A model generated the notes under the pieces. It saw nothing but the letters and a program-made list of their open reading frames with translations, made no database searches and was not told the DNA's origin. Both the position numbers and the translations under genes were made by a program. 64,000 nucleotides of DNA, taken from the NCBI GenBank assembly GCA_012729635.1, contig JAAYCT010000014.1, forward strand, positions 37,440 through 101,439. Reading direction: 5' to 3'. How positions within the stretch are numbered: the first letter of the stretch is position 1; each line of letters opens with the position of its first letter. The DNA comes from Clostridiaceae bacterium. Lineage in GTDB: Bacteria; Bacillota; Clostridia; Saccharofermentanales; Saccharofermentanaceae. Below, piece by piece: positions 1 to 64,000 of the stretch.

Positions 1-71
1 ATTGACGCTGGGTAAGACCTTTTTCTTTTCTCAGGCTGAGGATCAGCCCGCCGATTTTCCGGTAGTCCATG
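1..71 (-). CDS. N-terminal fragment (gene runs off the window start) of a probable XRE-type HTH regulator. The first 23 aa are MDYRKIGGLILSLRKEKGLTQRQ.
   Basis: Reverse complement of 1..71 begins ATG at 69-71, preceded by GGAGGAGGGATGCGAC. The peptide resembles an HTH_3 N-terminus. The ORF is partial. Confidence 0.35.
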
Positions 72-177
72 TCGCATCCCTCCTCCGGTATCTTAGCCGA
101 GCGGCTGTTCTTTCACAATCGACGCTTCGTAGAGTCCGCATGCGATTCTCTGCCGTATGATCCATCCCGATCCTTTC

Positions 178-657
178 CTATCTCGCGATATCCGCGATCT
201 CCGCGCCGATAAACTCGACCAGCGCCAGCGGGTCAATGAGGATCTGAGCGCCCCGCATGCCCGCACTTACAGAGATCCAGTCGAAGAGCGTGACCGCTTC
301 GTCAAAGAAGGTCGGAAAGGGCTTTTTCATCCCGACCGGCGAGCAGCCTCCGCGAATATACCCGGTCAGCGGTAGAAGTTCCCGGACGGCGATCATTTCG
401 CATGTCTTATTGCCCGAGGCCGTGGCGAGCGCTTTCAGGTCCAGTTCCGTCTCCACCGGGATGCAGGCGACCAGATAGCCCGTCTTGTCCCCCTTAAGGA
501 CGAGCGTCTTTACGACCTGTTCGACCGGAAGGCCCAGAGTCTGCGCGACGTGGACGCCGGACAGATCCTCTTCATCGACCTCGTAGGTGACTACGCGAAA
601 AGCAAGGCCCGCCTTTTCGAGCATTCGGATCGCGTTGGTCTTGACCGGCTTTTCCAT
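178..657 (-). CDS. ybaK: YbaK/EbsC-type Cys-tRNA(Pro) deacylase.
   Basis: 159-aa ORF, MEKPVKTNAIRMLEKAGLAFRVVTYEVDEE..., typical of YbaK/ProX deacylases. RBS GGAGGAGAAA before the ATG at 657. It lies 61 nt downstream of the tRNA-synthetase gene on the same strand. Confidence 0.8.
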   Translation of the reverse strand: MEKPVKTNAIRMLEKAGLAFRVVTYEVDEEDLSGVHVAQTLGLPVEQVVKTLVLKGDKTGYLVACIPVETELDLKALATASGNKTCEMIAVRELLPLTGYIRGGCSPVGMKKPFPTFFDEAVTLFDWISVSAGMRGAQILIDPLALVEFIGAEIADIAR

Positions 658-718
658 TTTCTCCTCCGTCGAGCGCTTCGTTCCTGAAACAATAAACCGA
701 CGCGATGCCCTTTATCAA

Positions 719-3124
719 TTATTCTTCTTTTCTAATGTATTGTATTTCTTTTGCGTGCGTACAGGCAACCAAATCCTTCTCGGAATCCGAAAAAAAGTCT
801 ATATGGTCCTCAGCGCACACGACGGTCAAGGACTCCAATTCCGCCTTCATCGACAGGCCGTTTTCGGTTTTAAATTTCCGCGCTTCTGCGAGGGCGGATT
901 TGAACTCCTCCCCGAAAACAAGGATGTCCGCGTCGATAATTTGCGGCTTTTCCCACAGAAGCGTGTGAATCGACACCGCTCCGACGAAATCCTTAAAGCC
1001 CTTCAGGAAGATCGTTTCGACAAGGTGAGGGATATAGATCGCGTACATCTTCAGGATGTTCAGAAGGCAAGAGAAAACTGCGTACTGCCCCGACTTTCGC
1101 CCCTCGATGCCGTGAACATCCGGCTGATAGAGTCGCTCCTTGACGATCTCGATATAGTTGTCGCAGAAATCCTTCCAAAACAAGTCGTCGATTGCTTTTC
1201 TGGCCAGTCCGATCTCGTATGAATCCAGCCATTTTGCGGCCTCGAGGATGGTTTCGTTGGTCCGTTCGATCATAAAGCGATCGATCGGTTTGATTTGCGA
1301 GGGCACATAAGCCGGATCAAAATCATGGAGATGCGAAAGCGCAAATTTTGAGGAGTTCCAGAGCTTGGTGATCAGACGGCTCGAGTTGTCCCTCATGTCG
1401 TCCGCATCGAAGTACGTGTCGGTACCCAGCTTCGCCCCCGCGGACCAATACCGGAGATAGTCTGCGGAATAGGTATCGACCAGTTCCTGCGGCGACATGG
1501 CCGAATTGCCCTTGGACTTGCTGATTTTTTCTCCTGGCTTGGCCAGGACGAAACCACAGATCATCGTGTCTTTCCACGGGATATCTCCGGTATGATAGAG
1601 GCTCTTAACGATCGTATAGAAAGCCCAGGTGCGGATGATCTCATGGGCCTGCGTCCTCATGCTCATCGGCATGAAATCTTCACCGATGCCATGCCCGGCA
1701 GCGGTGTCCCGGTTGATCAGCGGCGTGATCGATGAGGTCGCCCACGTATCCATGACGGCATGCTCCGGAACGAAGCGCTCGTTACCGCACGAGCAGACTC
1801 CGGTAAACGTTGTCTCCGGAGGGTTCACGGGGAGCTGGTCGAGCTCCGCGAAATGCGGCTTTCCGCACGCGGAGCAGTACCAGACCGGGAACGGAACTCC
1901 GAAATATCTCTGCCGTGAGATACACCAATCCCATTTCAGATTTTCGACCCAGATCGTGTACCTGTTTTTCATGGAAGGCGGATGCCATTTGATCTTGTCC
2001 CCGGCTACCAGCAGAGCATCCTTTTGTGAAAGGACATCAATATACCACTGCATGGAGGGGATGATCTCGACCTCCGTACCGCATCGCTCATGGACCGATA
2101 CCGGGTGCGTCAGCTTTTCGAGCCGGAAGAGGAGTTTCTTCTCCGTAAGGATCCGGACGATCTCTTTTCGCGCCGCAAGGACCTGGAGCCCGCCGATCAA
2201 CGGGACCGAATCGTCGATCCTGCCATTTGTGAGGATGACCTTCTTGTAGGGTAGCTGATACTCGGTAAACCACTCGACATCGGTCGTGTCGCCGAACGTC
2301 GCGCACATGACGGCTCCGGTGCCCTTATCGACCGCGACCTTCGGATCGGCGATGAGCGGGACCTCGAATTCGTAAAGCGGCACCCGGACGCTTTTCCCGA
2401 TCCGGTCGGTGTATCGCTCATCCTCCGGATTTACGAAAACGCAAACGACCCCGTACAACAGCTCCGGCCGGGTCGTCGCGATTTCAATGACCTCCCCTTC
2501 GATGGTGAAGGGAATATAACAAAATTGCGAGTCCGCGTCCGTCGACTCCAGTTCGGCCTGGGCGATGGATGTCCGGCACTCCGTGCACCACAGGACCGGC
2601 GACTGCTTCATATACGCGGCCCCCGATCGGGCCAGTTCAATAAAAGACTCCTGGGACAGTTTTTGAACCCTGGGACTGATCGTCGTATATTCGAGCTCCC
2701 AGTCGCACGAAAAGCCCATCGATTTCCACAGCTCGCGGAATTCCGCCTCATATTTTTCGGTGGTCTGCGTGCATTTTTCGCAAAACAGACTGCGTGGAAT
2801 ATCTCTGGCTTTGATCCCGGCCTCCTTTTCAACGAGCCGCTCGGAAGGAAGGCCGTTGTCGTCAAACCCAAAAGGATAAAAGACGTTATACCCCTGCATC
2901 CGACGATACCGGGCGACGATCTCCGCCTGTGTATAACTGAAAATATGACCGATGTGAAGACTGCCGTTGACGGTTGCCGGCGGCGTATCGATCGAGTATA
3001 TCGGTCGTGACGGATCCGGGGCGAACCGGTACACCTTGTGTTCGTCCCAATAACGCTGTATTTCTTTTTCGGCCGTTAAGCCGTCGTACCTTTTAGCAAA
3101 CTCTTTCATCTTGGCCCTCCCCAA
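719..3124 (-). CDS. valS: Class I aminoacyl-tRNA synthetase, most likely an archaeal-type valine--tRNA ligase.
   Basis: 801 aa. HIGH motif in IDTPPATVNGSLHIGHIFSYTQAEIVARYRRMQGYNVFYPFGFDDNGLPSE. KMSKS-type motif KISKSKGN. The N-terminal pattern matches the archaeal/type-2 ValRS signature IDTPPP..G..H.GH. Val versus Leu specificity was not confirmed. Confidence 0.65.
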   Translation of the reverse strand: MGRAKMKEFAKRYDGLTAEKEIQRYWDEHKVYRFAPDPSRPIYSIDTPPATVNGSLHIGHIFSYTQAEIVARYRRMQGYNVFYPFGFDDNGLPSERLVEKEAGIKARDIPRSLFCEKCTQTTEKYEAEFRELWKSMGFSCDWELEYTTISPRVQKLSQESFIELARSGAAYMKQSPVLWCTECRTSIAQAELESTDADSQFCYIPFTIEGEVIEIATTRPELLYGVVCVFVNPEDERYTDRIGKSVRVPLYEFEVPLIADPKVAVDKGTGAVMCATFGDTTDVEWFTEYQLPYKKVILTNGRIDDSVPLIGGLQVLAARKEIVRILTEKKLLFRLEKLTHPVSVHERCGTEVEIIPSMQWYIDVLSQKDALLVAGDKIKWHPPSMKNRYTIWVENLKWDWCISRQRYFGVPFPVWYCSACGKPHFAELDQLPVNPPETTFTGVCSCGNERFVPEHAVMDTWATSSITPLINRDTAAGHGIGEDFMPMSMRTQAHEIIRTWAFYTIVKSLYHTGDIPWKDTMICGFVLAKPGEKISKSKGNSAMSPQELVDTYSADYLRYWSAGAKLGTDTYFDADDMRDNSSRLITKLWNSSKFALSHLHDFDPAYVPSQIKPIDRFMIERTNETILEAAKWLDSYEIGLARKAIDDLFWKDFCDNYIEIVKERLYQPDVHGIEGRKSGQYAVFSCLLNILKMYAIYIPHLVETIFLKGFKDFVGAVSIHTLLWEKPQIIDADILVFGEEFKSALAEARKFKTENGLSMKAELESLTVVCAEDHIDFFSDSEKDLVACTHAKEIQYIRKEE

Positions 3125-3345
3125 TAAAAAAACGCCCTAAGAATTAAATCCTTAGGGCGAAAATCCGCGGTACCACCTAAATTCACGGCAAAAGCCGTGA
3201 TCTCTTTCGTTGATAACGGTGAACATCACCGGCGGATTCTACTTCGCATTCTTTCCGCACTCTTGAGCCACTTCACAAAGGTCCGTGTGAAGACTTTCAC
3301 CGACCGTCTTCTCTCTATAACAACGAACTCCCCTGTTACTCTTCT
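3125..3345 (-). promoter_or_regulatory. T-box riboswitch leader with an intrinsic terminator, upstream of valS.
   Basis: Minus-strand AATTTAGGTGGTACCGCGG (plus 3165-3183) matches the conserved T-box sequence. It is followed by the hairpin GCCCTAAGGATTTAATTCTTAGGGCG and a T7 run (plus 3125-3158). An AGAGA GA-motif occurs further 5'. The specifier codon was not assigned. Confidence 0.7.
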
Positions 3346-3549
3346 CAGTCATTGTTTTCTTTATGAGGGGACTCGTGCTCTTGCGCTTTCGGCAGGATAT
3401 ACAGAAGAACGATTCCCGATTTTCAAGATCGTATATGGAGGTCATTCTATCATGGTTGATGTCCGGTGTAAATCGATGACAGAATGCCAACAATCTCCGG
3501 TAGATTTAGGTGGATAATCGGTCGCCGCCTTCTCTCGGACCGGTCCCGA

Positions 3550-4383
3550 TCATTGCTTCGGTTTTCGACCGACATACATGGCGTGCTCCGAAAGCGCCAA
3601 ATATTCCGGCAGTTCCAGAAATTTCTTCGCGAGTTCGATCCATAACTCATATTCTTCCGGAGGAAACTCTTTGACTTGATTTTCATTCAGAGCCAGTATG
3701 CCCTCTTGTCCGAATAAATGAAGTTTTGTCAGTCCGAAATGCTCCATGAACGGTTCGATCTGTTTTTGATTGACAAAACAGGCGGACGTAAACGCGGGTC
3801 CGGTGTATTCGGTACCGGAGACGACAGATTCGATCAGTTGTTTCTGGGTTGGATCGGTAAGGACTACCGGTAAACATCCGGGGCCACTTTTCAGGCAATA
3901 GATGATCCCGGAAAAATCCAGAATAAACGAACAATAAAGAATTCCGCCCGGTTTCAGCCTCTTGAGTGCAAGCTCGACCGAACGGATCCGATCGTTTTTG
4001 TCGAGAAGATGATAAAGCGGTCCCATCAGGAATACATGGTCATAACTACCGAGCTCCATGGAGTCCAGGTCCAGACAATTCCCCCGGATTTTTCTGAACG
4101 ATACATCGTTTTCGATCGATTTCTGCTCAGCCAACGCGATGTTGCCGTCGGATAAGTCGATCAGTGTAACATCGCATTTTTTCCGCGCGTAATAAACTGA
4201 ATATCTCCCGGGTCCGCCTCCGATATCCAGGATACTGTCTCCCTCACGGATATACGGATCGATCATATGGGTCGTAAAGACGAATTCAAACGGATGCTCC
4301 TCCAGTCGATCCCATTCCGCGTGAGGATTATCGTCGTAAAATTTCTTTACCTCTTGAATGCTCATTTCGTTTTGAATGCTCAT
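3550..4383 (-). CDS. Class I SAM-dependent methyltransferase.
   Basis: Motif LDIGGGPGRYSVYYA (SAM-binding motif I). The start was chosen at the ATG (plus 4381-4383) with RBS GGAGAAAAACGAA. The longer track ORF (to 4569) lacks an RBS. The N-terminus contains an in-frame 18-bp tandem duplication, NEMSIQ x2. Confidence 0.75.
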   Translation of the reverse strand: MSIQNEMSIQEVKKFYDDNPHAEWDRLEEHPFEFVFTTHMIDPYIREGDSILDIGGGPGRYSVYYARKKCDVTLIDLSDGNIALAEQKSIENDVSFRKIRGNCLDLDSMELGSYDHVFLMGPLYHLLDKNDRIRSVELALKRLKPGGILYCSFILDFSGIIYCLKSGPGCLPVVLTDPTQKQLIESVVSGTEYTGPAFTSACFVNQKQIEPFMEHFGLTKLHLFGQEGILALNENQVKEFPPEEYELWIELAKKFLELPEYLALSEHAMYVGRKPKQ

Positions 4384-4626
4384 TTCGTTTTTCTCCGTTC
4401 CAAAGTTGTTTTGTCCCAAAACGGTATATCCATTATCCGATTTCTGCATATACCTATGATATTCCTTCAAAGGAACAATGAAAAGCAAGCCGAATCCGCT
4501 TTCGCTTGATAGAATGTTTATATCTAATTCATTCACACACCGTAAGCTTGCCGACTGGTTTTCGAGCAAGCCAGGTCAAGAAATAAGCTTCGCTCACTGA
4601 TATTCTGATCTCGAAAAGGAGGAACG

Positions 4627-5535
4627 ATGGAGCACCGGGAAATCATCGACGCTGTACAACGAATGCAAAATCATATCGACGCGAACATCCGATCGCCGAT
4701 CACACTTCGCGACCTCGCGAAGGCCGCCGGCTACTCGCAGTGGCACTCCGCGCGGCTTTTCAAGGAGCTCATCGGAAAGACCCCCTTCGAGTACATCCGG
4801 GCGCTACGGCTCAGCAAAGCCGCCGAAGAATTGCGGAATGGCCACCCGCGGGTCGTCGATGTCGCTTTCGATTTTGTATTTGACTCCCACGAAGGCTTCA
4901 CGAGAGCGTTTGCCCGGGAATTCGGCGTATCGCCGAAAAAGTACAGCACGCACCCCGTCCCGATCAAGCTTTTCATGCCCCCGCGAATCCGGGACTATTA
5001 TTTCACATTACAAAAAGGAGAGAAAACCATGAGTGAAAAGAAAAATCCGAATACCGTTTTTGTCCAGGTAGTCGAACGACCCGCCCGCAAGATGATCCTG
5101 AAGCGCGGGATCAAGGCGACCCATTATTTCGAATTCTGCGAGGAGGTCGGCTGTGATATTTGGGGGATCCTTTGCAGTATCAAGGAAGCGATCTACGAGC
5201 CGGTCGGCTGTTGGATGCCCGATCGGCTGATCCCCCCGGGAACGTCGAAGTATATCCAGGGCGTCGAAGTCCCGCTCGATTACGCCGGAGAGATCCCCGA
5301 GGGCTTCGAGATCATCGACCTCCCGCCTTGTAAGATGATGATTTTTCAGGGCGAACCTTTCGAGGACGAGAAATTCAACGAGGCGATCGAGGATCTCTGG
5401 GAAGTGATGAAGAAATACGATCCGAAGATCTACGGCTTCGAATGGGCGGATGACGACGCGCCCCGGATCCAGCTTTCGCCGGAAGGCTACCGCGGTTACA
5501 TCGAGGGGCGTCCGGTAAGAACGTTGGCAAAATGA
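4627..5535 (+). CDS. AraC-family transcriptional regulator with a C-terminal GyrI-like effector-binding domain.
   Basis: N-terminal HTH_AraC (LRDLAKAAGYSQWHSARLFKELIGKTPFEYIRALRL). The C-terminal ~150 aa have the GyrI/SbmC-like fold pattern. Confidence 0.8.
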   Translation: MEHREIIDAVQRMQNHIDANIRSPITLRDLAKAAGYSQWHSARLFKELIGKTPFEYIRALRLSKAAEELRNGHPRVVDVAFDFVFDSHEGFTRAFAREFGVSPKKYSTHPVPIKLFMPPRIRDYYFTLQKGEKTMSEKKNPNTVFVQVVERPARKMILKRGIKATHYFEFCEEVGCDIWGILCSIKEAIYEPVGCWMPDRLIPPGTSKYIQGVEVPLDYAGEIPEGFEIIDLPPCKMMIFQGEPFEDEKFNEAIEDLWEVMKKYDPKIYGFEWADDDAPRIQLSPEGYRGYIEGRPVRTLAK

Positions 5536-5569
5536 TTTCTATAATCCTGACAGCGGAGTTCGGCGTAGG

Positions 5570-6112
5570 TCAATCCTGCGCCGGACTTCGATTCTTTTCC
5601 CACTCACTTCTAAGTATTGCGTATGCGTACGTGTCCTGCCAGATCGGAAACCCGTCGCTATCTTTGCGAAACCATACCTTTTCGCGAAAATGTCCCTCCC
5701 TGCGCATGCCGAGGCGCTCGAGAATCCGCCACGACGCGGTGTTTTCGGGATTGCACATCGCGACGATCCGGCGGGCCTTCCCGCTCTCGAAAAGCTCGTC
5801 CGTCACCGCCCGCGCCGCCTCCGTCGCGTAGCCTTTCCCCTGATACCCGTCATGGAATACATAGCCGAGTTCCCACGTATCAAACTCCCCGGGCGCGAGA
5901 TATAGGTTTCCGATCAGCCGCCCCGAATCCCGGAGGCACACCGCCAGGAAATTCGGATCCCCGGCGCGACGCATCGCCTCCACCTCTGCCTGTTCACGCG
6001 TGAACACGCTGTAGGGCTCATACCGGACCACGGCTTCCCTCGACAAATACTCGAAAAGCCCCCCGGCGTCCCCCGGCATAAACCTGCGAATCAAAAGTCT
6101 TTCTGTCTCCAT
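5570..6112 (-). CDS. GNAT-family N-acetyltransferase (RimJ/RimL-like).
   Basis: 180 aa, METERLLIRRFMPGDAGGLFEYL...GYATEAARAV. Typical GNAT acetyl-CoA-binding motifs. Confidence 0.8.
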   Translation of the reverse strand: METERLLIRRFMPGDAGGLFEYLSREAVVRYEPYSVFTREQAEVEAMRRAGDPNFLAVCLRDSGRLIGNLYLAPGEFDTWELGYVFHDGYQGKGYATEAARAVTDELFESGKARRIVAMCNPENTASWRILERLGMRREGHFREKVWFRKDSDGFPIWQDTYAYAILRSEWEKNRSPAQD

Positions 6113-6122
6113 CCCGTCGTCC

Positions 6123-6614
6123 TTATCTCAGTATTTCGATCATATCGCCGATAAAGGCGGTCACGTCCTCCTCGAGCCGCCGGATCAGCGCTTCCTTATC
6201 CTCGAAATCCGGGCGCTCGACCAGGCGCTTTTCGATGATGGAATCAACTCCGGGGCTGACCTTCGAAAGCGTATACGATCCGATGTCCGCGCCGCTCAAC
6301 CGCCCGATATATTCGGCCTGAATCTTTCGATTCCCGCCGCCGAGCCAGACCTCGAACCGGTTCTCTTCATGAAGATACACCAGGGCGACCTTGAGGTTTC
6401 TGCCCTTCAGTTCGGCCGGTGTGATCGCAAAGTACGTCATGTCCATGAAGCCCGCGTAAAGGGCGCTCAGCGCATGGCCGGGGTGCGACGCGCTCATACG
6501 GCGCAGGAGTTCCGACATAAAGGACAGGATCCCGCGGTATGCCCTCGGGACCGCACCTTCTTTGAGTCGTTCGGTGTATTCACGGATATCGTCATTCAAC
6601 GAGTACATGATCAT
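6123..6614 (-). CDS. Hypothetical protein.
   Basis: 163-aa ORF directly downstream of the ATPase gene on the same strand. No recognisable family. Confidence 0.45.
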   Translation of the reverse strand: MIMYSLNDDIREYTERLKEGAVPRAYRGILSFMSELLRRMSASHPGHALSALYAGFMDMTYFAITPAELKGRNLKVALVYLHEENRFEVWLGGGNRKIQAEYIGRLSGADIGSYTLSKVSPGVDSIIEKRLVERPDFEDKEALIRRLEEDVTAFIGDMIEILR

Positions 6615-6677
6615 TCCCCCTTCTATTCCTCGCCTTTGTATGTCGCACAGCGCATTTCTCGTCTGTTGACATCACGG

Positions 6678-7877
6678 CTACTTACCCAGCAAAAAATCGA
6701 CAAGTTTCATGTGAATGATTCCATCCCGCGAAACGGTCGTTCGGTCCCGTGTCACAACATACTTCGGATAGTTATCGCGGATTTCCGAATACGCTCCGAA
6801 CTCACGTTCGACCACGCGCTCATCGCTCAACAGATATGCCACTTGCAGATAAAACTTCTCCTGCCCCTTCTCCGCGATGAAGTCGACCTCTCCTTTTTGG
6901 GTTTTCCCGATAAACACCTTATATCCCCTTGAAATCAGTTCGTTGTAACAGACGGTCTCGATGATATGACCGTATTCGTCTTTGATCCTGTTCTTCTTCA
7001 ACCTGAAAAAACCCGGATCACACACATAGATTTTTTCCTGAAATGCCAGGATACTTTTGCCACGCACGTCATAACGCGAAATCTTGTCACAGATACACGC
7101 TTCCTCGATATAGCGAAGATAATCGTACACCGTCGGTGCCGAAACACTCGAGGGGCCTTCCGAGATCGACGCCGCGACAGCGTTTCCGGATATTGTAAGA
7201 GATGAGTTTGCGATTACATAGTCAAGGATTTTATCAAGCGCCGCTGTCGATGAAACATTATTCCGAATGACGATGTCCTTCAGCACAACGGAATCGTAAA
7301 TATTAGACAAGATTACTTCCTTGATGATCGCATCGTCTTCCCTGCAAACAAGCGGAAAACCGCCCCATTTCAGGTATTCATCGAGCATCTCGTCCGGATT
7401 CATCGAATTCTGTAAATCCGCTCGAAACTCCATGAATTCGCCAAAAGAAAAAGGCATGATTCGAAAAGAAAGCGTTCTTCCGCCAAGATGTGTCGCTAAC
7501 TCCCCGGACAGCAATTTTGAATTGGAACCGGTAAGAAAAATGCTGACATCGTGCGTTGCCCGAAAAGAATTGATGACCACTTCAAAGCGATCCACACTCT
7601 GAATCTCATCGAAAAACAGGTAAAACTTTCCCTCCTTACCGATTCGTTCCAGGATGTACCGGTAAAGAGTATCGGAATCAAGCATATCCCGATACGAATA
7701 ATCCTCAAAATTGACAAATATGATCCGCTCTTCCGAAATTCCTTCTTCCGAGAGTTCCTGAATGATTTGGCGCAGGATGGTCGACTTACCGCACCGCCTG
7801 ATCCCGGTAAGCACTTTGATCATTTCGGAGTGATAAAAGGGCCGGATTCGGCGCAAATAAGTTTCTCTTTTTACCAT
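6678..7877 (-). CDS. AAA+ ATPase of the DUF4143 'ATP-binding protein' family (paralog 1 of 3).
   Basis: Walker A GIRRCGKST and Walker B LFFDEIQ. Start set at the ATG (plus 7875-7877) with RBS GGAGGAAAGATGAG. The gene is AT-rich relative to its flanks. Confidence 0.8.
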   Translation of the reverse strand: MVKRETYLRRIRPFYHSEMIKVLTGIRRCGKSTILRQIIQELSEEGISEERIIFVNFEDYSYRDMLDSDTLYRYILERIGKEGKFYLFFDEIQSVDRFEVVINSFRATHDVSIFLTGSNSKLLSGELATHLGGRTLSFRIMPFSFGEFMEFRADLQNSMNPDEMLDEYLKWGGFPLVCREDDAIIKEVILSNIYDSVVLKDIVIRNNVSSTAALDKILDYVIANSSLTISGNAVAASISEGPSSVSAPTVYDYLRYIEEACICDKISRYDVRGKSILAFQEKIYVCDPGFFRLKKNRIKDEYGHIIETVCYNELISRGYKVFIGKTQKGEVDFIAEKGQEKFYLQVAYLLSDERVVEREFGAYSEIRDNYPKYVVTRDRTTVSRDGIIHMKLVDFLLGK

Positions 7878-8066
7878 CTCATCTTTCCTCCGGGCATATC
7901 CTGTTTTAAGAATAGCAGAATGAAAGAGATATGTAAACATAGAATTAATATATTTTAATTCTATGCCCATTTGTGTTTTTCGTATTAATCATGCTTAATT
8001 CCATTGATGGCATTGTTTATAACCCATTCGACGAATTGACTCAGATCGGGAGAGGATCCCGATCGC

Positions 8067-8522
8067 TCATTTATCTTCCTCACCCCACCGGTACTTCCGG
8101 TTTCTAAGCCAACGATCCATATCGCAGGCAAGGCACAGTCCGTTATGACAACAGATCGTCCCCCCGCAGGTCGGGCAACGCCATTTCTCTTCCTGTTGGC
8201 GCACAAATTCTTCCGTCCCGTTTTCGCGGATCGAATTCAAATTCGCGATCATACTCATATGGTATTTACTACGATAGCGCTTGTCGAGAGACTTCAATCG
8301 CTTGCAGGGATAGTCCCCGCATTCGGTGCAGAAGCGCACCCGGCCTTTGCCGACCTTTTCACATATATCGGCCATATGGAGACAATGCTCTCCGCGCGGG
8401 ATGCATCCGGGGCAATAGGTCCGGTGGAAGCCTTTTTGATTGATGTCCAATTCCCGCGCCTGATAAGCGACACAAAGCCGGCAGTTCATCCCGCAAGGGG
8501 CGATCAGATCTTCTTCGTTCAT
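8067..8522 (-). CDS. DUF3795-family cysteine-rich protein.
   Basis: MNEEDLIAPCGMNCRLCVAYQ... with repeated CxxC spacing typical of DUF3795. Confidence 0.65.
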   Translation of the reverse strand: MNEEDLIAPCGMNCRLCVAYQARELDINQKGFHRTYCPGCIPRGEHCLHMADICEKVGKGRVRFCTECGDYPCKRLKSLDKRYRSKYHMSMIANLNSIRENGTEEFVRQQEEKWRCPTCGGTICCHNGLCLACDMDRWLRNRKYRWGEEDK

Positions 8523-9502
8523 ACTGCTCCCTCACGGATCTTCTCATGCAGTTCCTCGACGTTATAATCGATGTTACTTAAAATCGTAATGCTCCGGCGA
8601 TTTTTCCGGTCATATGACGTAATGAAGTTCGCGCCCGGGTCACATCCCAGAAAGGACGGAACACCGTCATCCGGGATCCATAAACCGTAACCGTACACGC
8701 CTTCGTCCGATTGCGGCTTACACATCTCCTCAACGAGATCTTTTCCGATTAACGATCCGCCGAGGAGAGCCGCCCAGAATTTTTCGACATCGGGCGCCGT
8801 CGTGAATGCGCCGCCCGCTCCGGTCCCTTTGGCATCGATCGAAAAGATATTCGTCCGGTACTCCTTCCGCTCCTCATCGAAAATATACGACGACGCGCAC
8901 CGCGCCGGCAACCGGTCGAGTTCGTAGTAGCCGGTATCCGTCATGCCCGCCGGATCGAAAATCGCCTTCTTCAGGTACACGTCAAAGGGATCTCCGGTGA
9001 TCTCCTCGATGATCAATCCCAGAACGACATACCCGGTATTGTTATATTGGAAACGCGCGCCCTTTTCGTACATCATCGGCTTATCAATGAATAGCGGGAT
9101 CAGGTCGGCCGATTTCCGAATCCGATAGTTCGGAAAATCATGCCAGAGCTCCTCATATTCGGTCATCACGGACTCATCAAAATAATCCGGGATGCCCGAG
9201 GTATGATTGAGAAGCTGACGCACCGTGATCCCCGGATCAATGGCCTTCAGGTCGAATTTCAGGATTCTTCCGATCGTCGAGTCGAAGCGGATCGCGCCCT
9301 TTTCGATCAGGCCGAGGATCGCGGTCGCGACAAAGACTTTTCCGGCGGACGCCGTTCCGAACCGCGTATCGACCCGGTTCGGTATCTTATTGGCCTTGTC
9401 GGCGAATCCGTATTCTCCCCGAAAAACATTCCGCCCGTCGACCGTGACCGAGACGATACCGCTGAAGTCCGGACTGATGAGGTCTTGTATATTCATATTC
9501 AT
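8519..9502 (-). CDS. Serine hydrolase, beta-lactamase / penicillin-binding-protein-like (class C type).
   Basis: SxxK active-site motif in FGTASAGKVFVATA. 327 aa. Confidence 0.8.
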   Translation of the reverse strand: MNMNIQDLISPDFSGIVSVTVDGRNVFRGEYGFADKANKIPNRVDTRFGTASAGKVFVATAILGLIEKGAIRFDSTIGRILKFDLKAIDPGITVRQLLNHTSGIPDYFDESVMTEYEELWHDFPNYRIRKSADLIPLFIDKPMMYEKGARFQYNNTGYVVLGLIIEEITGDPFDVYLKKAIFDPAGMTDTGYYELDRLPARCASSYIFDEERKEYRTNIFSIDAKGTGAGGAFTTAPDVEKFWAALLGGSLIGKDLVEEMCKPQSDEGVYGYGLWIPDDGVPSFLGCDPGANFITSYDRKNRRSITILSNIDYNVEELHEKIREGAV

Positions 9503-9551
9503 CCCTGCTATCGCTCCGTGTTTAATGGTTTTGCGGATAGATGTGATAAGG

Positions 9552-10112
9552 TTAAACGTTTCTCTGATCCGCTATATTTTCGTCCGAAACATCCTTTGCG
9601 TTGTATAGAGACAGAAACAAAGACATGACCTTTTCCGACAGATAATTGAGCATTTGAACTTCGGGCGACTCCTCACTGATTGTCGATTTTCGGGATACCG
9701 CTTTGTATATTTTGTCCTGTGTAATCAGATAGAAAGCCCGTTCGTCCGCTTCGGGCAGAAGTGTGTGGTCGGCCACACCGAGTTTTGAAAGGACCCGATC
9801 GGTGCTGTATACAAATGCTCGCGTCGCCATTGCCAGATCCGGATATTTTTGTCCCATCCCCAGAACTCCGCCCCCGGTTTCATAATAAAGACTGATCGTA
9901 CCGTCAACGATACAAGCTACGGAATAAACGATACCGTCCATATTCGTATCGATCAGCACCGCGTGAACGTTATGCTCCCGCATATACGCCTCAAAATCAT
10001 TCCGACGAAGCCCCAAAACCATTCGACGCAAGCCCATATAAGGGCTATTCTTTCCGTCATCGTTACTCACGTCCCGTTCATCCGGGTTCCTGTCTTCTTT
10101 TGTATCGGTCAA
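9552..10112 (-). CDS. Hypothetical protein.
   Basis: 186-aa ORF. The start is uncertain, since an internal Met at plus 10035-10037 is also possible. Confidence 0.45.
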   Translation of the reverse strand: MTDTKEDRNPDERDVSNDDGKNSPYMGLRRMVLGLRRNDFEAYMREHNVHAVLIDTNMDGIVYSVACIVDGTISLYYETGGGVLGMGQKYPDLAMATRAFVYSTDRVLSKLGVADHTLLPEADERAFYLITQDKIYKAVSRKSTISEESPEVQMLNYLSEKVMSLFLSLYNAKDVSDENIADQRNV

Positions 10113-10247
10113 ATCCGGCCCCTTTCATTTTCTTTCTCTTATCCTTTGTGTCTCCTCAATTTTATCATACGGTCTGTCATTTCTGTTCCGGTCGTATGAT
10201 ACAATGGTATGTAAACACGCATATTTTCCGATGACGAAGGCAGAAAA

Positions 10248-10817
10248 ATGATTTGCGATAAATGCGGTTATAACATATCACGAGGATCAAAATGTCCGAA
10301 TTGTTATCATGATAATTCGGACACCGACTACACCCCCGATGAAATCGTTTCTTTAATAGGGAGCGACTTTGTCGCGGTAGACGTCGACCCCAAAAAGAAA
10401 ACGAAACCGCGCTTTACGCTTTTCAAGAGAAAAGACATCCCGCTCCGTTACATTAGTTCCGACCTGTTCGCATACGCGAGCGCATCCAGAAACCTATCCG
10501 TTATCATGATCGTTGCTTTGGGTATCTTTGGGTTTCTTCTTTATAAAACAGGCGGTTCGGATACATTACCCTTCACGATCGGAATCGGTATTTTTTTCAT
10601 GCTGGATGCGCTGTTGTCCGGCATGATCCTGCTCGGCAAAGATTGGGCCCTACTCTTATACGTCCCGTTTGTCATTCTCTCTTTTCCGTTCAAAGCATTA
10701 TATTTTCTCGGAACGCGATCCGGATACGATCGCGTAAAAGCCATTATTTATTACCGTTTCTTCATCCCTGATGTAAAGAAATATTTAACTCATCTGCGCG
10801 AGAAAAAAGTGTCGTGA
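10248..10817 (+). CDS. Zinc-ribbon-containing membrane protein.
   Basis: N-terminal CxxC...CxxC (MICDKCGYNISRGSKCPNCYHD) followed by three or four hydrophobic helices. Confidence 0.6.
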   Translation: MICDKCGYNISRGSKCPNCYHDNSDTDYTPDEIVSLIGSDFVAVDVDPKKKTKPRFTLFKRKDIPLRYISSDLFAYASASRNLSVIMIVALGIFGFLLYKTGGSDTLPFTIGIGIFFMLDALLSGMILLGKDWALLLYVPFVILSFPFKALYFLGTRSGYDRVKAIIYYRFFIPDVKKYLTHLREKKVS

Positions 10818-11050
10818 TCGAAGCTCGGATCGAAAGGGTTCAGGATCGAACCCAATGCGATGGCACGCATTCCGATAACAACGTATGTATCCCGATCCTC
10901 CCGCTCATTTTCCGAAAGAATCTCCCGAAGTGCGGTCAGATTTCGGAATAATCGTGTATTCTCGTAAGCTTCTTTGTTTTTCATGGCAACTCCTGTTGTA
11001 CTTTGAATGGTTATCCTATAAAATTTCAATTGAGAAAGGCAGGTGATACC

Positions 11051-11863
11051 ATGTATGACTTGAAAGATAAAGTGATGATCGTTACCGGTGCAGGCAGCGG
11101 AATGGGTAGAGAGCTCACCCTTCAGCTGGCCCGTAAAGGGGTAAAGGTTGCGGCCTGCGATATCAACGAAGAAACGCTGGCGGAAACTAAGACGCTCGTA
11201 TCCGATCCGGCACTGATTAAGACCTATGTGCTCGATGTTTCCGATTCCGCGAAGGTGACTGAATTCCCCAAGAAGGTGAAGTCGGATTTCGGCAATCTGC
11301 ACGGCATCATCAACAATGCCGGAATTATCCAGCCTTTTGTAAAGTTCATGGACTTAAGCGAGAAGTCGATTGACCGGGTCATGAACATTAATTTTTACGG
11401 CGTGATTAATTTAACGCGCGCGGTCGCACTTGAACTGGATGCCACGACCGATACCTTCATCGCCAACGTATCCTCGATGGGCGGTTTTCTTCCCGTGCCG
11501 GGTCAGGGCATTTACGGTGCCAGCAAAGCGGCAGTGAAGCTTTTCACCGAAGCGCTTTACGCGGAAATGAAGGGCACCTCGGTTCATGTATCCGTTATCT
11601 TCCCGGGCGCGATCGCCACTAATATTTCTGCAAACTCAATGGAAGACAAGCCCAAGGAATCTTCCGCCCCGAGCGATTCCGCCGCCAAGCACAAGACCAC
11701 ACCGGCCGATGTTGCCGCGGGTATCATCATCAAGGGTATCGAAAAGGGAAAACTCAAGATATTTGTCGGCGGTGACTCCAAGATGATGGATAAACTCTAT
11801 CGCCTGATGCCGGTCAAGTCCATCGACATGATGGCAAACCTGATCAACAAGATGACAAAATAA
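11051..11863 (+). CDS. SDR-family NAD(P)-dependent oxidoreductase.
   Basis: TGAGSGMGRE Rossmann motif, NNAG, and a YxxxK catalytic motif (YGASKAAVK). ATG at 11051 after AGGCAGGTGATACC. Confidence 0.85.
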   Translation: MYDLKDKVMIVTGAGSGMGRELTLQLARKGVKVAACDINEETLAETKTLVSDPALIKTYVLDVSDSAKVTEFPKKVKSDFGNLHGIINNAGIIQPFVKFMDLSEKSIDRVMNINFYGVINLTRAVALELDATTDTFIANVSSMGGFLPVPGQGIYGASKAAVKLFTEALYAEMKGTSVHVSVIFPGAIATNISANSMEDKPKESSAPSDSAAKHKTTPADVAAGIIIKGIEKGKLKIFVGGDSKMMDKLYRLMPVKSIDMMANLINKMTK

Positions 11864-11907
11864 AGCACATGCTCAACGGCTTCGTTCCTTCTTCAATGTG
11901 TTATCGC

Positions 11908-12669
11908 TTACTCCGGCTTTCTTGCGCCGATGAGAAAGCGATGCTCCGTTCCTTCGATAAAGCCGTCCTTTTCGAGTCTCCTCTGAAGGCCGCAAAGGGC
12001 GTCGAAGTGCTTTTCGACCGAAAAACCCGGGAACTCCCACTCGATGATTTTCGCAAAATAGACAAGCGCTCCGATGTCATCAAACCGAATCTTCGGAAAA
12101 GCCTCCCCGGCCAAAAGAATCTCGAATCCCTCTCGCTTCAAGCTTTCGGTATTCGCGAAAAGCGTATGCTCCGGACATTGCGGTCGATAGTCCGGGATGA
12201 CCAAGGGCGAAAGATCTTCATTATTCCGGCCTCCGACCTGCTGGGTGATGAAGAGTCCGCCGGGCACAAGAAGCCTCTTGATCTCGGACGCGACAAATGA
12301 TTCGTGCCGATTGGTGATGACGTCAAATGACGCGTCTTCGAACGGAAGATGCGAATCGTCCGGTGTGCCCTCGACAGTAATGCCGAGCGGCTCAAGCCTT
12401 TCCCGGCAAAGCGCGATGTTCGGCGGATACGATTCGGTCACGGAGGTCTTTTCGAAGGGGTGACCGAACGAAAGGAGCGCCTCTCCGCCACCTGTCCCGA
12501 GATCGAGCAGCCGATGGTGCGGCCGAAGATGGGACATCACGATCTCCTGGTAATCCCACGGAAGCGCTCCGCTGCGATAGCGTCCGTCAATATACGAAAA
12601 GTCCCAACCCTCGAAGCTTTTTCGCTCCTCCTCGGCCCATATCGTTTTCCATTGCTCACCGCTGTCCAT
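11908..12669 (-). CDS. Class I SAM-dependent methyltransferase.
   Basis: LLDLGTGGGEALL motif I. 253 aa. Confidence 0.8.
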   Translation of the reverse strand: MDSGEQWKTIWAEEERKSFEGWDFSYIDGRYRSGALPWDYQEIVMSHLRPHHRLLDLGTGGGEALLSFGHPFEKTSVTESYPPNIALCRERLEPLGITVEGTPDDSHLPFEDASFDVITNRHESFVASEIKRLLVPGGLFITQQVGGRNNEDLSPLVIPDYRPQCPEHTLFANTESLKREGFEILLAGEAFPKIRFDDIGALVYFAKIIEWEFPGFSVEKHFDALCGLQRRLEKDGFIEGTEHRFLIGARKPE

Positions 12670-12967
12670 TTTTGATCCTTTCTCACACCATAGTCAAATA
12701 TTTCCCGTTGCCGCATTCTTATGATTCTCTCCCATTCAAAAAACGGTCCCGCCCGGGCTTACCCGTTGAGCGCGTCTTCCCACCGTACCGGATCAAAAGC
12801 GACCGGAAACAGAGGTCGCACAAATAGCGTTCCCAATTTCTCCAGTTCACCTCCAGCGCCAGGCCGCCGTAGGTATCCCAATTCGTAAAATATGTGTGCG
12901 CGTGCTTTGCTGAGGCGAAGGCGGATCGACGGGCACGCATGATTCATAAGATATTCCATCGGATCTT

Positions 12968-13432
12968 TCATCTGATCGCACTGAAAATACGGACGACGTC
13001 TTCGATCTGCTTTTCGCGCAAATCGTCGGACCAATGGACAATGCCGCTGTTTATGATATCCGCTCCTTTTTTCCGGCAAGCCGCGCGAATTTGTTTGATC
13101 GATCGATTTCCGCCCATCCAGTCTTTTTTCAACTGTTGGGTAACGAAACAGTACACCTTTTTCCCGGAAAGATCGGAAATCGCGGAAAGGTATACCTTCA
13201 TCGGGGGCGAGATCGAGAACCCATGAACCGGCGTCGCGAAAATCACCGCATCGTAAGGGGCGACATCCGGAGCAGATGTAAGCCTGACCGCATATCCTTC
13301 TCCCTCGACCTCGATTTTTTCAACGCGAGCCGTATGTCCGGCCTCCTTCAGAACCTTTTCCACCCGTTCCGCCACCGACAACGTATTTCCGGTCTGTGAA
13401 TAGACGATAATCCCGATATTCATGTTTCGCAC
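12968..13432 (-). CDS. Flavodoxin-family protein.
   Basis: MNIGIIVYSQTGNT FMN-phosphate-binding loop. The start may be the Met three codons in. Confidence 0.75.
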   Translation of the reverse strand: MRNMNIGIIVYSQTGNTLSVAERVEKVLKEAGHTARVEKIEVEGEGYAVRLTSAPDVAPYDAVIFATPVHGFSISPPMKVYLSAISDLSGKKVYCFVTQQLKKDWMGGNRSIKQIRAACRKKGADIINSGIVHWSDDLREKQIEDVVRIFSAIR

Positions 13433-13690
13433 CTCATACCTATTTGTTGTGATTCATTCGATATAAACCAATATACTTCCGTTTTCTTTTTGCATCAACA
13501 AAAAGCCTTTGCCGGATAAAGTGACGGCAATCTGTTTTCAAGGGATTTTCTCCGCCCGATCCTTTCCGGTTATGGCTATACGAAAAGCGAAATGTTTCGG
13601 GAAATGTCATGAAAACGCGATAATGGTTGACGTGTCAACCATTCCCTGATACTCTGTATTCAATAACATCAAATTTGGAGGGTTCCGCCG

Positions 13691-14131
13691 ATGCCGGACG
13701 AGAGAGATATCTGGATACGGATGAATGCGATCCTCCGCTCTGCCCGTCAAATCGTCCATTCTGAGTTGGAGTCTTTGGATCTGAGCCACTCCGAAGGAGA
13801 CATCCTCTTTCATCTTCTTTCCGCAAACGACGGCATTTCGCAAGAAACACTCGCCGAACGTCTGGACATCGGCAAAGCCGCCATCTCACGCACCGTCGGA
13901 TCACTCGAATCAAAAGGCTTCATCCGTCGAGCGCGCCTGCCGGAAGACTCACGCGCATATCGTGTCGCTCTGACACCGAAAGCACGAAAAATCGGCAAAC
14001 CAATTGATGATGCATACCGGAAGGTATATGACATCGCTTTAACCGGGATCGACAAATCGGAGTTTTCCGGTTTCGACCGTTTCCTCGGAGTCGTCCACCG
14101 TAACCTGGACGAATGGGAGTCGAAGAAATGA
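13691..14131 (+). CDS. MarR-family transcriptional regulator.
   Basis: Winged-helix block ISQETLAERLDIGKAAISRTVGSLESKGFIRR. RBS GGAGGG. Confidence 0.8.
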   Translation: MPDERDIWIRMNAILRSARQIVHSELESLDLSHSEGDILFHLLSANDGISQETLAERLDIGKAAISRTVGSLESKGFIRRARLPEDSRAYRVALTPKARKIGKPIDDAYRKVYDIALTGIDKSEFSGFDRFLGVVHRNLDEWESKK

Positions 14132-14505
14132 CAGAATTTATCAAAGGCTTCGGAATTCTTGCCGGATACTTTATCGTCTGCGCATCCGCGGCACTTCTCA
14201 TACGCCGCCTGATCCGGATCCCGACGGAGGTCTTCCGTAAAATCCTTCACACGATCCTTCTTTGTTCTCTGTTTGTATGGCTCTACGCCTTCCCCAACTG
14301 GTGGACGGCTTCTCTTGCGGCGCTTTTGTTTGTCGCTGCCGTCTACCCGATCCTTTCTGTCGCCGAGAGATGGTCGGGCTATTCCGCTTTACTCACTGAG
14401 CGCAGAGGCGGAGAGATCAAGAACCGTCTCTTCCCGGTGTTTACGATGTTCGCGATCCTCAATGCCCTGTGCCGGGGACCGCGTGGCTTTGAAAGTGAAC
14501 ATTAA
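14128..14505 (+). CDS. Small integral membrane protein.
   Basis: About 125 aa with four hydrophobic helices. Overlaps the marR stop, so it is likely co-transcribed with MarR. Confidence 0.5.
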   Translation: MTEFIKGFGILAGYFIVCASAALLIRRLIRIPTEVFRKILHTILLCSLFVWLYAFPNWWTASLAALLFVAAVYPILSVAERWSGYSALLTERRGGEIKNRLFPVFTMFAILNALCRGPRGFESEH

Positions 14506-14517
14506 GGGGCGAAAACA

Positions 14518-15174
14518 ATGTCTTTGAAAGATTCTCCCGAAAACACGGCGCCCGAGCCGAATCACACAAAGTCCGGAGCGCGAACGCTTCTGGCCTCCCT
14601 CATCTTAAGTTCGCCCGGCCCCCTCGTCGTCGGGATCGGCCTTTTCCTCGGCAAGTCATCCACCCAACTGGCGGACTTCATCCGCCGTACCGCCGAGCTC
14701 CTCGCGATCCTTGTCTCTTTCATCATTTACCGGATCACGCATAAGGACGAGGCCTTCGACCCGGCCCGCAAACTTCGCCTCGAAAAACTGGCCAACCGCA
14801 GTGTCGGCATCGCGATGTGCGTGAGCGGCCTGGCGATGCTGCTGGTCGCGCTCCTTTTCCCTTCCGGGGAAAAAGGCAACGTGATCCCCGGCCTTGTCAT
14901 CGCGATCCTCGGTGTAACGACCAACACCTGGTTCTTTTTCCGCTACCGGAAACTCGATCGCGCGCACCCCAACGCGATCCTCGCCGCGCAGGTCGGCCTC
15001 TATCGCGCCAAGTCCCTCGTCGACACCTGCGTCATGATCTCGCTCCTTGTCGTCGCGATCGCCCCCGCCTCGCCGGCCGCCTACTGGTTCGACATCGTCG
15101 GATCGGTCATTGTATCGCTGTATTTGGTGGTGACGGGGATCGGGATCTTGAGGGGGAGAAAGATTACCCGATAG
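14518..15174 (+). CDS. Integral membrane protein resembling a cation-diffusion-facilitator transmembrane domain. It lacks the cytoplasmic C-terminal domain.
   Basis: 218 aa with about five or six TM helices. The CDF resemblance is weak. It converges on the 3' end of the giant RHS gene. Confidence 0.45.
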   Translation: MSLKDSPENTAPEPNHTKSGARTLLASLILSSPGPLVVGIGLFLGKSSTQLADFIRRTAELLAILVSFIIYRITHKDEAFDPARKLRLEKLANRSVGIAMCVSGLAMLLVALLFPSGEKGNVIPGLVIAILGVTTNTWFFFRYRKLDRAHPNAILAAQVGLYRAKSLVDTCVMISLLVVAIAPASPAAYWFDIVGSVIVSLYLVVTGIGILRGRKITR

Positions 15175-15282
15175 ATATTCGGGGTGTCCCATATCTTTTC
15201 ATGCCGGTCCATAATACTACACAATAATAGTCCCCATCTTTGTTGCCGGTTAATATCCGGATTCTCTTATTCTTGTCCCCGT

Positions 15283-18200
15283 TTACCGCGTAACAATGAT
15301 TACAGAACCAAACAATTCTGACTCCAGTAAAGGTTTGGATACCTCTGCTCCGGGATTCACTTCAAGAATAAATGTATACCCACGATCTTTTGCCCAATAG
15401 CTATAATCTTTTATTTGAGCTGAATTGTATATGTAATTATCATTCATTCTATGATACACAATTTTTTGATCGTGCCAAACCCCATTAGGCACTCTGTAAG
15501 TTGCGGTTCCGGAAAGGGACTCTATTCTTTCAGTTGTGATGAGATTTCCGTCTGCTTCTCTTTTATAAATAATGCCAAGAGCTCGATCCCTCTGAAGTGG
15601 CAAGTCCGCATCCCGAAATCTGTTACCACCCATCCCTACATCAGAATCGGCAGCAAGCTTGACTTCCCTAATGTAAACTTCATCTAAGGGACGCAAATCA
15701 TCGTATATATCTTTTCCGGTAGCACAGATGCTTATCACATCCCAACAAATACTAAGCACATCTCTAAGGTCGACACGTTTTCCTTCAGCCTGGGCGTTTT
15801 GTATATTCCCGATGCTGTCTCCGATTTCAAAGGGTTTCATAGTCAGCGACCCGGTATAGCCGATCACCTTACACATCTGTCCAATGACAATTGCCTTATC
15901 AGCAAATTTAGTACCTTTGAAATAAGCCTTCGCACTATTTCCGATTATTGATCCGATACCCGGAAGAGCCGAAAAGAAAGAGCATGCACTATCGAATAAA
16001 TTCTTTCTTCCCTTCTCAGTACTCAATCCACCCTCCAAAAGTCCTTCTCCCAAATACCAGAGAGCATTGGCAAAATCGGCAATGCAGCCGATGACAGGAA
16101 GGTAGCCGAGAACATCCAGAGCAAAATGGCCCATATCCTCTTTGGTTATTTTCATAAAGAAGAGGCCAAATGGGTCAAGTGCATTAATCGGATTACCCTG
16201 AACATAAGAGTACCGGTTCATGCTTTGGCTCTCAGAGACGTTTCCAATTATTACATCCTGATTGATGAATCGTTTGATATCCGCGTTGTAATAGCGGGCA
16301 CGCATCTGGTAGAGTCCGTTGGTGTCGGTGACAATACCATATTGCCCGTTATAGAGGAACTGGAACCCTTCGCTGGCCCCGCTGAGAAGCTCGCCATACG
16401 GGCCATACGAGAAAGTATTAGTAATAGCACCCGCTTCGTTCGTGATTGCTGTCGTGCTTCCGATTTGATTAAAGTGGTAGATCAGGTATCCTCTGTCTGA
16501 ACTCTTTTCGCCGATTAATCCGATGCCATATACATAGAGCGTTTCTGATCCCGTTGAGGAATATTGTCCGTCGCCGGTCGACTCATAGACTGTAGATACA
16601 AGGATATTCGAGAGTGTAGCGACCGGATCCATAATGTATTCAATACGTCTAGATTTTTCATTGACCGCTATGCGCCGGTTTTCGGCATTGTACTCATAGG
16701 TCGTTTCTCCGGCCCGGATCAGCCGGTTTCTGGCATCATATTCGAATTCCGTCATGATCCCGTTCAACGGACCGTATGTCATATTTCCGTCGGCATCATA
16801 GAGAACATCTTGTCCGTTATATGTGATTAATCGATTTGCCTCATCATAGGTCATAGTGACATTCTCGAGGCCTTCCGGGTCTATGCTCTCCGAATCGGTT
16901 ATGCCCGTGATGTTTCCGGCGGCGTCATATTCGAAACGATAACTGTTGATGGATACGCTTCCGACATAGTCATCCTGTGAGATTATTCTGCCTTTGGCGT
17001 CGTATCCATATATCTCATAACTTCCGTCCGGCCGGACCACCGATGTCAGCCGACCGTTGGCGTCATACCCGTAAATCGTTTCACGCCCGTCCCAGTCGGT
17101 GACCGAATGCAGACTGCTGTCAAGATTATAGCTGTATCGGACAATTTCTCCGCCCGGGTACGTCAGCGATATCCGATTGCCCAACTCATCGTATGCGTAT
17201 TGGACCGTCTTGCCGTTGTGGTCCGTATAGGCCGTCACCCGGTTCAGCTCGTCGTACTGTCTGGAGATTGTTCCGCTCTCATCCTGAACCCTCAGGAGAT
17301 TTCCGTTATTGTCGTACGTATATTGGATTGTACCGGCTTCATCCGTCATGGAGGTGATCCGACCGATGTCATCATAGGTATAGGTTGCTTTTTGATCCCG
17401 ACCGTTTTCCGATTCTGCGAGCAATCCGGCCGCGTTGTACGTATATTCGGATTCACTTCCGATTGCGTTGACAACGGCCGTGATGCGACCCATGGAGTCG
17501 TATGTGAAAGAGGTTGTGCCGCCGTTCGGATCAGTTTGGCTGATAACGTTTCCGGAATTGTCATAAGTACAGCCGGAAATACCGTTCAAAGGATCAACGA
17601 CACTGACCATCCTTCCGAACTCATCGTACTCAAGCGATGTAGTCGTCTGTGATGAAGTGTTCAGGTTCTCAACCAAGCTTTGGATCGCACCGGCATCGTT
17701 ATAACTGATTTTCGTGATACCGCCGAGCGCATCGGTCGATTCAATCAGTTGATTCATATTGTTATAGTTGTTTTGCTCAATGACATTACCGAGCGCATCG
17801 GTCATACGGATGACGTTTCCGATACTGTCATAGGAGACGAACCTGCTGTTGCCGTTCACGTCCGTGGTCTCAATGACCCTTCCGAGTGCATCGTGTTTTA
17901 AGCATTCCGATACAATCCCGATTGAGGTCTCCGTCCAAGTCCGAATCAAACGATTCTCTTTGTCGTACGTGAAATGGTACGTCTGGCCGAGTGCGTCAGT
18001 CATTGACGTGCAATTCCCCATAACATCATATGCATAGTTGGTCTCGTTGCCGTTTGGATCCGTCACCCGAATCAGATTGCCGAACAAATCGTATTCCATT
18101 CGGGTTTCGTTGCCGAGAGTGTCCCGAATACACGTGGTATTGCCCGCTATGTCGTACTCGTACGAGGTGACATGATTATTCACGTCCGTGACGTTGATTA

Positions 18201-21200
18201 TCTGCCAACTCGAGTTGTAGTTTTTCAGCATTTGGCTTCCATCCGGATAAACAACCTTATATAGCTGTCCGTTTGGATAATAGAAGTAACTCGTCGTTTC
18301 TCCGTTTGCGTCCGTTGATGTCTGAAGAAAATTGTTTGCATCATAGGTATACGATTCTGAAACACCCTCAACAGAGGTCCGAATCGCGTTCCCTGCCGGA
18401 TCGAACTCTGTATTCGTCACTTTACCGTCCGGATCAACGCGTTGCGTCACACGCCCCTCACTGTCATACCGGTACGCCAGATACGTGTCGTCCGCAAAAA
18501 TCTGTTTGACGAGTTGCCTGTACGAATACTCGAAAACTGTCGTATTGCCGTTTGCATCCGTTACTGATGTCGTTTTACCGATTTCGTCATATTTGTAGGT
18601 TGTTTTCCCTCCGAGTGCGTCCGTCTTTTGCACCACCCTTCCGAGCAGGTCGTACGCAAAAGTCGTTTTAGCGCCTTCCCTGTCGGTGATGGAAATCAGA
18701 TTACCGACCGCATCGTATTCGAAACGAGTCGTATTGCCCATAAAATCTATCACGGAAGTCAGACATCCGTTTTCGTATTCATACGTCTCGGTTCCTTTTC
18801 CTTCGACGGTTTTTGAAATAAGCTGAGCCTCGTCATCGTAACTGTAAAAAGTACGCACACCGACTTCATCTGTTTCGGTAATCATGAGATTCCGGTCATT
18901 GTAGGCATATGTGCGAGTAGCTCCTCCTTGAGAGGCTATTCCGGTTACATTGCCACTGTCATCATAAGAAAAATGCGTTTCATCGCCGTAATAATCACGA
19001 ACGACTGTGCGATTTCCGGCGGAATCATAATCATAGTACATCGTATACCCGCCGGCATTGGTTTCGGAAATGAGTTGACCGATCGCATTGTAGGTATAGA
19101 CATTTCCGTTTCCGTTTTGGTCGGAAGTACTGAGCATTTGCCCTAAATTGTTAGACTTCGCCTGAATTTTCCCACCGTTTCGATCCGTGATTTCAACGAG
19201 AAGAACTCCCGTTTCAGGGTCCTCTGTATAGGAGAAGATCGTAAGCGGAGTGTTCGGATTACCGTCGTCCTGAGTCAGCACCCGCCCTTCTTCGTCATAA
19301 GTATTCGTAACGAGTACGTCTCCCGTATTACTTGTTGCCGAGTATAGTTTTCCAGCCTCGTCATAGGAATAGGAGAGCGTCTCTCCGAGCGCGTTGGTAT
19401 ATGATGTTAAATATCCGTCCGAATACGTGAAGGAAACGGTCCTTCCGATATTGTCCGTTGCCGATGCGATGTGACCATCCTCGTCGTAATGAATACAAAA
19501 AAACTTCCCGGACGCAGGATCGGTTACCGTGGTTTTCATGTCCTCGTGAGTAAGCGTTACGGTGCGTCCGTTGCTCTCCCGAATCTTTGTAAGTTTTCCG
19601 TCCGCGTTAAACTCGTAAGAATCCCCGGCTGGAGAAGTCATCAAATACGCTCCGGATTCATCTCTCGAGAGCTTGTAGTCTCTCATCCCGTAGCTGATGC
19701 ATGTGTATTCTTCCGCAAGAGAAGGATTCGCCTGAAGGTGAATCACGCCGTCTTCAACCGTGCCGTAAACGATCCCTTCAATGGAATTGGTTGTAACGAA
19801 TGCCAGATAATTAGTCGGAGTCCAGTAAAAACGCACTTGTCCGTCTTCCATTCGAATCTCGTTTTCATAACCGTGACTCCATCCGTAACCGACTTCGCCT
19901 TCCGCTTCAGTCAAAAGAGAATTGTACTCAAGATCCAGTGAAAGATTGGTCGATCCTTGAACGGATAATGTTTCAATCAGATCCAGATACGCTCCGGTCA
20001 TATAATCTACCGGATCGCAAATTACCGTTAGAAAAGAATTATACATATAATTGTAATGAGAAATATGACTCGAAATCGGTTCAACCGAGACAGTGACGCC
20101 CGTATTTTGTCCTTCCAAAACAGTCACCAGAGAGTCGATCAGATAATAGTAAACTTCATTCTGGTTTCCTGAAGCGTCAAAAGTCTCATGATATGTCCCG
20201 AAAATGGTCTGACCTGGCATGATCGCATCAAAAGATACGGAAGCTCCCTTGGATAGTGAGAGGTCATAGTGGTCTGCTTCCGAGGAGAACTCTCCGCTGA
20301 ACCTGGGCCCTTCACCGTCACAATTTATTATCTCCTGTTTTCCCGTTACGGAATCAATTACTACGATCCTCTGTTTAAGTCCGGGATCTTCAAAAGGCCC
20401 GAATGTCGTAGTCAGACTTACAATAGGTGAATCTGATGTATTCGTAACCGCAAAGTAGACATAATACTCCTCTCCCACATTCGCGGTCTCTTCCGGCATG
20501 AGTGTGATACGAATTCCTTCTCCCTCAGTCTCAAAATCCTGCGTTGTGTGGAATTTGGCAGAGACCGGCGCATCAAAGGGATATAGTGTTCCCTCAAACG
20601 CTGCATCAATTGCATGGGTCCCCGGAATGTCGGACTTAACAAACCAAGACACGTTGGATTCTTCCTGTCCGTAGATATTATACATATCCTGCTCCAAAGA
20701 CTGTTTTGCTTCCGTTGCCGCCAGCGAAACAGGTGAGGATAGTTGAAGGGATGCCTTACAGTCCGAGAGATAGAATTCAGGATCTGCGTTGTTGATGACA
20801 CCAAGCGTTACGTTGTACATGTTTTTTAGCCAGGAAACGCTTTGCCTTGTATAAACATAGCCAAAAATCGCATCTTCCGGCTCAAGACTTACACCTCTCC
20901 CCCCAACGAGCACCCAATTCCAACGTTCGTCTTCTTTATCTTCTACGATCGGACGAATTTCTCTGCCACCATAAACAAATGCATAGGTGGTAGGTAGAGG
21001 GCTTTGCATAAAAGTAAGTCTCATGCTAAATGTAAACGTTTCCATATTGTCAGGATCGTCGAAGTCAATACCGGCAAGGATCATTTCATCCAGACTCATC
21101 CGATGAGAAGTCAATTGACCGGAGACTAGAGTCCCCTCGGACAACACGATCTTTTCGGTTTTGCTGGATCCGGCCGCCACGGAGAAGACCTTCTCCTGCG

Positions 21201-24200
21201 GGAGATATCCATTTGCGTATGCTGCCGCCAGATACATGTTGGGCTTCATGTTAATAACGATTTGACCATTCTTGTCTGCCCTAAAGTTTTTGGATTCGTT
21301 CTGATTCATCATTACGAAGATCGACGCGAACCTGATTGGAGTACCTTTACTGTTGACCACCTGTAAGGTCACGATACCGGTTTCCTCCGCCCCGTAGACC
21401 GTCACGGTGCAATAACAGATGTCTTCGTTTCCGTATTCATCACGAACCGTCAGTTTTACCCAGTAATTACCGGTTCTGGCGTACGAATAGGTAATTTGGG
21501 AGCCGTTCAGAACGCTTCCGTCGTCCATATCCCAGGTATAAGAAACAATCCCGACATTGTCATAGGAGGCAGTCGCGTCCAGTGTAAACGTACTGCCCGC
21601 GATTGTCATGACATTTTCAGTAGTAATCGCAACGGGAGCGACGGTATCGATCCGGTATGCGTAACCGGTGACGACAGCGCTTTCGGAGACATTTCCGCAC
21701 TTGTCATAGCTCCGAAGCATATAACTGTAATTGACTTCCGGTGTGACATTCAAATCCGTATAATAGCCACCGGTAAGTTTCTTGATGAAGATGAATTGTG
21801 AGTCGGTTTCCGACTTGCGGAAAAGTTCATAATGCGAGAAGTCGACCTCGGGAGATACTCCCCATTCCAAATCGATCTGCCAGTTCTCCTGAATCAGGTT
21901 AACGACAGGCGCTTGCGGCGCTACCGTGTCCAATCGATACGAGAATGAGTAGATCTCACTGGTGTTACCGTTGGAATCCGTTGTGCTTGCGCGGAAATCG
22001 TACATGCCGTCCGAAAGTCCGGTTGTGTTCCAGACTACAGTCAAAACATAATACTGCTCGTTGGTCGTCTCAGATGCCAATGTTTGCCAATCGTCCGTCC
22101 CCGCGGGAGAGTACTCCAGAGAAACGGAAGCGAGCTTCGCGTTGTCCATTGCCAAAACCTTGATGGTCTGGTTCGCTCCCGCGTTGTCTCCGCTTTTCGG
22201 GCTGACGCTTCGAATAATCGGTGCCTCTGTGTCCGGCGATACCGTCACTTCCGCGATTGAGGATATTTCGCCCACGTTCCCGGCGATATCTTTCGCCGCC
22301 ACACGGTAACGGTAAGCCGAACCGTAGTTTACGCCGGTATCGTAGAAGTTCAGCGTCTCGCAGTCGGCGATCTGTGTAAAGTGATCCGAACCCGCGGCTG
22401 CCCGATAGATCATGTAAGAAGCGATATCTGTCTCTTCGGGAAGGTCCCAGAAAAGGCTGACCATTCCTTTCGTTCCGTCGGCCTGAACATTTTCGACGAC
22501 TGAAGGAGCTGTTCTGTCGATCGCGTACTCACAAACAATCGCAAGCCCGTCTGAAGTTACATTCTCGTTTCCGGCAGCGTCCAGCGCCGTGAACTTCACG
22601 AAAATCCGGCCTTCCGGCAAAGCGCTGACATCCCAGTTGTACGAATACTTATATTCTGCTTTGATGCCGGACGGAGTGAGCGTGGCAAGATCCGTCCACG
22701 CATCATCAACCGTTCTCCGGTAGCTTAATGAAAGCGATGAACTGCCCACATTATCCGTCACGGTCGCGGTCAGAGCGATCTGATTACTGTAATTGGACTG
22801 GATCGGACCCACTTCGGTAATCTTCGGACCGATCGTGTCGGACGATGTTGTCAGCGTGACCACATCCGAAGGCTCTCCGCGGTTTCCGAGATCGTCATAC
22901 CCGACCACCCGGAATGAATACTCCGTATCCGGCAGAAGATTCTGCACATAGAAGCCCGTATAATTCTTTTCCTTGCCGACGGCTTCGTACTCACCGCCTA
23001 TTAACTGCTCGATCTGAAAATAGGAGAAATCTTCATCGGTAACGTCAGCCCATGTCAGTTCCGCATACGCGGAAAAAGCCTCGGCGGTCTCGATCTCGAT
23101 CTTTGGAATACCGACCGTATCCACCGCGAAAACCGTGGAACACGCATTCGTGCTGTCGTTGCCGCTGGTATCCGTAGCGATCGCGAAAACCGTGTAATTC
23201 CCGCTCAGCGATTCCGTGTTCCAAACAATGCTTCCAACTCCGTTATTCGTCGGTACTTCTCCGATCAGGATCGTCTCTTCCGATCCTTCCGCTTGATAAT
23301 AGGCGGAAACCGACGCGACGGACACATTATCCGTAGCGGTAACGGTCAGTTTAACCGACTTCCCGATCCGGCCTCCGTCCGGAGTAATTCCGGTCACCAA
23401 CGGGTTGGTCAAATCCCGGTTGTCCTTCCACACTGCGGAGAAAACCACATTGCCTTGAACGGTGTATGAATCACCGGGCTGATATGCCATAGCTCCGTCA
23501 TTCCACTCGATGAACTCGAATTCTTCACGCGTGAAACGATTCTCGGCCACCGTAACGGTAGCACCCAAAAGGGTATGGATATCCCTTGGCGCTTCTCCGG
23601 ATACTCCTTCAAGGTTCGGAGCGTACGTTACGGAAAAGCTTTCCATAGTAACGGAAAAGTCCTGTATAATGGGCAATTTGTATTCCGTATCGCTGATCAG
23701 ATATACGGGGATCAGTTCCTCTCCGTTTGCGGAGACGGAATAGGATCCCGCCGGGATACCGGAAATCGAATATCTGCCGTCAATATCGGTAATGCCCTCA
23801 TATTCATTGATTCCGTCACTGATACAAACGGGAACAAAACTCAGAGGATTATTTCCGACGTCCGTGACAATACCTTCCATGCGTGCGGAATCCGCAAAAA
23901 TCCTACGTTTGGACTCCGCCAGACCTTCATCGTACGAAACCGTAAAATGATTCGTATTGAAATGCCCGGTGAATCCCGTGATCGGCTCCCAATCGGAAGG
24001 AAGCGTGATATTGCTTCCCAAGACGAAGCATCCATCCGGATTCTGTTCGATTCTTGTTATCAGATTTTCGGAATCCCTTATTACTTGAGCTCTTCCGACA
24101 CCGCATATTTCGCATGTTTGCGCCTGAGACAGATAGAAAATCGTATTGATGATCAGCGCGACTTCATCATCACTCAGGTATGGTCGATGTCCCATCTGGG

Positions 24201-27200
24201 ACATTCCGACATTGCCGGTCGTCGTCAGATAAAAGTTATTGGTTCCGGTAAATCCGTTAAATTCGGTAATAATATTCTGGGTTCTGCCCGCGGACTCTGC
24301 AAAATCCACCCATACATCCCCGTAGCAGAACTGAGCATTGCTGTGCGTCGCATACGAGTTCAGCGTATAAAAGCTGCCTCCGTCGATGTTTTTCTTTTCG
24401 CCGTTCATCAGGTTGAACGGATACTGAACCACCTGTCCTTCTTTTCGAATTCTCAAAAAATCGGTAAATACGGAGTTCGACGTTCCGTCATTTCCTACGA
24501 AGTTCTGTGATTTTGTAAGGATCTTCGCGCTATCGAGAATCAAGGCATCCATGTTCCAATGGGTTCCGGAAGTGGGCGTCGATGTTGATGTCGGAGCGTA
24601 TACCCCTTCGCCCGCCGGAACCGGGCTTTCGCCGGTATCATGATAGCAAATTGTGTCATGACCGATCAGAAATCCGTATCCTTGTCGGATGTACTCGGAT
24701 AGTGCTTCCCGGGCAACTCCGCTGATATCTTTGTTGGAGTTTGCATCGGAAAAGCCGACCGTTACCAAATCGTATTTATAATTCCCTTCCTCATCGAAGA
24801 GATACAGATCAGGATTGGCGTTGAATGTGTTCAGGTATACCGAGTCAATCGTTAAACTTAGCCCGTTCGGCAACGAATGAGACAGGAGATAGTTAATAAT
24901 TGAATTTTCCATGCGTTTATCGCTCGGATAAACACAAAGTATACTGACATCCTTTTTTTCAAGATCGTAATCATAAACATACGGAGTCGGACTGGGCGTA
25001 GGGGTCGCCGTCGGAGTCGGACTCGGTGTCGGCGTTGCCGTGGGGGTAGGCGTAGGGGTCGGGGTTGAAGTCGGCGTCGGTGTCGGACTCGGCGTTGCTG
25101 TTGGCGTCGGTGACGGTGTCGGGGACGGAGTCGGTGTCGGCGTCGGCGCTCTGACCGTGACCGGGATCATAATCGAAACGCTCTCATAACGACCGTGTTC
25201 GGTCGGAACAAACAGTGCCTCGAAAGAGCCCGATTCTGTTGGAACGATCGAAGGATCGACCCACTGGGCTCTGCCGTCCACGCTTGCATCAACGACGTAA
25301 AAATTGAAAATATCGCTCAACGCTTCGCCCAAATCGATATCCCGAACTTCCGGGATCGAATAAATGACCGGGACTCCCTTGATCACTTCAATGAGAAGTG
25401 TGGTACGGGCTTCTTTATGATTTTCATCCGCTTCGATATAAGCTCTGATCTCCGCCGTGCCCAAATCAAGGAGAGAAACGGTATTCGCGGTGAGAGAAAC
25501 GACATTTTCCCCGCTCATCAGTTCATATGTCACGGCGCCTGTTCCCAAGCCTCCGATGGCTTCGATCGAAAAATCCGGCGTGCCGTATTCAACTGATATG
25601 TTGCTTTCCTCGAAACGAAAATTCGTCTGATCCAACTTCATCAGTGTCGCGCCGCCGGGGATGAAATCCTGTTCAAAGGTCATTTCATCGCACACAGCGG
25701 AACAATGGTATTCCTCGATCCCGGGAATATAGACGCAGATGTTTTGCAGTTCATCCGTGACTATATCCTTGATCCCGTACGGATACTCCGTTCCGTTCTG
25801 CGTCAGCGTCAGTTCGGTCACCGGCAGACCGACCGCGTCGGTTAACGGAATGATCGTTCTGAAAACCTCAATCCCCTGCGAATTATAAGTATACGTAGAC
25901 GTCAGAGGATGAATGGAGCCTCCGTCGATCGTAATGATCGCGGGTTCCTCGGCATGTTCCCCGGATCCGATCGTTACGGGAACGATTACCGGCTCCGATG
26001 GATCACCGGGTTCCTCCGCTGCGCGATCATCGACTTCGAATATCGTTCCGCCCGATATTGTGATTTTGCTCGCGACCGGTTCTGTTGTATCTATATAATG
26101 TTCAACCGCTCCGCCGCCGATACCCGCGCTCTGGATTCCATCCGAATCGTCCGGAAAATCAGCATTATAATATTCATCGAGACAGGTACTGCCAAAGGCA
26201 TAGACTGATCCGCCTTCGATCAGTATTTCGGATGCGTTCCGTTGCTGACCCGCACCGATGCCGGCGCCGCCATTATTACCATACGCATGAATAACTCCGC
26301 CGGTAATCGTGATTGTACCGATCATATCATAGTAAGGACTTCCGCCGATACCGGCCGCGCGATCTCCGCCAAAACCGGTGATGTTTCCTCCGTTGATGAA
26401 AATGTCCGGAGACGGACCGAATCCGGCTCCGATACCGGCACCATTTACCCCGCCTGTTGCAGTGATTTCACCGCCATTTATGGTGATGGTGCATTCCGAA
26501 TTTGAAATACTTGTACTCCCGTTATCCGCCCGGCCGATTCCCGCGGCATTTGTCCCGCCAACGGCTGTGACGGTTCCGCCGCTTATCGTTATCGATTGGA
26601 GTTCTCCTTGCATTCCGGTTCCTATTCCGGATCCGTGCCCCAAACTCGTCGCATCAATCACTCCGTCTTCGATCGTGATCGAAAAACCCTCTGAATAAGA
26701 ACCGCCGCCGATGCCCGCTCCGTTCATATCGGATCTTGCCGTGATGTCTCCTCCGGTGATCCTTATGGATCCGCCACCGCCCTCGTAGCCGTCGCCGATA
26801 CCCGCACCGTTTCCGGCTTCAGATACGGCGGTGATTTCTCCTCCGGAAATATCGACGGATGCGCCGCTTCCTTCATACCCTCCGCCGATTCCGGCTCCGC
26901 TTCCTTTGCTTGAAGCGTTGATCGTTCCGCCTTCAATCGCAACCGAAACGGTTTTCGAACGATATCCGCCTCCGATACCTGCACCGTAAAATTCGGATCT
27001 TGCTGTAATATTCCCTCCGGTAATCCGGATTGATCCGCCACCGCCGTTATATCCGCTACCGATACCCGCACCGCCTCCGGCGGAACTTGCCGTTACCGTT
27101 CCTTCGTTAATATCAACCAGGCCGCAGGAGCCTCCGATTCCGGTGTCGATACTATAGCCACCGCCGATACCCGCTCCGTAGTATGAAGAACCAATCGCCG

Positions 27201-27858
27201 TAACGATTCCGCTATTGATCGTAATGCTTCCGGCATCCGGATAATCATTATCGCCGCCGATCCCGGCGCCGCCTACGCCCCCTGTCGAGCTCAATTCACC
27301 GTCCGTGTCACTCGATACGGTAAGCGTCGCTCCCGAAGGGACCCGTATTCCTGCATAGTAGGGTCCGCTAACGATCGAATTGAATCCGATCAGGTCCAAA
27401 TTGACCATTGCGCCGGACTCTAAAATGAAGCAACCGTAAGGAGCTAATGATTGATCGTATTGGATATTGACAGAAGAAAGTGAGATGTTATGCGTTCCGC
27501 CGGACACAAGTACGGTATTGGGAGATGCCTCCGAACGGTCTGTTTGCGTAATGATATATCCGTCCGGGTCCGCATCGGAAATCAAATTTCCGACCCCATC
27601 GTATGCGCTGATTGTATCCTGACCGATCACAATATCGCCCTTGTCCACGTACAGTGTCGTTTTTATTCCGTCCGCCTCGGTCGGATCCAATCGGACACCG
27701 GCTTTTTGAGAGGCCGCCACAGCTTCCGCCACGTTTGTCTCTGCACCGATTATCGGGTAAAAATCGCCGATCGGAAGCATACAAAACGAAAGAATAATCG
27801 CGAAAAGTCTAGTGGAGAAACGATGCTTGGTCGGAATATTCATTTGGAACCCCCTCAA
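15283..27858 (-). CDS. Giant secreted RHS/YD-repeat polymorphic toxin, teneurin-like, 4191 aa.
   Basis: One uninterrupted ORF. N-terminal signal peptide ([13 protein letters not shown]). About 400 aa of ~20-aa Gly-rich repeats. Ig-like domains and a Pro/Thr linker. Multiple FN3-like domains and a PKD-like domain. A carboxypeptidase-regulatory/transthyretin-like domain. A YD-repeat shell of about 1280 aa (residues ~2615-3899) that ends with the RHS core motif [20 protein letters not shown] 292-aa C-terminal domain follows. Confidence 0.9.
15286..16161 (-). other. C-terminal variable (toxin) domain of the RHS protein, distal to the DPFGL motif. Fold unassigned.
   Basis: 292 aa after DPFGL (plus 16162-16176). 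The first ~100 aa are Gly- and hydrophobic-rich ([13 protein letters not shown]..., [14 protein letters not shown]). The distal ~180 aa have no motif I can assign. The DNA here is conspicuously AT-rich versus the rest of the gene. Confidence 0.6.
24985..25150 (-). repeat. Pro/Thr low-complexity linker (PTPTPSPTP...) within the RHS protein.
   Basis: Plus strand is a ggNgtNgg-type periodic tract. Translation [55 protein letters not shown]. Confidence 0.85.
26180..27320 (-). repeat. Tandem ~20-aa glycine-rich repeats (G-AGIGGGY-G...I-GG-ITA-S), likely a beta-helical repeat array.
   Basis: About 18-20 successive units, such as [24 protein letters not shown] / [28 protein letters not shown]. Coordinates are approximate. 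Confidence 0.6.
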
Positions 27859-27899
27859 AAAACACGAAATTATGGATGTCGAAATGGTTTGCTGCTAAG

Positions 27900-28445
27900 T
27901 TACTCTGTCATTACGGAAAGGATATTTCCGTTCGCATCATATTCGTATGAAACGGTGCTTCCGTCCGGATAGGTCACACGAATCAGGCGACCGAGCAAAT
28001 CGTATTCATAAATCAGATCCCCCTTATCGATAACCTGCTCTCTTGGGAGGACTGTGATTTGCAGACTGTCGGATCGCCCGGATTCCGCCTCCGTTACAGT
28101 GATTGTGGTCTCGCCGGGTAACAGTGCGGTCAGCATACCGGAGGTATCTATCGTTGCGATACTCACATCGCTACTGGTCCATGCCAATTCACTGCCGGAT
28201 GCTCCCGAAAGCGTTAGTTGATAAATCCCGCCTTCATGAACTTCGGTATCCAAAGGAAGAATCAACAGGGTTTCCGTAGTCTCTGTTGGGACCGTTACGG
28301 AGGTCGTTGTCGGGGATGTTGTAGAACTCGTGGTCGTCGGTGTCGGATCGAGCGGACAAGCCGTACACATAATCATGATAACCGCCATCAAACCGAGCGC
28401 GATTCCGGTCTTGATACACCGGGTGTGGTCCAGGTAAACTTTCAT
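27900..28445 (-). CDS. Lipoprotein with a Big_2 Ig-like domain and two C-terminal YD repeats.
   Basis: Signal peptide plus lipobox (LMAVIMIMCTAC). A Thr/Ser-rich linker. Big_2-like region LTLSGASGSELAWTSSDVSIATIDTSGMLTALLPGETTITV. C-terminal YEYDLLGRLIRVTYPDGSTVSYEYDANGNIL. Start at plus 28443-28445 with RBS GAGGGGAAAAAT. It lies 41 nt upstream of the RHS gene start on the same strand. Confidence 0.7.
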   Translation of the reverse strand: MKVYLDHTRCIKTGIALGLMAVIMIMCTACPLDPTPTTTSSTTSPTTTSVTVPTETTETLLILPLDTEVHEGGIYQLTLSGASGSELAWTSSDVSIATIDTSGMLTALLPGETTITVTEAESGRSDSLQITVLPREQVIDKGDLIYEYDLLGRLIRVTYPDGSTVSYEYDANGNILSVMTE

Positions 28446-28668
28446 ATTTTTCCCCTCTATAGCATGAAAATATATCAAACATTGCGTATTATACCATCGA
28501 TGATAAATAATCTCAATAAAAACCGAATGGATTTACGTTAAATATCTTATAAAATATATTTAACTTTATTTACAATTGATACGGAGGCTATTTGTATTGC
28601 GGGATCATATAATGACGTTTATTGTTGACTTACGAGCGCGAGTCCCTTACCGGGTTTTTTTACTCTTC

Positions 28669-29859
28669 CTAAAGTCGCTCCCTGAACTCCTTGATCAGTG
28701 CGGGTAAAACCTCGAGCACGTCCCCGACGATCCCGAACGTCGCGATCTTGAAGATCGGCGCGTCGGGGTCTTTATTGATCGCGATGATGGTATCGGAAGA
28801 GGACATTCCGGCCAGGTGCTGGACGGCGCCCGAGATGCCGCACGCGAAGTAGACCTTCGGGCCGACGGTTTTTCCGGTCTGACCGACCTGATGATTGTAT
28901 TCGATCCATCCGGAGTCGACGACCGCGCGGCTCGCACCGATACCGGCGCCCAGAACCTCCGCCAGTTCTTCGACGAGTTTCAGATTCTTCGGATCGCCCA
29001 TTCCCCGGCCGCACGATACGATGATGTCCGCCTCGGCCAGATTGACCATTCTCCCGTTATGGTCCGCAACCGGCGAGACCTTTGTGGACGGGACCGGCGG
29101 AACGGAGACGGCGGGGCGGATGATCTTTCCTTTTCGGGTCGGATCCGCGGGGATCGGCTTCATGACCTTCGGGCGTACCGAGGACATTTGCGGTCTGTGG
29201 TTCGGGCAAATGATGGTCGCCATCAGGTTTCCCCCGAATGCGGGTCGCGTTTGCATCAGGATCTTCTTTTCGTCGTCGATTTTGAGGCTCGTACAGTCGG
29301 CGGTCAAACCGGTTCCGATCCGGGACGCGACTCTCGGCGCCAGGGATCGGCCGTACGCCGTCGCGCCCATTAGGACGATTTCCGGCTTATAGGACCGGAT
29401 CAATTGTGCGAAAACGTCGGTATACGATTCATCGTTAAAATCCCGAAGCGTCGGATCATCGACAACATATACGTTATCCGCGCCGTGAGCGATCAGGACC
29501 TCCGCCGCGGCGTCCGGCTTCTCGCCGATCAGGACCGCGGAGAGCTCGACTCCGAGCTGATCGGCAAGTTTTCTTCCTTCGCCTAAAAGTTCAAGCGCGA
29601 CGTTTGAGGCGATGCCGTCCTTCTGTTCGGCGAAAATCCAGACCCCTTTGTAGGCGGAAAGATCCGCGGCAGGAGCCACTTCGTCTTTGGTAAAATCGAT
29701 CGCGAAAAACTTACAGGAGGATACACAAGCGCCGCACAAGGTGCAGTTATCTTGAATCACTGCTTTTCTGTCCGTGATTTGGATCGCGCCGAAAGGGCAC
29801 GAGCCGACACAAATTTTACAACCGACACATTTTTCGGGAATGATTCGAATGCTTGCCAT
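28669..29859 (-). CDS. etfA: Electron-transfer flavoprotein alpha subunit with an N-terminal 2x[4Fe-4S] ferredoxin domain.
   Basis: [12 protein letters not shown] and [11 protein letters not shown] ferredoxin motifs, followed by the EtfA FAD-binding region ([12 protein letters not shown]). Confidence 0.85.
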
Positions 29860-29864
29860 CTTCT

Positions 29865-30662
29865 TTATTCCCCCGCCTTCATGAAATGCATCGACAGAAG
29901 CCGGTCGGTAAGCTTTCGGGCCTGCTCCTCCGGGGTTCCCTCAAACATCTCGCTTTGGACGTCATGGACCGGCACAAAAGTCCGGATGACCTGAGTCGGC
30001 GAGCCCTGAAGGCCGCACTGCGTCTTGTCGGCGCCGACATCGTCGGCGGTCCATACGGCGACTTCCGTCTTTTTGGCACGCATCATACCCTTCAGGGAAG
30101 GAAGGCGGGGTTCGTTGATCTCTTTCACTACGGTGATCAACGCGGGAAGGGTCAGTTCGATATCGTCATACCCGTCGTCGGTCAGCCGTTGGCATCGGAT
30201 CCGCCCGTCGCCGATTTCGGTTATTTTCCGCACATACGTCGCGTGCGGGATCCCGAGCTTTTCGGCAAGACTCGGTCCGACCTGGGCGGTATCGCCGTCG
30301 GTCGCCTGTTTGCCGCAAATGATCAGGTCGTATGCTCCGATTTTTCGAATACCCATCGAAAGAGCGTATGCCGTGGCCAGTGTGTCCGCGCCGGCAAACG
30401 CGCGATCGCTCAGTAATACACATTCGTCGACGCCGAGGGCGACGGTTTCCCGGAGCATTCCCGCGACGGCGGGGATCCCCATGCTTAATACGGTCACTTT
30501 GCCTCCGGTCCGGTCTTTGATCCGAAGCCCTTCCTCGACCGCGTACGTATCGAACGGATTAATTACGGATTCGACTCCCTCACGGATGATCGTGTTGGTT
30601 TCCTTGTTCATTTTGACTTCCGTTGTAGCCGGAACTTGCTTGACACAGGCGATAATGTTCAA
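29865..30662 (-). CDS. etfB: Electron-transfer flavoprotein beta subunit.
   Basis: MNIIACVKQVPAT...NPFDTYAVEEGLRI, the canonical EtfB N-terminus. Confidence 0.85.
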   Translation of the reverse strand: MNIIACVKQVPATTEVKMNKETNTIIREGVESVINPFDTYAVEEGLRIKDRTGGKVTVLSMGIPAVAGMLRETVALGVDECVLLSDRAFAGADTLATAYALSMGIRKIGAYDLIICGKQATDGDTAQVGPSLAEKLGIPHATYVRKITEIGDGRIRCQRLTDDGYDDIELTLPALITVVKEINEPRLPSLKGMMRAKKTEVAVWTADDVGADKTQCGLQGSPTQVIRTFVPVHDVQSEMFEGTPEEQARKLTDRLLSMHFMKAGE

Positions 30663-30722
30663 CGTTGATACTCCTTAACGTGAGAATGATTTTCGAAAAG
30701 CCGGCGGACCCGGCGACTCATC

Positions 30723-31880
30723 TTAATGATTCGCCGAAAACTCCTTCAGTAGATTCAGGGCGATGATATTTCTCTGGATCTGGTTGGTGCCCTCGTAGAT
30801 CTGGGTGATCTTCGCGTCCCGCATCATTTTTTCGACCGGGTATTCCTTCATATAGCCGTAGCCGCCCAGGATCTGCACGGCATCCGTCGTCACCTTCATC
30901 GCGGTATCCGACGCCATGACTTTGCACATCGCAGAGTCCTTGGAGATGTTTTTCGCGCCGGAATCGATAAACCGGCACGTCGCGTAAACCAGAGATCTCG
31001 CCGCTTCGATCTGGATCGCCATGTCGGCGAGGATATGCTGAACGGCCTGAAACGTAGAGATCGTCGCACCGAACTGTTCTCTTTCCTTGGAATACTTCAC
31101 CGCTTCGTTCATCGCGCCGGTCGCGATACCGATCGCCTGCGCCGCGACACCGGGGCGCGTCCGGTCGAGTGTCTTCATCGCGACGATGAAGCCGGCGCCT
31201 TCCTTGGACAGCAAGTTCTCCTTGGGGACTCTGCAGTGATCGAACACCAGCTCCCGTGTGCAGGAAGCCCGAATGCCCATCTTATTTTCTTTCTTGCCGA
31301 ACGTAAAGCCGGGCGTGTCTTTCTCGACAATAAATGCCGAAAACCCCCTGGAACCCCTTGTTCTGTCCGTACAGGCAATGACGGTATAGATCTCCGCCTC
31401 ACCGCCGTTCGTGATCCATTGCTTGGTCCCGTTGAGGACATATTCGTCTCCGTCCGGCGTCGCGGTCGTTCGGATGCCGGACGCGTCGCTCCCGGCACCG
31501 GCTTCCGTCAGGCCGAAAGCGGCCATTTTCTTACCCGCCGCGATATCCGGAAGATATTTCTGCTTCTGCTCGTCACTTCCGAAAAGGATGATCGGAAACG
31601 CGCCGAGACCGGTCGCCGCGTAGGATAAAGATATTCCGCCGCAACCCCGGCTCAACTCTTCGACGACCAGCGCCATCTCAAATATCCCGCCGCCGAGCCC
31701 GCCGTACTTCTCCTCGATATATACACCGCAAAGGTCCGAGTCGGCCAGAATCTTCATGATATCGTGGGGAAATGTTCCTTCTTCGTCATATTGGATCGCC
31801 AGCGGTCTGATTTTCTCGTCCGCGATCTGGGCCGCCAGTTCTTTGATCATCGTTTGTTCTTCGGTCAGAAAGTAATTCAT
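30723..31880 (-). CDS. bcd: Short-chain acyl-CoA (butyryl-CoA) dehydrogenase.
   Basis: 385 aa. MNYFLTEEQ..., with acyl-CoA dehydrogenase motifs AFGLTEAGAGSDA, QILGGYGY and IYEGTNQIQR. Sits immediately upstream of etfBA. Confidence 0.85.
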   Translation of the reverse strand: MNYFLTEEQTMIKELAAQIADEKIRPLAIQYDEEGTFPHDIMKILADSDLCGVYIEEKYGGLGGGIFEMALVVEELSRGCGGISLSYAATGLGAFPIILFGSDEQKQKYLPDIAAGKKMAAFGLTEAGAGSDASGIRTTATPDGDEYVLNGTKQWITNGGEAEIYTVIACTDRTRGSRGFSAFIVEKDTPGFTFGKKENKMGIRASCTRELVFDHCRVPKENLLSKEGAGFIVAMKTLDRTRPGVAAQAIGIATGAMNEAVKYSKEREQFGATISTFQAVQHILADMAIQIEAARSLVYATCRFIDSGAKNISKDSAMCKVMASDTAMKVTTDAVQILGGYGYMKEYPVEKMMRDAKITQIYEGTNQIQRNIIALNLLKEFSANH

Positions 31881-32095
31881 TTTCGTATCTCCTTATTGCG
31901 AACATATTTCCGCGATCCATAATTATATTGATAGTCAAACCATATGGTTGAGTATAGTACAAAAGGAATGCAGGCGCAATAATTACTTTGATTAACAAAT
32001 AATTTGATAGTCGTTATTTTTCACGAGGCGATTATATCAAAAAAGCCGCCGGAAACCAAGTCTCCGACGGCCTTTCCGAGGTTACGCTTTCCGGT

Positions 32096-32950
32096 CTATT
32101 TCTTTCGTACCGGAACCCAAATCTCTCCGAACCCGTTCTGGTGCTTCCCCAGGCCGTAGTACATCTCGAACTGCGGACCTTCCGCCGTCTCGTACTCGGA
32201 GGACGGAAACCACTCCGACCAGATCCGCCTCCACACGCCCTGCACTTCACATCCCGGCGCGTCGAAGATCGCCCAGGTTGCGGACGGGACGTCGAGGGTC
32301 GAAAAACGCGATGGCAAAGTCAATCCTTCGGGCAGGTACTGGCACAGCATGTACTTGAAATCGGTTTCCGTGAAATCATAGAGCGCGGCGATCGTGAAGT
32401 TGTCGCCGAATCGCCCCAGCAGGCGGTTCATCTCCTCGGCGGTTCCGTCTTCGCCGCATTTTCTGCAAAACTGCGGCACCTGAAGGAATGCCGTCTCATG
32501 GTCCGTGCTGATCTTTTCGAAAACACCGAATACCCGGAAAGCCTCTCTTTGTTCAATACGATAGTTCATTTCTTGGTCTCCTTTAATTGATATTGAGAAG
32601 GTCATCCTCGGATAGGCTTTGAGCGAGACGCCCGAATTGCGCGAGGCCGCCGGCATGACGCCGTGCAGATTCCTGTACGCCCGACTGAATGCTTCCGGCG
32701 ATTCGTATCCGTACTTCAATGCCACGTCGATTACTTTCGTATCGCTTGTCTGCAGTTCGAAGGCGGCCATCGTCAGGCGCCTTCTCCGGATGTACTCCGA
32801 CAGCGGGACATCCGTTATAAACGAGAACATCCGCTGAAAGTGATACGTGGAACAGCAAGCGATCTGCGCGACTTTGTCGTACGAGATCTCCCCGGTCAGA
32901 TTGGACTCGATGTAGTCCATCGCCTGATTCATTCTTTCCGGCCAATCCAT
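32096..32950 (-). CDS. AraC-family regulator with a GyrI-like effector-binding domain.
   Basis: HTH_AraC (YDKVAQIACCSTYHFQRMFSF...PEAFSRAY) plus a GyrI-like C-terminal half. Confidence 0.8.
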   Translation of the reverse strand: MDWPERMNQAMDYIESNLTGEISYDKVAQIACCSTYHFQRMFSFITDVPLSEYIRRRRLTMAAFELQTSDTKVIDVALKYGYESPEAFSRAYRNLHGVMPAASRNSGVSLKAYPRMTFSISIKGDQEMNYRIEQREAFRVFGVFEKISTDHETAFLQVPQFCRKCGEDGTAEEMNRLLGRFGDNFTIAALYDFTETDFKYMLCQYLPEGLTLPSRFSTLDVPSATWAIFDAPGCEVQGVWRRIWSEWFPSSEYETAEGPQFEMYYGLGKHQNGFGEIWVPVRKK

Positions 32951-33102
32951 TGACTTTCCCTCCCTGATGAGACCATCATAATCTTTCGGAGCTTACGAAT
33001 CCTTGCAGTTGATGCACGAAAATGTCAGGTGTTCTCCCGTCTCGCTCACTGATGAAGCGAACAAGGCAATGCTTTTACTTTCTGTGTACCTTGCGCTGAT
33101 TT

Positions 33103-33510
33103 TCACTCACCGTGCAGGTCTGCCTTATCGATCTTTTTCCGGCAGTCCGGACACAACCCTTCGAAAACCAGCCGATGCCGAAAGACCAGATAGCCGGTTT
33201 CCTCGATTACGCGCTCATCCAATGCTCCATCGTATGGGATCGGCACATCGCAAACCGTGTGACACCGGGAACAGATCAAGTGATCGTGCCGATCCGCGCG
33301 AACCTCGTAACGGTCGGTGACCGGAAGCTTCACATGGAGAATTTCCCCCGTCTGCTCGAGCACATTCAAATTACGGTAGACGGTGCCGCGGCTGATTTTA
33401 TCGTCGACGGCACGAACGTCCGTATAAATCTGATCTGCGCTCGGATGATCGCAACGCGCCCGGACCGCGTCCAGAACCAATCGTCGCTGTCTGGTACTGC
33501 GCTGTTTCAA
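33103..33510 (-). CDS. perR: Fur-family metalloregulator, likely PerR-type peroxide sensor.
   Basis: 135 aa with HHxHxxCxxC-type metal sites (DRHDHLICSRCHTV...CPDC). Directly downstream of catalase on the same strand. Confidence 0.7.
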   Translation of the reverse strand: MKQRSTRQRRLVLDAVRARCDHPSADQIYTDVRAVDDKISRGTVYRNLNVLEQTGEILHVKLPVTDRYEVRADRHDHLICSRCHTVCDVPIPYDGALDERVIEETGYLVFRHRLVFEGLCPDCRKKIDKADLHGE

Positions 33511-33530
33511 GATTCACTCACTCCTTTTGT

Positions 33531-35047
33531 CTACTCCATCATTCCGGAAAGCGTCGCTTGATTCAACTCTGAATTCCTGAGTCTTGAGAGCTCCCTGACT
33601 TTATCGAAACAGAGCCCGGCCGCCTTTGAAAAGCGCTCGCCGTATTCGGGATCCGCAAGACAGCAGTGCGCGGCATGGCGGTACTTGATATTTTTCGTAA
33701 CACAGGCCATGTCTGCGGCGGTGTTTTCAATAAGGAGCTGCTTCTGATCTTCGGTCATCACCCGCCACAGGTTTCCTCCGGCGCGGAAGCAGTCGTCGGT
33801 CGGGTCATCCTTGGGATCAAATCGGTACATCGCCCCGTCCAAATCCATCGGCGGTTCCATGACCTCCGGCTGAGCGGTCCATACGCCATAGCTGTTCGGT
33901 GTATACGCCGGGGCTCGTCCGTAATTACCGTCGACGCGCATCGCCCCATCGCGGTGATAATCATTGACGGGGACCTTCGCGCGGTTTACGGGGATCTGAT
34001 TATAGTTGATGCCCAGACGATACCGGTGCGCATCTCCGTACGAAAAGAGTCTTCCCTGAAGAAAGCGGTCCGGGCTGAAGCCGATACCGGGAACGACGTG
34101 CGCGGGGGTAAAAGCGGCCTGCTCCACCTCGGCGAAGAAATTCTCCGGGTTGCGGTTGAGCTCCAGAACGCCCACTTCGATCAGCGGGTATTCCGCGTGT
34201 CGCCAGATTTTAGTGATATCAAAGGGATTCTCATAATGATTTTTGGCCTGTTCCTCAGTCATAATTTGCACGTACATCGTCCATTTGGGGAAGTTGCCCC
34301 GCTCGATCGACTCGAAAAGATCCTTGCCGTGATACTCGCGGTCCATGCCGTTGATTTTCGCGGCCTCTTCGTTACTGAGGTTCTTAATCCCCTGTTGTGT
34401 CCTGAAATGAAACTTGCACCAGACGCGCTCGTTCTTGTCGTTATAGAAGGAATATGTGTGCTCGCCGTAAAAGTGCATGTTCCGGAACGACGCGGGAATG
34501 CCGCGGTCGCTCATGACGACGGTGATCTGATGGAAACATTCGGGCAAAAGCGTCCAGAAATCCCAGTTGTTCTGTGCCGAGCGGCGACCGGTGTGCGGGT
34601 CGCGTTTGACGGCACGGTTCAAATCGGAGAAATTATGCACATCCCGGATAAAGAACGTCGGGGTGTTGTTACCGACCATATCCCAGTTCCCCTCTTCGGT
34701 ATAGAACTTGACAGCTACGCCGCGGATATCCCGCTCGCAGTCGGCGGCACCGCGCTCCCCTGCCACGGTCGAGAAGCGGATAAATAACTCGGTTTCCGCC
34801 CCGGGCGCGAGCACCTTCGCCTTCGTATACTTTGAGATGTCGTGTGTTACCGTAAGTTTGCCGTACGCGCCCCAACCCTTGGCGTGCATCCGGCGTTCCG
34901 GAATCACCTCGCGGTTGAAGTGTGCCATCTTTTCCATCAGCCAAACATCCTGCATGACGACGGGACCGCGCGGACCGGCGGTAATCGCGTTTTCATTGTC
35001 GGCGACCGGTGCGCCGACCTCGTTGGTCAGTTTTTTGTACTCGTCCA
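33531..35047 (-). CDS. katA: Monofunctional heme catalase.
   Basis: Start moved to the internal ATG (plus 35045-35047) with RBS GGAGAAAAAACC. The 5' extension in the track has no RBS. Catalase core motifs are present (RERIPERVVHAKG-like [15 protein letters not shown], and heme-ligand region [14 protein letters not shown]). Confidence 0.9.
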
Positions 35048-35092
35048 TGGTTTTTTCTCCTTTCGGTGGTTTGAATCGTTCGGTTTGTCGTG

Positions 35093-35733
35093 TTACAAAG
35101 AAAGACACATAATCAGAAGCCAGACATAAACCGCGGTTTTCGGTAACATCAGCATGCCGATCTTTGGATTTCGGTTCGCCCAAAGGACGACGGGCAGATA
35201 GAAAGCAAAACTGAGAATGAGTGCAAGCCAGACCAAACCGAGACCCGGCGAAGCTTTTCGAAAAACAAAGAACATCGCGGCGACCGTCGCCCCCAGCGCG
35301 AAAAACGGAACATTCCGCAAAATGCCCCAGCGGACGGGCGGATACCGTTTTGTCCATCGGTTCTGCGGAAGAAAGCATAACGCGATGCGAACCATCGCAA
35401 GGAGACAGACGGAAAACGCCCAGACTTCTGCGTTCGGGATCGCGAAAATGAGCGTCCCGATATGATACAAAATGACGTAGAAAAGGGTCATCGTGATCGA
35501 GGTAATTTGCTTTCCGCGGCCGAGCGCCCTTCTGTTTGACTCCTCGTCACCCGAAAGGATCACTCTGATGCGCGGGATCAGGTGAAACGCGTCTCCGCCT
35601 ACCAGTAACAGGGCCATAACGCCCGCCCAAAATCGCGGCGGATTTCCCGGGGCACCTACAAGGAGAACCACCCCTATGATCGTCGCTGCGGCAAGATAAA
35701 GGATATCGAAAACTGCTTCCACCCGTCCGAATA
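35093..35733 (-). CDS. Integral membrane protein, function unknown.
   Basis: About six hydrophobic helices. Start ATG at plus 35731-35733 with RBS AGGAGG. The ATG overlaps the stop of the upstream DUF454 gene (ATGA), which suggests translational coupling. Confidence 0.55.
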
Positions 35734-35739
35734 CACGCT

Positions 35740-36114
35740 TCATATCATTCCATCCTCCTTCCGGGCTTTGGCCATCCAAAGAAGATGGATCGTCACGGTA
35801 ATCCCGATGACAGATAACAGAAGCAAACTCCACATACTGCGGATCAGGGCGCCGGACAGAATCAGCATTCCCCACAACCAAGCCATACTGATGATGAACG
35901 TCTTTCTTGTAAGGCCCCTGCGATGCTCATAATTCTCGATATGCTCGCGAAAAAAGGGAATCGCCACGATCCTCGCACGGATCCGGGGCGCCGACGATAA
36001 GCAGGCGACCGCCGCCAAAACAAACGGAGTTGTCGACCATACGGGAATCAATATCCCGATTGCTCCGAAAACCAAAAAGAGAAATCCCAGAACGGTCAGC
36101 AAGATCGTTTTCAA
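35740..36114 (-). CDS. DUF454 (YbaN-like) inner membrane protein.
   Basis: 124 aa, MKTILLTVLGFLFLVFGAIGILIP...FFREHIENYEHRRG, characteristic of DUF454. Confidence 0.6.
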   Translation of the reverse strand: MKTILLTVLGFLFLVFGAIGILIPVWSTTPFVLAAVACLSSAPRIRARIVAIPFFREHIENYEHRRGLTRKTFIISMAWLWGMLILSGALIRSMWSLLLLSVIGITVTIHLLWMAKARKEDGMI

Positions 36115-36235
36115 GGGACAGATCCACCCATCTCTTTCCTTATTAGGACTTATTACTATTATTCTAACACATTCCCGGAATAAATTACAGAAATATTTGA
36201 TATTTTCCCAAGGGTATCCTCTTCTGATTCCGGCT

Positions 36236-37310
36236 TTACTCGATCGGGCGTTTCTTGATCCCGAAACAGAAACGCAAGCCGGGAACCCTTCGGATCATTT
36301 CATATACCGACATCGTCACGACAAAAGACAAGAGGATAATCAAACCCGCCTGGGCGTATTCATCGGAAACCCATTGAGTGACATAAAAAGCGACCGCCAC
36401 AAGTACCGATTGGTGCAGTAGATAGACCGGGAAAGCCGCCGCGGCAAAGTACGCCGTTATGCGGGTTCGGAAATTCAGAAACCGTCGGCCCAAGCCGAGA
36501 AGGGCCAAGATGCCGACCCATGTGACGACACGGCGATACAATTCATACGGAATCGCCTGATAATCTACCCGGTCAACCAAGATCAGATGAAGAGCAAGCA
36601 TCGCCACTAAAGCGCCTGTCAGAATCGGCCAGTACTTTTCGATCCGCTCCTGAACTTTTTCTTCGGCCAACACGAAATACCCGAGCATGAAGAGGGCAAA
36701 GTTCTCGCCCAAACCCTTGCCCCCGATGACCAATATCGGCGCGAACAACCACAGTATGGCCGCGAAAGTCAGCAAAGCGGGCATGTTCAGGTTATTTATT
36801 TTCGATGTCAGCGAGTACTTCCGGGCAAGAAGGATTATAGGGATCGCCGCCAACGAAATCACGAACAAATACAGGATGAACCAGAGATGCCCGGGCGTGA
36901 AACCGCCCTCGTACCCGGTCAGATCCGTCCATTTGGTGAAAAACAAAAGATATTGTTCAAAATATCCTCCGGAATATCCGTTGTGAAACCGCTCCGCATA
37001 ATAGGTCTGGATCGGAATGAGAACGAGGATACCGAAAATCAAAGGCACAAAAAGGCGCTTTACCCGTTCGACGATATAAAGCTTGACCGATCGCTTTTTC
37101 AGCGCGTAGCGTGTACTGATGCCGGAGATCGCAAAAAGAAGAGGCATAAACCACGGAGACGTCGCAACGAGAAACCCGCCCAGAAGCGGCATTGAGTCCC
37201 CGCGCACGTAAAAACTTTCCCCGTAATGGTTATAGATCATGAACGTATGATAAACAAAAAGCATCAGGATACAAAGTGATCTCAGATTGTCAATGTCGTT
37301 TCTTCTCATG
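36236..37310 (-). CDS. Acyltransferase-3 family membrane O-acyltransferase.
   Basis: NLRSLCILMLFVYHTF... acyltransferase-3 signature with about ten TM helices. Start set at the internal Met (MRRNDIDNLRS). The upstream extension is Gly/Arg-rich with no RBS. Confidence 0.75.
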
Positions 37311-37371
37311 CCAAGCCTCTGTGGATTTATTGATGAAATGCTGAGCAGATCCGTATCCTCGGATCCGACCC

Positions 37372-37716
37372 CTACGCGCCCAGCCAGGGAATAAAGAGTA
37401 TGAATACCGCCACTTGAATGCCCAGCGCAAGAATCACCGCCGCGGCGCCCATGACGATTCCCGCAACCGCGGCTTTTTTCCCTGCTTGCTTCTCCGCGCC
37501 GGTCCTTTTGAGCGCTATGATTCCACAAACGATCGCAAATAATGCGAGTAAATATACGGCACCCAAAAAGTTAACGATTCCGATCGACTCGACAAACCAT
37601 CCCAATAAAACAGACGCGACAAGAACGACTAAGCTTCCGATACCCAGATACAATGCGACAACGGCCACCCCCGGCTTGGGTGGATTGTTCGGAACAGGGT
37701 GATCACTCATCTTCAT
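37372..37716 (-). CDS. DUF4190 small membrane protein.
   Basis: 114 aa, with a Pro-rich N-terminus and then two TM helices (VALYLGIGSLVVLVASVLLG...). Confidence 0.6.
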   Translation of the reverse strand: MKMSDHPVPNNPPKPGVAVVALYLGIGSLVVLVASVLLGWFVESIGIVNFLGAVYLLALFAIVCGIIALKRTGAEKQAGKKAAVAGIVMGAAAVILALGIQVAVFILFIPWLGA

Positions 37717-37984
37717 TCTCCTTATCGATATGCGTCACTCGAAAATCACGCACGGTCGGTGCACAAAAGAATAATTAATGTTTACCCATATAATAGTAGC
37801 ATTTTTTCTCAAAATAAATGATTATTATGCGCAAATATGCGCAAAAAATGCCGTACGCCAAGATTACACTGCTTTTCGGCCACGTTAAGCCGCCTCGGTC
37901 AATACATCGTCAGGAACGCTCTGTGTCGCTTCCATTGGTTCCGTAGTCTCCGTGGCCGACGTCGGTTCCGTAGTCCCGATTTTC

Positions 37985-38488
37985 TCAGGATTCTCCGCAA
38001 ATTGATTCCGCCCAGATTTTGATATCCTTCCAATTGCGGAAGTCGCCTTCGGGCGCATCTACTCGTTTCATGACCCATTTTTCAAAGGGGCTCAGCATTT
38101 TGGGATCCATTTTTCCTCCGAAACAGGTAATATTCCGGGCATGTATTTTTTCGATGACCGGCCGGAGAGAATCCAGATATAACCGTCCGTCCAATTGTTC
38201 AATTGGATTTCCGGGACCCGTCGGGCCGCTGATAAAGAGCCAGACAGGCAATTTTTCCAATGACTCGATATTCTTTTTCATAAATCGCGTCACATTCTTG
38301 TGCCAAAGCCCCATATAAACTGAACTGCCGATGATGATTTTTTCATAAGGAGTCAGATCATGCACCGTGCCGGCATCCATCACATCCACCGATGATCCCT
38401 TTCGACGAAGTGTATCACCGATTTTTTCGGCTATTTCCGCCGTCGATCCTTTCTTGGAACCGTATACCACCAGTATTTTCTTATCCAT
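37985..38488 (-). CDS. Flavodoxin-domain protein.
   Basis: MDKKILVVYGSKKGSTAEIAEKI FMN-binding loop. Confidence 0.75.
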   Translation of the reverse strand: MDKKILVVYGSKKGSTAEIAEKIGDTLRRKGSSVDVMDAGTVHDLTPYEKIIIGSSVYMGLWHKNVTRFMKKNIESLEKLPVWLFISGPTGPGNPIEQLDGRLYLDSLRPVIEKIHARNITCFGGKMDPKMLSPFEKWVMKRVDAPEGDFRNWKDIKIWAESICGES

Positions 38489-39167
38489 TGGTTATTCCTC
38501 CTTTTTCAATGTCATAAGCGCATCCGGATACGAACGCAAGAATGAAAAACAGCAGTCCGAGGCTCACGGCAGAAACCATGACCGGGCTGATGACGTCCGG
38601 ATCGGATATGCCGGGAACAAACCCAAATATTGCTACTTGCAGTGCGAAAAAAACACTCACGGAACCGACGATCAGGAAAGGGCGCCACAGCTTGGACATT
38701 AATCGGCGCATGCCTGCCGGCAACACCCTTCTCCACCATCGAAGCGGCTTGCGGATCTGTGTCGACATCGCCCATCCGACCGTAAAGAAGATCACCTGAG
38801 CGACTCCGCCTCCGACGAGAAATAACAGGATAAACAGCGCCAGAAATATGGAAGAAGCGTGCTTTTTGTGCATGAACCCCGCCGACCAGATGACGACGAT
38901 AACACCCACCGACATCGCGGCTATTCCGGTGATCAGAAAATTCGGGATGATGGTAAAGGCCGGCTCGTTTCCGTGAAGCCACATCCGATCTGCCTCTCCG
39001 ATGGCTTCGATAAAAAAACCATTCGTTGCCGTATTGCCTTGCAGTGTTTCAAAAAAGCCGTGCGCGATACCGCCTATTCCGAAAATGATTCCGAGCGTGG
39101 AAACGATCGTATGGATCGCCCGATTGACGGTGCCCGGAATCGTACTTTCCGGATTTTCGCGTATCAT
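38481..39167 (-). CDS. Integral membrane protein, function unknown.
   Basis: 228 aa with six hydrophobic helices. Lies between the TetR and flavodoxin genes with overlapping stops and starts, so probably one operon. Confidence 0.55.
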   Translation of the reverse strand: MIRENPESTIPGTVNRAIHTIVSTLGIIFGIGGIAHGFFETLQGNTATNGFFIEAIGEADRMWLHGNEPAFTIIPNFLITGIAAMSVGVIVVIWSAGFMHKKHASSIFLALFILLFLVGGGVAQVIFFTVGWAMSTQIRKPLRWWRRVLPAGMRRLMSKLWRPFLIVGSVSVFFALQVAIFGFVPGISDPDVISPVMVSAVSLGLLFFILAFVSGCAYDIEKGGITNG

Positions 39168-39778
39168 TATTGTTCCTCCCCGACTCGTTCGGTCAATGCG
39201 TGATCGATCATGCGATCGATCGTTTGTGTCCTCTTTTCTTCATCAAAAAAGTCTGTATCCAGATACGTGTTATAAAACTCCGGATTCATAACGATATGGT
39301 GAAAGGGAATCATGAGCTGCATCGCGATAATATTCAATTCTGTTTCATCACAGACAGTAAATATCTCTCGCAACAAGGGCGTAGCCATTTTGCAGGAATT
39401 GCGGCAGCCGGACTTGAGCTCGATCGAAATCGCGATTTTGCAGATATTGTGGTACTTAAATGCAGTATTCGCGGTAGTGATCAGCATATTTCGAAGCCGT
39501 TCCCGTGCATCGGGTTTGACTTGGCTGTTTGCGTCCGACTTCTCATTTTCGCGGCTTTCCGGGTCGGACTTCTCAATAATCTGACTCATCATCGTCGCCA
39601 CGACCCGGTTGAGTAAATTTTCTTTGGATCGGTAATAGTAATTAACCAGCGCAAGATTCACGCCTGCTTTTGACGCAATCTCTCGCGTCGTGATCTGCTG
39701 TTCGTTTTTTCCCTCAGCCACCAATTCCATCGCGGCCTGAAATATTTTTTCTTTTGCGTTTGCCTCTTCTTTGCTCAT
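39167..39778 (-). CDS. TetR/AcrR-family transcriptional regulator.
   Basis: HTH TTREIASKAGVNLALVNYYYRSKENLL. Confidence 0.8.
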   Translation of the reverse strand: MSKEEANAKEKIFQAAMELVAEGKNEQQITTREIASKAGVNLALVNYYYRSKENLLNRVVATMMSQIIEKSDPESRENEKSDANSQVKPDARERLRNMLITTANTAFKYHNICKIAISIELKSGCRNSCKMATPLLREIFTVCDETELNIIAMQLMIPFHHIVMNPEFYNTYLDTDFFDEEKRTQTIDRMIDHALTERVGEEQ

Positions 39779-39946
39779 ATTCGCCGCCTTGGTTTGAACG
39801 TGTTTTAATCATGTTTAATTTTACTCCGAATTTACAGATTGTCAACAGCGAATTCTGTCCGGCACAAAATTTATTACTTCCGGACCGGAATCCAAACTTC
39901 TCCGAACCCGTTTTGATGCTTTGAAAGGCCAAAATACATCTCGAAT

Positions 39947-40639
39947 TCAGGCATTGGAAATGTGTTGTTCGTATTTGCGCTCTCCCAGTTTCACGATGAC
40001 GACGAGAAGGAGTGCCGCAACGAGTAGTTTGGCGACAAGTATTTCGTCCGCGATGGCGACTACACCGGGATTGGAAGTGATCAAATTCATAAACGCGAGG
40101 GGCGCACCGATGAAAACCGTCCCAATGAAACGAGCCTCCCGAAACACTCTTCCGCTCGACGCGACAATATATGCAAACAACAAGATCGTCGGAGACATAA
40201 GCCAAGCATCGACCAGCGACAGCGTAATTACATGATTCGAACTGATCGAGAAATAATGAACGCTTTCCGTATTGAATTTTTCAAACAGGAGACTCGCCGC
40301 AACGACACAAACGCCCGTTACGCCCACGACCAAAAGATTGACAATGATTTTAGCAACAACGACATTTCGGAAGGAAGATCCGGTCCCCCGCTCCAGGGCG
40401 TATGTCTTTTCGCGAAAATCATGGATCACGTTGTACATCGGATAAAGAAAAAGGATCAATAAACACACAGAAGTGGTAACCCAGAGAAGCATGATTAACA
40501 CTTCGAACGGATTCCCCCATACGTCCGCCCACCCGCTCGGCAAGATCCAGATCACGCCAAAGAGCGCAACGAGAAAAACAAAGAGTCCTCTCAGGCGATG
40601 AAACGTCTTAATAAATTCCCACTTAATCGTCGCCGCCAT
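39947..40639 (-). CDS. Membrane protein, probable permease partner of the adjacent ABC ATPase (YtrC/D-like).
   Basis: 230 aa with six TM helices. Overlaps the ATPase gene end. Confidence 0.5.
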   Translation of the reverse strand: MAATIKWEFIKTFHRLRGLFVFLVALFGVIWILPSGWADVWGNPFEVLIMLLWVTTSVCLLILFLYPMYNVIHDFREKTYALERGTGSSFRNVVVAKIIVNLLVVGVTGVCVVAASLLFEKFNTESVHYFSISSNHVITLSLVDAWLMSPTILLFAYIVASSGRVFREARFIGTVFIGAPLAFMNLITSNPGVVAIADEILVAKLLVAALLLVVIVKLGERKYEQHISNA

Positions 40640-41330
40640 TTGACATCACCTCCGCATAATAATCATCGACGGACATATTGCGCTTCGCCCGCACTTCTTC
40701 GGCATCCACGCTCAGGACCGAATGATCTTTCATAATCAGAAGCTGATCGAAAAGCACCTCCATGTCCTTGATCAGATGCGTCGACAGGATCACCGTCGCG
40801 TCCTCCGGAATGTTCTCGAGGATAAATCTCTTGACGTCCCTTTTCATCGTCGGGTCGATCCCGCCCATCGGTTCATCCAATAAATACAGTTTCACATTTC
40901 TCGAAAAGGCGAGCATCAGACAAACCTTCTCCTTGTTGCCTTTCGAGAGGTCCTTGATTTTACCTTGCGGATCGATACCGAACTCGCCAGAGATCCGGCG
41001 CGCTTTTTGCTCATCAAAGTCCGGAAAGAAGTCGCGATAATACGCAATGGCATCGCGAACGTTCATCCAATCGAAAAGCTGCTCCGGGGCAAGCAGAAAG
41101 GAGGTGCTTTTTCTGGTCACGGAGGAAACCGGCACATCCGCGATGCGGATCTCGCCTTGATCCGGAAGCATGAAATTGCCGATCAACCGCAGTAACGTCG
41201 TCTTCCCGATCCCGTTATCGCCCAGAAGGCCGATGATCCGCCCCGAGGGAATCGACAGCGTGAGATCCCGGATCACGGAGGTCCCCCGTACTTTCTTTGA
41301 TACTCCTTTCATGGAAACCAGATCACTCAT
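40623..41330 (-). CDS. ABC transporter ATP-binding protein.
   Basis: Walker A GDNGIGKTTL, signature LSKGNKEKV, Walker B LYLLDEP. Confidence 0.85.
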   Translation of the reverse strand: MSDLVSMKGVSKKVRGTSVIRDLTLSIPSGRIIGLLGDNGIGKTTLLRLIGNFMLPDQGEIRIADVPVSSVTRKSTSFLLAPEQLFDWMNVRDAIAYYRDFFPDFDEQKARRISGEFGIDPQGKIKDLSKGNKEKVCLMLAFSRNVKLYLLDEPMGGIDPTMKRDVKRFILENIPEDATVILSTHLIKDMEVLFDQLLIMKDHSVLSVDAEEVRAKRNMSVDDYYAEVMSNGGDD

Positions 41331-41676
41331 CCTCTAAAGCTCCCTTCACCTTATTGAGTATCGCTGTGTCGGATAGCCCAACATTGCGCATTTTCGCGAT
41401 AAAATCCTCGATTTGCCGATCTACCATGCGCTCCTCCAGATTGTCCTTACAGTCGACGAGGACAAAACTTCCGACCCCGCGCTTGGACTTAATGATTCCC
41501 TCCGAATCCAGCTCCGTCATCGCGCGTTGGATCGTAAGCGGCGAGACTTCGTATTCCAGGGAATACTCACGCACGGACGGCAACTTCTCGCCGTAAGGCA
41601 AAGCTCCGCTCATGATCCGCTCTTTGATATGATTTGCGATCTGGAGGTAAATCGGCATATCCGTTCGAAAATCCAT
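41323..41676 (-). CDS. GntR-family (YtrA-subfamily) transcriptional regulator.
   Basis: 117 aa. HTH block PSVREYSLEYEVSPLTIQRAMTELDSEGII. Confidence 0.8.
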   Translation of the reverse strand: MDFRTDMPIYLQIANHIKERIMSGALPYGEKLPSVREYSLEYEVSPLTIQRAMTELDSEGIIKSKRGVGSFVLVDCKDNLEERMVDRQIEDFIAKMRNVGLSDTAILNKVKGALEDE

Positions 41677-41897
41677 CGCTCACCCTCTATGCTGTGTTGC
41701 TTATGTATAACAGTAGTATAGCAGAAGCGCGCCGTCTGTCAAGCGGGCGCGCGAAAACCGGATCGTTTGTTGATTTTCTTTTCGGGCAACAAGAAAGTCA
41801 GTCGACACAGAAAAGTCATATGGTTATAATCTGTCATGTGCCCGAGCCGTTTTCAGTCGGCCGCAGACACGATCATGTCCCCCCGGAGGAAAACCGA

Positions 41898-42482
41898 ATG
41901 AAGCACAAAGTCCCGATGATCAAGACAATCAGCCTCATTGCTGCGATCGTGACGGGATTCTTCTTCAATGCGATTTTCGTATCGGAATGGGCAACTCGAA
42001 TCGGTATCGATACGTCAATAATCTCCGGCTTTCTTTTCTGGGCGATCTGCGCATTTAGCATATACATCTTGATCCAACTTGTCGTTTTTCGAAAACTTAA
42101 CGTGTTCGAGCGCCGTATTCTACTTGTCGCCTACCTCCTTCTGGTGATCGCGGGCCTGTTTCTACGGCCCGCACACACACGACGGATCTCTTTAAATCCG
42201 ATCAGTTTTATTTCCGACTTGCGGAATGATTCGTCTTCCATCTTTATACACCTGATCAATCTTTGCCTGTTCATACCGCTCAAGCCCCTTCTTCATTGGA
42301 ACAAATGGAAGGTGAGCGTTTTTTTTGTCGTTCCCGGATTCCTGCTTCTGGAGATTCTTCAACACTTCTCCGGTCGCGGATATGCGGATGTCGGAGACAT
42401 CGTTCTTTACCTGACGGGCTACGGTATCGGAGCGCTCATTCTCTATTTCGTTTGCGGCAGGAAAAAGAAGGAACCGGTGTAG
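41898..42482 (+). CDS. VanZ-family membrane protein.
   Basis: ATG at 41898 after GGAGGAAAACCGA. Hydrophobic helices and a C-terminal DIVLYLTGYGIGALILY motif typical of VanZ-like proteins. Confidence 0.65.
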   Translation: MKHKVPMIKTISLIAAIVTGFFFNAIFVSEWATRIGIDTSIISGFLFWAICAFSIYILIQLVVFRKLNVFERRILLVAYLLLVIAGLFLRPAHTRRISLNPISFISDLRNDSSSIFIHLINLCLFIPLKPLLHWNKWKVSVFFVVPGFLLLEILQHFSGRGYADVGDIVLYLTGYGIGALILYFVCGRKKKEPV

Positions 42483-42557
42483 GCGTGTGCGAAAATCGAA
42501 ACGAGTGCATACCACACGGTAATTCCATCAGTCGATACTATTCTCCGGATCGCTTCG

Positions 42558-44099
42558 TCAGAGAGTGAGCACCAACCGCAGATGGGCAAGAGCACTTTCG
42601 CTGAGATATGATTCTTGCTCTCTCAAAAGTTTCAGAATCGTCGTTTTTTGTTCCTCCGTCGGGGCCGAAAACGAGCGATTATAAGTTCCGAACCAGCGGA
42701 TAAATTGTGTCCTGCACATGTTCCGCAAAGGCTCATGCTTATCGGACATGAACCGCAAAATATATATCATTCGCTGCCATTTACCGGCAGAGAACAACAG
42801 CGCCGCACACTTCATTTTCGTACTTCCGTATGGGGTCATGCTGAAAATCTCCTCGATCCGATCATAATCGTGGATCCGGTACTTTTGGATTAATTCTTTC
42901 GCGGTTTTTACAATTCCCCCATGCCCGGACAAAAGCATTTCCGGAATGACCGCGCCGTATCGGCGGGGATCCAACCGCATCAGAGAAATCATCGACGCGC
43001 GAATCACGTCGACCCTGTCACTTTTAAGGTAAGGCTCGATCATTTCGCAAATCGCCGGTGATCCGACTTCACCCAGACCGAGGATAGCGACGGCAGTGTG
43101 AGGGTTTTGTCTTTCCATGTAAAAATTCAAAAAATCAAACCCGGGATCTGTTTTTGTGATAAGGCTTCTTGAAAACTCTCGAACAAACGCGTTCTTATCG
43201 GTCAACAACGACTCCGCTTTCCGAAAAATATCTTTCCGATCCAAATCGTCAAGATACTTCAGCGCGGCATATCGAACACCGGAATATTTATCCGTAAGAA
43301 GCGCATCAGCCAGGTCGGATACATCCAAATCGGTCTTAATGAGCGATTCAAACGCCGTTTTACGCGAAAGCGGATCCTTTCCCCGCAAAATGTATTTTCG
43401 CAGTATCTCCCGGTTCTTCTCCGGAGACCTCAGCAGGATTCGAAGACAAGCATTTCGGATTCCGGAGTTTGAATCAAACAAGCCATCTTCGACGATATGT
43501 ATATTCGCCGGGTCATTGATGACTGTGTCAAAAAGATGGGCGATTTCGGGATACGCACACCTTGTACTTCTTCTTAATCTGTCTATCAATGATATGGATT
43601 GAAGCAGTTCCTGCTCAGAAGCCACTTTCAATCCTTCCGAAAATGAATCAAACGCCGTCTGCCGAACTTCTCCCACCCAATCGTTCAGCCTGGGGATCAC
43701 AAACGGCAAAGTCGCTTCAAATTTACCAAGATATTCTACCGCTCTTTGACGTATATAGCCGTTCGAACTAAAGGTCGAAAAAATGACTGCGGCTCGCTTT
43801 TCCTCTGGAGACATCCCGGAGGTGATGAAATCAGTAATCATCTCCGCCTTCCAAATTGCAGAGCATGAATAATGGGGTTGACGCATATGCGCCCCAGCTT
43901 CTACGATTTGGTCAAACGTTGAACGCCTTAAGAAGGCGGCGAGGGTTTGTGCCGCCTTTTTTGTATACATGGGTATATTCTCTGCAAGAACAGAGAAAAT
44001 GCACGGAATCGCCCACAAATGGCCGGCGTTCAAGTCTTCGATGAAGCCGTCCAGGCGCGATGAGAAGAATGGAACTTGTTTGCGCTTAAAAAACAACAT
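42558..44099 (-). CDS. HEAT-repeat (PBS-lyase-like) protein, 513 aa, function unknown.
   Basis: Repeated LL-D----VR--A---L units (LLTDKYSGVRYAALKYL, LLTDKNAFVREFSRSLI, and others). No catalytic motif recognised. Encoded immediately downstream of rtcB. Confidence 0.6.
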   Translation of the reverse strand: MLFFKRKQVPFFSSRLDGFIEDLNAGHLWAIPCIFSVLAENIPMYTKKAAQTLAAFLRRSTFDQIVEAGAHMRQPHYSCSAIWKAEMITDFITSGMSPEEKRAAVIFSTFSSNGYIRQRAVEYLGKFEATLPFVIPRLNDWVGEVRQTAFDSFSEGLKVASEQELLQSISLIDRLRRSTRCAYPEIAHLFDTVINDPANIHIVEDGLFDSNSGIRNACLRILLRSPEKNREILRKYILRGKDPLSRKTAFESLIKTDLDVSDLADALLTDKYSGVRYAALKYLDDLDRKDIFRKAESLLTDKNAFVREFSRSLITKTDPGFDFLNFYMERQNPHTAVAILGLGEVGSPAICEMIEPYLKSDRVDVIRASMISLMRLDPRRYGAVIPEMLLSGHGGIVKTAKELIQKYRIHDYDRIEEIFSMTPYGSTKMKCAALLFSAGKWQRMIYILRFMSDKHEPLRNMCRTQFIRWFGTYNRSFSAPTEEQKTTILKLLREQESYLSESALAHLRLVLTL

Positions 44100-44217
44100 T
44101 AGTCACCCGCTTTCCCGCCTGACATCAATTATACCCAATTCTGAAAAAAGGCTGTAATGCGACGGTTTCCCGGCAGTGCTGTCAATCCCCGGTCACCCGG
44201 CAGCCTGCTTTCTCCCT

Positions 44218-45420
44218 CTATGCCTTAAAGTTATAGATCGGAACGATGCGTTTCTCCACGTCGACGGTCGGACGGATCTGAGCGACGATATCATCCAGGC
44301 TCTTGTATGCCATTGGCGATTCATCGAGCGTTCTACTCGTCACGCAAGTCGAGTATATTCCCTCCATCTGCTCCCGAAACTCGTCGAGCGACAATTTGGA
44401 AAAGGCCTCTTTTCGACTCATCAGACGTCCCGCCCCATGCGGCGCGGAGTTGTTCCAATCCTCATTTCCTTTGCCGACGCAGATCAAACTGCCGTCGCGC
44501 ATGTTGATCGGAATCAGGAGCCGCTCACCCTTATGGGCCGACACGGCGCCTTTTCTGAGGATCATCTCGTCGGTATCGACATAGTTGTGGATCGTAGTAA
44601 ACCGATCACACTCGTTCAGGTTAAGCCCGGAAAGAACCACTTCCGTCATCGCTTTTCGATTCAGCACCGCGAACCGCTGGATGATTTTCATATCGTGGAT
44701 GTAATCCTCGAAAAGCCGTCCCTCCAGATACGCCAGATCCTTGGGGATATCGATCGGTAAATCATGTTTGCCCTTCATCGACCGGACCGTTTCGAATATC
44801 TCCTGTTCGCGCCCTTCACTTTTAAGCTTTTCGATCACGTCATCGATCTGGTAGTTCGCATGACCCTTCATCGATTTTGCTGCTTCATTCTGGTAGTACT
44901 TGGCGACTTCGTTTCCGATGTGGCGACTGCCGGAGTGGATCACCAGGAAAAGACATCCGTCTTCATCCCGGTCGACCTCGATAAAATGGTTACCGCCGCC
45001 CAAGGTACCGATGCTGTTTCGCGCCCGCTCGATGTTCACAAACCCGGCACAACGCAAAGCCTGCAGATCGATCTCTTCGTGTAACGGATGCGGGCTGTTA
45101 CGGATCGAAAAACCGCTCGGAATCTCACGGCGGATCAAAAAATCGAGTTGATCCAACTCAATATCATGATCCCCGAGACAAACAGTCTCCATGCCGCATC
45201 CGATATCGACACCCACCATACCGGGAACGATTTTGTCGGTGACGGTCATCGTCGTTCCGATCGTGCATCCCATACCGGCGTGCACGTCCGGCATGATCCG
45301 GATTTTGGAGGACGAAAATTCCTCCCGGTTGCAAACTCCGCGGATCTGTTCTTCGGCGGACTGATCCAATCGCGAACAAAAACAGACCGCCTGATTGTGA
45401 AATCCCTTGACTTCGATCAT
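44218..45420 (-). CDS. rtcB: RtcB-family RNA 3'-phosphate ligase.
   Basis: 400 aa. Conserved metal and GTP-site motifs IMPDVHAGMGCTIGTT, GTLGGGNHFIEV and NSAPHGAGR. Confidence 0.85.
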   Translation of the reverse strand: MIEVKGFHNQAVCFCSRLDQSAEEQIRGVCNREEFSSSKIRIMPDVHAGMGCTIGTTMTVTDKIVPGMVGVDIGCGMETVCLGDHDIELDQLDFLIRREIPSGFSIRNSPHPLHEEIDLQALRCAGFVNIERARNSIGTLGGGNHFIEVDRDEDGCLFLVIHSGSRHIGNEVAKYYQNEAAKSMKGHANYQIDDVIEKLKSEGREQEIFETVRSMKGKHDLPIDIPKDLAYLEGRLFEDYIHDMKIIQRFAVLNRKAMTEVVLSGLNLNECDRFTTIHNYVDTDEMILRKGAVSAHKGERLLIPINMRDGSLICVGKGNEDWNNSAPHGAGRLMSRKEAFSKLSLDEFREQMEGIYSTCVTSRTLDESPMAYKSLDDIVAQIRPTVDVEKRIVPIYNFKA

Positions 45421-45448
45421 TTTCTTGCCGCCTTTCCAGTTCAGTGCT

Positions 45449-45475
45449 CCCCGCGCGGGGTCATCCCCGCGCGGG
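45449..45475. other. Two adjacent self-complementary GC-rich elements (CCCCGCGCGGGG tcat CCCCGCGCGGG) in the SPFH-rtcB intergenic space.
   Basis: Read directly. Each element is its own reverse complement. Could serve as a processing or attenuation hairpin pair. Confidence 0.4.
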
Positions 45476-45490
45476 AAACAACACTTGTAC

Positions 45491-46597
45491 TTAATTATCT
45501 TTGCCCCTCAGGATCGATGTCAACTGCGTGAGAACATCTCCGTTTCCGCCGAGGTTAATACTCCCGACATTCTCACAGATCCGCTCGACGTACTCCAACT
45601 CCTTGAGTTTTAAGAGCGTCCGGTTCTCGTCCATCAGTTTGGCCGTGTTCAGAAGCGACCGCGTGGAGGCAACCTCCTCACGCCGCGTGATGACATTGGC
45701 CTGCGCACGCTTCTCGGCGACAAGCACAGTGTTCATGATATCGCGGATCTCGCCCGGAAGGATGATGTCCTTGACCCCGGCTGAAGCAATCTGAATGAAG
45801 AGAGAATTTTCGTTCATCTTCAAACGTTCGAAAACATAACGCGACATTTCCTCTTTATTTTCGAGGATCTCATCGATTCTGTACTTTCCGACGTACTCAC
45901 GGAGCGCCAACTGAGCTGCGACGTGGAGCTGTTCCCGATAGTCGTCGATCTCGCTGTCGATCCGCACGCAGTCAACGACTCTGTAAGTGCACACGAAGTT
46001 GATCCGTAAAGCGACCTTGTCCTGAGAAAGGATCTCCTGCCCGGAAATCTCCATCTTCGTCAACCGCGTGTCGACGAGGCTGACCTCCACCTTCACGTCG
46101 TTCTTCCAGAAGTAGTACGTTCCGGGCTCAAGGACGCGGACGAAATTGCGGTTAAAGCTCAACCGCCCTTTCTGGAACCCGGCTACCTCATACTTCACGA
46201 AGTATGCCTCAGGGATCTTCGAAAAGAGGTAACCGGGCACATCTTCAGAGACCTCCGGAGTCGTGATGTCTACAAGCTGGAATGTTTGCTTCGAGTAAAC
46301 AGACCAGAAGGCATACTTGCCCTGACTCAACACCTGACGGAATCTCCCGTCAACAAAATGCAAGGCCAGTTTGCAGTCGGCAACATCGATCACTTCAACC
46401 GATGCGAGAATCGCCGGGTCGTCGAGAAGGATCTCCAGAGAAGCGTTCTTCGACGCAACCATCCGATCCAGACTTTGCAACTCGATCTGTACGTCGCTCA
46501 AAAAAGAGTACTTCCCTGCGCGCAACATCTTCACATACTTGCCGTTCTTGAAAAGAAGGCCTCTCTCGTTCTCTTTAATTACTGTTTTCATATTCAT
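45491..46597 (-). CDS. SPFH/band-7 (stomatin/prohibitin-like) domain protein with an N-terminal beta-rich extension and no TM helix.
   Basis: C-terminal SPFH core (QDKVALRINFVCTYRVVD...REQLHVAAQLALREYVGKYRIDEILENKEEMS...AEKRAQANVITRREEVAS). RBS GGAGGGT. Confidence 0.7.
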   Translation of the reverse strand: MNMKTVIKENERGLLFKNGKYVKMLRAGKYSFLSDVQIELQSLDRMVASKNASLEILLDDPAILASVEVIDVADCKLALHFVDGRFRQVLSQGKYAFWSVYSKQTFQLVDITTPEVSEDVPGYLFSKIPEAYFVKYEVAGFQKGRLSFNRNFVRVLEPGTYYFWKNDVKVEVSLVDTRLTKMEISGQEILSQDKVALRINFVCTYRVVDCVRIDSEIDDYREQLHVAAQLALREYVGKYRIDEILENKEEMSRYVFERLKMNENSLFIQIASAGVKDIILPGEIRDIMNTVLVAEKRAQANVITRREEVASTRSLLNTAKLMDENRTLLKLKELEYVERICENVGSINLGGNGDVLTQLTSILRGKDN

Positions 46598-46839
46598 ACC
46601 CTCCTTCAGGTTTTATAGCGTTGGCGATTGCCCGTGCACCGGCCGCGGCCGGAATCTTCAGGAGAAAGAGTCATAAGCGGGACGCTGAAGTATGACTTAC
46701 TCTCTCTTTGCCCCGGTATCCGATCCCGATCAAGGCTTCCGACACACTGTCTTTCGGGTTCGGATACTGCCGAAGCATTCCTTTTCGCGAAAGACGGGAC
46801 AATCGCTTCCAAATTGGCCGAATTTTACATCGGCGCGGC

Positions 46840-47010
46840 TGCCTCTACGACAGCGGTTCACCAAACCATGTTTTTACAACACGCGCAGGAATCGAACCTG
46901 ACTAACACCTTGTGGGTCACTTACCCTTTTACGGCTGTGACAACCATGCACAAGTCCCCGTGTGGCATACGCTTCGGAACCTCCTCGCGCACCGCCGTGT
47001 CTTTGAAACA
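46840..47010 (-). ncRNA. Candidate structured ncRNA with a tRNA-like T-arm (possible Y-RNA/YrlA-like tRNA mimic) in the 570-bp gap upstream of the SPFH-rtcB genes.
   Basis: Minus strand contains CAGGTTCGATTCCTG (plus 46866-46880), a near-perfect tRNA T-stem-loop. No complete cloverleaf or CCA was found. It is flanked by the direct repeat TGCGCGTGTT. The gap has no plausible ORF. Confidence 0.25.
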
Positions 47011-47167
47011 CGCGCAACGGCACCTTGCATACTCATCATGCCAAAGGAGAATCATCGGTTCACGGAAAAAAACCTGCGAACTTCGTTGAAAAATCCCGGA
47101 TCAAGTCCGGGATGTCGTTTTGCGGATTGTTTTCGAGCGGAAAAAGAAGCGGCGGGAATCATTCAAA

Positions 47168-48064
47168 TCAGAGCGGATACAGCTCCATCTGTTTTTGAAG
47201 CCGGTAACGGATCAGCTCGATAAAGCTCTCCGGCTCAACCACCCTTACAAAGGGTCCGAAGGAGAGTACGCGGATCAGGATCTCGGTCTCGTCGGTCTGA
47301 TCATAACGAAGCGCCACCCGATAACGGTCCTCCGCGATCCGTTCCGCTCTTTTTTCAAAATGAGCGAAGTGCAAGAACAGTCGCTCCATCGCGTTTCTTC
47401 GGTCGATCAATTCCAGGGTCAGAGAACAGGTTTTCCCAATGCGTGACTTTCCGTGATCTAGCTGCTCGCCGGGGTAAGGATTACAGGAGATGATTTTTGA
47501 TAAGTTGATCGTACCCGCATACCGGCACCCGGTCGAGATCAACCGGAACTTATCGTCCTTCTCCGAATACTCCAGATGATCCGGCAGAACCTTCATAAAC
47601 ATGGATTTCCCATAACGGTTCAGGATGCGAATGCCCAAAGGCGTCTTGTCTCGGATCGCGCTTAGGATCACACGGAAATTGCGGATATATGTCTCATCCG
47701 AATAATCATCTCCGTCCCCGTACCGGTCGAAAACCACATAGTCCTCCGGAGTAAACAGCGGATCGACATCATCGAGTCCTTGGAATTCCACCCCGAAAAG
47801 CGCCACGCGCGGATCGAGCGAGACTGCCTTCAGCCAACGCTTCTGGATCGTCGCAAGCGGCATCGTCGGCGCATGGCGTATCGGGGTCTTCAGATCATGC
47901 CCGAGCAACTGCCATCGCGCTTCTTTAAGAGCCGGAACGATCGTCAATACACTCTCGGAAAAGGCATGTTCGTCCGTGATCTCCCGGAGATCTTTTTCCG
48001 AAAGATTTCCGTTTACGGCCGCTTCCAAAATTTTCGCGACCGTCTGGTAGTACGCGCCGTACAT
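47168..48064 (-). CDS. WYL-domain-containing transcriptional regulator (PafC-like partner).
   Basis: C-terminal WYL/WCX-like region (RYRVALRYDQTDETEILIRVLSFGPFVRVVEP). The start is ambiguous. ATG at plus 48062-48064 avoids overlap with the upstream gene. The longer ORF to 48223 would overlap by 148 nt. Confidence 0.55.
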   Translation of the reverse strand: MYGAYYQTVAKILEAAVNGNLSEKDLREITDEHAFSESVLTIVPALKEARWQLLGHDLKTPIRHAPTMPLATIQKRWLKAVSLDPRVALFGVEFQGLDDVDPLFTPEDYVVFDRYGDGDDYSDETYIRNFRVILSAIRDKTPLGIRILNRYGKSMFMKVLPDHLEYSEKDDKFRLISTGCRYAGTINLSKIISCNPYPGEQLDHGKSRIGKTCSLTLELIDRRNAMERLFLHFAHFEKRAERIAEDRYRVALRYDQTDETEILIRVLSFGPFVRVVEPESFIELIRYRLQKQMELYPL

Positions 48065-48075
48065 CTCACTGAAAA

Positions 48076-49338
48076 TCACGTCGCATATCCTCCATCCGCC
48101 TTTGACTCCGTCTCCATACCATACATCTGTGCCATCGCGCGAAAATCCGCCCGAAACTGCTCTTCCTGTTCGCGATCCGAGAATTCTAGGTTCACGATCC
48201 TGCATAAATAGGATCGAATCCACGGATTCAGTTCGGTCGGATCATAGACATCCGCCGTGAATCGCAATGTGTGTTCGTCCAGTCGCTCAACCGTCCCGCA
48301 GCGCTTCTCACGTTCCAGGCGCTGAATAATATACTCTTCTCCGTCATCGATATGAACGTCGAAAAGAACCCTCTGAGTGCGCGATTCGTTTTTTCGGGTC
48401 ATCACGCCCCACATGTGTTGACACATGCGGTCGAGCTTTTCACGAAGTTCGTTAAATCGGTTATTCTGTTCGCCGATCTCTACGCTTCGCAAGTAATCCG
48501 TCCGGAACACCCGGATTTTCTTCATTCGTAAGCAAAACACGAGAACGTACTGTCGACCGCTCTGAGCGCTGATATAAATCCGCAAAGGAACGACGCGATC
48601 CCGGGTTAAGCCCCCCCTCCGGCTTTGATTTTCAAGTGTGACCTCACGCTTTTCGCGCATCGCGAGAAAAAGGTCGCACAGCGCTTCGCTGTCGAGCGCG
48701 TGAGTGATGTAATGGTGCTTAAAGGTAAATGCTTCCGGCGCTCCCCGCCCTTTATCGAGAAGAAAAGACCCGATCACCCCGCACGGCGCGATCTCCGAGA
48801 AGAAGTCGAGCAGATCCGTGTGCTCCGAAAGATCGGTATCCTCCGCTCTTCGATACAGGACCTGCCTTCCCTCTTTTTCCGCTTGAAGAAGACCCGCTTC
48901 GGTGTATTCCTTGAGTTTTTTTCGCAGGGTCGAATCGTCGACGGATATCGGCTCTTCGAAAAACGACAAATACCGGTTATTCATCTCGTCCATGATCTCC
49001 GATACGGTCATCGCGACGTCCGGCGAGTGGAGGATGTCAAACAGGATGAAGTGAAGAGTAATGTCGCCGTCGGTAAAACTGCTGGTTTTCCAGGCTCTGA
49101 AAAGCGGGTTGTGCGGGCACGCACGGCTGTCGATCGACAGGAAGCAATTTTTCCCGTCCGGAGTCTGGCTGAAGCCCATATAATCGCCGAGCCAGCTCTC
49201 GACCCGCCGCTTCTCGTCGTCATAAGAGCGCGCGCTTTTTTGTGAGAACTGCTCCCGGCTCTTAAAGCCGTACACGTAGAACTCCCTCATGTATTCACGG
49301 ATTCGCTCAAAACTCTTGATGCGCTCGTTGTAGGCCAT
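48076..49338 (-). CDS. HTH-WYL-domain transcriptional regulator (PafB-like).
   Basis: Classic WYL motif RQYVLVFCLRMKKIRVFRTDYLRSVE. 420 aa. RBS AAGGATG. Confidence 0.7.
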   Translation of the reverse strand: MAYNERIKSFERIREYMREFYVYGFKSREQFSQKSARSYDDEKRRVESWLGDYMGFSQTPDGKNCFLSIDSRACPHNPLFRAWKTSSFTDGDITLHFILFDILHSPDVAMTVSEIMDEMNNRYLSFFEEPISVDDSTLRKKLKEYTEAGLLQAEKEGRQVLYRRAEDTDLSEHTDLLDFFSEIAPCGVIGSFLLDKGRGAPEAFTFKHHYITHALDSEALCDLFLAMREKREVTLENQSRRGGLTRDRVVPLRIYISAQSGRQYVLVFCLRMKKIRVFRTDYLRSVEIGEQNNRFNELREKLDRMCQHMWGVMTRKNESRTQRVLFDVHIDDGEEYIIQRLEREKRCGTVERLDEHTLRFTADVYDPTELNPWIRSYLCRIVNLEFSDREQEEQFRADFRAMAQMYGMETESKADGGYAT

Positions 49339-49438
49339 GGTTTACATCCTTATCGCTCATTTATTCCCGGTTTGGAGGTTGACGTTTCACGATTTTCGTT
49401 AGTCTTTCCGTTTATAGATCGATCACACAGTTTCCCTC

Positions 49439-50630
49439 TCACCCGATCAGCCAGTTCGAGACATCTACGATTTTAATCCCTTCGTATTGGTACGATTCAT
49501 GTCTTGTTCTTGCAATAATAATTTTCGGGTAAGCATCTTTGATTTGCAGGAGCGGATCCACTTCCCGTGCAAAGGTTTTCGGGTCGCTGATATTGTCCGA
49601 AACCTGTATGTAAAGTTTCTCATCCCGCCGGATGGCAACAAAATCAATTTCTCTTCTATACAAGATCCCGGCGTACAATTCATATCCCCGGCGCAACAAG
49701 TCGATCGCGATTATATTTTCGATCATTCGTCCGTAATCGAGATTTTTAGTCCCGAGTTTAGCATATCGAAAAGCGTGATCGCTCAGATAGTATTTATGAT
49801 TTGAGGATAAGTATTTCTTTCCCCTGATGTCATATCTTCTCACTATGTAAAATGCAAAGGCATTACAAAGATATGCCATATATGCACTGACTGTCTTATG
49901 GTTCACCGCATCCCGGTTGCCGGTCAGCGAGTCCGCTATACTTCTCGCTGACGATAGATTTGAAATGTTATCCAACAAAAAATCTGTGACCCGGTCCATC
50001 AAGGCGATATTCCTGATTTTGTACTTCTGTCGAATATCGCGGATGATCAGAGTATCAAATACATCAGCGATGTATTGATACTTCTCGTCTGTCGAGGTAT
50101 AAGCGTAGGATCCCGCCATGCCCCCCTCAATCAAAAAACGCTCATATGCTTCATACGGATCACTAAGCGAATAGTAGTCCATGAATTCCGGTAACGAAAA
50201 CGGAAATACCTCGATTTCGAAGGTTCTGCCCGTAAAAAGTGTCGCCAAATCGCTGCCCAATAAAAAAGCGTTGGATCCGGTGATATAAATGTCATATTTT
50301 CCGGAAGAATGAAGACTGTTGATCGTAAGCTCGAATTTCGGGCACAATTGCACTTCATCAACGAAAAGATAATTCGACTTGCCCCGCTCGTATCTATCCT
50401 CGATATAATCGTTCAGTCGGTGATAATCGAGAAGCCTCTCGAAAGAAAGGTCAGTTAAATCGATATACGTAACATTGGCCGTTTGATCGGTGCTTCGAAT
50501 AAAATCAACAAATGATTCGACCAGACGAGACTTTCCGCTTCGTCTGACGCCGGTGATCACCTTAATGTCCGGTGTTCCCCGAACCCTCTTCAACTGATCA
50601 AGATAATACTTTCGCTCGATCCATTTCATT
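49439..50630 (-). CDS. AAA+ ATPase of the DUF4143 family (paralog 2 of 3).
   Basis: Walker A GVRRSGKSRL and Walker B LFVDEVQ. Start at plus 50628-50630 with RBS GGCGGAGGG. AT-rich gene. Confidence 0.8.
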
Positions 50631-50715
50631 GTTTTACCCTCCGCCCCCATTGTAACATTCTATTTCCCAAAATCAATATATATTGAATATCGGGAAATAG
50701 ATTCCTGCCTTCCGG

Positions 50716-50904
50716 TTACCGGACATCCGGGTATGGTACAAAAAGAACGTACTGATCCTCCCACAGCTGAACTTCGATGTAATGACACTTTTCGACGATC
50801 TCGCTCATGAAGTCCTCGAGCGTTCCTTCGTATTCCCGAAGCGTCCGAAGAAGCTTTTCCTTTGTTTGGACGGCAACCGCGTTGTTTTTCTCAAGAATCC
50901 GCAT
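50716..50904 (-). CDS. Small hypothetical protein (62 aa).
   Basis: ORF only. Positioned downstream of the ferritin-like gene. Confidence 0.3.
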   Translation of the reverse strand: MRILEKNNAVAVQTKEKLLRTLREYEGTLEDFMSEIVEKCHYIEVQLWEDQYVLFVPYPDVR

Positions 50905-51020
50905 ACTGTCTCCGTAGGTAAAGCTGATTGAAAATGATGCGCCGGATAAATATCAACAATAAAAAAGGCACCTGCGATTTCAAACGCAAAGTGCCCGGTT
51001 TCTTTATCAAACGGGTGAGG

Positions 51021-51327
51021 CTATTTCCCCATCTTCTCTATCTCTTCCTCTACTTCTTCGGCGCCTTCCGCGTAGAACTTTTCTTCCTCGGGATCAAGTT
51101 CTTTCAGCAATCTCAGGAACTCGCCCGCATGAACCCTTTCTTCATCCGCAATATCCTTTAGTACTTCGATCGCCAACTCGTTATCCGTCGACTCCGCCAA
51201 CTGCATGTAAAGCTGAATCGCTTCGTATTCCGCGGCAATCATAAATCGGATCGACCGAATCAATTCCGCATCCGTTAACTTTTTGTCCTTTGCGAGTCCC
51301 GAAAAGGGCTGTCCAAAATCCGGCATA
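51021..51327 (-). CDS. Ferritin-like / rubrerythrin-family small protein.
   Basis: EYEAIQLY...EERVHAGEF di-iron-ligand-like E-x-x-H spacing. Start at plus 51325-51327 with RBS AAAGAGGTG. Confidence 0.55.
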
Positions 51328-51807
51328 ATTTTCACCTCTTTCATTATTTGTATTCCATTCTTTGTCATTCCATTTTACACGCAAACTTTCTTTTTTGCGA
51401 ACCCGAAACCGGTTTGCGGACTGTTTCGATTTATGATTTTCTGATTAAAATGCTTTTTACCCGCGCTTTTCCCTCCGTTGTTGTTTTCCTCCGAAGTTCC
51501 GGGTTCGTCTGCTGCATGTCCTGTGAGAGCCCATCAAAGCAACGCAGAGCGTTTTCGAACCGATGCGGTAAAACAGGCTGCAAAAGGATACTCTATTGAT
51601 CGACTCCGACCTTCTTTTCGAAAATCTAAAAATCGTTTGACGAAAGTTGCAAATCGCTCTAAACTCAAGATAGATCATAGCAGGCGCACCGTACGGATTG
51701 TACTCTATTCGATTTTTTTCTTTTCGATTGGGATCGGAAAATTTTCCGTAGAATCGATAAGTCCGGAAAACCCCTTCCGGACACTTAAAGAACGAGGAGG
51801 AGCGATT

Positions 51808-52452
51808 ATGGAAACCCGCACCCGCGAAATCAAGGCGAAAAAATTCCCCGACATCAGCGTAAGGATCATTCCGGGACACTTCGCGACGCGTCACTCACAC
51901 ATTAATTATTTCATCGACCTGACCGATGTGATCAGTCATCAGAAAAAAGCGTTTGCCGCCGGCAAAGCCTTCGCTTCCCAGTATTCTTCGAATACCGCGG
52001 TCGACACCATCGTCTGCCTCGACGGCGGCGAAGTGGTTGCCGCGTTTATGGCAGAGGCTCTGAGCAATATTGACCGATATGCCGTTAACGCGGGTTCCGA
52101 CATTGCGATCGTCACGCCCGAGACCAATTCGGCCGGGCAGTTGATCCTTCGCGACAATACGCAGAATCTGGTCTGGGGAAAGAATGTCGTGATCCTGGCC
52201 GCACAGGCAAGTACGGGAAAGACTCTGGAACAGGCGATCGATTATATCCGGTACTACGGAGGAAAAGTCACCGGGATCTGCGCGATCTTCAGCGCGGTCG
52301 ACAAGGTCGAGGGCTATACGATCAATGCGCTTTTTACTGCGAATGATTTACCGGGATATGAGACGCACGATATGTCGGATTGTCCGGAATGCGCGGCCGG
52401 CCGAAAGATCGACGCACTCGTCAACAACTTCGGATATTCGAAGTTGGGATGA
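51808..52452 (+). CDS. Phosphoribosyltransferase-domain protein (PyrE/ComF-like PRTase fold).
   Basis: ATG at 51808 after GAGGAGGAGCGATT. PRPP-binding loop VVILAAQASTGKTL. The track ORF from 51478 is an unsupported 5' extension. Confidence 0.6.
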   Translation: METRTREIKAKKFPDISVRIIPGHFATRHSHINYFIDLTDVISHQKKAFAAGKAFASQYSSNTAVDTIVCLDGGEVVAAFMAEALSNIDRYAVNAGSDIAIVTPETNSAGQLILRDNTQNLVWGKNVVILAAQASTGKTLEQAIDYIRYYGGKVTGICAIFSAVDKVEGYTINALFTANDLPGYETHDMSDCPECAAGRKIDALVNNFGYSKLG

Positions 52453-52478
52453 ATCGACTGAAACAGGGGCTATGATAT

Positions 52479-52663
52479 GTACGAAATCTTGAGGAGAGAG
52501 CCGATTCGCATGTAGTTTTCGGCTCATGCGGCTGATTCAGAGATCCCACATACGAAACCCCGGGGAGACAACCGTTTCATCCGTAGTTTCATCTCGTTTG
52601 GGAGCTCGAGACGGCTTCACACAAGTACTAAATCTTGAGGAGAGAGCCGTTTCGTAGTTTCGC
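52479..52663 (+). repeat. Two copies of a ~38-nt imperfect direct repeat (GTACgAAATCTTGAGGAGAGAGCCGaTTCG-TAGTTT) about 145 nt apart in a 570-bp noncoding region.
   Basis: Copy 1 at 52479-52522, copy 2 at 52624-52663. Read directly. Confidence 0.5.
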
Positions 52664-53019
52664 CCTTTCGAATCGATCACTACCGATAGATAGTCGTCAA
52701 TCGCGCATTTTGCATGTACCGGGATGTATTGGTAACATCAAGCGGGCGATCCCACCGGGCGATTTATGAATGAATGATTCACGTAAAAAAGCTAAAGAAC
52801 CGCTTATCGGGGATGCCAATATCCAAAGTCTCATGTAAATGATATGACCTTTAACACGAAAAATCGCCGATACGCGAATCGACGGATCATTGGAATCGAT
52901 GTTTTATCGTTTCTATTTTCGAAAAGCGCCCCACGGCTATTTTATTATTTTTGAAAATGCGGTAGAATCATGAGTGGAAATATCGAGGTTTTACGATATA
53001 TAGACAAGGAGCGATCCGC

Positions 53020-53307
53020 GTGAAAAACAACTACCGTCAATATGAAGAGACGGCGACTTTTTTGAAAAGCATCGCGCACCCGGTTCGGATCTGTATCATC
53101 ATGAACTTGAGCCGGAAGAAAGAGTGCAACGTGACGACCATGAAATGCGGACTGGATCTGCCGCAATCCACGATTTCGACCCATCTTTCGGTATTGCGGG
53201 ACATCGGTGCGGTCGAGACAGTGCGCAGGGGAACTGAAATATATTACCGGTTGAAAGACAAAAAGATCGTACAACTATTGATCCGGGCAGGAGTGAGCGA
53301 AAAATGA
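53020..53307 (+). CDS. ArsR/SmtB-family transcriptional regulator, a candidate persulfide-responsive (BigR/CstR-like) repressor.
   Basis: GTG start after AAGGAG. HTH block ECNVTTMKCGLDLPQSTISTHLSVLRDIGAV. Three Cys. Its stop overlaps the start of the downstream sulfurtransferase gene. Confidence 0.75.
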   Translation: MKNNYRQYEETATFLKSIAHPVRICIIMNLSRKKECNVTTMKCGLDLPQSTISTHLSVLRDIGAVETVRRGTEIYYRLKDKKIVQLLIRAGVSEK

Positions 53308-55790
53308 AAAAGAAGATTTTGATCGTCGGCGGAGTAGCCGGCGGAGCCACGGTCGCGACCCGATTAAGAAGACTCGACGAGGAAGCCCGGATCATCCTTT
53401 TTGAGCGCGGTGAGTTTATCAGTTTTGCCAACTGCGGTCTGCCGTACCATATCGGAGAAGTGATCCGGGAAAGAAGCAGTCTTATCGTAACCACGAAGGA
53501 AACCTTCCGGGATCGATATCGCATCGACGTCCGCACGGAATCCGAAGTCACGGCCGTGCATACCGAAAGTAAAGAGGTATCGGTCCGCAAGAAGGACGGT
53601 ACCGGGTACCGGGAGAGCTACGACGAATTGATCCTTTCTCCCGGAGCGATGCCGCTGACTCCGCCCATCCCGGGTATCGACCTTCCCCGGGTGATGAGCC
53701 TTAGAAGCATCCCGGACATGGATCAAATCAAGGCCGCCGTAGACGGCGGTATTCACAGCTGTACGGTCATCGGCGGCGGATTCATCGGCATTGAGGTCGC
53801 CGAGAACCTGGTGCACCGCGGCGTCGAAGTGACCTTGGTGGAAGCTGCGCCGCACGTCATGGCCTCTCTGGACACCGAGATCAGCATGATCTGCGAAAAG
53901 GAGCTTCGCGACAACGGCGTTGAGCTCATTTTGGAGGACGGAGTGGAATCCTTTACCGAAATGGACGGGAACATCCGCACAAAGACGGCTTCCGGCAGAT
54001 ACGTGGATGCCGATCTGGCGGTACTGGCCATCGGCGTTTGTCCGGACACGGCGTTCCTTAAAGATTCCGGGATCGCGCTGAACGATCGCGGGTATATCAA
54101 AACCGACGCCTATATGAAGACCTCCGTCGATCACGTTTGGGCGGCGGGAGACGCGGTGGAGACCCTTGACTCGATCACGGGCGAGCCGGCCACCATGGCT
54201 TTGGCCGGACCGGCCAATCGCCAGGCACGAATCATCGCGGACAATATCTGCGGCATAAAACGCAAATACAAAGGCGTGCAGGGGACCTCGATCCTCAAGG
54301 TTTTCGATCTGGTTACCGGATCCACCGGCCACAACGAACGACAACTGATCCGCGCGGGAACCCATCATCATGTCTACTATATTCACCCTCAGTCTCACGC
54401 CGGCTACTATCCCGGCGCGATGCAGATGACGGCAAAGATCCTCACCGGAGAGGACGGTCGCCTTCTGGGCGCGCAGGTCGCCGGCTACGACGGAGCGGAC
54501 AAACTCACGGATGTTTTCGCGACCGTGATATCCCTCGGCGGCACGATCGACGATCTGGCCGAACTGGATCTTTCTTACGCGCCGCCTTTCGGCTCGGCAA
54601 AATCGCCGGCGAATATGATCGGTTTCGTGGCGCAGAACGAACGCGACGGACTTGTAAAGCACAAAACTTTTACTCAGTTCGAAGCCGAATTCGATCCGGA
54701 AACCGACATTCTTCTCGACGTCCGCGAAACGTTGGAATTCGAGAACGAGGCATTGCCGGGAGCTGTAAATATCCCTCTGGATCAACTCCGGGAACGACTG
54801 AACGAGATTCCGAAGGACAAGCAGATCTGGACTTACTGCGCGGTCGGCCTGCGCGGTTATACCGCGGCCCGCATCCTTCTTCAGAACGGCTATAACGTAA
54901 ATAATATCGGCGGCGGCATTCGTTTGCAGGCGCTGGGCAAAGTTACCGAAACGATCCATGGAGGTCATATGCAAAAAGAAGCGATTCCGGTCACCCATGA
55001 AGACGGCACTCAGATCCTTCCGGAAAAGACCGCGGAGACACCGGCCCGGGTCATCGAAGTGGACGCCTGCGGATTGTCCTGCCCCGGCCCGCTGATGAAA
55101 CTAAAAGAAAATATGGATACGATCGCTCCGGGAGACATCCTTCACATCAAAGCGTCCGATCCCGGATTCTATCCGGACGTACAGGCCTGGGCACGCCGAA
55201 CGGGCGCCGAGATCCTCTCGCTTCAAAAGTCCGGCGGCCTCGTGGACGTTCAGCTGAAAAAAGGCGGAGCCGCGGCGGTGTCGGCCGCTCCGTCCGCTTC
55301 CGTACCTGCCGATGCCACCCAAAAGAACAAGACCCTGGTCGTCTTTTCGGGAGACCTCGACAAGGCGATCGCCTCCTTTATCATCGCGAACGGCGCCGCG
55401 GCGATGGGCGGCAAGGTCACGATGTTCTTTACCTTTTGGGGCATCAATGTCTTACGGAAGCCGGAACCGGTCAAGGTGAAGAAGACCTTGATCGAGGCGC
55501 TTTTCGGGCGGATGATGCCAAGAGGCACAAGGAAGCTCGGCCTTTCGAAAATGAACCTGGCGGGCATGGGCCCCGCGATGATCAAAAAGATCATGAAGGA
55601 CAAAAATGTCGATTCCCTGGAGTCCCTGATGACCCAGGCGCAGAAGAACGGCGTGGAACTGGTCGCCTGCCAGATGTCGATGGACCTTCTGGGTCTAAAG
55701 CTCGAAGAGCTCATCGACGGCGTCAAGGTCGGCGGAGTGGGCTACTATCTCGGGGATGCCGAAGAGTCCGCGGTGAATTTGTTTATCTGA
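53304..55790 (+). CDS. Multidomain FAD-dependent CoA-disulfide/persulfide reductase fused to rhodanese, TusA-like and DsrE-like domains.
   Basis: N-terminal Pyr_redox (ILIVGGVAGGATVATRL, active-site Cys in FANCGLPY). Rhodanese domain (LLDVRETLEF...TYCAVGLRG). TusA CPxP motif (CGLSCPGPLMKL). DsrE/DsrF-like C-terminus (LVVFSGDLDKAIASFIIANG). Confidence 0.85.
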   Translation: MKKKILIVGGVAGGATVATRLRRLDEEARIILFERGEFISFANCGLPYHIGEVIRERSSLIVTTKETFRDRYRIDVRTESEVTAVHTESKEVSVRKKDGTGYRESYDELILSPGAMPLTPPIPGIDLPRVMSLRSIPDMDQIKAAVDGGIHSCTVIGGGFIGIEVAENLVHRGVEVTLVEAAPHVMASLDTEISMICEKELRDNGVELILEDGVESFTEMDGNIRTKTASGRYVDADLAVLAIGVCPDTAFLKDSGIALNDRGYIKTDAYMKTSVDHVWAAGDAVETLDSITGEPATMALAGPANRQARIIADNICGIKRKYKGVQGTSILKVFDLVTGSTGHNERQLIRAGTHHHVYYIHPQSHAGYYPGAMQMTAKILTGEDGRLLGAQVAGYDGADKLTDVFATVISLGGTIDDLAELDLSYAPPFGSAKSPANMIGFVAQNERDGLVKHKTFTQFEAEFDPETDILLDVRETLEFENEALPGAVNIPLDQLRERLNEIPKDKQIWTYCAVGLRGYTAARILLQNGYNVNNIGGGIRLQALGKVTETIHGGHMQKEAIPVTHEDGTQILPEKTAETPARVIEVDACGLSCPGPLMKLKENMDTIAPGDILHIKASDPGFYPDVQAWARRTGAEILSLQKSGGLVDVQLKKGGAAAVSAAPSASVPADATQKNKTLVVFSGDLDKAIASFIIANGAAAMGGKVTMFFTFWGINVLRKPEPVKVKKTLIEALFGRMMPRGTRKLGLSKMNLAGMGPAMIKKIMKDKNVDSLESLMTQAQKNGVELVACQMSMDLLGLKLEELIDGVKVGGVGYYLGDAEESAVNLFI

Positions 55791-55800
55791 TAAAGTCCGG

Positions 55801-56520
55801 TCACGGTCGATACACGGCGACGACATCGGTGATCATGTCGCTTGCCGCCGCTTCATCATTCGTAAAAGCCGGTTCGGCCACGGCTGTGACCTCTTCGTCG
55901 CCCAACTCGATCGTGCCCTCGAAAAGCGCCGCGTCCTCCCAGAAGATCGTCGCGTCTACAAAGAAGTGATACTCTCCGGCGGGGACCGGTTGCCCTTCTT
56001 CATCCGTACAATCCCATCTATAACTCTGCGGTCCGGACTTTGGCGTCGCGCCCGAAAAAGCGTCGATATCCGGAGCGTCGTCGCTTCCCATCCCGGCTCT
56101 CTCGACCCAAACCGTCAGTGAATCCTCGCGGAATTCCCAGCCTCCGTCGGCGGTAAAGGAAGTGACATACAACGTCCGTACCATGTTTCCGTCACTGTCC
56201 TCAATCCAAACGGCGTATTGATTGGACGCGATATCGTCGATGTGCTTATAGTTCAGCGTTATTTCCAGTTCGCCCGTTAAGGGGCCGACCGTAGTTTCCG
56301 GGCTCTGTCCGTCGGTCGTTTCCGTCGGCGGCAACGGAGTCGGCTCAGCGGTTGTCGTCATGACTTTCTCCGTCGTTGCAGCCTTTGTTTCCGGGGAACC
56401 GCCTCCGCAACCCGCGAGCAACAGGACGAGGGTCAGGCAGATGAAAATGCAAAGCAGGATGTGTGCCGGGGGGGCTTTTCGATAAACGTTCGTTCGTAAT
56501 CCGTCTATTTGCCGCGTCAT
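55801..56520 (-). CDS. DUF2271-like secreted lipoprotein.
   Basis: Lipobox LLAGCGG. FSGATPKSG motif. Start at plus 56518-56520 with RBS GGAGGAACAAAT. Confidence 0.55.
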   Translation of the reverse strand: MTRQIDGLRTNVYRKAPPAHILLCIFICLTLVLLLAGCGGGSPETKAATTEKVMTTTAEPTPLPPTETTDGQSPETTVGPLTGELEITLNYKHIDDIASNQYAVWIEDSDGNMVRTLYVTSFTADGGWEFREDSLTVWVERAGMGSDDAPDIDAFSGATPKSGPQSYRWDCTDEEGQPVPAGEYHFFVDATIFWEDAALFEGTIELGDEEVTAVAEPAFTNDEAAASDMITDVVAVYRP

Positions 56521-56564
56521 ATTTGTTCCTCCTTCAAATACTTGCCTCTCACTAATCCTGTTTT

Positions 56565-57029
56565 TCAAATCAGCCCGAACTCTTTTTTCAGCGCCTCAAA
56601 CCGCTCCTTTTCGCGATCGAAAACACCCGCTTCCGGATCATAGAAACAATGATGAAGGACATCGGCATCGATCAACACCTCGTCAAACGGCGAGTGTTTC
56701 CCGCCCTTATCGCCGTGATTGTGGATCGCGCCGCAAATCATCTCGATTTCATCCTCGCTGAAAATGCCCATCGACGTAAGGATTTCCCGCGCCATCACGG
56801 CGCCTTTTCGCGCGTGGCCCTTGGAATCCATCGCGGAGAACGTGTAAATGTCGTGAAGCATGCCGGCGATTGCCAGAAGTTCGACGTTTTCGCCTCTTTT
56901 ATTTGCGATCAGCACACACATCAGCGAAACGCCGTACAAATGCGAATATCCGCACACTCGAAAATCGGGATCCGGCACGCGCCGGAGCACGTCATTTACG
57001 TATTCGCGGACCTTTTCGAGCCGACTCAT
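56565..57029 (-). CDS. HD-domain phosphohydrolase.
   Basis: H...HD...H...H...D metal ligands (GMLHDIYTF, HNHGD). Confidence 0.75.
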   Translation of the reverse strand: MSRLEKVREYVNDVLRRVPDPDFRVCGYSHLYGVSLMCVLIANKRGENVELLAIAGMLHDIYTFSAMDSKGHARKGAVMAREILTSMGIFSEDEIEMICGAIHNHGDKGGKHSPFDEVLIDADVLHHCFYDPEAGVFDREKERFEALKKEFGLI

Positions 57030-57041
57030 CGCAAGTCCTCC

Positions 57042-57698
57042 CTACAATATCTCCCACACAAATGTCGCGGTATCCGTGACCTCAATATCTTCCGGTGCGA
57101 TATCGATCGACTTGCCCATCGCCATCATCGGCATGCTTTCTTCCGCCATGTCAAACCTCGTGTTCGAGCGGAGGGCTCGGTCGCCCCAACTGTAATCGAT
57201 GGACAGAAGCTCGCCCATCTTTACGCCCGAAGCCGCGCACAGTGTCTCCGCTTTGCTTTTCGCGTTGACCGTCGCGGAACGGAGCATCTCCCCGTTGATT
57301 GCCGCGGGATCCTTAACGGTAAACTCGATCGAGAGTTGAGGATCCGCCAGGCTCCCCGCCACGGTACCGAGTGTTTCCGACAGCCGTCCGGGATCAAAAT
57401 CGAATGCCAACTTCAGCGCGTGACTTACGACATAACCGCTAAAAACATTCTGAAACATGCCCTTTTCGTCCCGGACCTGCGTGTAATCCGTACGGACGTT
57501 GAAATAGGTGGTCTTGACGGAATCTTTTTCAAACCCGATGCCGGTCAGACTTTTCCCGAGCTTCTCAAGCTGATCGGCGGAGTTCCCGACCGCCGCCTGA
57601 TAATTCATGTCCCGGGATTCCAACGTGATATGGAGCACCACCTGATCGGGCTTTGCCGAAGCCTTGCCGATCCCTTTGACCGTGATCGTCCTTGCCAT
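57042..57698 (-). CDS. SIMPL (DUF541) domain protein.
   Basis: MARTITVKGIGKASAKPDQVVLHITLE is the characteristic SIMPL N-terminus. Start at plus 57696-57698 with RBS CGGAGGTATAC. Confidence 0.65.
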   Translation of the reverse strand: MARTITVKGIGKASAKPDQVVLHITLESRDMNYQAAVGNSADQLEKLGKSLTGIGFEKDSVKTTYFNVRTDYTQVRDEKGMFQNVFSGYVVSHALKLAFDFDPGRLSETLGTVAGSLADPQLSIEFTVKDPAAINGEMLRSATVNAKSKAETLCAASGVKMGELLSIDYSWGDRALRSNTRFDMAEESMPMMAMGKSIDIAPEDIEVTDTATFVWEIL

Positions 57699-57920
57699 AT
57701 TGATGTATACCTCCGTTTGAGTCGAATGATTGGGTGCCGGGTCCATGACCTTTTCATTATACAGCCGGAGGGGCATTTTTCGTTTGTTTTTGGTTGCGAA
57801 GAATATGATTCATGAGAGTATGCAGGATAGCGAACTTGATTTATCTCTTTTGAGTCAACAGGATGTATTTCCCAACGCAGTATAGGAACGATTCAAAATT
57901 GATTGCTCCCCGCTTTTTTA

Positions 57921-59168
57921 TTACCTGTTCACACTATCCGGATCCAACAGGAAGTCAAAGAGATTGAGTATAAGGATTCCCTCATTGTTATATCGGGTAG
58001 GCTCATCCTTTACGATTATGATTTTTTTGAATGAATCAGTGATTCGGATCAGTGAATTCTCTTCCCGAAGCTCCTTTTCACGGGTTCCTAAAGATAATGC
58101 CGATTGTATGTACAATCTTCGCGAACCTTGATTACAGACAAAATCAACTTCTGCCTGTCTCTGTATGCGTTTTCTGTCATTATCATATAAACTGAACTCG
58201 ACTACACCGACGTCGACGTTATACCCTCTGATTAGCAACTCGTTGAAAATCACATTTTCCATAATGTGCGTTTCTTCGTATTGCCTGAAATTGAGGCGCG
58301 CATTTCTGATTCCCAGATCCGTGAAGTAGAATTTAACCGGTGTACTAATGTATTTTTTTCCCTTAACATCGTACCGTTTGGCTTTGCTCACAAGAAACGA
58401 GTCTTCAAAATAATCCAGATAATTCTTGACCGTATCCGGATGAATGGAAACATTCTTAAGTGTCATAAATGTATCTGCCAGTTTCTTGGGATTTGTCAAG
58501 CCTCCGATCGTAGACGCAAGATAATCCAATAATTCTTCCAGTTCGGACGGATTCCTGACAATATTTCGATCGAGAATATCTTTTATATATGTTTCACGGA
58601 TGATGTCCTTGAGGTAATCCGCCTTATCCTGGATGTTTTCGATTTTCAGCAGCCCCGGAAGACCGCCATAAAGTGAATAGTACTGCCAACCTTCGCGCTT
58701 ATCCCCGGGAAACGCACTCATGAATTCCGAAAACGAAAGAGGGAAAAGATGAACCTGATCCCCTCGGCCTCTGAATTCGGTAATGATATCTTTGGAAAGA
58801 AATTTGGCATTACTGCCCGTTACATAAGTGTCCGCATTTCCGATATGCAAAAAACTGTTCAGAACATCCTCAAACTCCCGCACAAGCTGCACTTCATCAA
58901 GGAGAATGTATACCATATCATTATCTGCAATTTTACTGTGAACAAACCGGTAAAGGGCATCGGGATCCCGATATTCTTTATTCCTTCTGTCATCAAGCGC
59001 AATCCTTATAATATGATCTTCCGCTACCCCAGTATCCAAAAGGTAACGGTAAAACAGTTTAAATAACAAATAGGATTTACCGCATCTCCGAATACCGGTG
59101 ATGATTTTAACCATGCCATTATTTTTCTTTCGAATCAGTGCATCCAAATATAACGGTCTTTCCATCAT
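57921..59168 (-). CDS. AAA+ ATPase of the DUF4143 family (paralog 3 of 3).
   Basis: Walker A GIRRCGKSYL and Walker B LLDEVQ. 415 aa. AT-rich. Confidence 0.8.
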   Translation of the reverse strand: MMERPLYLDALIRKKNNGMVKIITGIRRCGKSYLLFKLFYRYLLDTGVAEDHIIRIALDDRRNKEYRDPDALYRFVHSKIADNDMVYILLDEVQLVREFEDVLNSFLHIGNADTYVTGSNAKFLSKDIITEFRGRGDQVHLFPLSFSEFMSAFPGDKREGWQYYSLYGGLPGLLKIENIQDKADYLKDIIRETYIKDILDRNIVRNPSELEELLDYLASTIGGLTNPKKLADTFMTLKNVSIHPDTVKNYLDYFEDSFLVSKAKRYDVKGKKYISTPVKFYFTDLGIRNARLNFRQYEETHIMENVIFNELLIRGYNVDVGVVEFSLYDNDRKRIQRQAEVDFVCNQGSRRLYIQSALSLGTREKELREENSLIRITDSFKKIIIVKDEPTRYNNEGILILNLFDFLLDPDSVNR

Positions 59169-59585
59169 CGGTCCTCTTTCTGTTGAAAATCAGGTCTCCA
59201 TGTGGACTCCTTTTTCACTATAATTGTATAGCGTTCTATAATGGACGTCAACATTCTACTGAAAATCAGGTCTCCATCACTCCAAATTTTTCAGCAGCGA
59301 CGAACGCCTGATCAGAACCCGACACACGAAAGCACACATTGTTTATGGACTTGCGAACCACGTCTCTTTTCCCCTGAAGATATACAATTCGATCCAATAC
59401 TGACATGTTGATTGACTCCTGTTCAGTCAGATGAAATCGCTTAATTTGTTGTCCCGGATATTTTCAGGATGGTTAAACCGATGCGTTTATATGTAAACAT
59501 CATTTTGAAAACTATTTGGCGGATATTGAGATGACCGGACAGGCGCGGGCACTTTTAGTAAGCCTAGCTCAACCGCTCCGTCTAC

Positions 59586-60125
59586 TTATACAGACCTGCA
59601 GAAATCGATAATCTCTTTTCTTCTGGGCGCTATAGCTTCTTTGTTTTCCACAGAGCACAAGCCCAGGTGATTACAGCACTCGATCTCCAGATGACCGTAG
59701 AAATGTTCGATGCTCCCGATGACTTTGTCACACTCTCTCATACTCGGACCCGTTCTAAGAGCGATCGTATAGCCCTTCTTTCCCTTACGCAAAGCGGCAT
59801 GCGGTTCATGCGTGTTGCACCAGGGGGTGCATCGATCGATGAAGGCTTTAAACTGACCCGGTATATCCGCCCAATACGAGGGAGCGACCGATACAATCAC
59901 ATCCGCCCGTTCCATTTCATCCATGATTAAATCCACGTCGTCATGAAGAACGCATTTTGCCGTGGTATGACAACTTCTGCATCCTGTACAGAAGCTGAAA
60001 GAATAATCATCAATGCAGCTTGTTTTTACGGTATATTTACCCTTCAATTGGTCGGATACGATGTTGACTATTTCCGCGGTCGCACCGTTTCTTACGGGAC
60101 TGCAATTGATGACCAACGCATTCAT
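59586..60125 (-). CDS. Iron-sulfur flavoprotein (Isf)-like flavodoxin-family protein.
   Basis: MNALVINCSPVRNGAT FMN loop plus a CxxCxxC...C cluster (CTGCRSCHTTAKC). Confidence 0.7.
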   Translation of the reverse strand: MNALVINCSPVRNGATAEIVNIVSDQLKGKYTVKTSCIDDYSFSFCTGCRSCHTTAKCVLHDDVDLIMDEMERADVIVSVAPSYWADIPGQFKAFIDRCTPWCNTHEPHAALRKGKKGYTIALRTGPSMRECDKVIGSIEHFYGHLEIECCNHLGLCSVENKEAIAPRRKEIIDFCRSV

Positions 60126-60151
60126 ACGTGTACCTCCGGACTCTTCACATC

Positions 60152-60922
60152 CTACTCTTTAATCATAAAACGCATGCTGAATTTCATCAGGCTTTTCATG
60201 ATTTTACCCGAAAACCGGCTGAACGGATACTCCCGGATCGGATAGAAGAATTCTTTGTCCTTATAGTACTCGTAATCCGCGGGGGCGAACTTTTGATATG
60301 ATTTATAATCCGTGAAGGACTTAAACGACGCGAACCAGGCCCAATCCCCAAGACCGGGTGCTTTCAGCCCGGGGTTGCTCATATCTTTAAGGAAAGCATT
60401 CGAGGCCTTCCGGATATTTTTCTCCGCCCTTTTTTCGAAGCCGGGCATCGAGACCGGCGGACAAGGAACGCCTACTTTCTTTATGGACGTACATCCGGAC
60501 ACCAGCATGGTCAATTGGTTGAGTGTTTCCTTGAGCCCCATGAACCCGCCGACCGTAGATACCAGAAGGACGGCTTTCCCGAAAAGGAACGGTCGATGGC
60601 ATGTATAGGCGACCCGGTCGATCAGGTTCTTCATCACCGCGGGCACGCCCATGGCATACGTCGGCGCTGCCACGATAATGCCGTCCGCTTCGAGCATCTT
60701 GGCTTCGATCATGTCCCGGTCATCCTTGAGCAGGCACTTTTCTTTGCCTCTCGAAAAACACGTAAAGCAACCCGTACATATCTGAATATTGCATTCAGAA
60801 ACGAACAGCGTCTCAAAATCGATATCCGGATTCATCGCCAACAAGTGCGCTTTCACTTTTTCGACGACCTTCCAGGTATTGCCTTTTTTGCGCGGACTTC
60901 CGATAATCGCCAGTACTTTCAT
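60152..60922 (-). CDS. NADPH-dependent FMN reductase / iron-sulfur flavoprotein family protein.
   Basis: MKVLAIIGSPRKKGNT loop plus CNIQICTGCFTCFSRGKEKC Cys cluster. Confidence 0.7.
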   Translation of the reverse strand: MKVLAIIGSPRKKGNTWKVVEKVKAHLLAMNPDIDFETLFVSECNIQICTGCFTCFSRGKEKCLLKDDRDMIEAKMLEADGIIVAAPTYAMGVPAVMKNLIDRVAYTCHRPFLFGKAVLLVSTVGGFMGLKETLNQLTMLVSGCTSIKKVGVPCPPVSMPGFEKRAEKNIRKASNAFLKDMSNPGLKAPGLGDWAWFASFKSFTDYKSYQKFAPADYEYYKDKEFFYPIREYPFSRFSGKIMKSLMKFSMRFMIKE

Positions 60923-60923
60923 A

Positions 60924-61556
60924 TTACTTGCCCTCTTTCCTTAAGATGTGATCTGCAAAAAACCGGTTATGCCGGAGCATCCTTTTCTCGATCTCCTCCA
61001 TATCCGGTTCATCCTTCAGAAAATTCTGTTCGAAGTACAAATAGATGATGTACGCGTTGTATTCTTCGGCGGCGGCGGCCGTGTCGACCGTCGCAATAAG
61101 GCCGTTTTCGAGCATGATGTCAAATCCGTATTTGGTGATCTGAAAAGGTTTTTCGATAAATTCTTCCGTGAAAAACTGTCTGACGGACTGATTTCGCTGC
61201 TGTTCCATATTGATGATCTTCGCGATCTTCATGATCGCAGGATTCCACATGACCTGCTCGAACAAAAGGAAAGATTGGTTCAGGTACTCTTCCGGTGTGA
61301 CGTTCTTGAGATATTCCTCCAGGCCCGCGGCCGGAAAATTGGTTTGATCCAAAACACTTCTGAAAAACGCGAAAATGCTTTCCAGCAAGTCTTCTTTGCT
61401 TTCGTAATGCTTGTAAAGGGAACTCGCCTTGATTCCGACTGCATGCGCGATCTCCCGCATGGACACATTGCTGTAGCCCTTCTCCGAAAACAAGTCCACG
61501 GCGACGTTGAAAATAATCTCTTTGGTTGAAACGGTCTTTATTTGATCCATTTGCAT
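60924..61556 (-). CDS. TetR/AcrR-family transcriptional regulator.
   Basis: HTH SMREIAHAVGIKASSLYKHYESKEDLL. Its start is adjacent to a perfect palindrome. Confidence 0.8.
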   Translation of the reverse strand: MQMDQIKTVSTKEIIFNVAVDLFSEKGYSNVSMREIAHAVGIKASSLYKHYESKEDLLESIFAFFRSVLDQTNFPAAGLEEYLKNVTPEEYLNQSFLLFEQVMWNPAIMKIAKIINMEQQRNQSVRQFFTEEFIEKPFQITKYGFDIMLENGLIATVDTAAAAEEYNAYIIYLYFEQNFLKDEPDMEEIEKRMLRHNRFFADHILRKEGK

Positions 61557-61567
61557 CTCCTCATCAG

Positions 61568-61609
61568 GCTAACGCTTGTTATCCTGATAATAGGATAACA
61601 AGCGTTAGC
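61568..61609. promoter_or_regulatory. Perfect 18-bp inverted repeat, GCTAACGCTTGTTATCCT gataat AGGATAACAAGCGTTAGC. Candidate TetR operator.
   Basis: Read directly. Centred 32 bp upstream of the tetR-family ATG at 61556. The AT-rich spacer resembles a -10 box. Confidence 0.5.
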
Positions 61610-61681
61610 TGTCAAGATGCAAATTAACTATTTAGGTTTTAATCCCGCAATCGCTTCTTTACTTATAACCCCTATCGAGCT

Positions 61682-62015
61682 TTACTCTCTGATATACTTT
61701 GAATCCTCATCCGGTACACCGCCCTCATCCGGTCTCAACCGTTCCACCCGCATATGCAAATTATATTTCTCACGCAGATCTATGATCGTTTTCATCATCG
61801 CCGAGGCGTGATGAAGATCGATCGCCTCCTGATTTTCCCAATGGTCGATCAGCAGAACCGTCTCCGGATCATCCATCGGAAAGTAGTACGCATACCCCAG
61901 ATTTCCCTTTTCATCGCGAATCGCCGAAGCCGTTCCGCTCTTTTCCATTTCATCGGCAAATCGACGCGCATTTCCGTTTGTTCCGGTATAGAAAAGATGA
62001 ACCGTAATGCTCATG
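61682..62015 (-). CDS. ABM-domain (antibiotic biosynthesis monooxygenase-like) protein.
   Basis: ITVHLFY...VLLIDHWENQEAIDLHHASAMMK is typical of ABM/quinol monooxygenases. Start at the internal Met with RBS GGGGAGG. The upstream extension is Ser/Gly/Arg-rich. Confidence 0.55.
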
Positions 62016-62134
62016 TTTCGCCTCCCCGACATCCCGCTGTTTCCTGTCCTTGAACCCGACATTGTGTTACGTTCCGCCCTCGCGGACAAGATGGGGGGAG
62101 TTATTCAGAATGTTTTCGATTCTCGCGGACGAAC

Positions 62135-63715
62135 TCATTTGCACTTCTTCGCGGCAATTCTTCCGGTCATGATCGCAGTCGGGCCGCCGGCAGGGCTATA
62201 GACCCACTTTCCTGCAGCGTAAACATCCGGTAGTTCGGTTTTTACCGAATCGGCCATTTTAAACATATTGGTAACCGCAGGGATTTTTTCTTCAAATGAC
62301 CAGCCAACAATAGAACCCTCTGAACTGCCTACTCGATCATAAATAGATATGGGGGTAGTGGAGAAACGGAACAGCACCTTTTCCCGCATGTCGGGATAGA
62401 TACCCGAGGAAACGGCATGGATGACTTGAGCTTCGAATTCCTTAGTGAATTCATCATACCAGCCCCGGTCGCGTATACAGCGGATCAGTTCGTAATCAAA
62501 AAGAACGCTGATGATCATTCCCGTTTTTCCCGACGGCGCCGCATCCGCGTCACGAAGAACCGGGATGGAGATCTCAAAAGTGTTAAGCCGGCAGAATCGC
62601 TCCAGCCATGAAAAAAGATCCTCTCTGGTAACACTGTCCCAACGATTCAGCAGTTCCTGAAGCTCCAGGGTATGAATGGTCCCGAGCCCCTTCCGGTCCG
62701 GCGTATAAAACAGGTGAGCGCTTGCTTTCTCCCGAAAATACTCGGGCGGCAAATCCACGGCAAGAAAGGCCGAAAAGACCGACTCCGCTCCTTTATGAGA
62801 AAGGATTGCCTGTCTCTTTTCCCGGAATTTGAGAAGAGAATCTTTTTCAAGGCCTTCGTCGTCCGCAATGTCATAAAGGGTTTTCAGGTCCCCTGTCCAG
62901 ATCATTTTCTGATACTCGTACTCATTTCCTTCTGAATCACACAATCGCTTATTGTGCGCGTCGACACGGGTTATTTCCGTCTGATAGCGGATCTCGCCGC
63001 CGCGTTTTTCGAAGGCTTCGACCAGTTTTTGAATAAATGCGCCGACCCCGCCTTTGGGATAAAGGTAATCGTTGTACAGCGCAAAATAACTGAGGGCGAA
63101 AAATACCGGCGTCTTTTTGAAAAAGTGTTGGCCGATCATATCTTTGAGGGACTGGTTTTCTGAAAGAAGATCCAGGTGCTCCTCAAAAGGCGTGTCCATC
63201 TTTTGAATCCGGTACAGCGTTCGCATCAACTTCGCCATCCAGCAGATCATGGAAGGCAGGAGCAGGAGATAGTTCTTTTTCTTTGCAAAAAGCGGATTGT
63301 TCGCGCCGTAGAGGACCTTCATGTTCTCAATGATGTTTTGGATGGACTCGATGATACGGTCCACCTCGGGCCGACTCCCGGGATACAGGTCCTTTAATAA
63401 ATCGGCATATCGCAGAAGGCTTTCCTCGCCCTCAATCCGGAGCAGATTGTCCTCGATCCCCAAAGTGATCGGGTTGGGCAGCACCTCGATATCCAGATCG
63501 AATTCCTTGATCAACGGCTTGATCAGGCCTGCGTTGACGAGCGCACGTGCACCGGCTTCAAAACGGAACCCGTCCTTGGTAAAGGTGCTCATGAGGCCGC
63601 CGCACTTCTCATTCTTTTCGAGAAGAAGCACCTCTTTGCCCGACTTCGCCAGGGTCAATGCGGCGGTTAATCCTGCGATACCGCCGCCGACCACAATGAT
63701 ACTTTTCTCCTTCAT
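62135..63715 (-). CDS. Phytoene-desaturase-family (CrtI-like) FAD/NAD(P)-dependent oxidoreductase.
   Basis: IVVGGGIAGLTAALTLAKSGKEVLLLEKNEKCGG dinucleotide-binding motif. 526 aa. Confidence 0.8.
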   Translation of the reverse strand: MKEKSIIVVGGGIAGLTAALTLAKSGKEVLLLEKNEKCGGLMSTFTKDGFRFEAGARALVNAGLIKPLIKEFDLDIEVLPNPITLGIEDNLLRIEGEESLLRYADLLKDLYPGSRPEVDRIIESIQNIIENMKVLYGANNPLFAKKKNYLLLLPSMICWMAKLMRTLYRIQKMDTPFEEHLDLLSENQSLKDMIGQHFFKKTPVFFALSYFALYNDYLYPKGGVGAFIQKLVEAFEKRGGEIRYQTEITRVDAHNKRLCDSEGNEYEYQKMIWTGDLKTLYDIADDEGLEKDSLLKFREKRQAILSHKGAESVFSAFLAVDLPPEYFREKASAHLFYTPDRKGLGTIHTLELQELLNRWDSVTREDLFSWLERFCRLNTFEISIPVLRDADAAPSGKTGMIISVLFDYELIRCIRDRGWYDEFTKEFEAQVIHAVSSGIYPDMREKVLFRFSTTPISIYDRVGSSEGSIVGWSFEEKIPAVTNMFKMADSVKTELPDVYAAGKWVYSPAGGPTAIMTGRIAAKKCK

Positions 63716-64000
63716 AAAACGACCCCTTTTTCGGATAATATTTCTGCAGTTTTGATTAAAAGCGCTTTCGCGGCCTCCAAATCAAGGGCCGGAGGCGCCA
63801 TCTCTTCTTCCGTCGTCAAATGAAAAAAAACATCGGTCGTTTGCGACAGTTCCGGTGAAACACCCAGATAATATAGGGACTACTGCGCAACCTGAAAAGC
63901 GTTAAAAACAGGACGTTACAGGGAAATTAATGGTAAAATTAGTGCATGAGAAAAGCTCGAAATCTTAGAAAAACCTTGCACTAGGAGCGGCAGATGAATC

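Follow-up and report, generated by a model that had tools for sequence, protein, structure and literature searches.

A candidate SPFH/RtcB RNA-repair locus with a partly tRNA-like structured RNA and a tandem pair of WYL regulators in a Clostridiaceae bacterium

A conserved unit around SPFH and RtcB

The minus-strand region at 44218-49338 of the window (the whole 64,000-nucleotide stretch of Clostridiaceae DNA analysed here) is, with moderate confidence, the real unit at this site, a Band-7 (SPFH)/RtcB RNA-repair system with a tRNA-like RNA and a PafBC-like pair of WYL regulators in control. The hallmark protein of the module is the SPFH protein, and the conserved order is WYL1, WYL2, a 23-nt box, an extended -10 element, a structured RNA of about 430 nt, the soluble SPFH protein and usually then RtcB, in agreement with the called-gene maps of loci L007-L010. 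In 51 of 62 related loci the WYL pair immediately precedes the RNA and SPFH, RtcB lies within 2.5 kb downstream of SPFH in 51 of 69, and RlaP takes a downstream position in a few. The module occurs in at least 571 species, mostly Clostridia, and the conservation of this part of the neighbourhood is far beyond chance, as seen in the counts of the 23-nt box in the window and 57 loci. The original prediction had joined seven elements into one unit, all of which an ORF and domain scan finds on the minus strand, with only the start of WYL2 differing in position. Gene-neighbourhood comparison retains five of them (WYL1, WYL2, the RNA, SPFH and RtcB) but not the HEAT-repeat protein or the DUF4143 ATPase, homologues of which are each found in 0 of 84 related loci. 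The elements of the region are as follows.

49439-50650, minus strand: ATPase with AAA_14 and DUF4143 domains (domain search)
48076-49338, minus strand: WYL1, regulator of 420 aa (Pfam WYL, E 8.5e-8)
47168-48079, minus strand: WYL2, divergent paralogue of 303 aa (helical N-terminus, degenerate WYL domain, WCX)
47093-47113, minus strand: terminator-like hairpin just 3' of WYL2, ATCCCGGA-CTT-GATCCGGGAT then TTTTT
47060-47082, minus strand: 23-nt box, near-invariant and non-palindromic, AGTTCGCAGGTTTTTTTCCGTGA
47035-47043, minus strand: extended -10 element, TGG-CATGAT, 16-17 nt downstream of the box (58-locus alignment)
46598-47028, minus strand: structured RNA, about 430 nt, reaching the start codon of SPFH (conservation profile, 78 loci)
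46950-47028, minus strand: 5' domain of the RNA, helix P1 enclosing hairpins P2 and P3
46886-46900, minus strand: tRNA T-arm mimic, CAGG-UUCGAUU-CCUG, with a 7-nt T-loop
46634-46747, minus strand: 3' domain of the RNA, nested long-range helices Ha and Hb and hairpin Hc
45491-46597, minus strand: SPFH/Band-7 protein, 368 aa (Pfam Band_7, E 4e-24)
44218-45420, minus strand: RtcB, RNA ligase (3'-phosphate/5'-OH), 400 aa (Pfam RtcB, E 6e-63)
42558-44099, minus strand: HEAT-repeat protein, 513 aa (Pfam HEAT_2)

The WYL pair and its putative operator

The WYL1 protein has an extra N-terminal region, a winged HTH at about 110-185, a WYL domain at about 212-290 and a WCX-like C-terminus, and matches the PADLOC WYL model (E 1e-12), a Csa3-type HTH (E 1e-5) and, weakly, ArsR/SmtB HTH and PafB/PafC profiles from the PDB. 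WYL2 begins at a GTG at 48079 that overlaps the WYL1 stop as GTGA (48076-48079), and its 303-aa product has the same length as most of its 6136 homologues, so that the start earlier placed at 48064 is wrong. For WYL2, Pfam gives a weak WCX match only and the PADLOC WYL model matches at E 7.5e-6; its AF2 model (pLDDT 78) is matched by Foldseek to PafC in the PafBC-RNAP complex (9fnd_Y, E 6e-8) and also to DriD, PafBC, BrxR and CapW, over a range of E 6e-8 to 1e-4. Two tandem paralogous genes are thus present, each with HTH, WYL and WCX regions, the HTH of WYL2 being predicted from the helices of its model only, and sequence similarity between the two is weak (hhalign probability 10%). The fold matches, the translational coupling and the conservation of the pair bear out its earlier description as PafB/PafC-like.

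PafBC is a mycobacterial and actinobacterial WYL heterodimer and DriD a WYL activator of Caulobacter, and both are activators that bind single-stranded nucleic acid. Their HTH-WYL-WCX fold is also that of the pair described here, PafB and PafC too are paralogues encoded in tandem, and in each case a non-palindromic operator, putative for this pair, adjoins or replaces the -35 element in front of a good -10. It differs from them in its marginal sequence similarity (E 0.05-0.5), in the extra N-terminal region of WYL1 and in its regulon, which is an RNA-repair operon rather than DNA-repair genes.

A single copy of the 23-nt box is present in the window, where 0 would be expected, and each of 57 loci has one copy, always on the SPFH strand and upstream of SPFH. 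The geometry of box and promoter alone would place the transcription start near 47028; measured from there the box spans about -54 to -32, with its centre near -43, and therefore covers the -35 position. The extended -10 reads TGnTAAAAT, TAGAAT or TATAAT in relatives (58 aligned loci). This is the PafBC-type layout of a non-palindromic box at -35 with a good extended -10, and the box is a putative operator of the WYL1/WYL2 pair. In the box and promoter alignment no sigma-54 promoter is found, as the GG-to-GC spacing of TGGCA...TGCA is 14 rather than 12. The spacer between WYL2 and the box is too short in L007 and L008 to hold the terminator-like hairpin seen after WYL2 in the window (alignment).

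By analogy with PafBC and DriD, a WYL1-WYL2 heterodimer would bind the box, centred near -43, and switch the promoter on in response to a nucleic-acid damage product, perhaps RNA fragments. Control of the opposite sign, in which the pair would act as a repressor like CapW or BrxR that occludes the -35 position and is released by a damage signal, is possible though rather unlikely. It would fit the overlap of the box with -35, the presence of BrxR and CapW among the fold matches of WYL2, and the account given by the Aravind group (PMC9503650), in which many WYL transcription factors regulate negatively. However, PafC and DriD, the best fold matches of WYL2, are activators; the box lacks a palindrome and has its centre near -43; the -35 here is weak and accompanied by an extended -10, as is usual for activator-dependent promoters; and the heterodimeric tandem genes mirror PafB/PafC. 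All of these points favour activation by the pair.

The original prediction also set the pair in the regulatory position held by RtcR in Proteobacteria, which holds as an analogy only. As in the RtcR-RtcA-RtcB system, RtcB would be controlled by a regulator that senses a ligand, the predicted signal being damaged nucleic acid; in contrast to that system, the module is without CARF, a sigma-54 activator domain, a sigma-54 promoter and RtcA, and no RtcA, CARF, Sigma54_activat or RTC domain is found in the ORFs scanned at 38-56 kb.

A multi-domain structured RNA between promoter and SPFH

The gap at 46598-47167, earlier noted as ncRNA-like, contains the promoter followed by a conserved structured RNA, and the covariation-supported helices, the canonical T-arm and the position of the promoter 5' of the RNA uphold that reading; the element of about 430 nt is either an ncRNA or a long leader. 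No Rfam family matches it at gathering threshold, with sub-threshold matches at chance level only (E up to 10). In the 5' domain, the 5' end GCAAG (47028-47024) pairs with CUUGU (46954-46950) to form P1, which encloses hairpin P2 (47011-46997) and hairpin P3 (46993-46964, GGUGCGC...GCGUAUGCC). For P2 and P3 together, 97.3% of cells are paired, a share that does not exceed 59% in slid controls, and the observed score is reached in none of 500 shuffles; in P1, the partner strand compensates perfectly for 9 of 18 variant 5-mers, compared with 19% in the cross control.

The T-arm has a stem of 5 bp in the family and 4 bp in the window, because the outermost pair in the window is U/C. Across 55 sequences the stem is 99.3% paired, with G-C to A-U exchange at 34:21 and C-G to U-A at 44:11. 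It sits within a weak tRNA-like match at 46879-46963, for which the best tRNA-clan score is 17.2 bits for Rfam tRNA-Sec against a gathering score of 47. ARAGORN finds 0 tRNA genes in the window, and together with the Rfam score below gathering this gives no authentic tRNA gene; among related loci it calls a tRNA at the T-arm site in only 3 of 60, with cloverleaves drawn in L025, L033 and L050. The tRNA resemblance of the window RNA is therefore partial.

The 3' domain is formed by helix Ha (46747-46742 with 46639-46634), helix Hb (46729-46725 with 46653-46649) and hairpin Hc, and carries the invariant loops GCCUUG, GGAUACCG, UYCCGC, CUNAA and GCCGC. In 59 sequences 89.5% of cells are paired against 35-51% in slid controls, covariation is 0.69 against at most 0.20, 280 cells are changed on both sides, and 0 of 500 shuffles reach the score.

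A purely cis-acting role, as a riboswitch- or attenuator-like leader for SPFH-RtcB instead of a trans-acting RNP partner, is unlikely for this RNA. Consistent with such a role, no terminator is detected in the interval from the RNA to SPFH, about 35 nt separate the end of the 3' domain from the ribosome-binding site, and the invariant GCCUUG could pair with the Shine-Dalgarno AAGG in 83-95% of sequences, though without informative covariation. Against it, five clear loci have an ORF of 205-248 aa separating the RNA from SPFH (L075 is an uncertain sixth), at L092 two near-complete tRNA-like units come after the box and precede RtcB, and the canonical T-arm and the precedent of Y RNAs point to a bound or processed RNA. 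The cis and trans roles are not mutually exclusive.

SPFH, RtcB and a proposed mechanism

The SPFH protein consists of two extra N-terminal beta modules, the SPFH domain and C-terminal helices, with no transmembrane segment found in its 368 aa; it has at least 7982 homologues, which carry up to four N-terminal modules. Foldseek matches its model to stomatin, HflK/C, prohibitin and major vault protein, the last at E 7e-9 to 2e-5 over 417-452 columns, a count that includes gaps for a query of 368 aa. It may be compared with major vault protein in its N-terminal beta-repeat modules, SPFH-like shoulder, long helices and link to a small structured RNA. The TM-score is, however, only 0.25-0.27 with the C-terminal part of the model at low confidence, there are only two N-terminal modules here, and any cage formed by this protein would be speculative, so that the likeness is a resemblance only.

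RtcB starts 70 nt after SPFH in the window. No RF-1/PCRF domain, as in a PrfH-RtcB pair, is present among the window ORFs scanned; at L074 a full-length release factor, probably a housekeeping one, follows SPFH.

At L091 and L092 the same WYL pair and box stand upstream of a DUF2828/DUF7788 protein, helical and vWA-like, that replaces SPFH, and the operon also has tRNA-like RNAs and RtcB; RtcB and RlaP remain there without SPFH. This partner swap fits the view that SPFH and Ro-like modules may be interchangeable RNA-binding scaffolds.

In the mechanism proposed here, a single transcript would yield the structured RNA and also serve as the mRNA of SPFH and RtcB. Together with an oligomeric assembly of SPFH, the RNA would form a putative RNP, analogous to Ro60 with Y RNA, that may scaffold or present broken RNAs for sealing by RtcB. 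Probable substrates are tRNA or rRNA with 2',3'-cyclic-phosphate and 5'-OH ends.

In 18 of the 69 loci SPFH is followed by unrelated genes and RtcB is absent there, with the WYL pair, the RNA and SPFH persisting; therefore RNA repair may not be the only or core role of the module. An SPFH-RNA particle as the core function with RtcB as an option, whether as an RNP of the vault or Ro type or as a sentinel or decoy for toxins that target tRNA, would account for these loci, for the anticodon-like CUGUNAA loops found in 21 of 72 loci (1.2 in shuffles), and for the alignment to major vault protein. It appears improbable, as RtcB is still the commonest downstream gene, L091 and L092 keep RtcB and RlaP when SPFH is replaced, CUGUNAA loops are absent from the window, the TM-scores to major vault protein are low, and RtcB may be encoded elsewhere in genomes that lack it at the locus. 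RtcB sealing of RNAs presented by an SPFH-RNA assembly is the preferred reading.

Relation to described RNA-repair systems

The rsr-yrlA/yrlB-rtcBA operon of Salmonella and Deinococcus encodes a Ro60 orthologue and tRNA-mimicking Y RNAs. Like the present module, it unites in one operon an RNA ligase, a structured ncRNA that is tRNA-like in part and a scaffold protein; the scaffold binds RNA and forms a ring or cage, as SPFH may do here. In contrast, the putative scaffold here is SPFH and no TROVE/Ro protein is present in the window, a WYL pair with a sigma-70-type promoter takes the place of RtcR with sigma-54, and RtcA is not found among the ORFs scanned at 38-56 kb.

The core of the module was already predicted in 2016. 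According to a 2018 preprint (bioRxiv 10.1101/312249), Burroughs and Aravind (2016, NAR 44:8525) placed RtcB beside Band-7 and a predicted "band 7-associated tRNA"; the preprint relates that Band-7 and the tRNA were proposed to serve, in analogy with Ro and Y RNA, as a scaffold or cofactor, and that the prediction was then without experimental validation. No later experimental study of it is found in the searchable literature. WYL transcription factors have likewise been linked to RNA repair with citation of the 2016 paper (PMC9503650). As these accounts of the 2016 work already give the Band-7/RtcB/tRNA pairing and the WYL link, the earlier claims of an undescribed module and of an SPFH protein foreign to any described Rtc module fail for this core.

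As in the 2016 system so described, the RtcB gene adjoins a Band-7/SPFH gene and a tRNA-like ncRNA lies beside the latter, with the T-arm at 46886-46900 and a resemblance that is partial here. The 2016 b7a-tRNA is said to "strongly resemble an authentic tRNA"; in contrast, the T-arm here, with variable arms, is embedded in a multi-domain RNA that tRNA finders mostly miss. The conserved box and promoter and the coupled WYL pair are defined here, the coverage of the 2016 paper being known from these second-hand accounts. Possibly new are the layout of promoter and box, the multi-domain make-up of the RNA and the two loci with a DUF2828/vWA-like protein replacing SPFH. The proposed reading also draws on PaFlo8, which is found in the rtc locus of P. 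aeruginosa (PMC13086221).

Neighbouring genes outside the unit

The HEAT protein and the DUF4143 ATPase are chance neighbours outside the unit. HEAT is absent at L009, where SPFH is 85% identical to that of the window, and has only 14 homologues in 5.8 billion proteins, in three independent, unrelated genomic contexts with neither RtcB nor SPFH beside them. It matches HEAT_2/HEAT only; neither TROVE nor vWA is matched at E up to 10, and a PDB search gives no match to Ro60. Its proposed partnership with RtcB and its possible Rsr likeness are accordingly dropped. That all seven elements form one new co-regulated RNA-quality-control module, as their common strand and short spacers suggested, is highly improbable given the absence of both genes from related loci, the scattered contexts of the HEAT homologues, the terminator-like hairpin after WYL2, and a hairpin with a U6 run (not statistically distinctive) and TATAAT between RtcB and HEAT. 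The ATPase, also counted as a member before, matches PDC-S01, a stand-alone defence candidate in PADLOC, over the full length (E 8e-138).

Gene content of the locus

The original prediction joined six genes and one intergenic gap into a single, undescribed RNA-repair module. All six open reading frames are present on the minus strand with their claimed domains, and the intervening gap (46598-47167) is conserved.

Genes of the locus (open reading frames and domain search)
42558-44099, minus strand: HEAT_2 protein
44218-45420, minus strand: RtcB
45491-46597, minus strand: Band_7 (SPFH) protein
47168 onward, minus strand: WYL2, WCX-only in the domain search
48076-49338, minus strand: WYL1, with a WYL domain
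49439-50650, minus strand: AAA_14 + DUF4143 ATPase

WYL2 is a genuine member of the WYL family, as it matches the PADLOC WYL model (E 7.5e-6) and its AlphaFold model (28 homologues as input, pLDDT 78) has as its best PDB match PafC in the PafBC-RNA polymerase complex (E 6e-8), followed by DriD, PafBC, BrxR and CapW. Its GTG start at 48079 overlaps the WYL1 stop codon as GTGA and gives a protein of 303 aa, a length shared by most of 6136 homologues. The SPFH protein is soluble, as proposed, because no hydrophobic segment is found in it.

Homologues of the SPFH protein number at least 7982, with relatives in at least 571 GTDB species, and 84 SPFH loci were screened by tblastn with all window proteins. 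The two WYL genes lie immediately upstream of the SPFH gap in 51 of the 62 loci whose flank is long enough, RtcB follows SPFH within 2.5 kb in 51 of 69, and the RlaP nucleotidyltransferase is found in eight SPFH loci. Gene calls in three related loci from other genomes (L007-L009) give the common order WYL, 303-aa protein (4-nt overlap), gap of ~530 nt, Band_7 and RtcB. In SPFH loci where RtcB is missing, unrelated genes come after SPFH, so that the WYL pair, the gap and SPFH make up the most tightly linked core. One such locus carries a full-length class-I release factor (PCRF + RF-1; L074:7071-8288) directly after SPFH, which is noted because PrfH-RtcB pairs are known and is probably housekeeping.

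The HEAT protein and the DUF4143 ATPase, two of the seven claimed elements, are chance neighbours. Each is detected by tblastn in 0 of 84 SPFH loci, and both are missing from L009, whose SPFH protein is 85% identical to that of the window. Only 14 HEAT homologues occur in a collection of 5.8 billion proteins, and neither RtcB nor Band-7 lies near them (39-52% identity) in three independent genomic contexts. The ATPase is a full-length match (E 8e-138, PADLOC) to PDC-S01, PADLOC's stand-alone, single-gene phage-defence candidate, and is unrelated to the Rtc module; the remaining flanking genes in the window are likewise unrelated, housekeeping genes. The HEAT protein, for which a check for TROVE similarity had been suggested, is dismissed as a divergent Ro/TROVE protein: Pfam yields neither TROVE nor vWA at E up to 10, the PDB matches do not include Ro60, and the protein is not conserved at the locus. 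The RtcB-HEAT intergenic stretch contains a perfect TATAAT and a U6-run hairpin, and a terminator at this position was rejected, the fold being no better than shuffles (z -1.0).

The core itself has been predicted before. The 2018 YrlA preprint (10.1101/312249) places RtcB in some bacteria beside a Band-7 protein and a predicted ncRNA, the "band 7-associated tRNA", credits this RNA to Burroughs and Aravind 2016, describes it as lacking experimental validation as of 2018 and relates the proposal that YrlA and Ro share its function redundantly. A 2022 article from the same group (PMC9503650) cites Burroughs and Aravind 2016 for WYL transcription factors as sensors of cyclic-ended RNA fragments and regulators of RNA-repair pathways, and the P. 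aeruginosa rtc locus also contains an SPFH gene (PMC13086221). The view that SPFH proteins belong to no described Rtc module is wrong on the strength of the 2016 attribution, and a novel module of seven genes is not upheld. Given that prediction, the core of the locus falls within a system already described by computation, the Band-7/RtcB system, of which the window locus is very probably a member. The system is experimentally unexplored within the searchable literature, in whose full texts no experimental work on it was found.

Putative operator box and promoter

Gap alignments of 58-78 loci reveal a 23-nt, near-invariant and non-palindromic box, AGTTCGCA[G/A]NTTTTTTTCCGTGA, which lies at 47060-47082 in the window as a single copy against 0 expected. 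Each of 57 loci has one copy, always 5' of SPFH and on the SPFH strand; a second copy, which would have hinted at autoregulation of the WYL genes, is absent from the window. An extended -10 element follows 16-17 nt past the box (TGnTAAAAT in most loci, TGGCATGAT in the window), and the -35 element is weak. If transcription starts ~7 nt past the -10 element, the box would span about -54 to -32. A box over the -35 region combined with a weak -35 and an extended -10 is the layout of an activator-dependent promoter. The WYL activators PafBC and DriD are triggered by single-stranded nucleic acid; alternatively, the WYL pair may act as a repressor. A sigma-54 promoter, suggested by TGGCA...TTGCA, was dropped in favour of the extended -10 because every locus has a GG-to-GC spacing of 14 instead of 12 and an AAA+ domain is missing from the regulators.

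A large structured RNA in the gap

The predicted ncRNA-like character of the gap is borne out by ~430 conserved nucleotides with covarying helices that extend up to the SPFH ribosome-binding site. Rfam 15 holds no family for this RNA, and the sole hint is a sub-threshold tRNA-clan match (17 bits, 46879-46963) that includes a perfect T-loop. The only Rfam match at gathering threshold in the window is a T-box leader at 3150-3361 on the minus strand (RF00230, 125.7 bits), which, like the near-identical proteins that bear Clostridia MAG names, points to a Bacillota host. ARAGORN finds no tRNA in the window and, among 60 loci, calls one in the gap of just three (L033, L025 and L050), where the acceptor stems are weak and clash with a better-supported covarying hairpin right after the T-arm. 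RNAalifold on raw MAFFT alignments found almost nothing; the helices were located by a column-pair scan, followed by pair counts on tool-made alignments.

Helices of the ~430-nt RNA
3' domain (Ha, Hb, Hc), 59 sequences: 89.5% of cells paired (slid, 35-51%); covariation 0.69 (slid, at most 0.20)
5' hairpins P2 + P3, 54 sequences: 97.3% paired (slid, at most 59%); covariation 0.286 (slid, at most 0.109)
T-arm stem, 55 sequences: 99.3% of cells paired

For both the 3' domain and P2 + P3, 0 of 500 shuffles reach the observed score, and in the 3' domain both sides have changed in 280 cells. The T-arm shows compensation at two positions (G-C/A-U 34:21 and C-G/U-A 44:11) with zero unpaired cells at either. 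A long-range helix, P1, is formed between GCAAG at the 5' end and CUUGY 3' of P3; its compensated variants include GUAAA/UUUAC, ACAGG/CCUGU and GCAGG/CCUGC, and compensation is perfect in 9 of 18 variants against 19% in the cross control. The stretch from P1 to the T-arm varies in content and in length (16-105 nt). Moderate support, on automatic alignment, is obtained for the hairpin after the T-arm (66% paired) and for a UGG-loop hairpin (80% paired); the window's clade carries a shortened version. The invariant internal loops of the 3' domain (GCCUUG, GGAUACCG, UYCCGC, CUNAA and GCCGC) resemble sites of binding or tertiary contact. Overall, "a tRNA-like gene" understates the size and complexity of the RNA.

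The RNA might alternatively be a purely cis-acting leader. An extra ORF of 205-248 aa separates it from SPFH in five clear loci (L020, L022, L029, L034 and L063; L075 is uncertain), which argues against a role merely as the SPFH translational leader. The one copy of this ORF that was scanned (L029:6231-6977) has no Pfam match.

Several minor features accompany the RNA. The invariant GCCUUG (46736-46731, minus strand) is complementary to AAGG of the Shine-Dalgarno region (46613-46608, minus strand) and can pair in 83-95% of sequences; covariation is uninformative here because both sides are conserved for other reasons. CUUGUG (46954-46949, minus strand) pairs either with the 5'-end GCAAGG of P1 (47028-47023) or, in a perfect 6 bp, with CACAAG (46913-46908), and loci of the L007-L018 type offer a similar three-way choice of GCAAG, CUUGC and GGCAA; this alternative pairing may be a switch or a coincidence. 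In many loci, the window not among them, another T-loop-like hairpin, GGGG-UUCAANU-CCCC, precedes the main T-arm by ~40 nt (for example L008:7640-7656), and some related RNAs thus have two T-arm mimics. A hammerhead ribozyme, suggested by CUGAUGAG in L007, L008 and L015, was rejected as the GAAA core is missing.

Architecture of the SPFH protein

The SPFH model (pLDDT 71, near 92 in the N-terminal 130 residues) matches stomatin, HflK/C and prohibitin over ~230 columns. Major vault protein is matched at E 7e-9 over 417-452 columns, a span that includes gaps and exceeds the 368-aa query, and with low TM-scores. The N-terminal beta module of ~65-130 aa, with the motif G-K-[FY]-x-x-x-L-x-x-G-x-Y-x-F-W at residues 10-32, 76-98 and 142-166 of the window protein, repeats the beginning of the SPFH domain. 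Homologues carry 1-4 extra copies, with up to four in longer ones; proteins with such repeats include P0005 (638 aa), P0011 (507 aa), P0015 (496 aa) and P0080 (519 aa).

Proposed mechanism and significance

RtcB joins 3'-phosphate or 2',3'-cyclic-phosphate ends to 5'-OH ends, and SPFH proteins form large rings or cages. We propose that WYL1 and WYL2 would bind the asymmetric box as a heterodimer, sense a damage product and activate the weak -35, extended -10 promoter; the transcript would then provide both the structured RNA and the SPFH-RtcB mRNA, and the RNA and SPFH oligomers could form an RNP that assists RtcB. We hold this scheme to have about even chances of being correct. A particle whose main role is other than repair is an alternative.

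A more specific version, in which the large multi-domain RNA and the oligomeric soluble SPFH protein make up a Ro/vault-like particle with tRNA-mimic sentinel arms and a WYL/RtcB induce-and-repair loop, is unlikely in our judgement. An RNA of a new class, more than a tRNA-like gene, would assemble with the SPFH oligomer and expose arms that serve as sentinels or decoys for tRNA-cleaving toxins; cleaved arms might signal to the PafBC-like WYL heterodimer, and RtcB would close the loop. The 7-nt loop CUGUNAA, which the window lacks, caps hairpins in 21 of 72 loci, compared with 1.2 for shuffled sequences and 6 for the antisense strand; the hairpin concerned differs between species (for example L016:5363-5381, L033, L027, L029 and L058). 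The implied anticodons are GUC (12), GUA (5), GUU (4) and GUG (1), which are those of Asp, Tyr, Asn and His in the queuosine/colicin-E5 tRNA family. These loops are suggestive of a decoy or sentinel role; under this reading, 29% of species would have arms that imitate the GUN anticodons of the Asp, Tyr, Asn and His tRNAs.

Bacterial RtcB systems are widespread, and knowledge of their substrates, cofactors and signals comes largely from the enterobacterial RtcR system. The present module is common among gut Clostridia, with at least 571 carrier species and protein clusters in the thousands. Its cultured carriers include Oscillibacter valericigenes Sjm18-20 (L040), Robinsoniella peoriensis (L042), Dielma fastidiosa (L089) and Hominibacterium faecale (L071). 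It provides a compact, testable system in which a two-protein sensor and a defined operator are combined with a soluble SPFH protein and a large structured RNA that Rfam lacks. If a particle of this RNA and SPFH exists, it would add a second case of the Ro/Y-RNA principle, independent of the first, extend SPFH proteins to a role away from membranes and linked to RNA, and bear on the origin of the SPFH-like shoulder domain of the vault.

A scan of 2.9 million IMG/VR viral contigs for the box gave only two matches, L091 (2016-8598) and L092 (7681-12988), both of which have the WYL pair and the 20-nt box core and lack SPFH. In L091, the WYL pair is oriented divergently from a row made up of the box, DUF2828/DUF7788, RtcB and RlaP. 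The presence of DUF2828/DUF7788 in place of SPFH, with the same WYL pair and box, points to one sensor and operator serving two alternative scaffold types. In Ro60 a vWA domain comes after a helical one; the similarity of the DUF7788 part to vWA is weak (E 0.085), and DUF2828 is presumably linked to TROVE, a link on which the literature search returned nothing relevant. These loci fit a picture of interchangeable SPFH-type and Ro-like-type scaffolds with tRNA-like RNAs and RtcB. The order in L092 is the box, ~430 nt with two near-complete tRNA-like units, RtcB and a 489-aa DUF2828 + DUF7788 protein, and one tRNA-like unit bears the anticodon-like loop CUCAUAA.

Follow-up and report, generated by a model that had tools for sequence, protein, structure and literature searches.

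YrlA (Rfam RF02553), a tRNA-like Y RNA, is encoded in an RtcB-containing operon and is thought to act with a scaffold protein (PMC4201824; bioRxiv 10.1101/312249). Its tRNA-like domain consists of a T-arm, a closed acceptor-like hairpin and a D-arm; the criteria used for the family place a Ro60/TROVE gene within about 4 kb on the same strand; and HEAT repeats make up the RNA-binding ring of Ro60 (Chen et al. 2014, PMC4201824). In Salmonella the RNA is encoded within the rsr-yrlBA-rtcBA operon (bioRxiv 10.1101/312249). [quoted passage not shown] 2018, bioRxiv 10.1101/312249). The b7a-tRNA family has no entry in Rfam.

The locus described here lies in a stretch of 64,000 nucleotides from a Clostridiaceae bacterium (contig JAAYCT010000014.1), which was analysed as a whole and is referred to below as the window. 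The original prediction of a 570-bp gap next to an RtcB operon was borne out: on the minus strand, a WYL-type gene stops at 47168 and the slipin open reading frame begins at 46597, the true start of slipin being probably at 46591, as indicated by the 366-aa length of its homologues. The genes and signals that surround the gap are:

48076..49338, minus strand: WYL regulator 1, 420 aa, with winged HTH, WYL and WCX domains (Pfam WYL, 8.5e-08)
47168..48079, minus strand: WYL-family regulator 2, 303 aa (weak Pfam WCX match, E=4.6e-4, below the curated cut-off)
47168 to 46597: gap between the minus-strand genes, from WYL-type gene end to slipin ORF start
46599..46604, minus strand: Shine-Dalgarno sequence GGAGGG of the slipin gene, about 20 nt past the 3' domain of the RNA (from sequence)
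45491..46591, minus strand: slipin (SPFH/Band-7), 366 aa (Pfam Band_7, 3.9e-24; homologues named slipin)
44218..45420, minus strand: RtcB RNA ligase gene (Pfam RtcB, 5.9e-63)
42558..44099, minus strand: HEAT-repeat protein, 513 aa (Pfam HEAT_2)

The two regulator genes are joined by an ATGA start/stop overlap, and 303-aa gene calls for the second of them were also obtained in three related loci (L081, L083 and L088); in the first, the matches to HTH_20/PaaX and WCX (Pfam) and to an ArsR-type HTH (NCBIfam) are weak. The slipin has no predicted membrane helix and is predicted to be soluble, and its structural model was matched by Foldseek to stomatin/HflK/C-like and vault-like folds; the alignments to the major vault protein (MVP) span 400-470 columns at E ~2e-9, with low TM-scores (0.32-0.39). 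The absence of an Rsr gene, also part of the original prediction, held for the window ORFs of at least 380 aa that were scanned, all of which have some other annotation or domain match and none a TROVE domain (a 4191-aa ORF and two ORFs that overlap with others lay outside the domain scan), and no TROVE domain was found among the called genes of loci L081-L090, 80 genome loci lying outside that scan.

Within the gap, a near-perfect tRNA T-arm had been reported at 46866-46880; the element is present on the minus strand, but at 46886-46900, 20 nt from that position. The sequence CAGG-TTCGATT-CCTG occurs exactly once in the 64 kb, on the minus strand, where 0.01 chance copies are expected per window from shuffles, and it corresponds to only one of approximately ten helices of the RNA. 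The T-arm opens a middle domain, or core, that is a permuted tRNA mimic, in which the T-arm is succeeded by a closed acceptor-like hairpin, by a D-like hairpin whose loop contains GG, and by a capped hairpin:

46886..46900, minus strand: T-arm CAGG-UUCGAUU-CCUG (CAGGTTCGATTCCTG) with a canonical T-loop, unique in the window
46867..46883, minus strand: acceptor-like hairpin (AS) CGUGUU-GUAAA-AACAUG, from minimum free energy (MFE) folds of 62 loci
46856..46866, minus strand: D-like hairpin GUU-UGGUG-AAC with GG in the loop, its GUU/AAC stem replaced by AUU/AAU in L081
46838..46854, minus strand: capped hairpin GCUGUC-GUAGA-GGCAGC, placed where a tRNA has its anticodon arm, 5/5 pairs with compensatory changes
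46817..46834, minus strand: further hairpin GCCGAUGUAAAAUUCGGC in a variable linker region, from the MFE fold and kept with changes in L081 and L083

All four core helices (T, AS, D and capped) covary, and single-sequence folds return the same four hairpins in nearly all loci, the window included. The GGTTC-A-TCC of the T-arm is invariant in 62 loci, while its stem varies by compensation (CG 56/UA 18; GC 50/AU 28). The acceptor-like hairpin begins 2 nt past the T-stem and displays compensatory changes at 6/6 pairs, including a swap within the subclade from CGUGUU/AACAUG to CAUGCU/AGCAUG; being closed by a loop, it offers no free 3' end and no CCA. The D-like hairpin of the window is a divergent form of the family sequence GCCAG-UGGUU-UGGU, in which the stem covaries (AU 45, GC 7, UA 3, CG 2) and the GG is nearly invariant, and the capped hairpin is found across the family with stems of 4-6 bp and GAAA or UUCG loops. 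Quantitatively, the core helices are paired in 88.8% of cells, as compared to 71.4% after shuffling and 35-49% in slid controls, and they account for 272 double-change cells versus 87 in shuffled alignments, a value that none of 500 shuffles reached. A covariance model of the core (R1) scored 25-85 bits in about 60 loci; in the window it recovered only the T and AS hairpins (46866-46901, 14 bits, with E-values of 0.017 for the window and 0.23 for the pooled search), and the window's divergent copy keeps every helix by compensatory changes relative to L081 and L083. A separate match to R1 at window positions 23350-23447 falls inside the 4191-aa ORF and was dismissed as chance.

The original prediction had further reported that a cloverleaf could not be assembled, and this was corroborated: ARAGORN finds neither a tRNA nor a tmRNA gene in the window, and the failure is explained by the permuted topology. 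A standard-order cloverleaf, taken from a tRNA-Sec alignment with an ACACG/CGUGU acceptor, was rejected on two grounds, namely that the strand following the T-stem pairs locally in all relatives, and that the upstream GYGUAUGCC is of the same sense and not complementary. A repeat flanking the T-arm had been noted as well; TGCGCGTGTT does indeed occur at both 46878-46887 and 47007-47016 (minus strand), 129 nt apart, in different hairpins (the first in the 3' end of the T-stem and the AS stem, the second in hairpin P1 of the 5' domain), but a functional repeat was rejected and the duplication judged incidental, because it is not conserved in L081 and L083, the closest relatives.

The arrangement of the core invites comparison with the permuted tRNA genes that occur in some algae and archaea. 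If the element were a permuted pre-tRNA-like RNA, cleavage would take place at either side of the core and RtcB would join the resulting ends, yielding a circular or re-ordered RNA of tRNA shape. A cloverleaf that is opened at the variable loop, and whose acceptor stem is closed by a loop, gives by circular permutation exactly the core, and the operon encodes an RNA ligase for 2',3'-cyclic phosphate and 5'-OH ends. Inspection of the alignments by eye, on the other hand, revealed neither a bulge-helix-bulge or other conserved cleavage motif nor any pairing that would unite the flanks of the core; the hairpin in the anticodon position carries a tetraloop where 7 nt would be expected, the D-arm is followed by a linker of anywhere between 2 and 10 nt, and rtcB is missing in some loci. 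Such a precursor is accordingly regarded as very improbable.

The sequences on both sides of the core are assigned to two further domains and an intervening insert:

46948..47028, minus strand: 5' domain, a three-way junction predicted by RNAalifold
47023-47028 with 46948-46954, minus strand: helix P0 of the 5' domain, GCAAG with CUUGU, 12 double changes
46996-47012, minus strand: hairpin P1, part of the 5' domain
46964-46993, minus strand: helix P2, containing GCGGUGC...GGA/UCC...GUAUGCC, with 42 double changes in GUGCGC/GCGUAU
46909..46947, minus strand: variable insert separating the 5' domain from the T-arm, conserved in sequence among the window, L081 and L083
46624..46806, minus strand: 3' domain, in which GCGAUUGUCC/GGGCAAUCGC close a long irregular stem, with 33 pairs predicted by RNAalifold

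For helix P0, pairing was found in 28 of 49 sequences, against 17.6±2.0 for shuffled partners, and the proximal CUUGC was preferred over a distal GCCUUG, which was rejected, as the partner of GCAAGG. A possible tertiary pairing between GCGGUG and UACCGU was also noted, both motifs being invariant. The insert varies in length and content across the family, with a second T-loop hairpin located there in about 22 loci; within the window, CUUGUG could pair instead with CACAAG (46909-46914) around a GGGU/ACCC hairpin. The 3' domain, of approximately 180 nt, displays compensatory changes at 30 of its 33 predicted pairs in a structure-blind MAFFT alignment, with pairing in 87.6% of cells (65.2% when shuffled, 36-44% in slid controls) and 390 double-change cells versus 127. 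It harbors a near-invariant GGAUACCG in an internal loop (46714-46721), a hairpin with a conserved loop, and a GGATACCG that is exact in 47 of 66 loci; a local hairpin CCCG-AAAA-CGG preceding GGAUACCG was rejected in favour of a long-range CCGA/UCGG pairing.

The folding and covariation analysis that had been proposed as a check thus returned compensatory changes in support of helices in all three domains. Because the tRNA-like core is flanked by 5' and 3' domains that themselves covary, the gap as a whole is predicted to encode a single conserved structured RNA of about 440 nt, running from roughly 47028 to 46624 on the minus strand. Its folding energy, from single-sequence folding, is unremarkable (z=-1.68 for the whole gap, +0.61 for the core).

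These results bear directly on the possibility that the T-arm is nothing more than a degenerate tRNA pseudogene, a relic of an integration site, or a chance 15-mer. Such an origin would account for the lack of a cloverleaf, a CCA or a tRNA call, and T-arm-like words are common in many contexts; against it stand the compensatory changes in every helix, the conservation of the flanking domains, the small number of copies expected by chance, and the syntenic position of the element, which is kept in well over 100 loci of different genera. A pseudogene or chance match is refuted by this conservation and covariation, and is considered exceedingly improbable.

The conservation of the T-arm in orthologous intergenic regions was established with the pattern GGTTCRANTCC: of the approximately 72 genome loci that have sequence there, 65 carry it some 300 nt upstream of slipin, and five anchor motifs maintain a constant order and spacing among related loci. 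Across 84 such loci, regulators 1 and 2 were found upstream in 60 and 65, respectively, and RtcB follows slipin in 60. A metagenome search that started from the RNA recovered 48 true copies: slipin lies downstream on the same strand in 31 of the 32 with enough downstream sequence, as compared to none of 47 chance matches, and rtcB follows slipin in 16 of 23 metagenome loci with enough sequence. Three pattern matches in viral contigs were all attributed to chance, none having an R1 match or a slipin. A slipin gene therefore follows the RNA almost always, while rtcB usually comes next and two WYL genes usually precede it, and the conserved module is WYL–WYL–RNA–slipin–RtcB; in many gut Clostridia, a predicted structured RNA of this kind precedes the slipin–RtcB operon. 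Some loci carry the RNA and slipin without an adjacent rtcB, and a direct link between RNA and RtcB is thus not obligatory.

The same survey spoke against the suggestion that the HEAT-repeat protein takes the place of Ro60. That protein does adjoin rtcB at 42558-44099, but it is not a conserved partner, since it is found in none of the 84 related loci; the sole relatives that have it, L088 and L089, share about 95% identity in slipin, and it is already missing at 85% slipin identity. It represents a lineage-specific neighbour outside the conserved module, and its role as a Ro analogue was rejected, given also that it has no TROVE match in Pfam and no Ro60 match in the PDB. An explanation of the element as a true Y RNA of the YrlA family, with its Ro60 partner replaced by this protein, could draw upon the T-arm, acceptor-like stem, D-arm order and canonical T-loop that it has in common with YrlA, upon the HEAT-repeat ring of Ro60 (Chen 2014, PMC4201824), and upon the position of the HEAT gene, on the same strand and about 118 nt past rtcB in the window and its closest relatives. 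Beyond the absence of the protein from all 84 loci that keep the RNA, the YrlA model gave no match at E<=10 on window positions 46500-47300 and reached 14.8 bits on the best family representative (L001), versus a gathering threshold of 69 bits. The GNCGAAN0-1G motif, which YrlA has near its 5' end, is absent, the window having UUCCGAAG / GGUUCCGAAGCG with a U where G is required, and the family consensus at that position is UUCCAAAG, with CCAAAG in most loci. The Y RNA reading with HEAT for Ro60 is largely refuted by synteny, and is considered very unlikely indeed.

Searches against Rfam 15 (the families covered include ROOL, GOLLD, HEARO, OLE and raiA) likewise assigned no tRNA, tmRNA or YrlA identity: there was no gathering-level match on the element in the window or in 11 related loci, the tRNA model included, and the sole match at that level in the window is an unrelated T-box at 3150-3361. 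Sub-threshold matches on the T-arm comprised tRNA-Sec (17 bits, E=1.8), tmRNA (14 bits) and tmRNA_permuted (10-13 bits), and ARAGORN called a tRNA in 3 of 30 related loci, at odd anticodon positions. Neither a cloverleaf with a free acceptor end, as in tRNA, nor a tag frame with tRNA-like ends, as in tmRNA, was found. The resemblance to tRNA resides in the canonical T-loop, the GG of the D-loop and the acceptor-like stem, set in a permuted order with neither anticodon loop nor CCA. A literature search on RtcB with SPFH, slipin or vault returned nothing on this RNA.

Upstream of the RNA, the gap contains three further elements:

47089..47113, minus strand: terminator-like palindrome ATCCCGGACTTGATCCGGGA, a hairpin with UUUUU behind it, beyond the regulator genes (from sequence)
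47058..47083, minus strand: invariant 26-nt motif AAGTTCGCAGGTTTTTTTCCGTGAAC, which overlaps the -35 region and may be the operator of the WYL pair
47035..47043, minus strand: extended -10-like element TGGCATGAT, from the consensus of 62 leaders and the alignment

The palindrome ATCCCGGACTTGATCCGGGA was flagged on the plus strand by the scan, and its function as a terminator is putative. Within the invariant motif, TTTTTTCCGTG is found (with at most two mismatches) 120-260 nt upstream of the T-arm in 62 loci, and a 23-nt stretch is identical in five distant loci. The original prediction had placed the binding of the WYL regulators in this gap; the motif fits that claim and is a candidate operator of the WYL pair, with binding itself presumed. 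The -10-like element, with the family consensus tggTAnAAT, lies 6-7 nt before the first helix, and is to be read as putative because a generic scan found no passing sigma-70-like promoter in the gap. Between the RNA and the Shine-Dalgarno sequence, a terminator scan and the sequence itself revealed no terminator on the minus strand, which was counted in favour of co-transcription with slipin–rtcB.

Taken together, these observations lead us to favour, with slightly more than even confidence, a single RNA of about 440 nt that would form the 5' part of the slipin–rtcB operon transcript and serve as an RNA partner of slipin/RtcB. Its synthesis would start at a weak, activator-dependent promoter beside the invariant 26-nt motif, to which the WYL pair would bind, switching the operon on so that the RNA is made together with slipin and RtcB. 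Partnership with slipin and RtcB is the function that we infer to be most likely: the RNA may act as a Y RNA does for Ro60, with a cytoplasmic slipin oligomer as the scaffold; during RNA repair, its tRNA-like elbow would offer RtcB, or other enzymes or toxins that recognise tRNA, a surface shaped like a tRNA.

A different role is suggested by the location of the RNA between promoter and Shine-Dalgarno sequence with no terminator, the usual place for a cis-regulatory leader. As such a leader or sensor, the folded 5' untranslated region would set the stability or translation of the slipin–rtcB mRNA, perhaps by binding a WYL protein, RtcB, slipin or some protein that recognises tRNA (tRNA mimicry in the service of autoregulation, as in thrS), or perhaps by being cut by a ribotoxin, such that damage turns the operon on. 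The 3' domain ends about 20 nt before the Shine-Dalgarno sequence in most loci, the RNA stays at the 5' end of the operon even where an extra ORF is inserted before slipin, and several invariant unpaired motifs resemble binding sites. Weighing against this, no conserved alternative pairing was found that sequesters the Shine-Dalgarno sequence or makes a terminator; downstream of the 3' domain the sequence is variable and rich in A and U; known protein-binding leaders need far less than three large domains and about 70 covarying pairs; and the comparable tRNA-like YrlA of Salmonella sits within its operon. A leader role is possible but rather doubtful, and it is not exclusive of the partner-RNA explanation, as both can hold.

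Extended further, the partner-RNA reading leads to a tentative and rather speculative proposal, that the element is more than a small tRNA-like RNA and typifies a new three-domain RNA class of Clostridia, about 440 nt in length, with its permuted tRNA elbow set between the 5' three-way junction and a 3' domain of 180 nt that has invariant loop motifs, and that under WYL–WYL control this RNA forms a damage-induced repair particle with a soluble, vault-like slipin oligomer and RtcB. If true, this particle would be a bacterial counterpart of the Ro/Y-RNA or vault/vault-RNA particles. The locus gives a second example, unrelated to Ro, in which a repair ligase is accompanied by a tRNA mimic and a putative scaffold protein, and it lends weight to the view that RNA-repair machines include tRNA-like RNAs among their functional components. 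With more than 70 covarying pairs, a promoter region and a cultivated host (Oscillibacter valericigenes Sjm18-20, of the Oscillospiraceae; locus L032, AP012044.1, about 467-481 kb), the RNA is a candidate for Rfam; Robinsoniella peoriensis is another cultivable carrier. For a widespread pair of WYL regulators, the locus also points to a possible DNA site and a possible target operon.

WYL pairs of the PafBC type are regulators of the actinobacterial DNA-damage response; here, too, two adjacent HTH–WYL–WCX genes lie upstream of a stress/repair operon with a conserved promoter-proximal motif, although the proteins are only distantly related and the second window protein matches WCX alone, below the cut-off. 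The vault particle consists of the major vault protein, which has an SPFH-like shoulder domain, together with vault RNA and the TROVE protein TEP1; the likeness lies in the pairing of a dedicated small structured RNA with an SPFH-fold protein that has beta repeats at its N terminus and a long helix at its C terminus, and it is an analogy rather than membership, the slipin cage and its RNA binding being putative and homology of the RNAs not claimed.

The original comparison with YrlA was upheld insofar as a conserved tRNA-mimicking RNA with the YrlA module order is linked to an RtcB operon, and the Rfam YrlA model aligns the T, AS and D elements in register, but neither that model's threshold nor the GNCGAAN0-1G motif is matched. 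Unlike YrlA, the window has no Ro60/TROVE gene, the 5' and 3' ends of the RNA form no Ro-binding stem, its D-loop is much shorter, and it possesses two large extra domains; the strand after its D-arm, moreover, forms a capped hairpin of its own, which indicates that the mimic is opened at the variable loop and not at the anticodon loop.

The closest correspondence is with b7a-tRNA, insofar as its one-paragraph description allows (bioRxiv 10.1101/312249). As in that description, the RNA adjoins a Band-7 gene that is itself next to rtcB; in the window, about 30 nt separate the end of the RNA from the start of slipin, and rtcB lies directly downstream. Unlike it, the tRNA-like portion has undergone circular permutation, with its acceptor and anticodon ends both closed, and is one of three domains of an RNA of some 440 nt. 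Compared by that description only, the element is read as a new, divergent member of the b7a-tRNA kind.

The noncoding gap of the original prediction is real: the WYL-family gene before it ends at 47168, and the next minus-strand gene (slipin) has its start more probably at 46591 than at 46597. The genes of the locus are arranged as follows.

49439-50650, minus strand: AAA_14/DUF4143 ATPase
48076-49338, minus strand: HTH–WYL–WCX regulator (WYL1)
47168-48079, minus strand: second WYL-family protein, WCX domain only (WYL2)
46598-47167, minus strand: noncoding gap between WYL2 and slipin
45491-46591, minus strand: slipin (SPFH/Band-7)
44218-45420, minus strand: RtcB
42558-44099, minus strand: HEAT-repeat protein, 513 aa

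Three paralogous AAA_14/DUF4143 ATPase genes occur within the window (6678-7970, 49439-50650 and 57921-59168, all minus); the one immediately 5' of the WYL pair is absent from related loci. An 828-aa fusion protein (53304-55790, plus), unrelated to the structured RNA, has pyridine-nucleotide-disulphide oxidoreductase, rhodanese, TusA and DsrE/DrsE domains, a combination suggestive of sulfur-trafficking chemistry. The nearest database relatives of the slipin belong to the Oscillospiraceae and other gut Clostridia.

The T-arm CAGGTTCGATTCCTG reported in the gap does exist, as a single exact minus-strand copy in the window (0.01 expected from shuffles); its coordinates are 46886-46900, which differ by 20 nt from those first assigned to it. 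The reported repetition of its flanking sequence was likewise recovered, with TGCGCGTGTT found at 46878-46887 and 47007-47016. The gap was also said to contain no tRNA, and ARAGORN called no tRNA or tmRNA in the window, while the Rfam search proposed at that time returned a sole gathering-level match, to an unrelated T-box, and none on the gap; at permissive thresholds, Rfam yielded nothing on the gap beyond a 17-bit tRNA-Sec alignment. That T-box leader (3150-3361, minus; 125.7 bits) lies immediately 5' of a class-I aminoacyl-tRNA synthetase gene (719-3124, minus) with a Leu-type editing-domain match, an ordinary arrangement.

Among 80 genome loci retrieved via the slipin protein, the T-arm element proved to be conserved in related intergenic regions: upstream sequence was available for about 72 of them, and 65 of these had GGTTCRANTCC approximately 300 nt upstream of the slipin start. 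Five anchors (a T-rich motif, GCGGTGC..AGG, GYGTATGCC, the T-arm and GGATACCG) kept constant order and spacing across loci, and in a 62-leader consensus conservation began at an extended -10-like box and continued as far as the ribosome-binding site. As an independent check, metagenome contigs were scanned with the 5'-domain motif; 48 of 119 pattern matches also carried the T-arm and the GGAUACCG motif, and a same-strand slipin followed in 31 of the 32 copies with sufficient downstream sequence, versus 0 of 47 chance matches. In locus L013 an extra 215-aa ORF without a Pfam match (2802-3449, plus) stands between RNA and slipin, so that the RNA remains the 5'-most element of its operon. The RNA lies approximately 950 nt 5' of slipin in about eight loci, and a similar insertion is inferred from spacing in L015, L022, L027, L052, L056, L070 and L071, the ORF itself having been seen in L013.

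When each locus was folded singly with the T-arm alone constrained, the same elements recurred: the T-arm, an acceptor-like hairpin (AS) 0-2 nt downstream, a short D-like hairpin (D) with GG in its loop, and a capped hairpin with a 4-6 bp stem and mostly a GAAA or UUCG cap. The order of T, closed acceptor-like hairpin and D is that of a circularly permuted cloverleaf, which is why a cloverleaf could not previously be assembled. A covariance model of this core (R1), built from 42 sequences, scored 25-85 bits in approximately 60 loci, in every case at the syntenic position; a weak match at 23350-23447, inside an uninterrupted 4191-aa ORF (15283-27858, minus), was rejected as chance. In the core alignment, which had been fitted to the R1 model, 88.8% of cells were paired versus 71.4% when shuffled (slid controls 35-49%), double-change cells numbered 272 versus 87, none of 500 shuffles reached the observed values, and all core helices displayed compensatory changes; T-stem covariation was reproduced on a plain MAFFT alignment. 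The folding and covariation analysis suggested earlier places the T-arm within a covarying multi-helix core. The window copy is divergent, its R1 match being limited to T and AS at 14 bits, and folds into the same hairpins (AS 46867-46883, D 46856-46866, capped hairpin 46838-46854). Between it and its nearest relatives, AS goes from CGUGUU/AACAUG to CAUGCU/AGCAUG and D from GUU/AAC to AUU/AAU, and in that alignment all core helices are maintained via compensatory changes.

Two further T-arm-like elements were noted. A variable insert, absent from the window, separates the 5' domain from the main T-arm in L001 (5619-5663) and approximately 22 other loci and carries a second T-loop-like hairpin GGGGTTCAACTCCCC with flanking helices; ARAGORN called odd tRNAs in it in L018, L041 and L055, and Rfam gave a weak mascRNA-like match. 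L002 has, just past rtcB on the opposite strand (5054-5128, minus), a T-arm with ...CATCTCCGCCA and then a terminator behind it, which resembles the 3' terminus of a tRNA or tmRNA gene uncalled by ARAGORN.

Scanning the full alignment for column pairs and then applying RNAalifold revealed domains on both sides of the core. On the 5' side is a three-way junction (P0 GCAAG/CUUGC, P1, and P2 GUGCGC/GCGUAU); the 3' domain spans approximately 180 nt (46624-46806 in the window), with GCGAUUGUCC/GGGCAAUCGC as its closing strands. In a MAFFT alignment of 47 sequences made without reference to structure, 30 of 33 predicted 3'-domain pairs displayed compensatory changes, with 87.6% of cells paired versus 65.2% shuffled (slid controls 36-44%) and 390 double-change cells versus 127; several unpaired motifs were invariant or nearly so, GGAUACCG being exact in 47 of 66 loci. 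Together, core and flanking domains indicate that a single RNA of approximately 440 nt occupies the gap. There is hardly any doubt that this RNA is real, conserved and structured and that it includes a tRNA-like module.

Upstream, AAGTTCGCAGGTTTTTTTCCGTGAAC (47058-47083) is essentially invariant although the loci's proteins share just 45-60% identity, and tggTAnAAT follows at fixed distance (in the window TGGCATGAT, 47035-47043), 6-7 nt before the first helix. In L001 (5440-5475) and many other loci the invariant GTTCGCAGC-T7 motif also supplies the 3' side and the U-tract of a hairpin that resembles a terminator behind WYL2 (GCTGTGAGCTC...GAGTTCGCAGCTTTTTTT); in the window subclade the motif persists but the 5' arm is missing, and another hairpin lies at 47089-47113. 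Because the motif is conserved there without the hairpin, its conservation points to a predicted protein-binding site. A generic sigma-70 scan found no promoter, which fits a weak -35 element and activator dependence; the WYL pair would control a promoter at approximately 47035-47083.

By tblastn of window proteins against 84 loci, where many misses are contig ends, WYL1 was matched in 60, WYL2 in 65, RtcB in 60, and the HEAT and AAA_14 proteins in none. The HEAT protein, earlier pointed to as the occupant of the position adjacent to rtcB, is not the RNA's partner: it also lacks similarity to TROVE/Ro60, and its gene is found after rtcB solely where slipin is approximately 95% identical, being gone at 85% and 74%. 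The WYL–WYL–RNA–slipin order occurs without adjacent rtcB in L004, L012, L024, L034, L064, L066, L076 and others, where the genes 3' of slipin are mutually unrelated; slipin, not RtcB, is therefore the tightest partner. What the analysis establishes is a conserved RNA of several structured domains that carries a mimic of the tRNA elbow; its link to slipin is tight, rtcB is usually linked as well, and two WYL-family genes precede it.

The RNA would be produced along with slipin and RtcB, no terminator having been found between it and the Shine-Dalgarno sequence. A role as a leader regulating its own operon in cis is somewhat less likely than the reading we tentatively prefer, with which it may coexist. 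That reading, modelled on Y RNA–Ro60, is that the RNA may act as an RNA partner of slipin and RtcB. Hints in this direction come from the slipin, which has three N-terminal beta repeats (GKYxF[LW]), an SPFH domain, a long C-terminal helix and no predicted membrane helix; from Foldseek matches of its model to stomatin, HflK/C and prohibitin cages, with major vault protein the sole near-full-length match (E ~2e-9, TM 0.32-0.39); and from Anabaena, where TrcR co-represses rtcB and a slipin gene (PMC10272220).

YrlA RNAs have been defined by Ro60 proximity, a 5' GNCGAAN0-1G motif and a tRNA-like domain ordered V, T, AS, D (Chen et al. 2014, PMC4201824). The core resembles that module in topology, and T, AS and D of L001 are in register with the Rfam YrlA model; however, L001 reaches just 14.8 bits where the threshold is 69, the model has no match in the window, and both the 5' motif and a Ro gene are missing (as predicted, scanned window ORFs of at least 380 aa include no TROVE protein), so that the RNA is not a YrlA. 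Of the proposed Y-RNA-like mimic beside rtcB, the tRNA mimicry and the RtcB repair setting stand and the YrlA identity falls. The closest precedent, judged from its description in Wang et al. [quoted passage not shown] The complete three-domain RNA may well be previously undescribed; the structured RNA is a new, divergent case of a predicted, uncharacterised kind.
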